Assembly (NCBI GenBank): GCA_043228905.1
Contig: JBHGNT010000013.1
Location: 18,166,001-18,230,000, forward strand
From: Azolla caroliniana
Lineage: Eukaryota; Plantae; Polypodiophyta
Reading direction: 5' to 3'
Length of the DNA: 64,000 nt
Made by a program: the position numbers and the translations under genes. Position 1 is the first letter of the stretch, and every line of letters begins with the position of its first letter. Below, piece after piece: positions 1 through 64,000 of the stretch. A model generated the notes under the pieces. It searched no databases. It was not told the origin of the DNA and saw only the letters and a list, made by a program, of their open reading frames with translations.

Positions 1-239
1 TCTAAAAACCTTTCATGTTGCAACCAACATTGGCTGAATGTGATTCCGCATATATACTAAAGCTCTTCCCTCCATCCATACTCAACATGTAACCAAATTC
101 TTGCGGCTTGGGATAAAACGTGATAGGCTGCCTTGGATAGTGCCCATCTATCATCTTCCATATCGAAACGAGCATGTCTTTCATCTCCACTAACAGTGAA
201 AATGTACTTGTAATGAATCTCCCTATAAAACCAGATGAT

Positions 240-903
240 CTACATCGCCCTCACCTGAAAAAGAAAATCTGCTTCGATCCCCCACCATCTTCACTCAATC
301 CTTATCACAAAACATAATTATGCTTTGATCGATTCGCATCAACCATCTCGCCTCTTACCACCAAAGTCCTGTAAAAATAACAACAAAAAGAGTCTCGTGT
401 GATTCTCATCCCCTCAAGATCTGCTTCGGCCACCCCCCACCATCATCATTCATAAAAACTGACAAATTGCTTCATTCAGTCCACATCAACCATCAATCGC
501 TAGCAAAGTCTTGTACCAATAACAACCAAATAAGTGAAAATTATTTCCTCATCCCCTCGTGATCTGCTTCAGCCCTCACACCACCAACACTCATCCTCCC
601 GTCATGATAAATATGCTTCAAACCCCATTGCCATCATCCCTCAATCTATGATAACCATAACTTCTTCTTAACTCGACCCACATTTGAAGTGCATCTCGCT
701 GACCCACTTGCCATAATAATCTGCTTGACCTCCCACACCAACATCACTCACCCTCATCACAAAAAACAGAAAACTAGGTTCGACATGTCCACTTCCACCA
801 TCTCGCTATCGCCAATTAACTCAAGATTCCTGCCTCTTACCTCTAAAATCCACCAATTTGTCCAAATAACAACAAAGTAAGTGGAAAATGTTTTCCTCAT
901 CCC
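240..903. repeat. Degenerate C/A-rich tandem repeat, left part, interrupted by the hAT insertion
   Basis: Recurring blocks aataacaa..aaataagtgaaaa..ttttcctcatccc (about 377, 518, 865) and ctgcttc..cccc.cacca (about 269, 421, 564, 721). Confidence 0.7.
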
Positions 904-2210
904 TAGCAATGGGCCCGGTTTCAGCTCGAACCGAACCGAACCACTAAGCCGTGGCTTAATGGTTTATTGGTTTAAAGTTAAATACTTAGTTTGGTTTGGT
1001 TTCATAGTATATGATTTGGTTCGGTTTCGGTTCAGTTCGGTTTTTGGAGTTAGTGGTTTAGCGGTTTAAAGGCTTATCAGTTTATCGGTTTCGGTTTAAA
1101 GGTTTGGTTTTTAGGTTTTTAGATTTAAAAATAATAATCCTAAATTCTAAGTATTGACTCTTGCCTCTTGACCCTCTTTTCTACACACCTTCACAGACTG
1201 TATACTCTCTGCTGCGCTACCTCGGTCCTCATCTTAGCTCTTAACTCCCGAGTCCTGACTCCCTAGTCCTCTTCAAAGTTCCTACTACAGTCTACAATCT
1301 ACTATAACACATTACACAGGTATGTATTGCTATACTTCCCATAATATCTCAGAACATGTCTATGCTCTTTCCTTTGAATGTTTTTGGTATACCAGAATGC
1401 AAGCATTCATTGTGGATGGGTATGTACATCACATGATATCAAGGAGCATCACATGATTTCATGTTTGGTGCATGATTACTGAATAATGCACTAATCATTA
1501 GTTTAATTTCTAGGATGATGCTGGTAGGAAATATATTGGCTTCTCTTCCACTTTCAGGATCAACAACTGGTTCCATTACATATTGTTTGCTGCATTTTAC
1601 CCAATGATTTGTTACAATGTCATTGAAAACAGATGTTACCATCATCATCTAGCAGTGGTGACCACTGCTATGGTTGTGATTAATTAAGGGATAATTCATA
1701 AGTTTCCCTTGCTAGTATCCTATGCTTTCTGCGATACTCTTCATGGAAGAAAACTTCATTTTGTTTTGTCATAATTATTTCCATTTCCAAAGCTTGTAGT
1801 CAAACCATTTGGCAATTTTGTCAAGGAGAACTTGATTTTTTAATCCATTAGATGGACTTAATGCATTTAGTCCTCAGGGTTCCTTATGGGTGCCTGATGA
1901 TCAATCCATCATTCAACACCCTACAATAAATAAGTTCATGTACAGGTTTCTCTTAGACAGATACGAAAGCAAGGAACTCTTTGAGCTCATTCAGAAAGAC
2001 CTGCAATTACAATGGTGTTGGTGTCCTTGTTTATATGAAGAAAAGGCAATATCTTAAGGATTTTAGTCATGGAGTTTACCTCACCTCTTTGTATCAAAAA
2101 CCGTTTAGGTTTACACGTTTTTCTTAGAAGTGAATCAGTTGGATGATGACTGGTTATGTTAAACGATCTAAACAAAACTCTTCTACTATTCATTGAACAC
2201 ATTCCATCAA

Positions 2211-2610
2211 CAATAACTAGAGTTGTTGTAAGTCTTGAAAAGTGTTACATAATGATGATGATGCTTGTGTGACACCATTGGAGGACATTTTTAGTAGCTC
2301 TAGAAATTCATCATCCTAGAATCAGTCGGAGTCCCATATTTGTACCTTGTTGCATTAATTTAATGTAAATGACGCCAATAACTTCGTTCACAATCTTTTT
2401 AGATTGTCATCAATAACTAGAGTTGTTGTAATTCTCGAAAAGTGTTACATAATTATGATGATGCTTGTGTGACACCATTGGAGGACATTTTTAGTAGCCC
2501 TAGAAATTCATCATCCTAGAATCAGTCGGAGTCCCATATTTGTACCTTGTTGCATTAATTTAATGTAAATGAGGCCAATAACTTTGTTCACAATCTTTTT
2601 AGATTGTCAT
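2211..2610. repeat. 200-bp tandem duplication inside the hAT 5' region
   Basis: caataactagagttg...ttagattgtcat at 2211-2410 and 2411-2610, with a few substitutions. Confidence 0.95.
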
Positions 2611-3726
2611 CGAGACGAAGTGCATTTGAGCAAATAATTCATTCACAATCCTTTGGATCATCAATTGAGGTGAATTCTAATCAAGTAATCAATTCATTCA
2701 CAATCCATTTGGATCACCATGGAGAGGATTACCTAGTTCTATGTGTGTAAATGGGCTGCTATGGTTGATTACGTGTTGTTGAAGGGCATCACAGTTTTGG
2801 CCAAGAGGATAGACACATTCTTCTCTGGCCTTCAGGCAAACTTGGTTACAGTTGCATCCCAAAGACAGATCAAGTTGCATCGTTTGCCTAGATAATTACG
2901 TCCATTGGAACATTAGACTGATCGAAGACTCCTTAGGCATTCATAACATCGATGGGTTACTGGAGCTCAACTCAATTTTATCGTCTTCTATAACAAGGTT
3001 TTTCTAGCTGAACCCACTCTAACATATCAGATTACCTTGCCTACCATGTTACATTGTCAAGATTTCAACCCTTATGCAATTTTGAATTTCGTGTTTTGCC
3101 AATGAATCTTAAGGTGTGTACTTGGCATAGATGGTTTTTTAAAGATCTTTCAACCCAATTCCAGTTTGTTTCTAGAGTTAACCAAATTCCACACACTTGG
3201 CATAGATGGGGCTTTAGAGCCGAATTGGTTTGCTTGAGTTCTCTATCTCTTGGGGTATTTAAGGGGTTTTATTCTAGACCATAGATGACCTTCTAGAAGT
3301 TAAACTACATCCATTTTTTGGGACCATTTAAGCAAGGCATTGGATAGCGAGCGGTTCGTGACTAGCCATAGATGGGAATTTTGGAGGTTAATAAGTCAAT
3401 TCCAGTATTGGGCCAATTTTGTAGAGGTTAGCAACCCAATTACCACTCTAGAGGTATTTGACATTTGAACGCACACTCGTTTTTATGAGTGAGTTCATAG
3501 GCTTAACTTTAACATTTGAATGCACACTCGTTTTTGTGAACTTTGTAACTTGTTTGCATTGTATTTGCTCAGTACATATAATGCTATTTACTATTGCTAT
3601 TAATAAGAGGATGCAACCATGCATATATGAGTCATAGTCATGGTAGTCACTGTCTTATGGACAAAATATGTGTATTATATACATAATTATGCTTTCTTTT
3701 TTTATGTTTTATAGGGACAACATTAA

Positions 3727-5822
3727 ATGGAATCATCTTCTCAAACTCATGCAACGATGGACTCATCATCAATTAATGTTAGCCATGTGCAAACAAGCAT
3801 GTCAAGAAAAAGGCAATGTTCATCATGGACAGATGCTCAGATCATATCTTATATGGATAATGGCACACCTCGACGACGATGCCATCATTGTCCTGTTTGT
3901 TGATCTTCAAAAACATCCACAGGTACTATATCTAAGCATTTAACAGAAAAACATCATCTATCAGATGAACCAAATCAAAATTCAGGTATTTCGAAGATTA
4001 TTCAATCTTCTATAGAGTCTACTAAAGTATCTCGTGTTTAAGAGAAGAAAATTGATTGTTTCATCACGAGGTATATTCTCAAGGGAACTTTGCCCCATGC
4101 ACATGTGGAATCAGATGCATTTAAAGAGTTCGTACACGACCTTGTACCTGGATATCAGATGAAGACAAGGCGCACGATTAAACGTTCCATCTTAGAAATG
4201 TATGTGGTGTTGCGCCATCAAGTGATAGATTTGTTATCAAAAAGTCAATTAAGATTTTCTATTACTTTTGATGGTTGGTCAAATAGTAGTCTAAAGGGCT
4301 TCTACTCAGTGACACTTCATTGGGCATGTCACGAGACAACAAGATCAAGGTCCATGCTATTGGATTTTGTGCATGTATTTCCAGGTGCTGGATCAGGGAA
4401 ACGTTGTGCACATGCCCTCTTTTGTCGACTTGGATCTTTTAATATTTCAAGTCGATTATTAGCTACAATTTTTGATGGAGCTAGTGATGCACAAATGGCT
4501 GCAAAGGAATTGAGCATGTTGTTACAAAATGAGCATGGTAAGGAAATTTTAGCTCCCTCACACATGTTAAGGTGTATGGTGCACACTTTTCAATTGGGCA
4601 TCAACTCAGCATTAGAGATTATCTCACCCTCAACGGAAAAGTTGAGAACAATGCTCCAAACTATTAGATCTAGCAAGGTTCGAAGGGAAGTGTTTAGGAA
4701 GTATGCTAAGATGGTTGAACATTGTGAAAAGGAACCTCCAAGGCTTGATGTCGTTACAAGATGGAATTCTACTTTGGAGATGTTTAGGCAAGCTATCAAG
4801 GATAGAGATATATTGAATTTTACAATTTCAGATCTAACAATTTCAAGTGATTTCAATGGTTATGTCTTGACCGTAGAAGATTGGAGTCACATACATGCTA
4901 TGGAGGAATGGTTAGAAACACCTGTAGAGGTTTCTACCTTTCTAGGAGGATCAAGATATCCTACATTATCACTAGCATCACTAGCGTATAATTATTTACT
5001 TAATCATTGTAATCAGTTTTTAGATTCTTCCTTTCCGGGATCATCTAGATTCACACAAGAGGTGCTTCAAAAAGCGTATGAGAACTGCTTACAATATTTA
5101 ATTAAGTATCAAGAATCGTTAAAGTCCATTCCATCGTGCATTGCAATGTTTCTTGATCCCAGGTAATACTTTCCTTTAAGTTTTACAATTGTCTTCATGC
5201 TTTCTAATATTTTATTTGAGTTTAATAATATTTTTCATTCCTTTATAGATTGCCTATTCCAAATGACCATATCGAAAGAGAGTCAGATATTAAGTTGGTT
5301 GAAGGCATGATTGAGTCCCATTACCACTCATTCTCAAATGGTGTTGAGCCACCTTCAACCACAACACAACCTATTGATAATAACTCTAAAATTTGGAGGT
5401 TAATGGGTGTACACAATAAAATTCTTGTTTCTGATTCACGATCTGAAATTGAGCAGTTCACAAGACTTCCTTTAGCTAGCACAGACAAGGATCCTTTACA
5501 ATGGTGGCATGATAATAAATTTGCAATGCCACAGTTGTATAGGATGGCATGTGATTACCTTGCTATACCAGCATCATCAGTACCTGCTGAAGAGGCAAAT
5601 TCAGCAGCAAAAATGACCTTTGATGATAGGATCAAACTACATTCATCCACATTCAAGGCCAAAATGTGTATTCCATCATGGATGCAAGTTTTGCGAGAAT
5701 CGGATGTTCAAATAACAGATAACTTTCAAATGGCTTATGAAGAACTTAAATTTAATCTAGATGATCTTGTTGGTGAAGACGAGGTAATAGATTACATGTT
5801 ACATGATAATCTTGGGAGATAA
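3727..5822 (+). pseudogene. hAT transposase (BED finger, DDE core, C-terminal dimerisation domain)
   Basis: ATG 3727 is in frame with ORF 4090-5166. BED-like W..CHHC..KHLTEKH carries stops TGA 3901 and TAA 4039. Motifs ITFDGWS, HMLRCMVH, TRWNS, LDPR. A GT-AG intron 5163-5248 joins LDPR in frame to ORF 5250-5822 (PLQWW..LAIPASSVPAEE). Confidence 0.92.
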
Positions 5823-6868
5823 GGTGTGCATACCTTTTAATTCATTCTTTAAGTTTATTTTTCATTACTAGTTTTTTACTTATTTGATGTTTTTTATATG
5901 TACATGGTACAGGAATCATGATACTTTTTCACAAGTCCATGAAATGCAAGTTGCAATTGGAGATCCTCGAAGACATTGTAATTTCTTAGTGCATACTTTT
6001 ACGAATTTGTTTTTATTTTATTGTTTTATTTTTTATTACTAATTACTTCTTTTACATATTTTATACTTCCAAGAATCCGTAATTCAAGTTGAAAGTAAAC
6101 ATTGGAAACTAAAAGAGGAACATTAGTTTATGTAGAGGTTTTTCACATTTTTCTTATATTTTTGACTTTGTTGTAAATGGTGGATATAAACTTAAATGCT
6201 AACGTGAACTGTATATGATCGATTGTTGGTCATAAGCTCTAGGATTTCATTCCAAAAAACTTTTAGTTTTTTGTGTATTATCTATACATTCTCTACAAAA
6301 CTTTATTATTAGAAAATTTCTATTTATTATGGTATTCTTCTTCAAAAAACATTTCAAATGTCTAAATTTCTATTTTTCTTTCTCTAATTCGTTTTGTTTA
6401 TTATTATTTGTCTTTGGTTTTGTTTTTATGTTTATCTAACCTCTACTTTCTTTATTATGTCTAACGAATCTCTGGTTTTGGTTTAGATGTTGCAATGCCT
6501 TTTGTTACATATTCTTAAAGTGGTTTGGTTTGGTTTGGTTTTGGTTTTTTCGTAAATGGTTTGGTTTGGTTCTAAATTGTTCCTAAACAGTTTGGCTTAA
6601 ATGGTTTGGTTTGGTTCTAAATTGTTCCTAAACAGTTTGGCTTAAATGGTTTGGTTTCTCATACTTCTTAAATTATTTGGTTTAAACGGTTCGGTTCAAA
6701 ATGTTTTGGTTTCTCATACTTCTTAAATTATTTGGTTTAAACGGTTCGGTTCAAAATGGTTTGGTTTAAATGGCTTCAAAATGTTCAAACGGTTTGGTTG
6801 GGTTTTTTTTCTTAATAAGTGGTTTGGTTTCAAGGCCAAAAAACCGAACCGAACCGGGCCCATTGCTA

Positions 6869-7390
6869 CTCATCCCCTCATGATTAGCTTTAGCCCTCAC
6901 ACCAGCACCACTCATCCTTTCGCCATGCCACTTATGCTTCGAACCCCATCACCATCATCCCTCAACCTATGAGAACCATAACATCTTCTTGACTCAACTC
7001 ACATCTGCAGTATCTCACTAACCCTCTTGCCCTACCGTCGAATACCAGGAAAATCCTGTACTAACAGCCAATATATGACTATAAAATAAATTCCTCACCA
7101 TCTCATAATAAATGGTTTCATCCCCCACACCAACATCACTTATCCTGCTCACAAAAACAGAAAACCAGCTTCGTCATGTCCACATCCACCATCTCGCTAT
7201 CTCCGATTATCTCAGGATTTCTGCATATTACCACTAAAATCCACCAAGGTTCTGTCCAAATAACAATCAAAATAAGTGAAAAATGTTTTCCTCATCCCTC
7301 ACACATCACCAATCATCCTCTCATCCTGCCACTTATGCTTCGAACCCCATTGCCATCATCCCTCAACCTCTAAGAACCATAACCACTTAT
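6869..7390. repeat. Degenerate tandem repeat, right part
   Basis: Same blocks as 240-903, e.g. atgcttcgaaccccat..ccatcatccctcaacc and atgtccacatccaccatctcgctat. Confidence 0.7.
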
Positions 7391-8774
7391 CCCATCTTGT
7401 GATTGGCTACATATGCTATTAATAGAAACTACTCGTTGCAAAAGTGCTTTGACTAGCATAGGGAGTAAAGTGAACATTGCCCTAATGAGTTCGTGCGGCC
7501 CTATTGATATGCTTCGAGTTAGATACTGACCCAGAGACAAGACTACCATTTGATCATTTGTGTAAGTTATTTTGCTTAATATTGGTTTGATTTCTATAAA
7601 GTGCTTACACACATTTGCCTATTTGTTTCATTGCTCAACATCCAAATTTTATCTAGCCCATTACATATAAATAGTTTCCTATTTGGTTAATTGTGGAAAG
7701 TATAATTTGGATTAATCTACATACTAACATAATGTGTGCTAATAGCACCTTAAGCTTCTACGTAAAAGATATAATTCACATGATACTTGTTTTTTATTTA
7801 TGTTGTAGTCAATAATAAATGGATTCTACCGAATCAAAAGATGGATGACCATGAACTAAGATATATTAAAATATCGAAACATATCAAAACATATCAATGC
7901 ATTACATTTACTTATCATTATCACAATATTTTGAACTAGTGGAAAGCATATTCTCATCTACTTTCTCAAAGCATAGATTATATATTGCTCCCCTAATATT
8001 AAACATATTTTTGCCAAACATTGAAGCTTTAAATGTTTGAATTGTTACTTTGATTGTCGATTTTATGTAATGAATAACTCATATGCCAATAAGACTTTAG
8101 AATAAAAGCAAGGTGTGGTAAATTCAATTGAGAAGATCCTAAGTGCTTGATATCGATGGAAAGATGACATGCATGGGGATAGTCTCAATGCCCTCAAACC
8201 ATTCCGCCTCAATGCTAATATTTGGTTAACACATTAGCAACCATTGTCTTGTTCTTGCTCTTAGAAACCCATTCAAAACTATTTTTTGGCTTTGATTGAT
8301 TGGAACATGTTGGTCTTTCATTTTGACCCTTCACTCTTTTATCATTATTGATATTTAATGTGGATCTTTGGAATCGTTGCCTTTTCCCTGAAATAGACTA
8401 TGAATTAAATACTTGTTCTTATGCTATTTATAGCTTTTGGCATAAACCTTCTCAAGTTTAAATCATATTGTAACATCTGGTGAAAGTTTACAACTTTAAA
8501 TCATTTAGTAACATTGGCATAAAGGTCTCCAATTTGAATCATACTCTAGACTATGTTGCATTGCTCCTTACCCTAATCTTTTGTACCTCTATAGTTTAAC
8601 CAAATTATTCTTGTCAAATCATGTGTTTCAGCCATCTCTTGATCCAAAACCAACCAGGAGCGTCAACCCCCCAATGCAACTATCTAAGACTAATCAACAC
8701 CAACATTAGAAAAATATTTTTTAGTTGTGTTTTAATTCAGCACATTTATATAATATAACGTGCAAATTTGTTCC

Positions 8775-9869
8775 ATATTATTATTATTAAAAGGATTTTC
8801 TTCAATAGTATTAAGAAAAACGCCTGAAGGCTACAACTTGAACCTAGCTGGCAAGGAGGTTACAAATTTTCTTATACAATGATGTAAAATAATCCTAGGA
8901 CCAAATATCGAATTTTATAGAAGATGTTTACATTTGTTGATATTCAAGAAAGAGTCCATGGACGTCGATATTGCCATTGAGGCTCTTTAGTTCACATTGT
9001 AAACAGGGGCAACTTTTTTCATAAGTGAAGACGCTTTTTCTGTTTCTTGTTCACAGTATCTGGGGAACCCTGCATATTATCATACTGGCCACAAACTATT
9101 GTCAACAAGTTCTCCCATATCTCAAACAACACATATGAGAGATGAATGTCTACCACATCATAAAGTCGGTTACATCCATATTTCCATAATGCCCATAATG
9201 TTATTGTGGTCACTATTTTCCAAATCTAGACAAATCACACCTAATTTAGAGGTTGCTGGAAGGGACTAACTAATACCAATCTTCTATTATGTATTGTCAT
9301 TGCCTCATGAACATCGTTTACCTCATTCAGCATCAAGTTGGGGACTAACTAATATCAATCTTCTATTATGCATTGTCATTGCCTCATGAACATCGTTTGT
9401 CTCATACTCCCCATGAGAATAAGCAACCTACATTGATTGTTAGGAATAAATAAATAACTTTCTTCCATACTTGTTGAGAAAAGGGAAAAGACCATAAGAC
9501 ATGCTTGGTAGTCTCTTGAGGTTAATGGCAAAAGCCACATTGCCACAGATTGGGTGCTACATTCCCTTTCAATGAATGACCGACTGGTAGTGCCATATGC
9601 ACTAACAACCATCGAAAGAGAATAAATTTAGTTGCCCCTTGAATGACCAGATCCATTTCCAGTAGGTTCTCAAATGCAAAGTTGAGACACCCCAATTGGT
9701 CCAATGTTTCTAAGTTGTTGGTATCGTTACATTCCGAGAGAGCAGTAATGATCTTCCAAGTTTTACCGAGTATTGAAAGAAGGGGACCTTTACAATCATT
9801 CCCCCAAGGAGTGTGACCAAATTCAACCCCCTGGATCCCATGTTAACCTTGCAACATGATCTTATGCGT
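8775..9869 (-). mobile_element. Decayed L1-type LINE, 3' end of ORF2, left half
   Basis: Minus-strand ITLWALWKYGCNRLYD resembles the LINE ORF2 C-terminal W-x2-W-x2-RN motif; short (TAA)n tail near 8777-8788; joins 33916 across the gypsy TSD. Confidence 0.55.
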
Positions 9870-10875
9870 TGTCGTGAAGTACGAAAGCTTCACATTAAAA
9901 GTCTACAATAAGATAAATATGTAACTAAAATAAAATTTGATAATGTTTTATATATAAAGATAATATTAACAACACATATGATAATATTATATATATGTAA
10001 AGAAAAGTAATATATATATATAAATATATTATATTACATGATCAAGAGAGTACTTGAACCAATAACCCCACCCTATGACTTTCAAATCTTACCATTTACT
10101 CTATACTAATAATATATATAAGATAAAGGATTTGCTTCATGATATAAAAACGACGTTACATGTTGTATTCAATAATATTTGAGAGACTCAAACCCACAAC
10201 CTCATATACCAAAGTCAACACACCTACCATTAGGCTAGGTACTTTGTTTGTAAAATTATATTTCATTTTATTCTTATGGCATATATTTTTTACATACATG
10301 AAAGCTCAAATGAGCGAGATGCCTATCATGCATCACATGCATGACTTGTACCCTCCAATGCATCATATGCATGGGGACACCTATTTAAATGGTGAAAGAG
10401 AAGATCAAAGGGGGAGAGGTATGAGATATCAATCAAATATATATTACATAAGAGATACCATAAAATAGAGAAAGAAAGGAAGAAGGTCAACATAAAGGTG
10501 GAGCTCTCTAGCTTGGCGATCATGGTGGTCAACTCTCAACAAGCGGTTCGAGCCTTATCTTCATCAAAATATTGAAGTGAAGATTGTTTTGGCCTACTAT
10601 CAAGAAAGAGACAAGTGATTATCTTGTGAGACCAAGTTCGAAGGATCAACGACGCTTACAACCACTTTTGTAACTCTTTCATCAAATAATTATAAATCTC
10701 TTTTATTCCTTCAAATATCATTCAATATCCTTTCTTGTCATATCTTGTTGATCTCTATTTACTCCATCTCTACTTATTCGTCTCTTCCGTCCATAATCGT
10801 AGTGATTCCTTCCTCACTTTCACGATATCTTTTGTCTACGCAACGCTACGCTTCCAAGCAAGCCACGCCACGACA
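9870..10875 (+). repeat. 5' LTR of the Phygy/Selgy-like gypsy
   Basis: Direct repeat of 32913-33911 with scattered substitutions and small indels. Confidence 0.95.
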
Positions 10876-10880
10876 CAATT

Positions 10881-10897
10881 TGGTGAACCCGACGTGA
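10881..10897 (+). promoter_or_regulatory. Primer-binding site complementary to the tRNA-Trp 3' end
   Basis: tggtgaacccgacgtga is the reverse complement of TCACGTCGGGTTCACCA, the plant cytosolic tRNA-Trp 3' end as I recall it. Confidence 0.85.
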
Positions 10898-10960
10898 AAC
10901 GGGGAAGTAGAAGAGACATCTAAAGTAAAGATCAACATCAACACAGCATGTACGAGTACA

Positions 10961-13619
10961 ATGGATCCGGTAAGGTTATTTATTGAAAAATTGAATCAAG
11001 ATCAATTATTTCATGCCTTACGAGAAGTCCGAGAGAAGATTGGTGTGTTTGATGGCACAAATATCTCAAAGTATGTCAATGTCACAATCTAGACTCGAAC
11101 CTCTGACCTTTAACACACACAATACATTGTGTTGTGTTAACCATATGGAACCTCTAGTGAACTATCTACATTCAATTGTGAACTTGTATATATTGTAGAG
11201 TCTAGTGTATAATACATTCAAGAATATTTTGGTTGTTAGTATATTTTAGAATTATTCTGTGGTATATTCTAAACGGGTATATTCTCGAGATATTTCTCGA
11301 GTATATTCTAGAGATATTCAATCTTGGAATTGTATAAATACTTGTAACATCCTTGGTCCCTTTCAAGGGATTCAACACCAGTCATTGACACCACATCGAT
11401 CTAGTATTCTCGTTTCGCCTCATCTTTGGCTCCTTGATCTTTATTTTTGTCTTCATGCCCTCATGTCGCTCACAACATCTAGAGTTCCTAGCCTCGTCAC
11501 ATCTAGCTCCAAGTTCATCCGTCTCTCATAGCCCCATCATCTGTGCTCCATCCTAGTCCGCACTTGGTGTGTCCGTGGCAGTCAATATATATTATGATAA
11601 AATGGAAATGTTTGGTGTGAATGATGTCAATATGATAGAAAACTTTTATAAATGAGTGGAAATGGAATTAAGAGAATTCGTGAAATACAAGCATTGCATA
11701 GTTTGGATTGGAATGCATTCCAAGAAGCGCTTGTGTCTGAATATTCTTGTGAAGATTTCTCTCGAGTTACTATACGTTCATTTCATGAATGGATCTTAAA
11801 AGAAGATAAAGGGTTATATGTGGCTAACACAAAAAAAGAGTTTGATAGGATGTACGAACACTTAAAGCCGGAAGAAAGAAATTCTTTGTCTTGGCAAAAG
11901 GTTGCTTTATTTTTGCAAGCAGTTGACAAGAGATATACAAAAGAATTGGAATTCATGCTTGAAGTACCAAATACTGAGGATGGTATAACTGTAGATTGGA
12001 ATGAGGTAACAAATGCTTGTAATAAATTTATGAAAAGAATGCAAAGGAATGGTGCAATGCTACAAATACCACATGTGGGAATCACAAATCGGCTTGAGCA
12101 AAACATCGAAGTTCAAAGACTTGGTTGAGAACCATCACACGAAATGGTCCATCAACCATGAGAAATGATCGAAACTAAGAGTGAGTCTTTGCTTGATGAT
12201 TTAGTTCAAAGAATGAAAGATCTAACAATTAAAGTGGCAAAGCTTGAGAATGGTCAGACTTCGAGGATAAGGGAACCATTTCGACCTCGATGCATGTTGT
12301 GTGATAGTCTCGAACATTGATTACGTGATTGTGCGGAATATAAAGACATGGAAAATCGAGATTTGGTGTATTGAAAAAATGGTAACATTTATTTAACTAA
12401 AACTAGAAGTCCACTTACAAAGAACTTTGGTGATGGTGGTGTTAAGGTTAAATTTGAAGAAGTTGAAGCAAAGGAGGCTTCCGCAATGTACTACTCGGCA
12501 ACGGCAGGAATGCGCCTCGATGACATGCCATCCCAATCATCATTCTAGGAGAAGGTTGTAAGTACTGCACAAAAGCAAAAGATGAAGATGGAAGACCTTC
12601 GTGTTGCCGGAGATTCTGTAAGGAAAAACACTGGATGGGATGTTCCAATAGATGTTATGACGGTCTATGCTCAGATGGTAGAACACCAAGAGCATGAGGT
12701 GATAGTGGAAGAAAAAAGGAAAAGGCCGGATGATGAGATTGGCTCAACAAAAAAGCATGAGACAAGAGAAAGCAAAAGAAAAGAGATGGACGCAAAGGTC
12801 GAAAAAGGTAAATTTGGTCCTTCATTCAAATTAATGTCTGATATTGAAAAAGATACAGATTTAAAGAAAGTTTTAGAAACAAGAATACTAGACAGTCGAG
12901 TAGAATTTACACTAAGAGAAGTGTTAGGTATTGCAAAAAAGGAATTTCATGATGAAATAATTGATATTGTGCGAAGAAAGAAGCAAGTAAATGAGCAGGT
13001 TAAAGAGAAAAATCCGAAGGTGGCATATGAAGTGGTGAGCAACGAGTCAAACAATATCGTTGTTGACTCTCAACATGCATCAACCTCAATGATAAATTCA
13101 ACAGATGTAAGAAGCGATTACTCTCACAAATGTTGGGCAAGAGCCACTAGTGAGCATCATGTGAAGATTGGAAATGTTCCAGACCCCGTGATGGCACTTA
13201 TTGATCATGGTTCTGAAATAAATATAATGAGTGTTGATTTTTACAAGAAAGGTAGATGGTCAATTGATACTCAACATGGTTGGTGAGTAAAAGCTGCCAC
13301 ATCAGTCATGGAAGATTTATTTGGTGCATGCCCAAATGTAAAGGTTACTATTGGTGATATAGAGGTAGATCAACATTTCTTTGTGCAGGAAGGATCTACC
13401 TATCCAATAATCCTGGGGTAACCATACATTACAACGGTACGGATGGAGACCAAAGTCCTCGACAATGGTTCTGCCTATGCGAAAATCCGTAGCCAAGATG
13501 GACAACGAACTGTACAATTTATGACAATTTGCCCAAATCATGAGAGGAACAAGCAAGAGCTTCGTGATCATTCAATACCAAAAGACTGTGATGATTTTGA
13601 TAATCAGGTTTTTGACTAG
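10961..13619 (+). pseudogene. gag-protease of the Phygy/Selgy-like element, split by a solo LTR, with stops and frameshifts
   Basis: MDPVRLF..IGVFDGTNISKYVN reads through once 11080-11585 is removed; ORFs 11652-12128 and 12582-13286; protease motif ALIDHGSEIN. Confidence 0.85.
11080..11580 (+). mobile_element. Solo LTR (501 bp), probably Tcn1-like chromovirus
   Basis: tgtcac...gtggca ends; 5-bp TSD gtcaa (11075-11079, 11581-11585); TATA near 11334 followed by caacaccagt, as in LTR 25429-25781. Confidence 0.9.
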
Positions 13620-14375
13620 GACTGTTGCAAGTGAGGGTTGCAATAGTCCCATTATTAAAAGACCCTCATATAAGGCATTACAACATATGAATAAGCCATT
13701 TCATGTTTCTGAAAGTGGTGCTATATGTGTGACTAGTGTTGGGATTACGGTCCCTTCTCATGGGATGGTCGGATATCGGAGATGAATGCCGACAAGCCCG
13801 GTTTCGGTTTCGGATCCGGATGACGAAGACCCCGGTTTCGGTACCGGATGACGAATGTACCCGGAGAGCGATCCGGATGCAGGGACATATCCGTGAATAT
13901 GTTCGCTATGGGCCCCTGAGGCTACAGTTGTAAATAGCCCAAAGTCATATAAGTATAAATATGACTTAGGGCAAACAGTGTTGTTGTTGCTTATCATTTT
14001 TCTGTTTTTCCACTCAAGAGGAGTGAAGAGGGAGCAGTCGTGAGACAGAGTGAGAGATAGAGCGCGAGAGAGGAAGAGGACGACGCCTCTGTGTATTTCC
14101 GCCGCCTGTGGCGAGGACAGCGAGCTCAAGGTCGTCGCCTTGGAGCTCGTCATTGTATACTTCTCTTGTATAGTGTTGTTTGGAGTCTTGTACTCCCGTG
14201 GTTTTTCCCATCTAGGGTTTTCCACGTTAATCCCTGTGTACTCGTGTGTTTCTCTCTTTTGGTTTCTATTTTCTGTTGCATTGATCCGCGATTACTCGGT
14301 TGTGGCCGAAAGGAAGAAGGTGAATCGAAGCGTTGATTCCCAACAAACTGGTATCAGAGCGAACTGCTGCAGAAA

Positions 14376-17300
14376 ATGGAAGGCGGCGGCAACGGGCAGC
14401 CGGGGATGATGGTGCTGAATGCGCAGAATTACGCTGACTGGAAGATCAAGATGGAGGATCTTCTGATTGTTCGGGACCTGTACGAACCGATTGACAGGTC
14501 GGAAATACCGAAGGGGGTACTTGAGTCGGAGTGGAAGCTCCTGAACCGGAAAGCCGTAGCGACGATCCGACAATATGTCGATGTAAGCGTCCTACAACAT
14601 GTGGCGAACGACACCAACGCATATGAGATGTGGAAGAAGCTGTCGGGCCTTTACGAGAGGAAGAATGCGTTGAACCGGACCTCCCTGATGAGGAAGATAG
14701 TGAACCTCAAGTACCGGGACGGCGAGAGTATGGTGGAACACGTAAGCACGTTCATGGGATTCGTGAATCAGCTTGCGGCGATCAAGTTCCCGTTGGAGGA
14801 TGCAATGCAAGCCATCATCCTGATGTGTACATTGCCGGAAAGCTGGGAGAACTTGGTGGTGACTCTCAGCACCTCCTGCACCGAAGATAACTTGTCCTTA
14901 CAAACGGTAAAGACAAGTATTTTGAATGAAGAAGCGCGTCGGAGAGATAAGGAACCGGCCTCCGACCCGAAGATGTTGTTTACCGAATCGGATCGGGGAA
15001 GACAATGGAACCGGAGTCCGCAAAGACGGGAGAAGTCGGGGACCCGGTCGCAGTCAAGAGGAAGGCCCACATGCTTCCACTGTGGGAAGACGGGGCACTT
15101 CCGAAAGAATTGTCGGCATTACCGAAAAGACAATGGAACCGACAACACCGATTCGAAGAAGTCACCGGAGAGAAACGGTGCATACCGGGGAGCCACGGAC
15201 CGGAATGGTTCGGATCGGCGAGGACAGGACCGGAAAGGAACAACGGCACTCGCGGCAAGTGAGGAAGAAATCATGCTCATCACCGAAGAAGGTGAGCTAA
15301 ACGTTGCCGGCGATGAGACGACCTGGGTGGTCGATTCCGGAGCATCGTTCCACCTGACCCCGGAGAGAAGATACTTCTCATCCTACACAGCCGGTGAGCA
15401 TGGCTGTGTTCGGATGGGAAATGAAGGTACGTGCCGGATTTCCGGCATAGGAGACGTGTGGTTGACAACCCCGACCGGATGCAAAATGCTGCTGAAGGAT
15501 GTCCGACACGTTCCGGAGGTTCGATTGAACCTGATTTCGGCCGGGAGGCTAGACGATGAAGGCTACACAGGTAGCATCCGGAACGGCGTAATGAAGTTCA
15601 GCAAGGGGAGCCTGATAGTGGCTCGGGCCCGGAAAGTCAACACACTGTACCTGATGAATGCCCGGTTATGTCCGGAAGAACTGAATGTGGCAGCCGACAC
15701 TGCCGGTGAGCTGTGGCACAAGAGACTGTGCCACATGAGTGAGAAGGGGATGAAGAGGCTTGCAGAAGACAACCTTATCCCAGTGAAGCATGTGCACCTG
15801 GAGAAGTGCACCGATTGCCTGGCCGGTAAGCAGAACCGAACCTCCTTCCACTCAAGGCCACCGACGAGACGGAGCGCACCATTGGAGTTGGTGCACACTG
15901 ATGTGTGTCAGGTAGAAACGAAGTCACATGGCGGAGCCCAGTACTTCGTAACATTCATTGATGATCACAGCCGGAAGCTGTGGACGGCACCGTTGAAGAC
16001 AAAGGACCAAGCGTTGTGCGTCTTCAAAGAACTCCACGCGAGAGTGGAAAGGGAATCCGGCAAGAAGCTGAAAGCGATACGAGCGGATAACGGAGGGGAA
16101 TACCGGGGGCAGTTCCAGGAGTACTGTCGCTCGAAGGGAATCCGACTCGAGTTTACTGTGCCGAAGACGCCGGAACTGAACGGGCTGGCTGAGAGGATGA
16201 ACCGGACCATAATGGAGCGGGTCCGGAGTATGCTGGCGCATGCGAAATTACCCAAGGGGTTTTGGGCTGAGGCAATGTCGACGGCGACATACGTGATAAA
16301 CAGATCACCCTCAGTACCTTTGGACGGAGACACGCCGCAGAAAGTGTGGACCGGTAAGGAAGTGTCCTACCGGCATCTGAAGGTGTTCGGGTGTCTCGCA
16401 TACGTGCATGTGGCAAAGGACCGGAGAGGAAAGCTAGATCCAAAGACCCGGCCATGCATATTCCTCGGTTACGGCGATGACGAGTTCGGCTACCGAGTAT
16501 GGGACCCGGTCGACAAGAAGATATTCAGGAGTCGAGACATCATCTTCATGGAGGACAAGACACTCGCCGACTGGGAGTCGGAGAAGAAGGTGAAGAGCTC
16601 CAAGTCGACCGGTGAGGATCAACTCTACAAGGAGCAGTCCCGACCGGCAAGGGACCGGTTAGCACTCGAGGATCCGGCCGAAGACGGTGAAGAAACAGAA
16701 CCGGCCGAAGAAGATGAAAACGATACCGGAACCGGCCCCGATCCCGAAATGGATTCGGATGAAGAAGAATCGGAAGAACCGGTTACCGAAGCTCCGGAAC
16801 GGAGATATCCTCTAAGAGAGAGAAGGGCCCCCCGGAGATTTCCGGAACCAGAGCACGTGCTGCTAACCGACGAGGGGGAGCCGGAGAGCTTTGAAGAAGC
16901 AAAACATGACACCCAGAGCCGCAGGTGGTTGAGTGCCATGCAGGACGAAATGGATTCCCTGCACGAGAACCACACATATGAACTTGTGGAGTTGCCGAAA
17001 GGAAAGCGGGCACTTCGAAACAAGTGGGTGTTCAAGCTGAAACCGGGAGATGCCGGAAACCCCCCGAGATACAAAGCCAGGATCGTGGTGAAGGGGTTTC
17101 AGCAGAAGAAGGGCGTCGACTTCGACGAGATATTTGCCCCGGTAGTGAAGATGACCTCCATCCGGACGGTGCTGAGCATAGCGGCAAGCATGGACCTCGA
17201 GGTAGAACAGATGGACGTGAAGACGGCATTCCTTCACGGTGACCTCGATCAAGAGATCTACATGCAGCAACCGGAAGGATTCGAGAAGAAAGGGAAGGAG

Positions 17301-17679
17301 CACCTGGTATGCCGGTTGAAGAAGAGCCTTTACGGACTGAAGCAGGCTCCCCGGCAATGGTACCGGAAGTTCGACTCCTTCATGACCGACGAAGGGTACC
17401 TCAAAACGCAGTCCGACCACTGCGTGTTTGTGAAGAAGTTCGAAGGAGGAGACTTTCTAATACTCCTCCTGTACGTGGACGACATGTTGATCGTCGGACG
17501 GGACCAGGTCAAGATACGGATGCTGAAGAAGGCTCTTCACCGAACCTTCTCAATGAAGGACCTGGGTTCGGCGAGGCAAATACTAGGGATGCACATCATC
17601 CGGGACCGGAAGAAGAAGCAGTTGTGGCTGTCACAGGAGAAGTACGTGACGAAGGTGCTTCACCGGTTCAACATGTCGG
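14376..17679 (+). CDS. Copia A gag-pol, 5' part (gag, CCHC knuckle, PR, IN, most of RT)
   Basis: Motifs CFHCGKTGHFRKNC, VVDSGAS, WHKRLCH, DNGGEY, YVDD; truncated by insertion of B. Confidence 0.95.
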
Positions 17680-20600
17680 TGTTGGGATTTCGGTCCCTCC
17701 GGATGGGATGTCCCTGGAGATAAATGACGGCAAGCCCGGTTGCGGTTACGGAACCGGATGATGAAGAGTACCCGGCATGAAGCCGGATGAAGTGTACCCG
17801 GATGCGGATCCGGATGATGAAGAGTACCCGGATACGGATCCGGATGATGAAGACCCCGGTTACGGAACCGGATGCTGAAGACCCCGACTACGGAGCCGGA
17901 TGACGAATGTACCCGGAGAGAGATCCGGATGCGGGGACATATTTGTGAATATGTTTGCCAAGGGCCCTTGAGGCTATATTTGTAAATAGCCCGAAAGTCA
18001 TATGTGTATAAATATGACTTAGGGCAAATAGTTTTTGGGTTGTTGCTTAATTTTCATGCGAAGTAAGGGCAGCCGCGAGAGAGAGAGAGAGAGACGAAGA
18101 GGTCGTTGCCTCTGTGTATTGCCGCCGCATGTGGCGAAGACAGTGAGCTCAAGGTTGTTGCCTTGTAGCTTCACCAGTGTACATCCCTGTTCATAGTGAT
18201 AGTTGGAGTTTGAGGACTCCCGTGGTTTTTCCCGTATAGGGTTTTCCACGTTAATCCCTGTGTATCGCATCTTTCTCTGTATTTCCTATTTTCTGCTGCA
18301 TTGATCCGCGATTACTCGGTTGTGGCCGAGTGGTGAAGGTGAATCCAAGCGTTGATTCTCGACAAACTGGTATCAGAGCGACTGTTGCAGAAAATGGAAG
18401 GCGGCGGCAGCGGGCAGCCGATGATGATGGTGCTGAATGCACAGAATTACGCCGACTGGAAGATCAAGATGGAGGACCTTCTGATTGTTCGGGACCTGTA
18501 CGAACCGATTGACAGGTCGGAAATACCGAAAGGTGTACTTGAGTCGGAGTGGAAGCTCCTGAACCGGAAAGCCGTAGCGACGATCCGACAATACGTCGAC
18601 GTGAGCGTCCTACAACATGTGGCAAACGACACCAACGCATATGAGATGTGGAAGAAGCTGTCGGGCCTCTACGAGAGGAAGAATGCGTTGAACCGGACCT
18701 CCCTGATGAGGAAGATCGTGAATCTCAAGTACCGGGACGGCGAGAGTATGGTGGAACACGTAAGCACGTTCATGGGATTCGTGAATCAGCTTGCGGCAAT
18801 CAAGTTCCCGTTGGAGGATGCAATGCAAGCCATCATCCTGATGTGTACATTGCCGGAAAGCTGGGAGAACTTGGTGGTGACTCTCAGCACCTCGTGCACC
18901 GAAGATAACTTGTCCTTACAAACGGTAAAGACAAGTATTCTGAATGAAGAAGCGCGTCGGAGAGATAAGGAACCGGCCTCCGACCCGAAGATGCTGTTTA
19001 CCGAATCGGATCGGGGAAGACAATGGAACCGGAGTCCGCAAAGACGGGAGAAGTCGGGGACCCGGTCGCAGTCAAGAGGAAGGCCCACATGCTTCCACTG
19101 TGGGAAGCCGGGGCACTTCCGAAAGAATTGTCGGCATTACCGAAAAGACAACGGAGCAGACGACACCGATTCGAAGAAGTCACCGGAGAGAAACGGTGCA
19201 TACCGGGGAGCCACGGACCGGAGAGGTTCGGATCGGCGAGGGCAGGACCGGAAAGGAACAACGGCACTCGCGGCAAGTGAGGAAGAAATCATGCTCATCA
19301 CCGAAGAAGGTGAGCTAAACGTTGCCGGCGATGAGACGACCTGGGTGGTCGATTCCGGAGCATCGTTCCACCTGACCCCGGAGAGAAGATACTTCTCATC
19401 CTACGCAGCCGGTGAGCATGGCTGTGTTCGGATGGGGAATGAAGGTACGTGCCGGATTGCCGGCATAGGAGATGTGTGGTTGACAACCCCGACCGGATGC
19501 AAAATGCTGCTGAAGGATGTCCGACACGTTCCGGAGGTTCGATTGAACCTGATTTCGGCCGGGAGGCTAGACGATGAAGGCTACACAGGTAGCATCCGGA
19601 ACGGCGTAATGAAGTTCAGCAAGGGGAGCCTGATAGTGGCTCGGGCCCGGAAAGACAACACACTGTACCTGATGAATGCCCGGTTATGTCCGGAAGAGCT
19701 GAATGTGGCAGCCGACACTGCCGGTGAGCTGTGGCACAAGAGACTGTGCCACATGAGTGAGAAGGGGATGAAGAGGCTTGCAGAAGACAACCTCATCCCA
19801 GTGAAGCATGTGCACCTGGAGAAGTGCACCGATTGCCTGGCCGGTAAGCAGAACCGAACCTCCTTCCACTCAAGGCCACCGACGAGACGTAGCGCACCAT
19901 TGGAGTTGGTGCATACTGATGTGTGTCAGGTAGAAACGAAGTCACATGGCGGAGCCCAGTACTTCGCGACATTCATTGATGACCACAGTCAGAAGCTGTG
20001 GACGGCACCGTTGAAGACAAAGGACCAAGTATTGTCCGTCTTCAAAGAACTCCACGCGAGAGTGGAAAGAGAATCCGGCAAGAAGCTGAAAGCGATACGA
20101 GCGGATAACGGAGGGGAATACCGGGGGCAGTTCCAGGAGTACTGTCGCTCGAAGGGAATCCGGCTCGAGTTTACTGTGCCGAAGACGCCGGAACTGAACG
20201 GGCTGGCCGAGAGGATGAACCGGACCATAATGGAGAGGGTCCGGAGTATGCTAGCGCATGCGAAATTACCCAAGGGATTTTGGGCTGAGGCAATGTCGAC
20301 GGCGACGTATGTGATAAATAGATCACCCTCAGTACCTTTGGACGGAGACACGCCGCAGAAAGTGTGGACCGGTAAGGAAGTGTCCTACCGGCATCTGAAG
20401 GTGTTCGGGTGTCTCGCATACGTGCATGTGGCAAAGGACCGGAGAGGAAAGTTAGATCCAAAGACCCGGCCATGCATATTCCTCGGTTACGGCGACGACG
20501 AGTTCGGCTACCGAGTATGGGACCCGGTCGACAAGAAGATATTCAGGAGTCGAGATATCATCTTCATGGAGGACAAGACACTCGCCGACTGGGAGTCGGA

Positions 20601-23162
20601 GAAGAAGGTGAAGAGCTCCAAGTCGACCGGTGAGGATCAACTCTACGAGGAGCAGTCCCGACCGGCTAGGGACCGGTTAGCACTCGAGGATCCGGCCGAA
20701 GACGGTGAAGAAACAGAACCGGCCGAAGAAGATGAAAACGATACCGGAACCGGCCCCGATCCCGAAATGGATTCGGATGAAGAAGAATCGGAAGAACCGG
20801 TTACCGAAGCTCCGGAACGGAGATATCCTCTAAGAGAGAGAAGAGCCCCCCGGAGATTTCCGGAACCTGAGCACGTGCTGCTAACCGACGAAGGGGAGCC
20901 GGAGAGCTTTGAAGAAGCAAAGCATGACACCCAGAGCCGCAGGTGGCTGAGTGCCATGCAGGACGAGATGGATTCCCTGCATGAGAACCACACATATGAA
21001 CTTGTGGAGTTGCCGAAAGGAAAGCGGGCACTTCGAAACAAGTGGGTGTTCAAGCTGAAACCGGGAGATGCCGAAAACCCCCCGAGATACAAAGCCAGGA
21101 TCGTGGTGAAGGGGTTTCAGCAGAAGAAGGGCGTCGACTTCGACGAGATATTTGCCCCGGTAGTGAAGATGACCTCCATCCGGACGGTGCTGAGCATAGC
21201 GGCAAGCATGGACCTCGAGGTAGAACAGATGGACATGAAGACGGCATTCCTTCACGGTGACCTCGATGAAGAGATCTACATGCAGCAACCGGAAGGATTC
21301 GAGAAGAAAGGGAAGGAGCACCTGGTATGCCGGTTGAAGAAGAGCCTTTACGGACTGAAGCAGGCTCCCCGGCAATGGTACCGAAAGTTCGACTCCTTCA
21401 TGACAGACGAAGGGTACCTCAAAACGCAGTCCGACCACGGCGTGTTTGTGAAGAAGTTCGAAGGAGGAGACTCTCTAATACTCCTCCTGTACGTGGACGA
21501 CATGTTGATCGTCGGACGGGACCAGGTCAAGATACGGATGCTGAAGAAGGCTCTTCACCGAACCTTCTCAATGAAGGACCTGGGTCCGGCGAGGCAAATA
21601 CTAGGGATGCACATCATCCGGAACCGGAAGAAGAAGCAGTTGTGGCTGTCACAGGAGAAGTACGTGACGAAGGTGCTTCACCGGTTCAACATGTCGGAAG
21701 CAAGACCGGTCGGATCGACCCTCCCGACAAACTGCAAGCTGTCCAACAAGCAAAGTCCCAAGACAAAGGCTGAAAAGGAGGATATGATGAAAGTGCCATA
21801 TGCCTCAGCCGTCGGGAGCTTGATGTACGCCATGGTGTGTACGAGACCGGACATCGGATATGCAGTCGGAGTGGTGAGCCGGTACATGAGCAATCCCGGC
21901 AAAGAGCATTGGAACGCGGCCAAGTGGATACTCCGATACCTGAAGGGCACGGCAAACGTGTGCCTCCGATTCGGCTCCGGTAAGCCCGAACTCGACGGCT
22001 TCACCGATTCGGATATGTCGGCTGATGCAGATACCAGCCGGTCCACATCAGGGTATGTGATGACGTATGCAGGGGGAGCCGTTTCGTGGCAGTCGAGGCT
22101 GCAGAAGACGGTTGCATTGTCAACCACGGAGGCGGAGTACATGGCGGCTGTTGAAGCCGGCAAGGAAATAATATGGATGAAGGACTTCATTAGAGAGCTC
22201 GGTATCCGGCAGGAGGAGTACCGACTCTACTGCGACAGTCAGAGTGCAATCCACCTTGCGAAGAACGCGGCCTATCACTCCCGGACGAAGCACATCCAGC
22301 GAAGATATCACTGGATCCGGGAAAGGATAGAAGACAAGGAGTTCGTGCTGACAAAGATCCACACGGACGAGAACGGGTCGGATATGCTGACCAAGGTCCT
22401 CACACCCGACAAGCTGGAAGCATGCCGGAAGAGGATCGGGTTGGAGAGACATCCCATGCCGAAGTGAAGGGGGAGTTTGTTGGGATTTCGGTCCCTCCGG
22501 ATGGGATGTCCCCGGAGATAAATGACGGCAAGCCCGGTTGCGGTTACGGAACCGGATGATGAAGAGTACCCGGCATGAAGCCGGATGAAGTGTACCCGGA
22601 TGCGGATCCGGATGATGAAGAGTACCCGGATACGGATCCGGATGATGAAGACCCCGGTTACGGAACCGGATGCTGAAGACCCCGACTACGGAGCCGGATG
22701 ACGAATGTACCCGGAGAGAGATCCGGATGCGGGGACATATTTGTGAATATGTTTGCCAAGGGCCCTTGAGGCTATATTTGTAAATAGCCCGAAAGTCATA
22801 TGTGTATAAATATGACTTAGGGCAAATAGTTTTTGGGTTGTTGCTTAATTTTCATGCGAAGTAAGGGCAGCCGCGAGAGAGAGAGAGAGAGACGAAGAGG
22901 TCGTTGCCTCTGTGTATTGCCGCCGCCTGTGGCGAAGACAGTGAGCTCAAGGTTGTTGCCTTGTAGCTTCACCAGTGTACATCCCTGTTCATAGTGATAG
23001 TTGGAGTTTGAGGACTCCCGTGGTTTTTCCCGTATAGGGTTTTCCACGTTAATCCCTGTGTATCGCATCTTTCTCTGTATTTCCTATTTTCTGCTGCATT
23101 GATCCGCGATTACTCGGTTGTGGCCGAGTGGTGAAGGTGAATCCAAGCGTTGATTCTCGACA
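17680..23162 (+). mobile_element. Ty1/copia element B, structurally intact and potentially autonomous
   Basis: 685-bp LTRs 17680-18364 and 22478-23162 (2 differences seen); TSD gtcgg (17675-17679, 23163-23167); iMet PBS 18368-18379; PPT before 22478. Confidence 0.98.
18394..22467 (+). CDS. Copia B gag-pol polyprotein, 1357 aa, uninterrupted
   Basis: ATG 15 nt after the PBS; gag, zinc knuckle, PR, IN, RT (YVDD) and RNase H (GFTDSD, STTEAEY) in one frame. Confidence 0.97.
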   Translation: MEGGGSGQPMMMVLNAQNYADWKIKMEDLLIVRDLYEPIDRSEIPKGVLESEWKLLNRKAVATIRQYVDVSVLQHVANDTNAYEMWKKLSGLYERKNALNRTSLMRKIVNLKYRDGESMVEHVSTFMGFVNQLAAIKFPLEDAMQAIILMCTLPESWENLVVTLSTSCTEDNLSLQTVKTSILNEEARRRDKEPASDPKMLFTESDRGRQWNRSPQRREKSGTRSQSRGRPTCFHCGKPGHFRKNCRHYRKDNGADDTDSKKSPERNGAYRGATDRRGSDRRGQDRKGTTALAASEEEIMLITEEGELNVAGDETTWVVDSGASFHLTPERRYFSSYAAGEHGCVRMGNEGTCRIAGIGDVWLTTPTGCKMLLKDVRHVPEVRLNLISAGRLDDEGYTGSIRNGVMKFSKGSLIVARARKDNTLYLMNARLCPEELNVAADTAGELWHKRLCHMSEKGMKRLAEDNLIPVKHVHLEKCTDCLAGKQNRTSFHSRPPTRRSAPLELVHTDVCQVETKSHGGAQYFATFIDDHSQKLWTAPLKTKDQVLSVFKELHARVERESGKKLKAIRADNGGEYRGQFQEYCRSKGIRLEFTVPKTPELNGLAERMNRTIMERVRSMLAHAKLPKGFWAEAMSTATYVINRSPSVPLDGDTPQKVWTGKEVSYRHLKVFGCLAYVHVAKDRRGKLDPKTRPCIFLGYGDDEFGYRVWDPVDKKIFRSRDIIFMEDKTLADWESEKKVKSSKSTGEDQLYEEQSRPARDRLALEDPAEDGEETEPAEEDENDTGTGPDPEMDSDEEESEEPVTEAPERRYPLRERRAPRRFPEPEHVLLTDEGEPESFEEAKHDTQSRRWLSAMQDEMDSLHENHTYELVELPKGKRALRNKWVFKLKPGDAENPPRYKARIVVKGFQQKKGVDFDEIFAPVVKMTSIRTVLSIAASMDLEVEQMDMKTAFLHGDLDEEIYMQQPEGFEKKGKEHLVCRLKKSLYGLKQAPRQWYRKFDSFMTDEGYLKTQSDHGVFVKKFEGGDSLILLLYVDDMLIVGRDQVKIRMLKKALHRTFSMKDLGPARQILGMHIIRNRKKKQLWLSQEKYVTKVLHRFNMSEARPVGSTLPTNCKLSNKQSPKTKAEKEDMMKVPYASAVGSLMYAMVCTRPDIGYAVGVVSRYMSNPGKEHWNAAKWILRYLKGTANVCLRFGSGKPELDGFTDSDMSADADTSRSTSGYVMTYAGGAVSWQSRLQKTVALSTTEAEYMAAVEAGKEIIWMKDFIRELGIRQEEYRLYCDSQSAIHLAKNAAYHSRTKHIQRRYHWIRERIEDKEFVLTKIHTDENGSDMLTKVLTPDKLEACRKRIGLERHPMPK

Positions 23163-23167
23163 GTCGG

Positions 23168-23937
23168 AAGCAAGACCGGTCGGATCGACCCTCCCGGCAA
23201 ACTGCAAGCTGTCCAGCAAGCAAAGTCCCAAGACAAAGGCTGAAAAGGAGGATATGATGAAAGTGCCGTATGCCTCAGCCGTCGGGAGCTTGATGTACGC
23301 CATGGTGTGTACGAGACCGGACATCGGATATGCAATCGGAGTGGTGAGCCGGTACATGAGCAATCCCGGCAAAGAGCATTGGAACGCGGCCAAGTGGATA
23401 CTCCGATACCTGAAGGGCACGGCAAACGTGTGCCTCCGATTCGGCTCCGGAAAGCCCGAACTCGACGGCTTTACCGATTCGGATATGTCGGCTGATGCAG
23501 ATACCAGCCGGTCCACATCAGGGTATGTGATGACGTATGCAGGGGGAGCTGTTTCATGGCAGTCGAGGCTGCAGAAGATGGTTGCGCTGTCAACCACGGA
23601 GGCGGAGTACATGGCGGCTGTTGAAGCCGGCAAGGAAATAATATGGATGAAGGACTTCATTAGAGAGCTCGGTATCCGACAGGAGGAGTACCGACTCTAC
23701 TGCGACAGTCAGAGTGCAATCCACCTTGCGAAGAACGCGGCCTATCACTCCCGGATGAAGCACATCCAGCGAAGATATCACTGGATCCGGGAAAGGATAG
23801 AAGACAAGGAGTTCGTGCTGACAAAGATCCACACGGACGAGAACGGGTCGGATATGCTGACCAAGGTCCTCACACCCGACAAGCTGGAAGCATGCCGGAA
23901 GAGGATCGGATTGGAGAGACATCCCATGCCGAAGTGA
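23168..23937 (+). CDS. Copia A gag-pol, 3' part (end of RT, RNase H)
   Basis: Rejoins 14376-17679 in frame to give 4074 nt, the same length as B. Confidence 0.95.
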
Positions 23938-24561
23938 AGGGGGAGTTTGTTGGGATTACGGTCCCTTCTCATGGGATGGTCGGATATCGGAGATGAATGC
24001 CGACAAGCCCGGTTTCGGTTTCGGATCCGGATGACGAAGACCCCGGTTTCGGTACCGGATGACGAATGTACCCGGAGAGCGATCCGGATGCAGGGACATA
24101 TCCGTGAATATGTTCGCTATGGGCCCCTGAGGCTACAGTTGTAAATAGCCCAAAGTCATATAAGTATAAATATGACTTAGGGCAAACAGTGTTGTTGTTG
24201 CTTATCATTTTTCTGTTTTTCCACTCAAGAGGAGTGAAGAGGGAGCAGCCGTGAGACAGAGTGAGAGATAGAGCGCGAGAGAGGAAGAGGACGACGCCTC
24301 TGTGTATTTCCGCCGCCTGTGGCGAGGACAGCGAGCTCAAGGTCGTCGCCTTGGAGCTCGTCATTGTATACTTCTCTTGTATAGTGTTGTTTGGAGTCTT
24401 GTACTCCCGTGGTTTTTCCCATCTAGGGTTTTCCACGTTAATCCCTGTGTACTCGTGTGTTTCTCTCTTTTGGTTTCTATTTTCTGCTGCATTGATCCGC
24501 GATTACTCGGTTGTGGCCGAAAGGAAGAAGGTGAATCGAAGCGTTGATTCCCAACAACTAG

Positions 24562-25428
24562 GATGTATGAATGCAAGAGGAACTTGAAAAAGAATGTTAA
24601 TTTGTTTCAGCAGGCATTGAAGGATAATGGAGTACTTGAAATGGAAGAGCAGATTGAAAGTGTTATGGAAGAAATTTCTTTTGCAAATACTTTAGAAGAG
24701 TTAGAAATGTATTTGAAAGAAGATGATGAGAGTGTTAGAAAGATACATGTAAACTCAATTGATATGTATTATGAGATTGATAGGTATAATTGTAAATATG
24801 AAGAAGTAGAAAGTTTATGTAATACAAAATACAAAACAATAGATAAAAAGGTCAAACCTGCTGCGGTACCATTACCTATTGGTAGTGAAGAGAAGATGGA
24901 GGCAGCAGCAACCGAGCCTATGCTTCGACCAATAGAGAAGATCGGACATCACTTCACTTTGGAGACAATAAATAACTTGAGAATCGGAGGGGGTGAATTT
25001 CTTCTGCAATCAGAGATCGCGACTTTCAAAGAAATGATCTTTAGGCATGGGAACACATTCACATTCAAAGCTGAGGAGATTGGTTGTGTAGATCCAAAGG
25101 TGGTGACGCCAATGGTAATATTTACTATCCCTCATATTCCTTGGAATTTTAAACCTATTGCAGTACCGAGAGCTCGATTACCTCATTTGTTGGGCCTGCT
25201 GAAGGATAAAGTCAAGATGAAGATTTTAGAGCCTTCAAATGCACCATACTCCAATAGATGGTTCACAGTTCCAAAGAAAGATGGTTCTCTAAGATTCATT
25301 CAAGATCGACAACCAGTCAACAAAGTCACAATTTGAAATGTAGGAATCAGATCAATCGTTGATGAGTTTGCGGAAGCGTTTGCTGGGAGAGCGATTTACT
25401 CTATGGGAGACATATTCAGGATACGACC
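24562..25428 (+). pseudogene. Phygy/Selgy-like pol, N-terminal RT part
   Basis: KYKTIDKKVKP, PSNAPYSNRWFTVPKKDGSLRFIQD; continues the 13540 frame after removing copia A. Confidence 0.9.
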
Positions 25429-25783
25429 TGTCAAGATTCGAACTCTTGACATGACCATGTTATAATCTAGTATTATGAGTTAACCAAGATATCTAGTACT
25501 AGTTATGTATGTAATTGGTCCTTATTATTTTGCTAGCATCATGTGCATAGTTGCTCCCTTGTAGTATTTACACTTGGCACATGCATGCATACCTACATGC
25601 TCTATTGTAGATTCACATGCGTGCAACAAGTATGCATGCCACGTAGTATAAATAGAGGAGTTCACCTTGAAGGAATTCAAGGTGAACAACACCAGTTATG
25701 GAGTCTTTCCTTTAATACTATCTTCTTTCTTGTCCATTTGGTTATCTTCTCGCTTGTCTCTTGAGTTTATGATCCGTGACAGT

Positions 25784-25794
25784 TTGTTCACCTT
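25784..25794 (+). promoter_or_regulatory. Self-priming PBS (Tf1-type)
   Basis: ttgttcacctt is the exact reverse complement of aaggtgaacaa (25679-25689), which starts 32 nt after the TATA box at 25647. Confidence 0.8.
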
Positions 25795-25831
25795 CCCATC
25801 CTCATAGCTCTCCCTCTCATAAGCCATAGCT

Positions 25832-26848
25832 ATGTCCGACTCAACTAGTGAGTTAGGCCAAATAATGGTAGCCTTACAACAACTACAACTTGAAAATGAA
25901 GCTCTTCGAAATTCTTTACAAGAACTTCAAGTCGGTACCTCCCTATCCTCACAACCCCCGAACCCTAGTCTCCCACAACAACCTAGCCTAGAGCCCGATC
26001 TTCTACCAACATCTAGCCTAGCTTCGTCACAGTTTCTTGAGCCTAAGGTTAGCCTCCCAGAAAAATTTGATGGAACGAGGTCGCGTTTCCGATGGTTCAT
26101 CAACCAAGTTCGACTTATCATTCGGCTACAACCTCAACGTTATGGAGATGGTCTTCGACAAGTCAGCCTTGTGGGCACCCTTCTCTCCGGTCCGGCCCAA
26201 GCTTGGTTTGCACCATTGGTAGAAACCTCATCACCTTTGTTGGAGGACTTTCCCGCCTTCCTTGTCGAGTTAGAGGCCACATTTGGAGAGACGGACCGAC
26301 GACGTACAACTCTTAACAAGATTTATGCACTCGAACAAGGTTCACGTGCAGCTTCGGTCTATGCTTCCGAATTTCGACAACTAGCATGCGACGTCAATTG
26401 GGATGATCAAGCTTTAGCTGATCACTTTCAGCGCGGTCTTCGAAGCAATGTCAAGAATCTTCTCTTAAACTTTCCGGAGCCCACCTCGTTATCCCAAGCG
26501 ATTTCACAAGCAGTCCATTGTGACAATCGTCTTTTCGAATTTTGCCAAGAAGAGCGTCGGACTTGGGTTCCACCTCATTCACTTCCACGCCACGCCCCGG
26601 TCATACAACCCCAAGCATCCTCACACTCGCCTACTTCGGCAGATGCTCCTGACCCCATGGAAATTGATCAAGCCCGATTTCGGCCATTGACTGATGCTGA
26701 ACGACAATTTCGGCGGGCTAATGGCTTGTGCATGTATTGCGGTGCCTCCGGTAATGTCGTTCGCCATTGTCCTAGGAGTACTCGCCCACAATTCCATCGA
26801 GCTAACGGACCCCAACATCCGGAAAACGACATCGTTCGGTTGCAGTAG
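25832..26848 (+). CDS. Tcn1-like gag, 338 aa
   Basis: PEKFDG, QGSRAASVYASEF, DPMEID, LCMYCG..C (knuckle His lost). Confidence 0.92.
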   Translation: MSDSTSELGQIMVALQQLQLENEALRNSLQELQVGTSLSSQPPNPSLPQQPSLEPDLLPTSSLASSQFLEPKVSLPEKFDGTRSRFRWFINQVRLIIRLQPQRYGDGLRQVSLVGTLLSGPAQAWFAPLVETSSPLLEDFPAFLVELEATFGETDRRRTTLNKIYALEQGSRAASVYASEFRQLACDVNWDDQALADHFQRGLRSNVKNLLLNFPEPTSLSQAISQAVHCDNRLFEFCQEERRTWVPPHSLPRHAPVIQPQASSHSPTSADAPDPMEIDQARFRPLTDAERQFRRANGLCMYCGASGNVVRHCPRSTRPQFHRANGPQHPENDIVRLQ

Positions 26849-29800
26849 GAGCCATGCAACTGGACATCTCCCGTCGCCCACATTCTCTTGGTTCTATTGC
26901 CGGATCATCAGGCAATTTCACATTGAAGGTATGGCTTTCGTTTAACTCTAGTTCCATTCAGTCTGTTGCTTTACTTGATTCTGGGGCATCTTCTTGCTTC
27001 ATCGACATCGCATTTGCCCAAGCACATGGCGTACCTGTCGTTGGCCTCTCAAAACCCATTCCAGTTGAAGCCATCGACGGGTGCATCCTCTCGTCAAGTG
27101 CAATTACTCAAGTTACAATCCCATTAGGGCTTCGGGTGGGCTCACACCAAGAGGAGCTCACCTTTTACCTCATCGCATCTCCTCGACATCCGATCGTCTT
27201 AGGACTAACGTGGTTGGAGGTGCACAATCCAATAGTGGATTGGTGCAACCGCTCGATCACATTTAGCAAGCCAAGATGCTCGTGCAAAAGTATGAAGGTA
27301 AATTCAGTTTCTTATCCTTCGGAGACGGTCGACTCCGAATTGACTACCCCATCATCCATCTAGTATGGGTTTGTTTGTGGTGCCATTTCTAACACACTCC
27401 ATGTTATTCCCGAAAAATACCAACACTTCTCCGACGTATTTGAAAAATGTAATGCTGGTCGGTTGCCTGAACACCGGCTCTACAACTGTCTGATTGATCT
27501 TCAAGAAGGTGTGTGTCCACCCTTTGGTCCTCTATATGCGTTGTCTGCACCAGAGTTGAAGGCCCTTCGTGTGTATCTCGATGAGAACCTCGAGAAAGGC
27601 TTTATTCAACCTTCTAAGTCACCAGCCAGGGCCCCCATTTTATTTGTGAAGAAGGACGGCTCTCTACGCTTATGCGTCGACTACCGAGGTCTCAACAAAC
27701 TCACTGTGCGCAACCACTATCCGCTACCTCTGATCCCCGAACTCCTTGATCGGCTCCGAGTTGCACGTGTCTTCTCCAAAGTTGATCTGCGTGGAGCGTA
27801 CAATCTAGTACGCATCAAACCGGGGGATGAATGGAAAACCACATTTCGAACACGGTATGGGCATTTCGAATACAAGGTAATGCCTTTTGGTCTTAGTAAC
27901 GCTCCCGCAGTTTTTCAACATATGATGAACGATATTTTCCGGGAATATCTTGATCTTTTTGTTGTCATTTACCTCGATGATATTCTCATTTTCTTGCCAA
28001 ACATGGAGGAGCACACTTGCCAAGTCCGATTAGTTCTTGCCAAACTTCACGAGCATGGCCTTTATGCCAAAGGCGAGAAATGCGAGTTCGACCGTACCTC
28101 GATCGAATTTCTGGGCTACATCATCTCGCCCACTGGCATCACCATGGATATGAAGAAGGTCTCTGTCATTCAGGCGTGGGCGACTCCAAGGCGACTTAAA
28201 GATGTGCAATTCTTCCTCGGCTTCGCGAATTTTTACCGTCATTTCATCAAGGGGTTTTCCACCCTAGCACAACCTCTTATCGCTCTCACCCATAAAGGCA
28301 CTGCATTTTTATGGACCTCGGAGGCACAAAATGCGTTCGACTCACTCAAACACGCATTCATCACTGGCCCGGTGCTGCTACATGCCGACCCCACAAAACC
28401 CTTCCAAGTCGAAACCTATGCCTCTGACTTTGCCATTGGCGCCATCTTATCCCAAGCAGACGACAACAACCTAATGCACCCAATGGCTTACTATTCCCGA
28501 AAATTTACGGCATCCGAAAACAATTATCCCATTTACGACAAGGAGCTTGCTGCTATCATTGCTGTCTTTGAAGAATGGCGACCCTACTTGGCCGGCGCAC
28601 AACATCGTGTCCAGGTAGTGACTGATCATAAAAATTTAGTTTATTTTTCCACCACTCGTACTTTGAATCGAAGGCAGGCCCGTTGGTCGACATTTCTCGC
28701 CGACTACGATTTTGAGATCGTATTTCGACCTGGTGGCCAACATGGGAAGGCTGATGCCCTTTCTCGCCGAGCTGACCTTGCACTCCGCCCTGGGGATGTT
28801 GCTCATGCTCAACAATCTAGACGTTTGTTGAAACCCGACCAATTGCATTTGTTTGCCACTTGTATGTTGCAGGATGATTCTTTACTCCAACAAATCACTG
28901 ATGCATCCAAGACCGATGCGTTCGCCAACGAGATTCGAGATAGTCTGCAAAACCCCTCCAAGGCGACCAAAAGGAAGGATCTTGACACCTTCACCATACA
29001 AGAGGGTTTTTTGTTCCGAGATCATCTCTTATACGTCCCAGAGGGCCCATGTCGCACTCGGGTGTTGCGGGAATGCCACGATGAACCACTTGCAGGTCAT
29101 TTCGGGGTCGCGAAAACCCTCGAGCTAATCTCTCGGGGGTATTGGTGGCCACAACCATGGAAGCTGGTCAAAGAATACATAAAGAGTTGTGAGGTTTGTG
29201 CTCGCTCCAAAGCCATTCATCATCGGCCATACGGCTTACTACAGCCGCTTCCATGTCCTCGTCGTCCTTGGGCCTCTATCTCTATGGACTTGATAACTAA
29301 TCTACCCTTGGTCAATAGCTATGACTCGGTGTTGGTCGTTGTCGATCGGTTTACGAAGATGGCTCACTTCACTCCATGCTCCAAAACCATTTCCGGAGAA
29401 GGAATGGTGCAACTCCTACTCAACAATGTAGTACGCTTGCATGGACTCCCCGATGATGTCATCTCGGATCGCGGACCCCAGTTTGTCTCTCACTTCTAGC
29501 AGCGCCTGCTACAAACTTTAGGCATCTCTGTCAAGTTGTCCTCCGCTTATCACCCCCAAACTGACGGGCAAACGGAGCGTGTCAACCAAATCCTTGAGCA
29601 GTATCTTCGGTGCTCGGTTAGTTACCAACAAGATGATTGGGTCAACTTACTTTCGCTCGCGGAATTCGCCTACAATAATTCTCTCCATGCATCGACTGGT
29701 GTCACTCCCTTCTTTGCCAACTACGGTTTACATCCTCGCTTCAACATTTCCCTTCCTACCACTTCCGTGAACCCTTCGGCGGAGGATCGCGCCCGCATTT

Positions 29801-30402
29801 TGGAAGAAGTACATCATGATTTATCCTTGGAGCTTAGTCTTGCTAGTGAACGATACAAGAAGCAGGCTGATCGCCATCGATCTTCCACTCCACACTTTGT
29901 CATTGGAGACATGGTCTGGTTTTTACGTCGACACATCTCTACTACTCGTCCATGTGCGAAACTTGATTACAAGAAGTTGGGACCATTCCGTATCATCGAG
30001 TGCATCAATCCCGTCGCCTTCCGGCTCGCCCTTCCATCCCACTTCTGGATTCACGATGTTTTTCATGTCTCCCTCCTCGAACCCCATTATGCTTCACAAC
30101 TCCCAGGACGTCAAGCCCCACCACCACCACCACCTGTGCAATTAACGACAAGGGAGGAATACGAGGTCGACCAAATCCTTGACTCGCGTTGGCACCGTTG
30201 ACACTTGCAATACCTCGTCCTATGGAGGGGTTACCCCATGTCTGAGGCCACATGGGAACCATCGGCAAATTTACAAAATGCCCCAGAGGTCGTCCAAGAT
30301 TTTCATCACCGATATCCCCACAAACCAGCGGCCGATTTGGGAAGGCGGCGTAAGAGGGGGGATAATATCAAGATTCGAACTCTTGACACGACCCTGTTAT
30401 AA
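26821..30402 (+). pseudogene. Tcn1-like pol (PR-RT-RH-IN-chromodomain), in the -1 frame relative to gag
   Basis: LLDSGAS, YLDD, HHCC/DDE integrase, GPF motif, EYEVDQILDS..YLVLWRGY..ATWEP; in-frame stops at 27361, 29497 and 30199. Confidence 0.93.
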
Positions 30403-30723
30403 TCTAGTATTATGAGTTAACCAAGATATCTAGTACTAGTTATGTATGTAATTGGTCCTTATTATTTTGCTAGCATCATGTGCATAGTTGCTCCCTTGTA
30501 GTATTTACACTTGGCACATGCATGCATACCTACGTGCTCTATTGTAGATTCACAAGCGTGCAACAAGTACGCATGCCATGTAGTATAAATAGAGGAGTTC
30601 ACCTTGAAGGAATTCAAGGTGAACAACACCAGTTATGGAGTCTTTCCTTTAATACTATCTTCTTTCTTGTCCATTTGGTTATCTTCTTGCTTGTCTCTTG
30701 AGTTTATGATCCGTGACACGACC

Positions 30724-32869
30724 AATTTCAACTAGCAATTGATAGTCGCAATATCACAACAATGAAAACACCAATTGGGTTGGTTCGAATGTGCACTCTA
30801 CCTCAAGGTGCAACAAATTCAGTTGCTCATATGATGAATGCAATGAACAAGGTTCTACATGAGTACATCCCAAAGGTAAATATGCCATTTTTTGATGATA
30901 TTTCTATTAAGGGATGCTTAGAAAGAGAGAAAGATGAGACTATGGTTGGAAATGGTTGCAGAAAGTTTGTGATGGATCACATTAATGATTGTGAAAGTAT
31001 TTTAAATAAGCTTGAGCAGGTACATTTGACACTATCAAGAACAAAGTCTAGCTTTGGGCAAAACGAAGTTCTCATAGTTGGTCATATGTGTGGGTGGTAT
31101 GGGAGGAAGCCTTCACCAATCAAAATTAACGCAATACAAAATATGAAGGAAGTTTGTGACTCGGTAACAGAGGTGAGAAGATTTTTGGGTGCATGTGTGT
31201 TTTATCATATTTGGTTACCACACTTTGCACATGTCTCAGATCCTCTCTACCAACTTTTAAGAAAAGGGAAGAAGTTTATTTGGACTGATGAACATACACA
31301 AGTTGTTCAACAGCTGAAAGAAGCATTATTGAAAGCACCAGTTCTTTGTCAACTAGACTGCAAAGGTGAACGACCAATTATAGAAATAGTTGATACTAGC
31401 CCAATCGGGATCGGTTGGGTTATCAACCAAGAAGATGAAGACCAACATCGGTATGCGATCAGTTTTGGAGCAAAGATATTAAATGAAAGACAAAGAAACT
31501 ATGCACAAGTTAAACGAGAATTGTGGGGTTTGCTTATTGCATTAAAAACAGATAGAGATTACTTGATCGGAGCAAATGTAGTGGTTGAAACAGATTGTTT
31601 GCCACTCATCGGAATGGTAGCAAGTTGCATGACACCAGATATTGCAATGCTTCGGTGGATTGCATACATCAGAACCATGAACCCAGAATTGCGGCATATA
31701 AAGGGAAAAGACAACCCAGTTGCAGATATGCTGTCAAGGGCAAGGTTCATAAATGAAAAGGTGATGCAAACTGAAGATAAGAATTGGGAAACTAAAAGCC
31801 ATCGAGTTGCTCATCAAATATCTAGTAAGCCTCATGACGAGTTTAATGTAAGCATAATGTTCAAAGACTTGTGGAAACTTGTGAAATATGTCAAAGGTAT
31901 TCAACTATTCGATATCGAGATGAGCTAAACCCAAAATATTCATCATCAATGCATAATAAGTGGATGGTTGATCTAGTGACAATGCCACTTGGGGAAGGTC
32001 AAATGCGATATTTAGTACTAGCAAGAGAAGACCTTACAAACCAAGTAGAAGGAAGACCACTACGACAAAAAACAACTAGAGCTATATGTAAACTTTTGTT
32101 AGAAGATGTAATATGTCGTTATGGGTGTGTTGGTAAAATAATTGCAGATAGAGGAGAATTGGACTCTGATGAACCTAGAGAATTCTTCAGGCCAATTGGG
32201 GTCAAATTATCGCTTACAACTGCATATAATCCAGAAGCCAATGGAAAGACTGAAAGAGGACATAACCCAATAGTTAAGGCGATCGTGAAAAGTTTTAAAG
32301 GTAAAATAAGAGATTGGCCACGCATGCTACCTTATGCACTATGGGCGGATCAAACAACTCATAGTTCGGTAACACGATACATGCCAACTGAATTGATACT
32401 TGGCCAAAAGCCCATCATGCCGGTAGAAGAATCAATTATGTCATGGATATCTATTCTATGGATAGAAGAGGTGAGCAGAGAAGAATTACTTGCTTTGTGA
32501 ATTCAACAATTAGAGCGTTGACCTGAAGATATAGAAATAGCAGCCCAACGATTGAAGGAGGCTCGACTGAAGAATAAAATTTGTTTTGATAAAACTCATA
32601 GAATTTGACCTAAGAAAATAGAAGAAGGAGATTGGGTGCTCGTGTATGATAACAGTTTAGATAATCAACATAGCACCATCCGCAAGTTCATTGAAAGATG
32701 GTTTGAGCCTTATATAGTAAGAAAAGTATATGATAACTTTACTTATAAGCTTAGTGAATTGGATGGGACACTAATCCTAAACGTGGTAGCTGGAAAGAGG
32801 AATAAATTATTTAAGAAAAGGTTTGAGCTTGAACCTCCTCCAATAGATCAACATGAAGATGAAAGATAG
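30724..32869 (+). pseudogene. Phygy/Selgy-like pol remainder (RT, RNase H, integrase)
   Basis: LPQGATNS, PFFDD, VETDCLPL, IIADRGE, AYNPEANGKTERG; frameshift or deletion near 31870 and several stops. Confidence 0.92.
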
Positions 32870-32912
32870 TGGCACATGTCGGAAGATGTGCAGGTGTAGA
32901 GGGGGGGGTGGA

Positions 32913-33911
32913 TGTCGTGAAGTACGAAAGCTTCACATTAAAAGTCTACAATAAGATAAATACGTAACTAAAATAAAATTTGATAATGTTTTATATATAA
33001 AGATAATATTAACAACACATATGATAATATTATATATATGTAAAGAAAAGTAATATATATATAAATATATTATATTACACAAACAGGAGAGGACTTGAAC
33101 CAATAACCCCACCCTATGACTTTCAAATCTTACCATTTACTCTATACTAATAATATATATAAGATAAAGGATTTGCTTCATGATATAAAAACGACGTTAC
33201 ATGTTGTATTCAATAATATTTGAGAGACTCAAACCCACAACCTCATATACCAAAGTCAACACACCTACCATTAGGCTAGGTCCTTATGACATATATTTTT
33301 ATTCTTATGACATATTTTTTTTTCATACATGAAAGCTCAAATGAGCGAGATGCCTATCATGCATCACATGCATGACTTGTACCCTCCAATGCATCATATG
33401 CATGGGGACACCTATTTAAATGGTGAAAGAGAAGATCAAAGGGGGAGAGGTATGAGATATCAATCAAATATATATTACATAAGAGATACCATAAAATAGA
33501 GAAAGAAAAGAAGAAGTTCAACATAAAGGTGGAGCTCTAGCTTGGCGATCGTGGTGGTCAACTCTCAACAAGAGGGAGGTGGTTCAAGCCTTATCTTCAT
33601 CAAAATATTGAAGTGAAGATTGTTTTGGCCTACTATCAAGAAAGAGATGAGTGATTATCTTGTGAAACCAAGTTTGAAGGATCAACGACGCTTACAACCA
33701 CTTTTGTAACTCTTTCATCAAATAATTATAAATCTCTTTTATTCCTTCAAATATCATTCAATATCCTTTCTTGTCATATCTTGTTGATCTCTATTTACTC
33801 CATCTCTACTCATTCATCTCTTCCGTCCATAATCCTAGTGATTCCTTCCTCACTTTCACGATATCTTTTGTCTACGCAACACTACGCTTCCAGGCAAGCC
33901 ACGCCACGACA
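32913..33911 (+). repeat. 3' LTR of the Phygy/Selgy-like gypsy
   Basis: Direct repeat of 9870-10875, preceded by a purine tract. Confidence 0.95.
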
Positions 33912-33915
33912 GCGT

Positions 33916-34540
33916 ATAACCACAAGATTCAAGGATCCATTTCTTTACAATTTTAGCAACCACTCTAATTGGTGCACTTCGCAAGTCCTGTAGATCACTG
34001 CAATCAAAGGTATAAGATTGCAATCCATTGTTGTCTAGGACCTCAAAATAAGAAACGCACCCATTAGGTGAAACGCCCTTAACAACCATCAATGTATCAT
34101 TGTGAAACATCCAAACCATAGATATTCCTGCCTGGGTTGGAAGGTTGTAAAAAACGAAGAATATGTTGCTGATATGGTAGCCGTCATTATCTTGAAACCA
34201 TGACCTAATTATAGATGTGTAAGTCGATCTTCTTGTGACATTTGCTGAAATTGAGTTCATGTTCTTACAGATGCATCCGGCCCATTATCCAATTTACCCC
34301 AACCAAGGTGAGTTCGTAGGACTAATACTTTTCCTGCATTATCCCAAAATAGAGAATTGGCAAGCATAGGCTGATTAAGTAATGCATACCATGTAGAAGG
34401 TTTGTCCTTAAGCAAAAATGATTTAATCGCATCCCACGCTCTTATGATTCCTAACAAAAATCTATTGGAGGCAGGATTACCCCTTTGCGTTTTCATGACG
34501 TTCAAGAATAACCACTTTAGAGAGGGTGACCATGCTCCTC
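33916..34540 (-). mobile_element. Decayed LINE ORF2 fragment, right half
   Basis: Trp-rich minus-strand frames (RAWDAIK..WYALLNQPMLANSLF) contiguous with 8775-9869 across the TSD; family assignment is by resemblance only. Confidence 0.45.
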
Positions 34541-34569
34541 TTATCTTAGGAGTAAACTACATTAACTGA

Positions 34570-35550
34570 TTTAAAAACATTCATTTCCAAGCTTTTGATC
34601 CTTCTTGTGTGCTTCGAATACTTCTTGTGCTTTTTCCAACTTGCCACATTTTGCTTACAACTCAAGCACAATAATCCTCTCTTCCGAACTTCCAAATGTA
34701 TTTGTTTCCCCATCTGAAAGCCTCTCAAGCTTCCACAAGATTTCAAGATGGAACTATCCGCTCATCACACATTTTCTTGAAACATTTCACGCCTTCATCT
34801 ACAAATCCATGTTGGGCATATACAACAATCAAGGAAGTCCAAGCCACAACGTTTCACACCATAAGCTCTTTAAATACTTCTCATGCCTTCTCAAGCATTC
34901 CACACTTGCAATACATATCCACCATCGCATTTCCTAGCACTATATCTTTATCAATATACCTTGCCTCTTGACCTCACTATGTATCTGTTCTCCCACCTCA
35001 AGAGACCCGATGTTGCCACAATCTTCCAAGAAACAAACAAAAGTCATGACATTTGAGTAGATTCCTTTGTTCCTCATTCTTTTGAAGCATTTTAATGCTT
35101 CATCACTAAATCCATGTTGGGCATACCCATCAATAAGTGCAGTCCAAGACACAATATTCCACACTGGAAGCTGTTCAAATGTTTCCAGAGATTTTTCAAG
35201 CAACCCAACCTTAGGATACATATGCACAAATGAAGTGCCAAGAAAAATATCCTTCTCCAAAAATCCACATCTTTTAGCATCCACAAGGATTTGTTCTCTC
35301 AGTTCTATGCTTTCCAAAGTACCACAAGCTTTCAAAATGTACCTCCGGAATATACCCTCAGCTTGGATTTCTCAAAAACATTCCATTGCTTGATGAACAA
35401 GGCCCTCTCGTGAATAAGAGTCGATGATGGAGGTCCAAGATACAACATTTCGTTCAGGTAGCTCTTCGAGTGGTTTTGGTGCTATTTTGTTGTGGCACCA
35501 CACTTTCCACACATATCCACCATAGCTCTTCAAATGGTTTTTGAACGGTT
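34570..35550 (-). pseudogene. PLS-class pentatricopeptide repeat (PPR) pseudogene
   Basis: Repeated motifs LPERNVVSWTSIIDSY, KACG..LEKDIFLGTSFVHMY, NIVSWTALIDGYAQHG..EALKCF, broken by frameshifts and stops. Confidence 0.9.
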
Positions 35551-36152
35551 TATCCAACATGTTTAGGGAGGTGGTTTGAGAGCTATAAATATGCATGTTT
35601 GTGTTAACTTTGTGGCCCATTCTTTATCCCACATGGTTTAGGGAGGTGGTTTGAGAGCTATAAATACGCTCCTCTTCCTCTTAGTTTGATATCCTCAATT
35701 TATACCCATGTTTGTGTTAACTTTATTGCCCATTCTTTATCCCACATGGTTTAGGGAGGTGGTTTGAGAGCTATAAATACGCTCCTCGTCCTCTTAGTTT
35801 GACATCCTCAATCTCCTCTTCCTCTTAGTTTGATATCCTCAATTTGTATTCTTCTCTCCCAAATCGTAATAGAGCATGTTGCTTTGGAGGACGTAGGTTG
35901 ATTGGCGAAACCTCGGTATTTTTGGTGTTATTTGATCTTTTCTTCTTACCCTATATAATAGTTTTACTTATGGTTATATATTGTTATTTCCACGCTTCCA
36001 CAACAATTGGTATCAGAGCCAAGGTTTTGCCTGAGTATGCTCTGTGGTCGTAGCTTTGTCTGATCTTCCACATCAGAAAAGAATTGCTTTGGTAATTTTG
36101 AAACGTAGAGTTGTTGTTAGCTATAATATTGAATACTATTTATTAAGTTTAT

Positions 36153-39100
36153 AATGGCATCAAGAGATGAAAAAGGAAAGAATATGATCTCAAAGATTCC
36201 ATCGGGAACATCGGGCTCGTCATCATCATGGTCAAGGTTTCCGGTGTCTAGTTCAAAACTGGCAGTATAAATATTTGATGGTACCGTCCATTTCGGCATG
36301 TGGCAAGGAGAGGTTTTAGATTCTCTTTTTCAACAAGTTCTTGATATTGCCATTGAAGAAGATAAACCAGAAGAGGTAGACAATAAAGATAGGATCGTCA
36401 TTAACCGGTTGGCATGCAGAACAATTTGATCGTGCCTGTCCAAAGAGCAGAAGTATGCTTTCAAGAATGAGACTTCTACACACAAATTGCGGAAGGCATT
36501 GGAGGGAAAATTTCTGAAAAAAAGTGGTCAAAATAAGCTCCCAATAAAGAAGAGGTTATTTTGATTTGACTACATACCAGGTACTACTATGAATGATCAC
36601 ATCATCATGTTTAATCAATTGGTAGCAAACCTATCAAGTCTAGATGTTAAATTTGAGGATGAGGATCTAGCTTTGATGTTGTTATCATCTCTTCCCGATG
36701 AATTTGAACATTTAGAAACTACATTACTTCACGACAAAGAGTATGTGTCATTAGATGCTATTTGTTCTACTTTATATAATCATGAATTGAGAAAGCCGGA
36801 TAAGATGATAACCAAAGCAACGACATCAGAACAAGCATTGGTGGCAAGAGGTCCAAATCAAAAGGTCGAGGTATTGCCAAAGATGAGTGTGCTTTCTGTC
36901 ATGAAAAAGGGCACTGGAAGAAAGACTGTCTGAAGTTGAAGAGGAAAGGAAAGCGTCCACAAGATGCAAATGTTGCAGACTACAGTGATGCGGAATCCGA
37001 TATTTCCTTAGCAGTTATGCCTTTGATGGCAACACGTCCAGATGAGTGGATTTTGGATTCAGGTTGTACCTATCATATGTGTCTTATTCGAGAGTGGTTT
37101 TTTGAATTTCAAGAAGTTGATGGTGGGGTTGTTTACATGGGTAATGATCACCCATGTAAAACAACCAAGATAGGTTCAATCAAGTTTCAGAATCATGATG
37201 GAACCATAAGAATTTTGAGGGATGTGCGGTACGTGCCAAAGTTGAATAAAAATCTCATCTCCTTGAGGGCTCCTGAATCTAAGGGCCTAGTTGTGATGAT
37301 GCGAGATGGAGTTCTTAAAGCAACTTTAGGAGTATTGGTGATGTTGAAAGGTGTACGGAAGAACAATTTGTACTATTACCAAGGTAATACAGTGGTGGGG
37401 ATAGTGGCATCAACAACTTCAAGTACCAAGAAAGACACTGAAGCAACGATGTTGTGGCATATGCGGTTGGGACACGCTGGTGAAAAGTATTTGCAAATTC
37501 TTGCAAACCAAGGGTTGTTGAAAGGCATGAAGACTTGCAAACTTGATTTTTGTGAACATTGTGTTTTGGGAAAGCAACGAAGCGTGAAGTTTGGCACTGC
37601 AATTCATAATACCAAGGGTATTTTGGATTATGTGCACTCAAATGTGTGGGGATCTACCAAGACTCCATCCATCGAAGGTAGGCATTATTTTATAACTTTT
37701 GTTGATGATTTTTCCAGGAGAGTTTGGGTGTATACAATGAAGAACAAGAGTGATGTGCTTGGAGTTTTCCTTAAGTGGAAAGCTCAAGTTGAAAACCAAA
37801 CAAGGAGAAAGATCAAGGTTCTCCGAACAGACAATGGTGGAGAATACAAGAGTGATCCATTTCTGGAAGTATGTGAAGATTGTGGCATAAATTGACATTT
37901 CACTGTTAGAAGAACACCACAACAGAATGGGGTGTCAAAGCGTATGAACAAGACACTTGTGGAGAAAGTTCGTAGTATGCTATCTAACGCTGGATTAGGC
38001 AAAAACATTTGGGTTGAGGCTGTGACGTACGCTCAACATCTCATCAATCGTTTACCATCATCTACTTTGGGCTGAGGCTGTGACGTACGCTCAACATCTC
38101 ATCAATCGTTTACCATCATCTACTTTGGGCTGAGGTTGTGATGTACGCTCAACATCTCGTCAATCATTTGCCATCATCTGCTATTGGTGGCAAAACTCCA
38201 TTAGAGGTATGGTCTAGAAAACCTGCAACTGATTATGATACTTTGCATATTTTTTGTTCTACTGCATATTATCATGTGAATGAATCAAAATTGGATCCAC
38301 GAGCAAAGAAGACTTTTTTCATGGGCTTCAATGCTAGAGTGAAGGGATACCGTTTGTGGTGTCTTGAGGCAAAGAAAACGATTATTAGTAGAGATGTTAC
38401 CTTTGATGAATCTACATGTTGAAAAAGGTAAATCTAGAAGAACTGATTAATACTTTGACACAAGTGGAGGGTACTCCGAAGCAAGTGGGATTTGAGCAGA
38501 CCGTGGTGACACCAAGGCGAAGCACGACCGGTGACTCTCCTATGGCAGAAGAAGAGTTAGATGAGGAAGAGGTTCTGACCCAAGAACCTCTACAGAAATC
38601 AGAATCAATTGCAATAAGAAGACAGAGACGAGTAATTCAGAATCCTGCTCGTTTCGTTGAAATGGTAGCTTATGCACTTCCAATTTGTGATGATAATGTT
38701 CCATCCACCTACCTAAAGGACATTCGGAGCATAGAAAGTGGCAACTAGGCTAGTGCAATGGAAGAAGAGATGCCATCTCTTCATAAAAACAAAACATGGA
38801 AGTTGACACAACTACCGAAAGGGAGAAAGGCAATTGGGTGCAAATGGGTATTTGCAAAGAAAGAGGGATTTCCGAGTAAAGAAGACATTCGCTACAAGGC
38901 AAGGTTGGTGGCTAAAGGTCATGCTCGAAAGGAGGGAATCAATTATAATGAGGTATTTTCTTCGGTTGTAAAACATTCCTCCATTAGAATTTTGTTGGCC
39001 TTAGTAGTACAATTGAATTTGGAGCTAGCTCAACTTGATGTGAAGACTGCGTTCTTAAATGATGATTTGAAGGAGGAAATCTATATGACTCAACTAGAAG

Positions 39101-40243
39101 GATACAAGGTTGTTGGTAAATCGTTGTATGGACTGAAACAATCTCCGAGATAGTGGTACAAATGATTTGATAAGTTCATGAAGGGACAAAAGTACAGAAG
39201 AAGCAAATACGATCATTGTGTGTAATTGCGTAATCTTCAAGATGGTTCATGTACATCTACTTACTCCTATATGTTGATGATATGCTGATTGCAGCAAAGA
39301 GTGAAGGTGAGATTGACAAGTTGAAGGCTCAGATGAGTAAAGAGTTCGAGATGAAGGACTTGGGGGAAGCCAAGAAGATTCTTTGCATGGAGATAAGTAG
39401 AGACAGAGAGAGGAGCAAACTTTGGCTCTCTGAGAAGCATTATTTGAAGAGTATACTACACCGTTTTGGTATGTATGATGATACAAAACTTGTTAGTACT
39501 CCACTTGCTCCTCATTTGAAACTGAGTAGTCAATTATCTCCCATAACTGATGAAGAACGAGAATACATGGCGAAAGTTCCATATGCAAATGCAATTGGAA
39601 GCTTGATGTACGCAATGGTGTGTACAAGACTTGGTATTTCACATGTTGTTAATATTGTTAGCAGGTATATGTATGATCTGGGCAAGGGTCATTGGCAAAC
39701 TATGAAATCGATTTTGCGGTATCTTCAAAATACCGTGGAAGTTGGATTGACTTTTGATCAGGATAAATCACTTGGTAGATGCATAGTTGGATATTGTGAT
39801 TCTGATTATGCATGTGATTTGGATAAGCGATGATCTACAAGTGGCTATTTGTTCACTTTGACAAAGGCGCCAGTTAGTTGGAAGTCTACTTTGTAGTCAA
39901 CGGTGGCTCTATCTACAACAGAGGTAGAGTATATGGCAAATACAGAGGCTATGAAGGAGGAAATTTGGCTTCATGGGTTGCTTAAAGACTTGGGAGCTAG
40001 TCAGAAACAACTTGATGTGTATTCTGACAGTTAGAGGGTTATTCATTTAGCAAAGAACCAAGTCTTTCACTCACAAACAAAGCACATTGATGTTCGCTAT
40101 CATTTTATGCGGGAAATTCTCGAAGAGGAGATACTTCTCCAGAAGATTGATACTAAGGAGAATCCTAGAGATATGTTGACCAAAGTGATTACAAGGGCCA
40201 AGTTTGAACTTGTTTAGACTTCGTTAATATCCAACACATTTAA
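36153..40243 (+). pseudogene. Copia C gag-pol with many stops and frameshifts
   Basis: IFDGTVHFGMWQ, WILDSGCTYH, LWHMRLGH, RTDNGGEY, LLLYVDDML, GYCDSDY. Confidence 0.93.
38008..38181. repeat. 58-bp unit, three tandem copies, inside the copia C integrase
   Basis: tttggg.tgagg.tgtga.gtacgctcaacatctc.. starts at 38008, 38066 and 38124. Confidence 0.93.
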
Positions 40244-42572
40244 AGTTGGCGACTCATGGTGCAGATTTGAAAGCGGACTATTTTATTTTGGGTTTGCTTG
40301 AGTAGATTTGTATTTAGAAGGATTAGAGATTGTGCCAAGGTGGAGATTTGTTAACTTTATGGCCCATTCTTTATCCTACATGGTGTAGGGAGGTGGTTTG
40401 AGAGCTATAAATACAATCCTCTTCCTCTTAGTTTGGTATCCTCAATTTGTATTCTTCTCTCCCAAATCGTAATAGAGCATGCTGGTTTGGAGGACGTAGG
40501 CTGATTGGCCGAACCTCGGTAATTCAAGTGTTATTTGATCTTTTCTTCTTACTCTATATAATAGTTTTACTTCTGGTTATACATTGTTATTATTTCCACG
40601 CTTCCACAATTGTTTGCCTCTTCTTGATTCTTCTTCGTCTTCATGTCTTGTTTCTCTAGAAGCCATGGTTGTGGGTCGTTTCCTTCACCAGAGAAATTCG
40701 GTTTCTCTGAAAACATAAAAGAGAAAAAATAATAAAAAATACAAAGCTGAAAGCATTTTCCAAGAGAAAGAAATAAAACCTTGCTTTCTGTATTCTGGTA
40801 GAATTGGGAACACAAAAGAAGTATTAGAAGAAGGGATTAGAGGGGAGGGTTTTTCGAAATTCACAAAAATGCCCCTCTCATTTACGTTAATACCCAAAAT
40901 ACCACTCATTATACATACGTATATCCCACTTGTTCGTCAACTGGGTGCCATCCAAGAACCGTTTCGTCTATTTCCGATGGGTGACTATAAAATAGAGTTG
41001 TATCTTATTGACGGAGAAATGGTCAAGATAGTTCCAACATCAAGACTATGGGTAAAGCCACATAAGAGAATGTGCATCACTTATCGACCATGTCCTAGAT
41101 GGAACCATTGAACAACAATGTACAAACTTTAGTAGAAAATATGTAAATTTGTGCTCATATCTCTTTGCTTGCCTACCCTTTTGCTCTCCCTCGGAACAAA
41201 TCAATAAAAAGAAACGTGTTAAATCCACGCATTCATATGTTTTTTTGTGCCAAGGATACCCCATGACACCAAATGGTGAGTTTGTAAGTAGCCATAAGAT
41301 TAGAATGTTGCAAATGGATCCTTTGCAATGTGAGTTCGTTTATTTAATCAACACAACTTGTGCTAATGAGGTGAATGATACCTAGTTGGATGTGGTAACA
41401 TGTGTGGATCGTTCGGCAATAAATCTAACACATAGTGAATGAATAATCGTGATCTACCATGAACTTCAAAGATTTGGGTTGTTTGCATAAACATCCTTGG
41501 TGGTTTAAATAGGATTCTAGTAAGATCTTGGTTTACTATTTATTTCCCGTGTGCCATTGTAACCGCTCTTGCCAACAATATCTTTGATATGTGTGTTTGA
41601 TTGTATTCAAGCAAATGTTGTAGTTGAAAACTTATTACCTAAACCCTTTAGTTATTGGTCTTAGATTTTTCATTATGGAAGACATCATTTCTTTTGGCTT
41701 TAATGAGATCAAATAAATTCATGGGTAAATTTATGTGCCTTGGTTTCTTTGTTATGTAATAATATAGGGAATGATCCTTGTAGAAGTACTTACTTACCCA
41801 CCTATTCTTCACTCTTGGTGAATTTTGAATCCTTGATGAGTGAACATAAAAAGCTAAGCAAAAATACATATGCATTTTGAATGAAACTTTTCTCCTATCG
41901 ATGTTATCAATTCATGTCAAAATTTTGAATACCGTTATGAAGTTCCAAACCTTCCTCTTGCTTGAACAAAATGTTGTCCCATCTCTCAAGATGATTTCTT
42001 CATTCTGCAATAACGGGCCTTAGAATTATTTTTCTAGAAACTCGTCAAAATAATTCCAAATGTGACCCTATGCTCTTTTTTTAGCTTTCTCCTAGACAAA
42101 AGGTAAACATTAAAACCAACTTTCTCAAGACACTAAAGCTAAGTGCAAGTCGTGCTTATTTTGACCAAATCACAGTTGTATTTTGATAATAATTTCTTAT
42201 TCCAAACTAATGCAAATCTCCACAAACCAACTACAACAATGAATAGTAAAAACTTAACTTGAAAACTTTGGTGATGACATATGGCATTGTTTGTCTTGCC
42301 GATTTGATCGAGCAATATTTTCGTCACATCTTCCATTATGATTCTTGTTACATGCATAGCCATAATTGATCATGAAATAGGTTTTCTATAGTTTTCCCTA
42401 ATCGTATGATGAGTACGTGTGGGCTAATTCTAAACGGAATGAGGGTATGAATTGTAATATTCAATTCGAGGATGTGGGATAACTAATAAGTGTATTATCA
42501 TTTGACCACTTGACATAAAGTTGTTAAGTGTGAATACACTAGAGCCTAGGGTTTTTGTTTAGATAAGAAGTC

Positions 42573-43319
42573 TAGCTACCGTCTTATCAAGGAGGCTTGG
42601 TTTATGTTGAGACTATGATAGTGTGGCTATGGCTCATGTTAACTAACCATGTTGATCCTCACGGAACCTAAGGTATGACTCACATCAACTGTTGATTGTA
42701 TGGGACCTCCAAGAGGTTTCGGTCTATCTCACATTGTTGATAGGGGGTGGTCACGTGGTTTGGCAACCCCCATTTATTTCTTTGGTCAATAATTCCTTAT
42801 GTTTTGCTTAATTAATTAGTTAGACTATAACAATCTATGCCATCATTTTGAGGACTCTCACTCAAGTTTGTTCATGATCACCATCCATATCAAACTCCAA
42901 TAGATTTCCCAAAACATTCGTGTGGCTTGGTTTATGTTGAGACTATGATAGTGTGGCTATGGCTCATGCATAGCTACCTTCTTATCAAGGAAGCTTGGTT
43001 TATGTTGAGACTATGATAGTGACTATGGCTCATGTTAACTAATCATGTTGATCCTCAAGGAACCTAAGGTATGACTCGCATCAACTGTTGATTGTATGGG
43101 CCATCCAAGAGGTTCAGGTCTATCTCACATTGTTGATAGGGGATGGTCACGTGGTTTGGCAACCCTCTTTTATTTCTTTGGTCAATAATTCCTTATGTTT
43201 TGCTTAATTAATTAGTTAGACTATAACAATCCTTGCCATCATTTTGAAGACTCTCACTCAAGTTTGTTCATGATCACCATCCATATCAAACTCCAATAGA
43301 TTTCCCAAAACATTGGTGT
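42573..43319. repeat. About 350-bp tandem duplication with a templated filler
   Basis: Copies 42573-42923 and 42971-43319; 42924-42968 is a third copy of an internal 45-bp piece. Confidence 0.92.
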
Positions 43320-44467
43320 CGTAGGAAAGGCTTTCCTCCATAAGGCTCGCGAAAGGGAAAAGATGTCCATATGAGCATATGAAGAAATTGTATTATGTAG
43401 TAAAAAATAGCACTTAAAAAGATAACTTTTATCTTTGGCAACCTACTAAAAACATCCTCATTGTCAAGTCGATTGTGACATCTTGTTCTCGACCAATGGC
43501 ATGACCTTTAGAGAAACCTCCTTACGTTTATCCATTGAACCATCAAATAAAGTGTCATCATAATTGTATTACAGTCATCCATCAACGCAAAATAACTGCT
43601 ATTATAATCCACTACAATCACAATTTGGCGAGGTGATACACTTCCTTGCCATAACCATCTCATAACTTCGAGGTGTGCACTTTACCAAACTATGTATACC
43701 GAATTTTGACTAATCATCTTCAAACTAATCAAAAATATCCTTTCGCATGTACTCACTCCTCTTTCTCTTCTCTACTTTCCTTTGAATATAAAGCTCATGA
43801 ATAGGCTTTTCCTCACCAAATCTCTCTTCCCCATTTTGTGTTCAAATCCAAAAATCAAATCTCTACAATTCTCTGAAAACTTCTTTAATTTGCTTGCTAC
43901 ATTCACAATTTCTTGATTACTAAATTCTTGAAGCTTCATCTAACCACGTGACATCATAATGGCTCATATATATATATGGAATAATGTTGGCATAAATATC
44001 ATCAGGACAAGTTGTTGTGAAGATAGGATTAGACAGAAATGGGGATAAAAAAGACAAGGTGGGTTTGATCATTGATTATATCTAATGCATTTATTACCAA
44101 GACATTTATCATCGTGTGTGGGTTATGCTTAAACATTGTTATTATCATTGCATGTTTTATTCAACGTTCAGTATCCTCTTTTTATTAAAAAGGGTACAAT
44201 GATACGTGGCCCTTTATGCATTAACAAATCCCGATTTCTCACACATTGCAATCTTGTAATGAAAAAATAAAATCAATGAACTTAAATTTAAGTACGTGCT
44301 CATAGTTCAATTTAACCATCTAATCTAGCATTCTCTCGGATTTCTTTAAATCTCAAATGTTTTTTTCGCCTAGTTCAATCTTACTATGTCCCCCAATTTT
44401 CAACACTAGGATAGAAAAGGGGGCATCGGTGATTCCAAAAGCTAGTCTTAAGAATGTTTTTGTTAAA

Positions 44468-44538
44468 TAATTTTGCACAACATAACATAATCTTTGTCTT
44501 ATATTAAGACAAAGATTATGTTATGTTGTGCAAAATTA
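44468..44538. repeat. Perfect inverted repeat, 34-bp arms, 3-nt loop
   Basis: taattttgcacaacataacataatctttgtctta-tat-taagacaaagattatgttatgttgtgcaaaatta. Confidence 0.97.
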
Positions 44539-44824
44539 CGTTGTTAAGTTATATACGTGGCAAAGTGGTATCGTCAATCCATTCATGTTAACATGTTCTT
44601 TTCTTGTTTATAGTTTCTGTTGTACCATTTATTTATTTCTAACGAATTAGTTTTATTACAATAGGAACATGCAAAAGCACGTCTCTTTGTAGGCCTGGAT
44701 CTTCCGTAATGATTAATGTCAACGGCTGGAAAAGCAACCTCCTCAGAATGAAAGTATGTAAGGCGGCAATCATAGATCAGGTGTACTCTGAGGGGTACGC
44801 AGAAATCTTATAATACACATTATC

Positions 44825-46483
44825 ATGTTCAATTTGATCTATTCTCGCATCGATTCTACTTGCAAAGGGAAGAATTCATCGTCGGATCATCGTCCCCGCA
44901 AAGCTGGACAGGCATCTTCATCGAAGACGCAGGAGTATAGCCATTACTTATATGACACCCTCCGAATCCTGGTGGTCGGGCGATCGGGTGCAGGCAAGAC
45001 CACCCTCATCCGGCTCCTGGTCGGCAATGGCGGCCCCCGAAAGCTTGGCACGGATGCAGTCGCCGGCCGTCAGAACATCGAAAAAGAATGGCGAATCCTC
45101 GAGAAGGAGGGTCTTCCGCAGCTCGTCTTCCACGACAGCAATGGGATGGGTGTACGCGGCGGCGAGAGCCTGGCCGAAGTGAAGAATTTCATCGATTCAC
45201 GGAACAAGGATTCAAGCCATGTACCAGATAGAATCCACCTGATCTGGTACATCATCAGTGCAGCCGATAACCGGTTCGCAGACGATGGCGGCCTTATGCG
45301 TGTGGTGTTGGAGAGCAATATTCCCGTGCTACTCATCATGACCTACAATGATCTCGGGGAGGAAATCTGCAAGCAACATGTCACAGACCACAATTTAGAC
45401 TTGCTTCTCGAATCCAATGTGGACAAGAACAAGAGATCGGAGATCAAACGGCAGATGGTGCGGATCGGTAACAAAGTGAGGATCAATAACAAAACGGGAG
45501 AAATAACTGGGAAACCAGACATTGGAGGGCTGTGCAACGTGTCGAAGCAGACGGAGATGCTTCTGCACAAGGCCGCCAAGTTCACATGGATCGCAGCGCA
45601 AGAGGTAGACATATCCACCAAGATTCATGCGACCACGACGTTGATTATGCGAATGACCAAGGCAGCTCTTATTGGGAAGGTATTCACGTTGTCCATGGAT
45701 TCCATGGTCCTCGTCGCCGTGTTCCGCACCTTGGAGAAGAACATCTGCAAGCTATGGAGGGTTCCCAAGGAGCTCCGGAAGGCGTTGTCGACCATGTATT
45801 TTCGTAACGAAGGATATCGGCTGCTTCTTAACGAGGTGAGGCATGACATTGAGAAGCTAATCGGAGTGTTGAGTGCTCTCATAGTGTTGGTGGTGTGTGC
45901 TGCCACCAGCCTTCCGGTACCATTACAACCACTTCTTGCATCCGTCGCTGGCGCATTACGTCTCGGATCGAAACCTTCGAGAAACAGTCCCAATGAGCAG
46001 CTCCTTCACAAGACGACCATCCTCGTCATCACATACGCGCTACATCTCCTCTTGGCCATCCTCTTCATGAAGGCGCAGCAATGGATTAAGATGAAAGCAG
46101 GCCAAGGCCAAGGGCAGCACCAGATCCAGCTCCTGCATGAGCCATGGGATCCGGCACTCACAGAAAACCATTACAAGAGGCTGTGTGAAGAGTTCTTGAA
46201 GAATATGGAGACAGACTTCCCTGTTTTAGAACAAGGTAGTTGTAGTAGTGGTGATGGTGGGACGGCCATTAGCTCCACATGGGACGTCATGTTTAGATCG
46301 GATGCCGTGGCTCGCTTGGTCAACAACTTTGCCGTGAAGCAATATAGGATGTACTTGCGGAATGCCCATGGTAACACGAGACCCACAAACAACCAGGTAC
46401 CACTCCTCATTCTTCTTCTTCTTCTACCACTACTACTACTACTACTAACTTGTCGAGACCAGCGGGTTACATCGCTGATATGA
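44825..46483 (+). CDS. Uncharacterised TRAFAC-class P-loop GTPase (MMR_HSR1/septin-like G domain) with a hydrophobic helical C-terminal half, 552 aa
   Basis: G1 ILVVGRSGAGKTT, G3 VFHDSNG, RIHLIWYII strand, G4-like LIMTYND; hydrophobic segments LIGVLSALIVLVVCA and ILVITYALHLLLAILF; long ORF more GC-rich than its flanks. Confidence 0.88.
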   Translation: MFNLIYSRIDSTCKGKNSSSDHRPRKAGQASSSKTQEYSHYLYDTLRILVVGRSGAGKTTLIRLLVGNGGPRKLGTDAVAGRQNIEKEWRILEKEGLPQLVFHDSNGMGVRGGESLAEVKNFIDSRNKDSSHVPDRIHLIWYIISAADNRFADDGGLMRVVLESNIPVLLIMTYNDLGEEICKQHVTDHNLDLLLESNVDKNKRSEIKRQMVRIGNKVRINNKTGEITGKPDIGGLCNVSKQTEMLLHKAAKFTWIAAQEVDISTKIHATTTLIMRMTKAALIGKVFTLSMDSMVLVAVFRTLEKNICKLWRVPKELRKALSTMYFRNEGYRLLLNEVRHDIEKLIGVLSALIVLVVCAATSLPVPLQPLLASVAGALRLGSKPSRNSPNEQLLHKTTILVITYALHLLLAILFMKAQQWIKMKAGQGQGQHQIQLLHEPWDPALTENHYKRLCEEFLKNMETDFPVLEQGSCSSGDGGTAISSTWDVMFRSDAVARLVNNFAVKQYRMYLRNAHGNTRPTNNQVPLLILLLLLPLLLLLLTCRDQRVTSLI

Positions 46484-47513
46484 AAGTTTTCCAACTAAAT
46501 GCCCTCCTCATTTAGGTCAATCCTGAGCTCGACCCCGACCCTGGACATGCTAATGATACAAATAAAACACAAGAAGATCAAGAGAGTCTCACCTACCAAC
46601 TTGATGATTGTAAGGTTCTTAATAAGTATTTACTTGTCTTTATTTTATTTTATTTTTGTGAACATGCTAATGATATGCACTAAATATTATAGGAGGGAAC
46701 AAACTACCATCCCTTATTACGTGGCTTATAATTAGTTCAGCATCCAAAATATAAGAATGGGATTTATAAGAAAGGGTATATGGATTTTCACGAGAATCTC
46801 TAAAAGTATTAGTTTATTATATCTTACCCCATCAAGATCTTATACGTAAAATGTAACCGAAGAGTCTATTAGGGAGGGAGGTCAAATAGATTTACACTCT
46901 AGTTATAAAAGGCTTTTGACATGGATACAACACTAGTGAGCAAGACTCCAGAACACCAAGAACTCTATAAGCTTGCTTTTGAGTTGTGGTGTGAAAACTC
47001 TATAAGCTTTCCCCAACAAAGCATCTCCACAAATATACACTCTTTCCTAATGTTTGGGAGGTACCATTTGTGAGTATGAAGTGGTGTGAAACAAGGATCC
47101 TTTCAATTATCCATTCGTTTTCTTTCCCAAAAAAGGAAAATTGGCTTTGTTACTCGTACTACCAATTAAAAATATCCGACACTATTTAAGTTTGTGGTTT
47201 GCTAGTATCTATAACTTCAATTTAAATAGGTGTAATTGGCTTCTACGGAAGAGAGTCCATATTGTTGGGAAAATGGCCGTCAAAAGACTAATTGACAAGT
47301 ACACACAACGAAATTAAATCGTTCTTTTTCCCTTAATTTCCGTTGATTAGATATGGGAATGAAAATACAAAGAAAACCCTATTGTATTTAGGGCATACTA
47401 GTCTTACAAAAGATTGACAATGTAAAGATCCAAAATTTCTTTACCGTCACGGTGGAATCAGTGAACCATCAAGATTACGGCAAACTTGGTTTCAAGTGAA
47501 AACCTTTTCACCA

Positions 47514-48338
47514 TGTTATGTAAGATGTTCCTCCTTATGGGGGAGTCGGCTGAAAAGCCAAAGTGAGATTCGGTTGGCCGAAATCGGCCGAAAAGCCGAA
47601 CTGTGACACGGCTGGCCGAAATCGTGCCGAACAGCCAAACTGCGATACGGCACGGCCGAAAAGCCAAACCCTAACATGAAACGGTTGACCTGAGATCGGC
47701 GGAAAAGCCAAAACGTGTCGAACAACCGAAGATAGGTTCAAATGAATATATATTCATATACATAAGAAATATAGGCATAGTGGCATTAGCTGCCTATATA
47801 TGTGGGATAAATCACTAAGAGTAAAAATAGTGACAAAAGAGTGTGAAGGGATATATAGTGAACTCTAGTGAGAAAGGGAAACTGTATTATTGAGAGCGTG
47901 AGCACGCGAGAGAGAAAACATGTTGAAAGGAAAGAGCGATACAGTGAACAATAGCGAGCTAACATAGTGGTGGTTGTGAGTGAGTGACATAACTCTACAA
48001 CTAAGTGTGAGAGGAAGCAAAGAAACGAAAGTGTAATAGAGAAGAAAGAGAGACAGAACAGAGAAGCTTTGGAAGCTTCAAAAGTGATAGATACCTACGA
48101 GTAAGGGTTTGGTGCACTCGCCTGAAATTGTGGTTTCAGATAACAACCTGAGAGTACATCCATACCAGATCAGGTTCTATCATTCTATGCTTGTATTATT
48201 TCTTGTCTCATAGTGGAAATTTTTGTTCGCCGTGGTTTTTCCCTGAAATTAGGGTTCCACGTAAATCGTGTGCTCCTTATTTTTCGTTTTGTTTGTGTCT
48301 CAGTATATATGTGGTTTACGTCTAAGTAAAATCTATCA
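47514..48338 (+). mobile_element. Copia-type solo LTR, 825 bp
   Basis: tgtta...tatca ends; TSD cacca (47509-47513, 48339-48343); U5 block ccgtggtttttccc..agggttccacgtaaa shared with the A/B LTRs; cggccgaaa repeats in U3. Confidence 0.88.
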
Positions 48339-50169
48339 CACCATACATGTGGAAGCAAAGGATATTGGTATCAATGAATGTTTGGATCACATCTCCTTCG
48401 AATTACAACAAAATGAACCACCCTTGATATCTGTTTCTGGTTGTCTTGCTTCTACCTTGACCAAGCACTAAGATGAAGGTAGGAAGATTTGCCTCTATGT
48501 GTGAGCAATACATGAAATTGATGGAGAAGAGAAGTCTTCCATAGATAACAAACGTGGCTTGTGGTATTCGTTAAGATCAACGGTGTCTCAAGCTTCCTTC
48601 ACTTTTGTCCCGTTTGTCCTTTTCATCAATCTCTCTCTCCCTCTCTATTTTTCCTTAGTCTCTATGTTTTCTTTGACGTTGCTTTTCACTCTCTGTTTTT
48701 CTGTGATTTTTCAGCCAAAAAGATGGAAGGGTTTCTGTTTCTTTTATTTTCTTACCCTACGCCTTGGTAATGGCATAGTAACAATAAGTAAAAGGTAGTG
48801 CAACAATTACACAAATTACCGCTACCTTTTTACTTATATCCTTTTAGTTATGGTTATCAATAACCATATACAATAAACATTTGATCGAGTGGATACTTTG
48901 ATATTGAGATCCCAACATTACTGATAATGGTCAAGTTAGGACCATTACAAATCTCCCAATCCTCTATCATAGTTTCAATTTGTTTTTTGTTGAAGATAAC
49001 TTTTTTTAAAATGTTTGCACCATAGCTTCAAATTGGTTTGATATAAGTATGTCATGAATCGATGTAATTTTTTTGATCTGGATTTTGGCCTCCCAAAACA
49101 ACACACTTAATAGACTGGCACACTTTAATGTGCACACATTTAACGGAATGTTTGTTGCATTGGTATTTTCACTAACTAAATTTATTTATGTATATCTATA
49201 CCACAATTTATAAAATGCTCAAATTTGTTTTGTAGTGGAGGATTCCAGCATGGAAGATGATGAAATAAAGGGAATACAAAATAGCTTTAAAGTGGCCCTC
49301 AGTGACATTCAAGCGTCTAGTTACAATTATTCCTTTCACGAATATGAATTGAAATCATTAAAAAGCTGGTTAGAGTAGTGTAATTTATAAATGATGTTTA
49401 CAATAAGTAAAAATAATTGTATAGTTTCAACTTAACTATGATGTATGATAATGTTTTAAGGATATTTGATTATTTTTTAATGTAATAATGGCTACAAAAA
49501 GTTATGGGCATTGGCTAGTAATGTTATCTTATATCCTTTTTATAACATATTATGGATATTGAACTATTTTTTGATAATGCTAGAAATATTGCCATTTCTA
49601 TCAACTCTACTAATTGTTGATATTTCGTGGATTACTATACAAGACATTAATGTCGTGAGTTATATAATTCTATCATTTCCCATATCATGTTATTTTGGGT
49701 AATTCAAGCCTTTAATGTAAGAAATTGTGCCATTTAAGAACTAGTATGGTTGTTTGAGCATGTTTGCTAGAGAATGTTACTCACATTTTTTGGCAATGCT
49801 TGATTTTCTTTGATTTGTTAACATAATTCGAAAGTGTTGAAAACATCTCATTCTATAGTATTGACATTCATCAAACTTGAAATAAATGAGGGTGTATTTA
49901 TAATGCGGTGTGAATGGATCTTATATCATCCTTATAATTATAATATGTATATGTCTCATAAACCACATGAAAACAATGATTTATTGCGAATCTACGATGA
50001 AGCACTACAATATCAAAAATAGGAAACCTTGTAAATTGCTTGAAACACGTGCACATTAATATTGATGTGGACCATATATAATGGATTGCTAATAAAAGTA
50101 TGCCGCTTTTGTGGGCACAAATTATCCATCCATAATTAGAACATTAACAATATTCTCCACAACATATCA

Positions 50170-50920
50170 AGTAGTTTTAGAAATGGTTATCGGGCATAAA
50201 AATGAGTAAGAAAATTGTTTGTTTCCATTGGTTGTTGGTTCATAGAGCTATACCAATTAATGGTTAGCGAAAGGGGAATGTGGACAATATATGCCCTTTT
50301 TGTTCCTATCTAGTAGAGACTATAAAGCATTGTTTGCGGAGTTGTGACTTTGCAATGGAAATATGGAAGAGAACAAAACATTGTTAATATTAGTATATTC
50401 TCGACCATTGTATACATGGGGAGCAATATTATGGGGGGTGGTACAATATAAACCAATTGTACATGAACAAAAGGATGTTGCAAATGGTATTGCTATGAGA
50501 CATGGGTTGATGCAATAAAACATTTATACCTTTGAATCCACAAATAGAGACTCAACCTAAAATATAGAAATTGGTAAACAATATTACAATTTGGTATATA
50601 CTTAGAAGGCTTCGTGTTTGAAGATATTTCAAAATGTGACTAAAAGAACTACCAAATTAATTTTTGGGATTTGGATAGAGATTGTGCATAATCTCAAAGG
50701 TGCTTTGGAGCTAATACCCAACATGCGGAGCTCAAACGATTAGATTTTCATGCCATTTGGGAGAAAGGAATATTTTATAGATAGATTTCTAATGAAGTGG
50801 AATGGTTCTATTCTACAGCAAAGTATTTATTAAGCGGACAATTACAATTTAGAAAGGCTAATTACTAAAAGGTGCATCTTTTATGTATAGCCATAGGGTG
50901 TTTCGTAATAATAATGTAGT
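50170..50920 (+). mobile_element. Decayed L1-type LINE 3' fragment (zf-RVT region)
   Basis: KKIVCFHWLLVHRAIP followed by ICPFCSYLVETIKHCLRSCDFAMEIW (CCHC), about 50205-50370. Boundaries approximate. Confidence 0.75.
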
Positions 50921-53378
50921 ATCTGTTTTTACAAAAAGGAAAAACAAACATTAATAGTATTCACAGAACAAGTCCAAAGAGTTTCCAAAATGAATCCCCA
51001 TTTCAAAAACATTGCACTCTTGTAATGAAAAAATAAAATCAATGAAGCTAAATTTAAGAACGTGCTTATAGTTCAATTAAACCATCTAATTTTGGATTTT
51101 GTCGGATTTCTTTAGATCTCAAATGTTTAGTTTGCCAATCGAGAACATTTTGTCGTACAAGTTTAATTTTACGGACGTCAAATGACTTTCAACACCACAA
51201 TAGAAAACAGCATTAGCGATGCCAAAACTCCTTGCTCACGAGGTCGCTTGCATATTGTCATTGTGTGACATTGTTGGCAACGAGTTTTGTGATCAATACG
51301 TTTTTGGCACATCCCTAACCTTGCATGTAGGGCATCCAAAAAAATGTTTGTTAGGATTTCAGTCCCTCCAGATGGGATGATGAAGGCCCGGTGAGAACCG
51401 GATAATGAGTACCTGGCAAGGAAAACCCGGTGAGAACCGGATGATGCAGGCCCGGTGAGAACCTCTCATCTGATGAAGGGACATATATGTCAATATGTTT
51501 CTGAGAGCCCATTGGGGCTATATTTGTAAATAGTCTAAAGGCATATTAGTATAAATATGACCTAGGGCAAACACTTTATGATTATGGTGTACTGAGGCCA
51601 GTATTGTAGTATAGAGTTATTGGTGTAACTGTTGTATAGAGTGAGAGAGAGAGAGAGAGCAATACAAAGTGTATCTCTGTTGTAACTGCCGTTAGGCAAA
51701 GATTGAGAGCAAGAGGTTGTTGCCTCTGTGTTCCTCTGTTGTATTCTCCTTACATAGTGATAGTTGGAGTTTGTGGACTCCCGTGGTTTTTCCCATTTAG
51801 GGTTTTCCACGTAAACATACTATGTACTCTCTCTCATATTATTTGTGTGTACGTGCATTTAACATCATTGCCCATTTCTTCTGTGGTTGTGATTCTCATG
51901 AAGTGATTGAAGTCTCGGTTGTGGCTGAGATATATTCCGCACACGCATATTTCGCATCAATTTGGTATCACAGCAAACAACATAGAAAATGGAAGAATCT
52001 TATGGCGGCATGTTCAAGCTCACCGGCTCCAACTACTCAGTGTGGAAGTTGAAGATGAGGGACAGGTTGGTGGTCAAAGATCTTTGGTTACCGGTTCAGT
52101 TTGGGGACAAGAGACCGGATAAGATCGACGCCACGGTGTGGGAGGTGATGCACATGAAGACGACGGCATACATCCTGTGCTTCATCGACATGAGCCTGTA
52201 CAACAACTTCAATGAGGAGAGTAAGGCTCATGAGCTCTGGGAGAAGATTGGCATCATGTTCTAGAACAAGAATGCCGTTAATCGGGTTTCGATATTCCGG
52301 AAGCTAGTGAGGCTTCGGTACCAAGATGGCTCCAGCATGGCGGAGCACATGAATGCCTTCTAGGGACTGATTCACCAGGCAACATCGTTGGAAGTACCTC
52401 TCGCCGATGAGGTGCTAGCACTGCTCATGCTCGGTTCCCTCCTAGATAGTTGGGAGACATTAGTTGTCACTTTGGGCAACGCCGGCCCGGAAGGAAAACA
52501 ATTATCCCTAGCACGAGTCAAGGCGAGCTTGCTAGATGAGGAGGCGCGTTGGAAAGACAAGGATACGAGCTCCGACTCCAAAGCGCTCCTTACCGAATTG
52601 GAACGTGGAAGACAAAGGAACTGGAGTCCCCAGAACCGGGAAAAGTCGAGGACACGATCAAAGTCAAGGGGAAGGCCCATTTGCTTCTACTATGGGAAAC
52701 CGGGGCACTTCCATAAGAACTGTTGGCATTTCTGGAAAGACAAGGAAACTGATAATACCGATTCGAAGCGGTCACCAGACCGGAATGACAAAAACCAGAG
52801 AGGACCGGATCGGAAGGGAACGACGGCAATCACGGCAAGTGAAGAGGAGTTGATGCTCATCATCGAGGAGAGTGAGTTGAACCTTGCCAGCGACGAGACA
52901 ACGTGGGCTGTCGATTCTGGAGCGTCATTCCACCTGATCCAGGACCGGAAATGATTCTCATCCTACACAGTCGGTGATCACGGTTGTCTCCGGATGGGGA
53001 ATGAAGGTACATGCGAAATTGTCGGCATAGGAGAAGTGTGGCTGACAACACCAACCGGATGCAAGTTGCTGTTGAAGGATGTTCGACATGTTCCGGAGGT
53101 TCGACTAAGCCGGTCAGCTAGATGATGAAGGCTACACGGGTAGCATCCGAAACGGTGTTATGAAGTTCAGCAAGGGGAGCTTGATAGTGGCTCGGGCCTG
53201 GAAGGTCAACACACTTTACCTGATGAATGCCCGGTTATGCCTGGAAGAAGTGAACGTTGCTTTCGACACTGCTGGTGAGTTGTGGCACAAGAGACTGTGT
53301 CACATGAGCGAGAAGGGGATGATGAAGCTAGCCAAAGACAACCTCATTCTAGTGAAGGACGTGCATCTTGAGAAGTGC

Positions 53379-53628
53379 ACCGCATGCCTGGCCAGTAAGC
53401 AGAACCAAACCTCCTTCCGATCAAGGCCACCGATGAGACATAATGCACCACTGGAGTTGGTGCATACTGATGTGTGTCAAGTGGACATGAAGTCACATGC
53501 CGGACCGATTGCCTGGCCAGTGAGCAGAACCAAACCTCCTTCCGATCAAGGCCACCGATGAGACATAATGCACCACTGGAGTTGGTGCATACTAATGTGT
53601 GTCAAGTGGACATGAAGTCACATGCCGA
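53379..53628. repeat. 125-bp tandem duplication in the copia D integrase
   Basis: accg..tgcctggccagt.agcagaaccaaacc...aagtcacatgccg starts at 53379 and 53504. Confidence 0.92.
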
Positions 53629-53905
53629 AACGCAGTACTTCGTGACGTTCATAGATGACCACAACCGAAAGCTGTGGGCCACACCGCTGAAGACGAAGGA
53701 TCAGGTGTTATTCGTCTTGAAGGAGCTCCACGTGAGAGTGGAAAGAGAAACCAGCCGAAAGCTCAAGGCGGTTCGAGCAGATAACGGAGGAGAATACCGG
53801 AGGTAGTTCAAGGAGTACTGTCGCTCGAATGGAATCCGGCTCGAATTTACCATGCCGAAGACGCCGAAACTAAACGGGTTGGCCGAGAGGATGAACCAGA
53901 CCATA

Positions 53906-54553
53906 TGTTGGGAGACAGGTCCCTCCGGATGGGGCAGACTCGGTGAGAACCGGATGAGGAGTACCCGGCTACGGAGAGCCGGATGGTGCAGACCAGGTGA
54001 GAACCAGATGAGGAGTACTCGGCTACGGAGAGCCGGATGGTGCAGACCCGGTGAGAACCGGATGAGGAGTACTCGGTTACGGAGAGCCGGATGGTGAAGA
54101 CCCGGTGAGGAGTGCTCACCGGATGAAGAGACATATTTGTAAATAGCCGAAAAGTCATATTAGTATAAATATGACTTAGGGCAAACTTTTATATACTGTT
54201 GTTGTCATTCTTGTTTGTGTAACGAGAGAGAGAGAGCGCGTAACAGTGTACAGTGACAGAGAGAGAGAGATAGAGAAAGAGCTCGTTGCCTCGGTTGTAA
54301 CCGCCGCTTGTGGCGAAGATCATGAGCACGAGGTCGTTGCCTCCGTGAACTCATTGTTGTACATTCTAACATAGTGATAGAATGCAGCCTGTGGGCTGCC
54401 GTGGTTTTTTCCCCTTAGTTTGGGTTTTCCACATAAACATCCTGTGTACTCTTCTCTTCTTCGTGTTGTGCATTCTTTTACTTGTTTTTCTGTGTTTGAT
54501 TTTAGACTCGGTTGTGGCCGAGCGTCATTCATCGGAGCGTGTAGTTCCCGTCA
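53906..54553 (+). mobile_element. Solo LTR E (648 bp) of the A/B/D copia family, inserted in D
   Basis: tgttggga...cccgtca ends; TSD ccata (53901-53905, 54554-54558); CCGG array, TATA block and U5 blocks of the family. Confidence 0.95.
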
Positions 54554-55610
54554 CCATAATGGAGAGGGTCCGGAGTATGCTAGCACATGCCAAGTTACCC
54601 AAGACGTTTTGGGCTGAGGCGCTGATGACAACGACGTACGTGATAAAAAAATCACCCTCAGTACCCTTGGTCGGAGACACACCGCAGAGAGTGTGGACCG
54701 ATAAGGAAGTGTCTTACCGGCATCTGAAGGTGTTCAGGTGTCTCGCTTACGTGCATATGGCAAAGGACCGGAGAGCAAAGCTGGATCCAAAGTCCCAACC
54801 TTGAATATTCCTCGGATACGGCGATGATGAGTTCGGCTACCGAGTGTGGGACCTCGTCGACAAGAAGGTGTTCTAGAGTCGAGATATTATCTTCATGGAG
54901 GACAAGACTCTTGCCGAATGGGAGTCGGAGAAGAAGATAATGAACTCCGAGTCGACCGGAAAGGACCGATTCGATGAGATGCAAACCCAACCGGCAAAGA
55001 GCCGGTTAACACTCGAAGAACTAGCCGGTTACGGAGAGGACACCGAACCGACAGAAGAAGAAGAGAAAGCAGGAACCGGAACCGGCCAAGATTCCAAATC
55101 GGATTCAGATGAAGAACAAACAGAGGTGCCTGTTAAGAGTCTATTACTAATCAATAGACCAAATCAAGTAAAAAGGAAGAAAATAGATTGGATAGAAGAA
55201 CCTGTTCCACCCGACCACCCCCGAGCTATGATCTAGACATAGCCAACCTACCACCGACGTCCCATACCGCCGGATATTAGGATGACTAATACCTTGGAAG
55301 AGATAAACACGATCGTCGAGACGAAAGCCTAGCCCGCACCACCGGTGTCTACGACAGCAGCCTTCCGACGTGATGATCCTATGAGGGTAGCTAAGCCTCA
55401 TATTTATACCTTTTCCTAGGCCCCTTGAATAGATGTGCCTTTCTAAAAGGCTCTCTATTCATTGGTTGTCTAAATCATGATAGTGCATGCACATATCATT
55501 CATTCTATCCAATCATTAGTCCCCTTTTTAATAATAGTGAACATACCCTTCACTAATGTAAATATTAGTGACCTACCCTCACCAACGTTATGTGTACATA
55601 ACATACTCCC

Positions 55611-58600
55611 CTACTTCAAAAGATTGCACTCTTGCAATATAAAGTGAGGAAATTGTGCCTTAAGCGAATGCTCGCATTCCCATGTGGCATCATCAATAGG
55701 TTTATCCATCCATTTGATCTTGAATAGCCGAATCTCTTTAGAACGTAAACGTTTAGTACGAGAATCAAGAATTCGTTCAGGAACATGAGGTTTGTAAGAA
55801 AAATCCTCTAATGTTACAAGATCTTGGATTGTGATGGTGTTATCACCAGAGCCTAAAAATGGTTTTAGACGACTGACGTGAAAAACAGGATGAATACCAA
55901 CGTTACGAGGTAAGGCAAGGTGATAAGCAGATGACCCAACTCGCTTAAGGATTTCAAATGGGCCACAATATCGTGGGGCTAACTTAGCGCACTTGCCCGT
56001 AGATAATGACGTAGAATCAGTCGGGACACGCAAAAAAACTTTTTGACCAATAGTAAATGCACGAGGACGTCTATCCTGATCAGCATAAAATCGAGCACGA
56101 TCTTGAGCTGTCTTGACATTTTCTTTGGCAATATGCAACATTTGGTTCATGTCTTGCAAAAAATTGCGTGTACTGTCTAATGTATCACGATGAATCGTGA
56201 CATCAACTGGGGCACGTGGCTGAAAACCATACATCAACATAAAAGGACTATATCCAGTGGATGTATGTTTAGAGCTATTATAGGCAAATTCTAAGATAGG
56301 AAGGTATTGCTCCCACTTAGAAGGGGTTTTTGCTACATAAGCTCAAAGCATGTCCTCAATAATTTGATTAACTCGTTCAGTTTGTCCATCAGACTGAGGA
56401 TGATCTGCAGAACTCATGCTCAACGTAGTTTCTAGTTTCTTAAAGACCTGAGTCCAAAAGTCACTAGTAAACTTGGAATCTCGATCACTAACAATATCCA
56501 TCGGTAATCCATAAAAACGAAATAACTCATCAACAAATTGATAAGCCAACTGTTGAGCGGTTACCGTGGTTTTTGCAGGAATAAATCTAGCTAATTTTGT
56601 TAGCCTGTCAACGACAACCCATATGGCATCATGACCCCTCTGTGTACGAGGTAAACTAACAATAAAATCCATCGAGATACTTTCCCATTTATTGTTGGGA
56701 ATATCTAAGGGATGTAAAAGACCAGCAGCTTTAAGTCGTTCCGACTTATTAATCTGACATTGTAAGCATTGAGTTACGTATTTATGCACGTCAGAGCGCA
56801 TCTTAGGCCAGAAAAAAGTACACGAGATGAGAACGAGTGTGCGTTGTATTCCAGGATGACCAGCAGATGGTGCATCATGACATTCATGAAAAATTTTCTG
56901 TTTAACATTTGGTAAATCTGGAACACAGACCTTTCCACTACGGTAGAGCAAACCGTTTGTAATGTGAAAGGTCGCCTTCGAGGGTAGGGTGCTAGTATCG
57001 GCATCTAAACCAGATTCGGCTTTCGTCCAGTATTTTGAGAAATAACTGTCATCAAGGTATTTCCCTCGAAGGTGATCTAAAAGATCAGATTTTATTTCCG
57101 TGAAGCTAAGCATGTTAACTTCTTTAATGCGACTAAGAGCATCAGCAACGGTGTTCATAGAACCCTTGCGATATCGTATGGAAAAATCAAAATCTTGCAT
57201 AAGGTCAGCCCAACGGCCTTACGACCAACAAGATCGGGCTGGTCACAAAAATACTTTAATGATTGATGGTCTGTTGTAACCACAAATTTATTTCCATAGA
57301 GATAGTGCCTCCATGTTTTAAGTGCGTGTATCACAGCAAACAACTCTTTCTCTTGAACCGAATACCGAGATTGAGCAACATCAAGCTTCTTACTTTCAAA
57401 AGCAATAGGGTGACCACCTTGATAAAGAACGGCACCAATAGCATAATCACTAGCATCGGTTTCAATTGAGAAAGGCTTAGAAGGGTCTGGTAATAGAAGA
57501 GTGGGAGCCTGACACACATGCTCCTTGAGTGTCTCAAATGATTTGTCAAGTTGTTCATTCCATGAAATTGGTTTGACAGACTTACGTGGATGACCTTTTA
57601 AAAGGTCAGTTAATGGCGTAGTCAATTTGGAATAGTTACGAATTGATTTTCGTAAAAATCCAACAAACCCTAAGAATGATCTAAGTTCACGAATATTACG
57701 AGGAATGGGCCAAAGTTTAACCTTTTCAATACGAGAAGGTTCAATTTCAACGCCATTTTCTGTAATTAAATGACCTAGGTACACAATAGATTTTTGGAAG
57801 AAGTCACATTTTGAATGTTTTGCATAGAAAGAGTTGTCACGCAACTTTCGCAAAACAAATCGAACATGTTGAACATGATCTTGCAAGGTACGGCTATATA
57901 TCAAAATATCATCCAAGAAGACGACAACAAAATCACCGAGTTGATCTCGGAAAACATCATTCATCGCTTGTTGGAATGTGGCTGGAGCATTAGTCAACCC
58001 AAATGGCATGACTAAAAACTCATAATGGCCATAGCGCGTACGAAAAGCGGTTTTAGGAATATCATCCTCGGCGATGCGAATCTGATGATAACCAGTTCGT
58101 AAGTCAATTTTCGTAAAATATCGAGCCCCGTGCAAACGATCAATCAAATCATCGGCACGAGGTAATGGATATGCATTCTTAATTGTCATTTTATTCAAAC
58201 GGCGATAATTGATACACATTCGCCACAAACCTTCCTTCTTCTTGCCTAATAGGACTGGCGCACCCCAAGGTGATTTACTATACCTAATGTGGCCCATACT
58301 CAAGTATTCCTTAAGTTGTTTAGCGATCTCATCCTCTTCTAATCGACTAAGTCGGTAAGGTGGAATGCTCACAGGAGCAGCCCCAGGGATGAGTTCAATT
58401 TGATGGTCCACATTACGTTTAGGTGGTAAAGTAAGCGGTAATTCAGTAGGAAACACATCTTGAAAATCCTCTAAAATAGAGTCGAGTAATCGTTGCTCAA
58501 AATGTGGTAATTGTGTGGCGTCAATATTAAAATAATAAAATTGAACCGCAGGATCAATTACACACGAATAAATTAATGGACTAGAATACTCACTTAAAGA

Positions 58601-60013
58601 TTTAGAAGACACAAGTGAATGAGAAGGAAGTTTGGAACATTGAATAAAATGTTTACAATTATTAAGTTCAAATGTAATTGAGTGATTAACCCAATCAATG
58701 GACAAAGAAGGGTTTTTATTAAAAAACCAAGGATATCCTAAAATGACATCTACGGATTGTAATTTCATAACATGAAAGTCAAGCTTCTCCAAATAAGTAT
58801 CTATTTGAATTGGCAGTTGACAAACAATGCCACTGATGTATTGAACGTTTCCATTTGCCATGTGAACTTGATAGATATGATCACTTGCGTTTATGTGGAG
58901 CTCCATTTGCTGCACAAAGTGATCATTAAGAAAATTGTGAGAACTACCGGAATCAAACAAGAAATGTGCTTGTGTTCCATTGATATATCCGACTGCTCGG
59001 AGTAAATCATTAGGTCCAAGTAAATGTGAAGGAAAAGTGCATTCACATAAACTTAAGTGATTGGTATGAACTTCAACAATATCAAAAGACTCACCTGTGT
59101 GACTCGTAGATTTGTCTTGAGGAGGGGTGTTCATTGACTTCCTCTCAAGACGACGACAGGTATCCTTTGTGTGGCCCCGCTTCTTGCAATATGCACAGAA
59201 GAGGTTCGGTTTCTTTGAGTCGCGGTCAAGAGTGTCACTGGATTGCTTACGTTTCCCAATGAACTTGACATTCGGAGTTTTGGCGAACTCAGGTTTATTG
59301 TGGTCTTTCTTGGAAGTCCTATGGTATCGCAGCACAATGTTGATGGCTTCCTCGAAAGTTGTGGGGTCCTTGTCATGGACAATCCAATGATAATCCCCAT
59401 TGGGAATACCATTCAAAAAACAAGCGACAAACCATTTCTCACCCGTAAGTCCCGATTTTTGGATCTGGGTCCGAGCGTGATGCACATAATCCTCAAGAGA
59501 GGTAAATCGCTTACTAGATAATGTGAGCAAGTGTTGCGCTTGTTCGGTTTGAGAAGGTGGCTGCAAGAATTGTTTCTTAAAAACATCAACGAAACCTTCC
59601 CAAGTTGTGGGTAAGTTTTTTGCGGTCCTTAGGCCACGCCACCAAGCAGCAGCTCGGCCACCTAACTCACGACCGACATAACCAATTTTTACTGCATCGG
59701 GCTTGGGATGAAGCTCAAAGTGAGACTCCCAACGACCAAGCCAAGTGCTAATAGCCTCCGCGGTTCTTTCTTTCTTATCTCCCTTGAAAGGCGTGACTAC
59801 GAAGGAAGGTTCACCTTCTTTCTTGGACTCAATAGTTAATTCTTGGAATTTCTTTTCCAATGCCATATTGGCCTGTCTCATTTCGGCCAATTGATTCAAG
59901 GTAGTAGTGAGCAATTGCTCAATAGTGATCTCAGCTTGTGTGCGAGATGCGGATTGGGGTTGAGAGGTCTCATTTGGAGAGATCGTTCCAACTGCGTTCA
60001 AAACTTGTTCCAT
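55611..60013 (-). pseudogene. Chromovirus F gag-pol (gag, CCHC, PR, RT, RH, IN, type II chromodomain)
   Basis: CAYCKKRGHTKDTC, LFDSGSS, FLDD, GPF, PERILDSR..IKW..ATWE; one frameshift near 57215 and one TGA at 56343-56345. Confidence 0.94.
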
Positions 60014-61009
60014 GATGCACGCCGTGGGTATGCAATAAAATAAGGAGGTTCAGAAAATACACAAGCAAAATGAATGCTTGAAATTTTGATTGAAAGAACT
60101 TTATCCAAGAAAGTATCTCATGTCTTTACCCCTCTAGACATATGAGATGTGATTCGAGATCCGATAACTATGGTAACACTATGGTGTTTTAAAAACCATG
60201 GGGGAAAACATAGCTAAGATGTATTTCTCGGATCTCTATCTTGAGTAATCATGGCGGCTCCCCGAGGCTCAACCATGGTTCTTACATCAATGAAATTTCC
60301 TAGATAGCCTTATATTAATGCCAACCCATCATGTATTATATGGTCGAGAAAGTGTATTACGTGAAAAAACAAGTGCACTCACAAGTAATATTCAAGTCTT
60401 GCGAGCAATAAGTAAACGTGATGATAAAATGATAAACTAAGGCACTACTCATAAGAGTTAAGTAGTGACGAAAACAAGGGTAAAAAAAAAGAACCCATGT
60501 GTTACCTACGAAAAAAAACAATGTCACAAATAAATGGGAAGTGCAAGGTATGCACATATACATCCCAATATGATTGTTATAACTTGCACAATTGTGACAT
60601 AAGCCACAAATTGATCCAAGTGATGACGGTGTTGTGCGCAAAGATGTAATACTCAAATCCATGAGTAAAACATCAATAAGGGAACTCATATGGTTTTACT
60701 CGTTTTCTAAGGCTTGATGATAAGAGTTAAACCTAGATGACCCGTTGAAAAAAAAAAATCATTCAACAAGCCACTCCATACGAAAAAAAATAGTCTACAC
60801 GTAAAGGTTACATTAAAAATAAACGATGTAAATACTTTATACATGAAAAGGAAGTGGAAAAAGGAGAGTTAATTGTGGGCGGGTAAATAATAATTACTAG
60901 AAAATCATATAAGTGAAACAATACTTATGAAATTAAAATTTAATTAGAATAATCAACAATTAGGTGTATGGAATCAAACATGCCCTAAGATACGAAACCC
61001 TAGGGTAGT

Positions 61010-61530
61010 TGACATGCACCTCCTCAAGACCACCACATATCCCTAGAATCGGCCAAGTAATGGCTAATTAAAGAGGAAAGTGGCATAGGTAAGTGACATA
61101 TACCTCGTCAAGGCCACATCATTCCTTAGAATCGGCCAATTGATGGCTAATTAAAAAGGAAAGTGGCATATGTAAGCTACATATACCTTGTCAAGGCCAC
61201 AACATCCCATAGAATCGGCCAATTGATGGCTTAATAGAGAGTAGAGTGGCATAGGTAGGCAACATACACCTCGTCAAGGCCACATCATCCCTTAGAATCG
61301 GCCAAGTGATGGCTCAATAGAGGGGAAGAGTGGTATACTCAACATCATATGCAAAACGGCCATGAGATAAGCGTGTGCGATTAGAGCAAACACGCTCGAC
61401 CCAATGCACAAGAATAATTATTATCGTAAGAGTTCAAGAGAGGAGAGAGTGGGATATATATCGCAATATGCAAAAGGCCATGAGTTGAGCGTGTGCGATT
61501 AGTGCAAACACGCTCGGCCCGATGCATAAT
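61010..61530. repeat. Tandem repeats in the 5' leader of F
   Basis: About four ~83-bp units containing tagaatcggccaa.t.atggct, then two ~120-bp units containing agcgtgtgcgattag.gcaaacacgctcg. Confidence 0.88.
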
Positions 61531-63642
61531 AATAAGTAAAATCGTAGCGTAGTAGGAGGTAGAAAGAAAGAGAATAAAACGTAATACCAATTTGATTCGA
61601 CCATAAAGAACGCATAATAGAAAAAGAGAAGAGATCAAAAAAGAAGAATACCGGGTTTAGAGTGTTGTTTTGATCCTGAGAAGAGCATGACGAGCCTTGT
61701 TAGATCCCCCTCGCTCACACGCAAAAAACATCAAAACAACAAAAAAATTGTTAGTAAAAGCTCTGATACCACTGTTAAGAGTCTATTACTAATCAATAGA
61801 CCAAATCAAGTAAAAAGGAAGAAAATAGATTGGATAGAAGAACCCGTTCCACCCGACCACCCCCGAGCTATGATCTAGACATAGCCAACCTACCACCGAC
61901 GTCCCATACCGCCGGATATTAGGATGACTAATACCTTGGAAGAGATAAACACGATCGTCGAGACGAAAGCCTAGCCCGCACCACCGGTGTCTACGACAGC
62001 AGCCTTCCGACGTGATGATCCTATGAGGGTAGCTAAGCCTCATATTTATACCTTTTCCTAGGCCCCTTGAATAGATGTGCCTTTCTAAAAGGCTCTCTAT
62101 TCATTGGTTGTCTAAATCATGATAGTGCATGCACATATCATTCATTCTATCCAATCATTAGTCCCCTTTTTAATAATAGTGAACATACCCTTCACTAATG
62201 TAAATATTAGTGACCTACCCTCACCAACGTTATGTGTACATAACAGTGCCGGTTGCCGGAAACCAAGGACACAGATATCCTCTCAGAGAGAGAATCCCCC
62301 CCCCAGAGATTTCCGGATCTAGAGCATGTACTGCTAACTGATGAGGAGGAGCCGGAAAGTTTCAAAGAAGCTAAGAGAGACACCCACAACCGCAAGTGGT
62401 TGAGTGCCATGTAGGACGAGATGGATTCCCTGCATGAGAACCACGCGTATGAATTGGTGGAGTTGCCGAAAGGAAAGAGGGCACTCCGAAACAAGTGGGT
62501 GTACAAGATGAAACTGGGAGATGCCGGCAAACCCCCGAGATACAAAGCCAAGATTGTGGTGAAGGGGTTCCAGCAGAAGAAGGGCGTGGACTTCGACGAG
62601 ATATTTGCCTCGGTAGTAAAGATGACTTCCATCCGGACGGTATTGAGCATAGCGGCAAGCATGGATCTCGAGGTAGAGCAGTTAGACTTGAAGACGTCGT
62701 TCCTTCACGGTGACCTTGAAGAGGAGATCTACATGCAACACCTGGTTTGCCGGTTGAAGAAGAGCTTATACGAACTAAAGCAGGTTCCCCGGCAATGGTA
62801 CCAGAAGTTCGACTCCTTCATGACGGATCAAGGATACTACACAGGCCGATCACTTCGTCTTTGTGAAGAAGTTTGAAGGTGGAGACTTCCTGATACTCCT
62901 CTTGTACGTGGACGACATGTTGATCGTCGGACGAGACCAAGTCAAGATACAAACGCTGAAGAAGGCTCTGAACTGGACCTTTTCAATGAAAGACTTGGGT
63001 TCGGCAAGACAGATATTGGGGATGCATATCATCCAGGACCGGTCAAAGAAGCAATTGTGGCTGTCACAGGAGAAGTACATGACAAAGGTGCTTCAGCAGT
63101 TCAACATGTTAGATGCGAAACTGGTCGGATTGACACTCCCCCGCAAACTGCAGGTTATCCGGTAAGCAAAGACCGAAGAAGAAGGCAGAGAAGGCGGATA
63201 TGATGAAGATACCATATGGGGACCATATGCCTCTGCCATCGGGAGCTTAATGTACGCAATGGTGTGTACCCGACCGGATATCGGATACGCAATCGGAGTG
63301 GTGAGCCGGTTTATGAGCAATCCCAACGGTAAAATAGATACGCCCGTACTTGAAAGGCACCTCAAGTATGTGTCTCCGATTCGGCTCCGTAAACCCCAAC
63401 TTGGTGGTTTCACCGATTCGGATATGTTAGTTGATGCAGATACCAGCCGGTCAACATCGGGATATGTTATGACATATGCAGGGGGAGCTGTTTCGTGGTA
63501 GTCGAGGCTGCAAAAGACGGTTGCGTTGTCAAACACGGAGGCGGAGTACATGGCGGTTGTGGAAGCCGGCAAGGAAATACTATGGATGAAGGACTTCATC
63601 GAAGAGTTAGGGATCCAGCAAGAGGAATACCGGCTCTATTGC

Positions 63643-64000
63643 TGTTACCGATTAGGAACACGGTCTACGGTCAGTCCTTCGACCTAGACCTCAAGGTGAC
63701 TGTGTTGCAACGAATGGTACGTCGTAGCGTAATACTTAGTGGGATACCGCCCGTAACCTAGTAGCATATAAGGGAGACGGCTACAACCGACCTCCTTAGA
63801 CAATGCACTAGCAACCACACTGTTACTCACACCTACACTCTTACGACTATGCTATGCCACCAAGACTCACAGACACACAGTAGATTAACAACAGATGCGG
63901 ACAGAGATTAGAGAAGATAGAACTCTATTAAGATACGCCTTTCACATTTAAAATTACACGCTACCTCTATTAGAGGATTTTTGCCCTTTATATATGTAGG
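63643..64000. mobile_element. Start of another LTR inserted in the copia D RNase H region, running off the window
   Basis: Homology to B stops abruptly after ctctattgc and is replaced by tgttaccg. The TSD (predicted attgc) cannot be checked. Confidence 0.65.

Follow-up and report, generated by a model that had tools for sequence, protein, structure and literature searches.

The coding DNA of two young nested Ty1/copia retrotransposons, elements A and B, in a 64,000-nucleotide stretch of the Azolla caroliniana genome (the window) is loaded with the tetranucleotide CCGG. In our judgement, the chances are about even that one Ty1/copia clade inherited this load as a design feature, rather than acquiring it through codon usage, composition or host-wide mutation.

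Structure of elements A and B

Self-BLAST and junction reads delimit an outer Ty1/copia element, A, that is interrupted by B, a related Copia. The features are as follows.

13737..24556, + strand: element A, outer Ty1/copia
13732-13736 and 24557-24561: target site duplication (TSD) of A, ACTAG
13737..14345, + strand: 5' LTR of A; its 3' LTR is at 23948-24556
14376..17679, + strand: coding sequence of A, part 1 (gag, protease, integrase and part of RT by Pfam)
23168-23937: coding sequence of A, part 2
17680..23162, + strand: element B, nested within the RT region of A
17675-17679 and 23163-23167: TSD of B, GTCGG
17680-18364 and 22478-23162: LTRs of B, 99.7% alike
18394..22467, + strand: coding sequence of B, an open 1357-aa gag-pol
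17697..17930, + strand: U3 array of B; its copy in the 3' LTR is at 22495-22728
17936..18364, + strand: core promoter, R and U5 of the LTR of B

The LTRs of A differ at two places, and A minus B and one TSD copy likewise gives an open 1357-aa gag-pol, with the Pfam order Retrotran_gag_2, zf-CCHC, Pol_BBD, gag_pre-integrs, rve, SH3_retrovirus and RVT_2. As expected of Ty1/copia, gag, protease, integrase and RT/RNase H follow in this order in a single polyprotein (Pfam), and the elements have TG..CA direct LTRs, 5-bp TSDs, a primer-binding site (PBS) and a purine tract. The PBS of B is TGGTATCAGAGC, which we take to be the complement of tRNA-iMet, and the purine run GAAGGGGGAG lies just 5' of the 3' LTR with 3 bases between. 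Neither element contains an accessory ORF with a family match, gag-pol being the only long ORF. A and B are 98% identical in the coding region versus ~80% in the promoter/R/U5 parts of the LTRs, which evolve fastest.

CCGG exceeds expectation in coding DNA

A reading of this DNA from sequence alone had reported that the coding DNA is saturated with CCGG. Its 16 CCGG in 19021-19560 become 15 on recount, while its 2 GGCC, 1 CGCG and 0 GCGC for that stretch stand, and its other counts are identical to ours: 11 CCGG in 20581-20880, and 2 and 3 in the control stretches 27601-28140 and 44941-45480, the GC content of which is 0.47 and 0.54 versus 0.58 for 19021-19560. Positions 14376-23937 contain 172 CCGG, 32 GGCC, 15 CGCG and 8 GCGC in total. 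Together, A and B carry 184 CCGG, compared with 53.4 expected from base composition, 59.7 from a first-order and 151.8 from a second-order Markov model.

The coding sequence of B has 71 CCGG in all three codon phases, as had been claimed (22 as CCG-G, 16 as nCC-GGn and 33 as nnC-CGG). Synonymous-codon shuffling gave 41.5±3.9 (z 7.5) with the CpG count nearly unchanged (307 vs 310). The excess remained under the dinucleotide-preserving codon null that the sequence-only reading had named as a check: in a third-position shuffle that held protein, codon usage and all dinucleotides constant, we obtained 53.6±3.4 (z 5.1), with a maximum of 65 in 1000 shuffles. Null values for the 71 sites are 22, 41.5 and 53.6. 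Similarly, the ORF of A at 14376-17720 has 62 CCGG versus 37.4±3.9. Of the tetramers scored in B, CCGG stands out most, and it fills 71 of the 145 places that the protein permits (76%, 67% and 36% by phase); the fill rates of CCGC and GCGC are 2% and 3%. GGCC is below expectation (14 vs 18.2), and GCGC and CGCG are also short.

Codon usage, amino-acid composition or CpG/GC richness might produce the excess as an artefact, since the element is GC- and CpG-rich and prefers CCG among Pro codons (37/59) and CGG among Arg codons (45/110). We regard this as extremely improbable because the excess survives the shuffles described above, because GC- or CpG-rich Copia controls have no excess or a deficit, and because the non-coding U3 arrays carry CCGG too. 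The earlier statement that CCGG is not an amino-acid requirement holds, and codon usage does not require it either. We also rejected codon optimisation against translation-linked silencing, which would not yield a tetramer bias anyway; the translation-linked silencing effect is reported to be independent of codon usage (PMC8892269).

Most of the signal resides at the trinucleotide level, with CCG and CGG in excess and GCG and CGC short. Since the second-order Markov model already accounts for 152 of the 184 sites, pressure may act on CCG/CGG rather than on the tetramer. CTGG (z -2.9) and CAG (z -4.7) are depleted in B, and CTG is the most frequent Leu codon. YCGR outnumbered RCGY 1.3- to 7-fold in every sequence tested. 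CCGG sites are more evenly spaced than under random choice of places (39 vs 28.8 at 21-60 bp, P ~0.002, with bins picked post hoc). The base following CCGG is A in 54% of cases and G is avoided (7%); however, a longer motif was rejected, as the flanks are not reverse-complement symmetric and could be accounted for by coding and GGG avoidance.

CCGG is absent from promoter, R and U5

The 5' LTR of A has 6 CCGG, all at 13799-13877, and none of the 21 CG at 13991-14346 lies in CCGG. In B, the U3 array holds 14 CCGG in ~230 bp as a 28-bp tandem unit repeated 6.6 times, and the core promoter, R and U5 (17936..18364) contain 19 CG and no CCGG. Altogether, 0 of 40 CG in the promoter/R/U5 parts are within CCGG; thus, the bias is not element-wide. 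In the U3 arrays, the inner bases of CCGG pairs spaced 11-12 bp apart are complementary, e.g. CCGGAT..ATCCGG and CCGGTT..AACCGG. L062, a CCGG-rich lineage, has no CCGG in the upstream 1 kb, indicating that U3 arrays and coding load are separable.

The excess is restricted to one clade

The window holds an old relative, element D, as well as Ty3/gypsy elements that serve as controls.

51349..55129, + strand: old relative D, 5' part; 79-85% nucleotide identity to B, still CCGG-rich
62246..63642, + strand: D, 3' part of the coding region
53906..54552, + strand: solo LTR of a related Copia inside D; 10 CCGG, all within the first 215 bp
55130..62245, - strand: control, young Ty3/gypsy chromovirus inserted in D; LTRs 99.8% alike
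25832..30198, + strand: control, Ty3/gypsy element

CCGG persists in D as had been noted, with 6 CCGG per 141 bp at 54950-55090. By contrast, neither the two Ty3/gypsy elements in the window, one of which is equally young, nor the background shows an excess. The chromovirus has 6 CCGG among 234 CG, and its TSD is an ordinary 5-bp GTGCC that merely overlaps a CCGG; gypsy integration targeted to CCGG was rejected on this ground. Positions 26000-30000 of the other gypsy element have GC 0.49, CpG observed/expected (O/E) 0.95 and 13 CCGG versus 13.5 expected; the genome is CpG-depleted, with a background CpG O/E of 0.58. Since neither gypsy element shows the bias, and the background and the R/U5 parts of the LTRs are likewise free of it, a host-wide context-dependent mutation or repair bias was rejected.

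In a tree, A and B form a CCGG-rich clade with the metagenome relatives L008, L014 and L026 (SH-aLRT 99), with GC 0.51-0.55 and CpG O/E ~1. In L008, CCGG is independently the top tetramer (z 7.5). In the sister clade (L009/L001), CCGG reaches a z of only 0.6-1.2; its ORFs are intact and its samples are partly common with those of the CCGG-rich clade. Among GC- or CpG-rich Copia controls, L034, L016 and the distant GC-rich L021 (z -2.2), CCGG is at no excess or in deficit. In the CCGG-rich clade, GC3 is 0.69, up from ~0.40, and the share of GARP amino acids is 25.6%, up from 20-22%. The protein of the sister clade can encode 37 of the 71 CCGG sites of B, and the rest sit at Arg, Pro, Gly and Ala replacements (K>R, Q>R and gains of P). 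This family reaches very high abundance in four related organisms. Among the best 40 differences listed that separate B from the bulk of the copies in four runs, none of the 36 best-supported ones touches a CCGG of B.

CCGG is retained in open-frame lineages and lost in broken copies

In pairwise comparisons between sequences, CG had changed to TG/CA in open-frame pairs at 5.6% of CCGG, 13.0% of CG with one C/G flank and 31.6% of CG with none (p 7e-12). The corresponding values in broken pairs were 19.0%, 19.7% and 22.6% (p 0.24). This contrast draws on three open-frame sequences and on low-coverage metagenome contigs of unverified host, in overlapping pairs, and its divergence mixes change in the master lineage with change after insertion. 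B and L008 share 40 filled CCGG places versus 23 expected (p 8e-12), and synonymous third positions are conserved at 83-92% inside CCGG versus 63-72% in other CG (p ~0.001). Because open-frame lineages retain CCGG far better than every other CpG or synonymous class, and broken copies lose it at the usual CpG rate, purifying selection is favoured over low mutability. This suggests that, in active elements, purifying selection on the nucleotide sequence as such maintains the CCGG load. At equilibrium, a strong fixation bias toward CCGG could be an alternative source of the conservation.

A lineage-restricted mutation or fixation bias, e.g. GC-biased gene conversion between coding regions that are near-identical and number in the thousands, together with flank-dependent CpG loss or T:G repair, would passively shift CG to C_G flanks and deplete CTGG and CCAG. 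The extreme abundance of the family makes ectopic conversion plausible, the rise in GC3 and GARP is typical of directional pressure, CTGG and CAG are short alongside the CCGG excess, trinucleotide content covers most of that excess, and YCGR over RCGY is a general trend. However, broken copies lose CpG in CCGG at the same pace as CpG elsewhere, the fastest-evolving LTR parts are free of the bias (0/40), and equally young gypsy elements, background and sister clade are without CCGG excess. Moreover, GC-biased conversion gives no reason for sparing GCGC, CGCG and GGCC, and an RT error bias would also hit R/U5. Altogether, we consider such a bias unlikely, although less so than the other alternatives.

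Methylation evasion is poorly supported

As one of two possibilities, the sequence-only reading had proposed that the family favours a methylation-poor context and in this way evades silencing or mutation. In such a model, enriching the weakly methylated CCG would weaken CHG/H3K9 silencing or avoid deamination. CCG makes up 54% of CHG-context cytosines in the clade versus 21% in the sister clade, and the outer C of CCG shows fewer C/T differences than the C of CWG (7.2% vs 12.5% in clade pairs; 11% vs 21% in B vs D). This slower change fits the weak CCG methylation of angiosperms, in four of which mCCG is 20-50% below mCWG (PMC5221884). Nevertheless, the proposal fares poorly: CWG cytosines are unchanged (56 per kb vs 55-58 in the sister clade), CTG stays the commonest Leu codon, and CG cytosines have tripled from 46-47 to 133-150 per kb, i.e. 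targets have been added, with mCG being largely context-independent in the plants studied (PMC5221884).

The decay test on the proposal also went against it, in that broken copies lose CpG within CCGG at a normal rate (19.0% vs 22.6% for other CpG, p 0.24), as do LTR pairs. As had been pointed out, some LTR CCGG have decayed: the LTRs of B differ at 17715/22513 (CCCTGG vs CCCCGG), and LTR pairs have changes in CCGG, CCG and CWG contexts. Changes after insertion look like methylation-driven deamination. We also rejected a "stealth" element poor in methylation targets, as ONSEN reportedly is, because there are 150 CG cytosines per kb versus 46 in the sister clade, and CWG cytosines are no scarcer (56 vs 55-58 per kb).

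CCGG flanks are favoured rather than avoided by mammalian enzymes: DNMT1 prefers CCG/CCGG flanks, with TCCGTA ranking 2 of 256 (PMC7381644), and for DNMT3B HpaII sites are high-efficiency and HhaI sites low-efficiency substrates (PMC2936528). A choice of flanks that dodges maintenance or de novo CG methylation was therefore rejected, as mammalian enzymology points the opposite way; an RCGY preference of Dnmt3 is not borne out by the enzymology cited. In total, we consider methylation evasion very unlikely.

RNA pairing accounts poorly for the choice of CCGG

CCGG might instead act in RNA by structuring the genomic RNA, by pairing the two packaged RNAs or as a dispersed packaging signal read by Gag. 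The coding RNA is predicted to be 5.5 kcal/mol per 240 nt more stable than synonymous shuffles (z -4.9), and 82% of CCGG bases are predicted to pair versus 66% of other G/C bases. The inner-base complementarity of the U3 pairs and the absence of CCGG from the R/U5 leader, in which mispairing would be harmful, point the same way. However, any excess GC palindrome automatically yields extra stability; GGCC, GCGC and CGCG pair as well or better, yet they are not enriched; and neighbouring CCGG in the coding region lack extended complementarity (mean extension 1.00 vs null 0.99). CCGG-closed local hairpins in the coding region were rejected, there being none beyond chance, and so was generic selection for RNA stability, which leaves the unfavoured GGCC, GCGC and CGCG unexplained. 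We regard a role at the RNA level as quite unlikely.

CCGG as a candidate recognition site

CCGG is probably read by some factor, as judged from the sequence patterns. Only CCGG is favoured and not the equally self-complementary, GC-rich GGCC, GCGC and CGCG; thus, the reader would most likely be a sequence-specific factor rather than general base pairing. Docking or recognition, the other possibility raised by the sequence-only reading, fits the evidence for selection and is our best guess and the best remaining reading of the CCGG load. A putative protein would recognise CpG-centred CCGG on element DNA, over the coding body and the paired U3 arrays, and would help the element to remain expressed or to replicate. 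Candidate readers are the Gag or integrase of the element and a host factor that senses CpG state, and active elements might need CCGG for silencing resistance or for replication. The specific step, in which a DNA-binding protein reads CCGG and thereby aids expression or replication, is in our view less likely than not. More doubtful still is the full picture of a polyprotein gene overprinted with ~70 CpG-centred 4-bp recognition sites, in three frames and at fairly even spacing, that are read by a protein and needed by active elements.

If so, the coding sequence would double as a dense binding-site array, under selection strong enough to steer amino-acid choice. If active elements need CCGG, there would be strong selection on synonymous and even non-synonymous transposon positions for a short DNA or RNA word rather than for the protein. 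The family is enormously abundant in several ferns, and this reading, if true, would offer a handle on retrotransposon success in a giant plant genome; a CCGG-reading factor could then be fished with simple probes. Methods that sample CCGG (HpaII/MspI, MSAP and reduced-representation bisulfite) would be dominated by this Copia family in these species.

Comparison with known systems

In keyword searches limited to open-access text, we found no retrotransposon with a bias of this type described. Partial parallels come from other systems. In single-stranded RNA viruses, dispersed packaging signals consist of a short motif scattered through coding RNA. CCGG is similarly spaced fairly evenly in all frames; unlike these signals, coding-region CCGG are not surrounded by conserved local stem-loops. 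The elements resemble CpG islands in having GC of at least 0.5 and CpG O/E ~1 over kilobases, but differ in that CpG occurs in one favoured flank, with GCGC and CGCG nearly absent.

In E. coli, very-short-patch repair leaves the Dcm site CCWGG in excess and its deamination products depleted genome-wide. Here, too, a palindrome of the methylation type is in excess, with CTGG and CCAG, its C-to-T products, being scarce; however, only one clade shows the bias, and within it only the coding and U3 parts, and broken copies are unprotected. The DNA transposon VANDAL21 codes for an anti-silencing factor of its own, VANC, and has its motifs mainly outside coding DNA. As in VANDAL21, a short motif occurs many times over one transposable element family, as proposed docking sites that would set epigenetic state. 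Unlike VANDAL21, A and B encode gag-pol only, and their 4-bp motif is overprinted on coding DNA; the analogy fails on one point because A and B lack an accessory ORF from which such a factor could be made.

The most similar known elements are the Tnt1/Tork-type plant Ty1/copia retrotransposons, with matches to "Pol polyprotein from transposon TNT 1-94". A and B share with them the domain order gag, zf-CCHC, protease, integrase and RT, the PBS TGGTATCAGAGC, a 5-bp TSD, TG..CA LTRs and U3 tandem repeats. Angiosperm TNT1-like sequences form the next branch out: in a tree that is without named Copia lineage references, the fern/metagenome clade is sister to angiosperm TNT 1-94-like sequences with a joint SH-aLRT of 100. 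These angiosperm and other relatives have GC 0.37-0.45, CpG O/E 0.1-0.6 and 0-6 CCGG per coding sequence, whereas B has GC 0.55, CpG O/E 1.0 and 71 CCGG.

Two nested Copia elements carry the CCGG-rich coding DNA

The range 14376-23937 of the sequence-only reading is not a single element; LTRs, TSDs and junctions define two nested Ty1/copia elements, with the outer element A interrupted by its relative B at 17679/17680. A, after removal of B, and B each contain an open gag-pol frame of 1357 aa with the Pfam domains in Copia order, and the PBS is TGGTATCAGAGC, which we take to be a match to tRNA-iMet. A and B are ~98% identical in coding DNA and only ~80% identical in their LTRs.

Elements in the window
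13737-24556: element A (LTRs 13737-14345 and 23948-24556, 99.7% alike; TSD ACTAG)
17680-23162: element B, nested in A (LTRs 17680-18364 and 22478-23162, 99.7% alike; TSD GTCGG)
51349-55129 and 62246-63642: D, an old relative, 79-85% identical to B, broken by a solo LTR and a chromovirus
53906-54552: solo LTR of a related Copia in D, with ACCATA on each flank
55130-62245, minus strand: young Ty3/gypsy chromovirus in D (LTRs 55130-55603 and 61772-62245, 99.8% alike; TSD GTGCC)

The chromovirus encodes capsid, protease, RT, RNase H, integrase and a chromodomain; its target in D is a GTGCCGG site, and the duplication is an ordinary 5 bp. Upstream of the gag side, it has tandem repeats at 61041-61327 and 61354-61546 (three overlapping 121-nt copies, 83 bp from start to start, plus a 75-nt pair 118 bp apart), and the 1-kb bin 61001-62000 in this region contains 10 GGCC. 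Moreover, an ORF for a gypsy-type RT/RNase H fragment (30762-31928) lies just downstream of the Ty3/gypsy element used as control, and a 257-aa ORF without a Pfam match (24563-25336) lies right after the 3' LTR of A.

CCGG is overprinted on the coding sequence

The CCGG counts of the sequence-only reading were reproduced, apart from 15 rather than 16 in 19021-19560. A and B together contain 184 CCGG, while 53 are predicted from base composition, 60 by a first-order and 152 by a second-order Markov model. Because the latter predicts 152 of the 184, the signal lies largely at the trinucleotide level: CCG and CGG are over-represented, GCG and CGC under-represented. C precedes 41% and G follows 47% of CG, and YCGR makes up 53% and RCGY 11% of CG.

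The B coding sequence contains 71 CCGG (22, 16 and 33 by phase). Shuffling synonymous codons among equal residues, which leaves protein and codon usage unchanged and the CpG count practically so, gave 41.5±3.9 (z 7.5), and CCGG was the strongest outlier among the tetramers scored (runner-up z 4.2). Shuffling third positions, which additionally holds every dinucleotide and leaves phase 0 fixed by construction, gave 53.6±3.4, and none of 1000 shuffles exceeded 65. CCGG fills 71 of the 145 places at which the encoded protein would permit it (76%, 67% and 36% by phase) as against 2% for CCGC and 3% for GCGC, making the earlier description of this DNA as saturated a fair one.

On the sense strand of 18394-22464, CAG is strongly depleted (53 vs 77.7, z -4.7), and TGG and GGG are also scarce. 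CTG, the complement of CAG, is in neither the over- nor the under-represented list; the CAG effect is strand-specific, and it may reflect avoidance of splice-acceptor-like sites.

The excess is neither host-wide nor element-wide

The excess is not host-wide because it is absent from the Ty3/gypsy element at 25832-30198 (13 CCGG vs 13.5 expected, counted over 26000-30000; GC 0.49, CpG O/E 0.95), from the chromovirus in D, which is of the same young age as A and B (only 6 CCGG among 234 CG), and from the background (18 among 748 CG). The gypsy control is rich in TCGA (34, where base or dinucleotide content predicts 15-19), for which a second-order Markov model accounts (34.9); thus, families may differ in the YCGR word that they favour.

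Nor is the excess element-wide. All CCGG in the LTRs of A, B and D and in the solo LTR are confined to the 5' part of U3, where they form arrays of paired sites; the array of B consists of 6.6 copies of a 28-bp unit, and all 10 CCGG of the solo LTR lie within its first 215 bp. By contrast, the core-promoter, R and U5 segments of the A and B LTRs, which evolve faster than any other part of the element, have 40 CG, none of them in CCGG. A DNA-level mutation process or an RT error bias would be expected to mark these segments first.

In the U3 array of B (17743-17931 and 22541-22729), the paired CCGG are 11-12 bp apart, and their inner bases are complementary though differing between units (CCGGAT..ATCCGG, CCGGTT..AACCGG, CCGGC..GCCGG); such pairs might form hairpins or serve as palindromic binding sites.

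The excess is restricted to one clade

In angiosperm genomes and metagenomes, relatives that are 54-70% identical in protein show a GC content of 0.40-0.43, CpG O/E of 0.2-0.6 and 2-12 CCGG. Closer kin were obtained by scanning metagenome contigs. A tree built on the integrase-RT region places A and B in one group with the metagenome sequences L008, L014 and L026 (SH-aLRT 99), and the members of this clade have a GC content of 0.51-0.55, CpG O/E of ~1 and a threefold CCGG excess. In L008, the protein of which is 79% identical to that of B, the top tetramer is independently CCGG (59 vs 31.8, z 7.5). The sister clade (L001 and L009-L013; SH-aLRT 100), members of which come in part from the same ENA sample series, has open frames, a GC content of 0.43, CpG O/E of 0.5 and no CCGG excess (z 0.6-1.2), while a distant GC-rich Copia, L021, has a CCGG deficit (z -2.2). 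The trait thus arose on a single branch and was held through long divergence. In L062, a CCGG-rich lineage, the upstream LTR part lacks CCGG; thus, the coding load is independent of the U3 array. A U3 inverted-repeat array is also present in the sister-clade sequence L009 (5029-5300), and consists of CTCGGC...GCCGAG rather than CCGG pairs.

Pieces of the family number tens of thousands in contigs of four runs with four organism labels. Of the 36 differences with the best support that set B apart from the bulk of the copies, none touches a CCGG of B.

CCGG is retained in working lineages

B and L008 have 40 filled places in common as opposed to 23 expected if independent (p 8e-12), and synonymous third positions are conserved at 83-92% inside CCGG, 63-72% in other CG and 75-79% in other G/C. 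We scored decay as the share of CG sites differing by transition (CG vs TG/CA), with Fisher p for CCGG vs neither flank. In this contrast, which draws on few open-frame sequences, low-coverage metagenome assemblies of unverified host and non-independent pairs, open-frame pairs (B, L008, L062) differed at 5.6% of CCGG, 13.0% of sites with one C or G flank and 31.6% of sites with neither (p 7e-12), and frame-broken copies of the same clade and similar identity at 19.0%, 19.7% and 22.6%, respectively (p 0.24). This pattern indicates that unconstrained copies lose the CpG of CCGG like any other and that it is kept only in still-working lineages.

Between their two LTRs, A and B together show only four differences (14038/24249, 14276/24487, 17715/22513 and 18129/22927). 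Three of these are C/T changes, in which CCGG has become CTGG, CCG has become TCG and CTG has become TTG; they hit a CG-in-CCGG, a CCG and a CWG cytosine, respectively, and match the pattern expected of methylation-driven deamination, and the copies thus look ordinarily methylated and mutable.

The sister-clade protein could encode only 37 of the 71 B sites, the remainder coinciding with K>R and Q>R replacements or with replacements by P; moreover, the Arg content is 8.0%, up from 5.3-6.4%, and the permitted places number 145, up from 90-104. These changes indicate that the pressure for CCGG extends to the protein sequence. In total, the overprinting is real, strong, clade-specific and apparently selected.

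Candidate functions

The sequence-only reading had proposed, as one of two alternatives, that the family enriches the weakly methylated CCG context and thereby escapes silencing or mutation. One part of this held, in that the outer C of CCG changes C/T less than CWG (7.2% vs 12.5%). However, CWG, a strongly methylated target, is kept at 56 per kb vs 55-58 in the sister clade, CG cytosines are tripled in the CCGG-rich clade, and mammalian DNMT1 and DNMT3B prefer CCG/CCGG flanks. Moreover, mCG depends little on context in the angiosperms that were studied, where weak methylation is limited to the outer C of CCG (PMC5221884). Evasion does not fit these observations and is not supported.

Generic RNA pairing is likewise a weak reading: folding predictions give the coding RNA a higher stability than its synonymous shuffles (z -4.9), but neighbouring coding-region CCGG have no extended complementarity, and GGCC, GCGC and CGCG are equally self-complementary yet not favoured.

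Coding-region CCGG are spaced more evenly than random permitted places (39 vs 28.8 gaps of 21-60 bp, P ~0.002 with post hoc bins). Because one CpG-centred palindrome is favoured, the U3 sites form paired arrays and the coding sites are evenly spaced, sequence-specific recognition is indicated. We tentatively infer, as the likeliest single mechanism though one in which our confidence is low, that a protein would recognise CCGG on the DNA of the element. Of the two alternatives in the sequence-only reading, the docking site is therefore a candidate and the evasion model is not supported.

A keyword search of open-access text found no published description of such a bias, the carrier of which is a very successful fern Copia lineage. 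VANC is a factor encoded by its element; by contrast, A and B have no accessory ORF and, therefore, a VANC-like factor of their own is unlikely.
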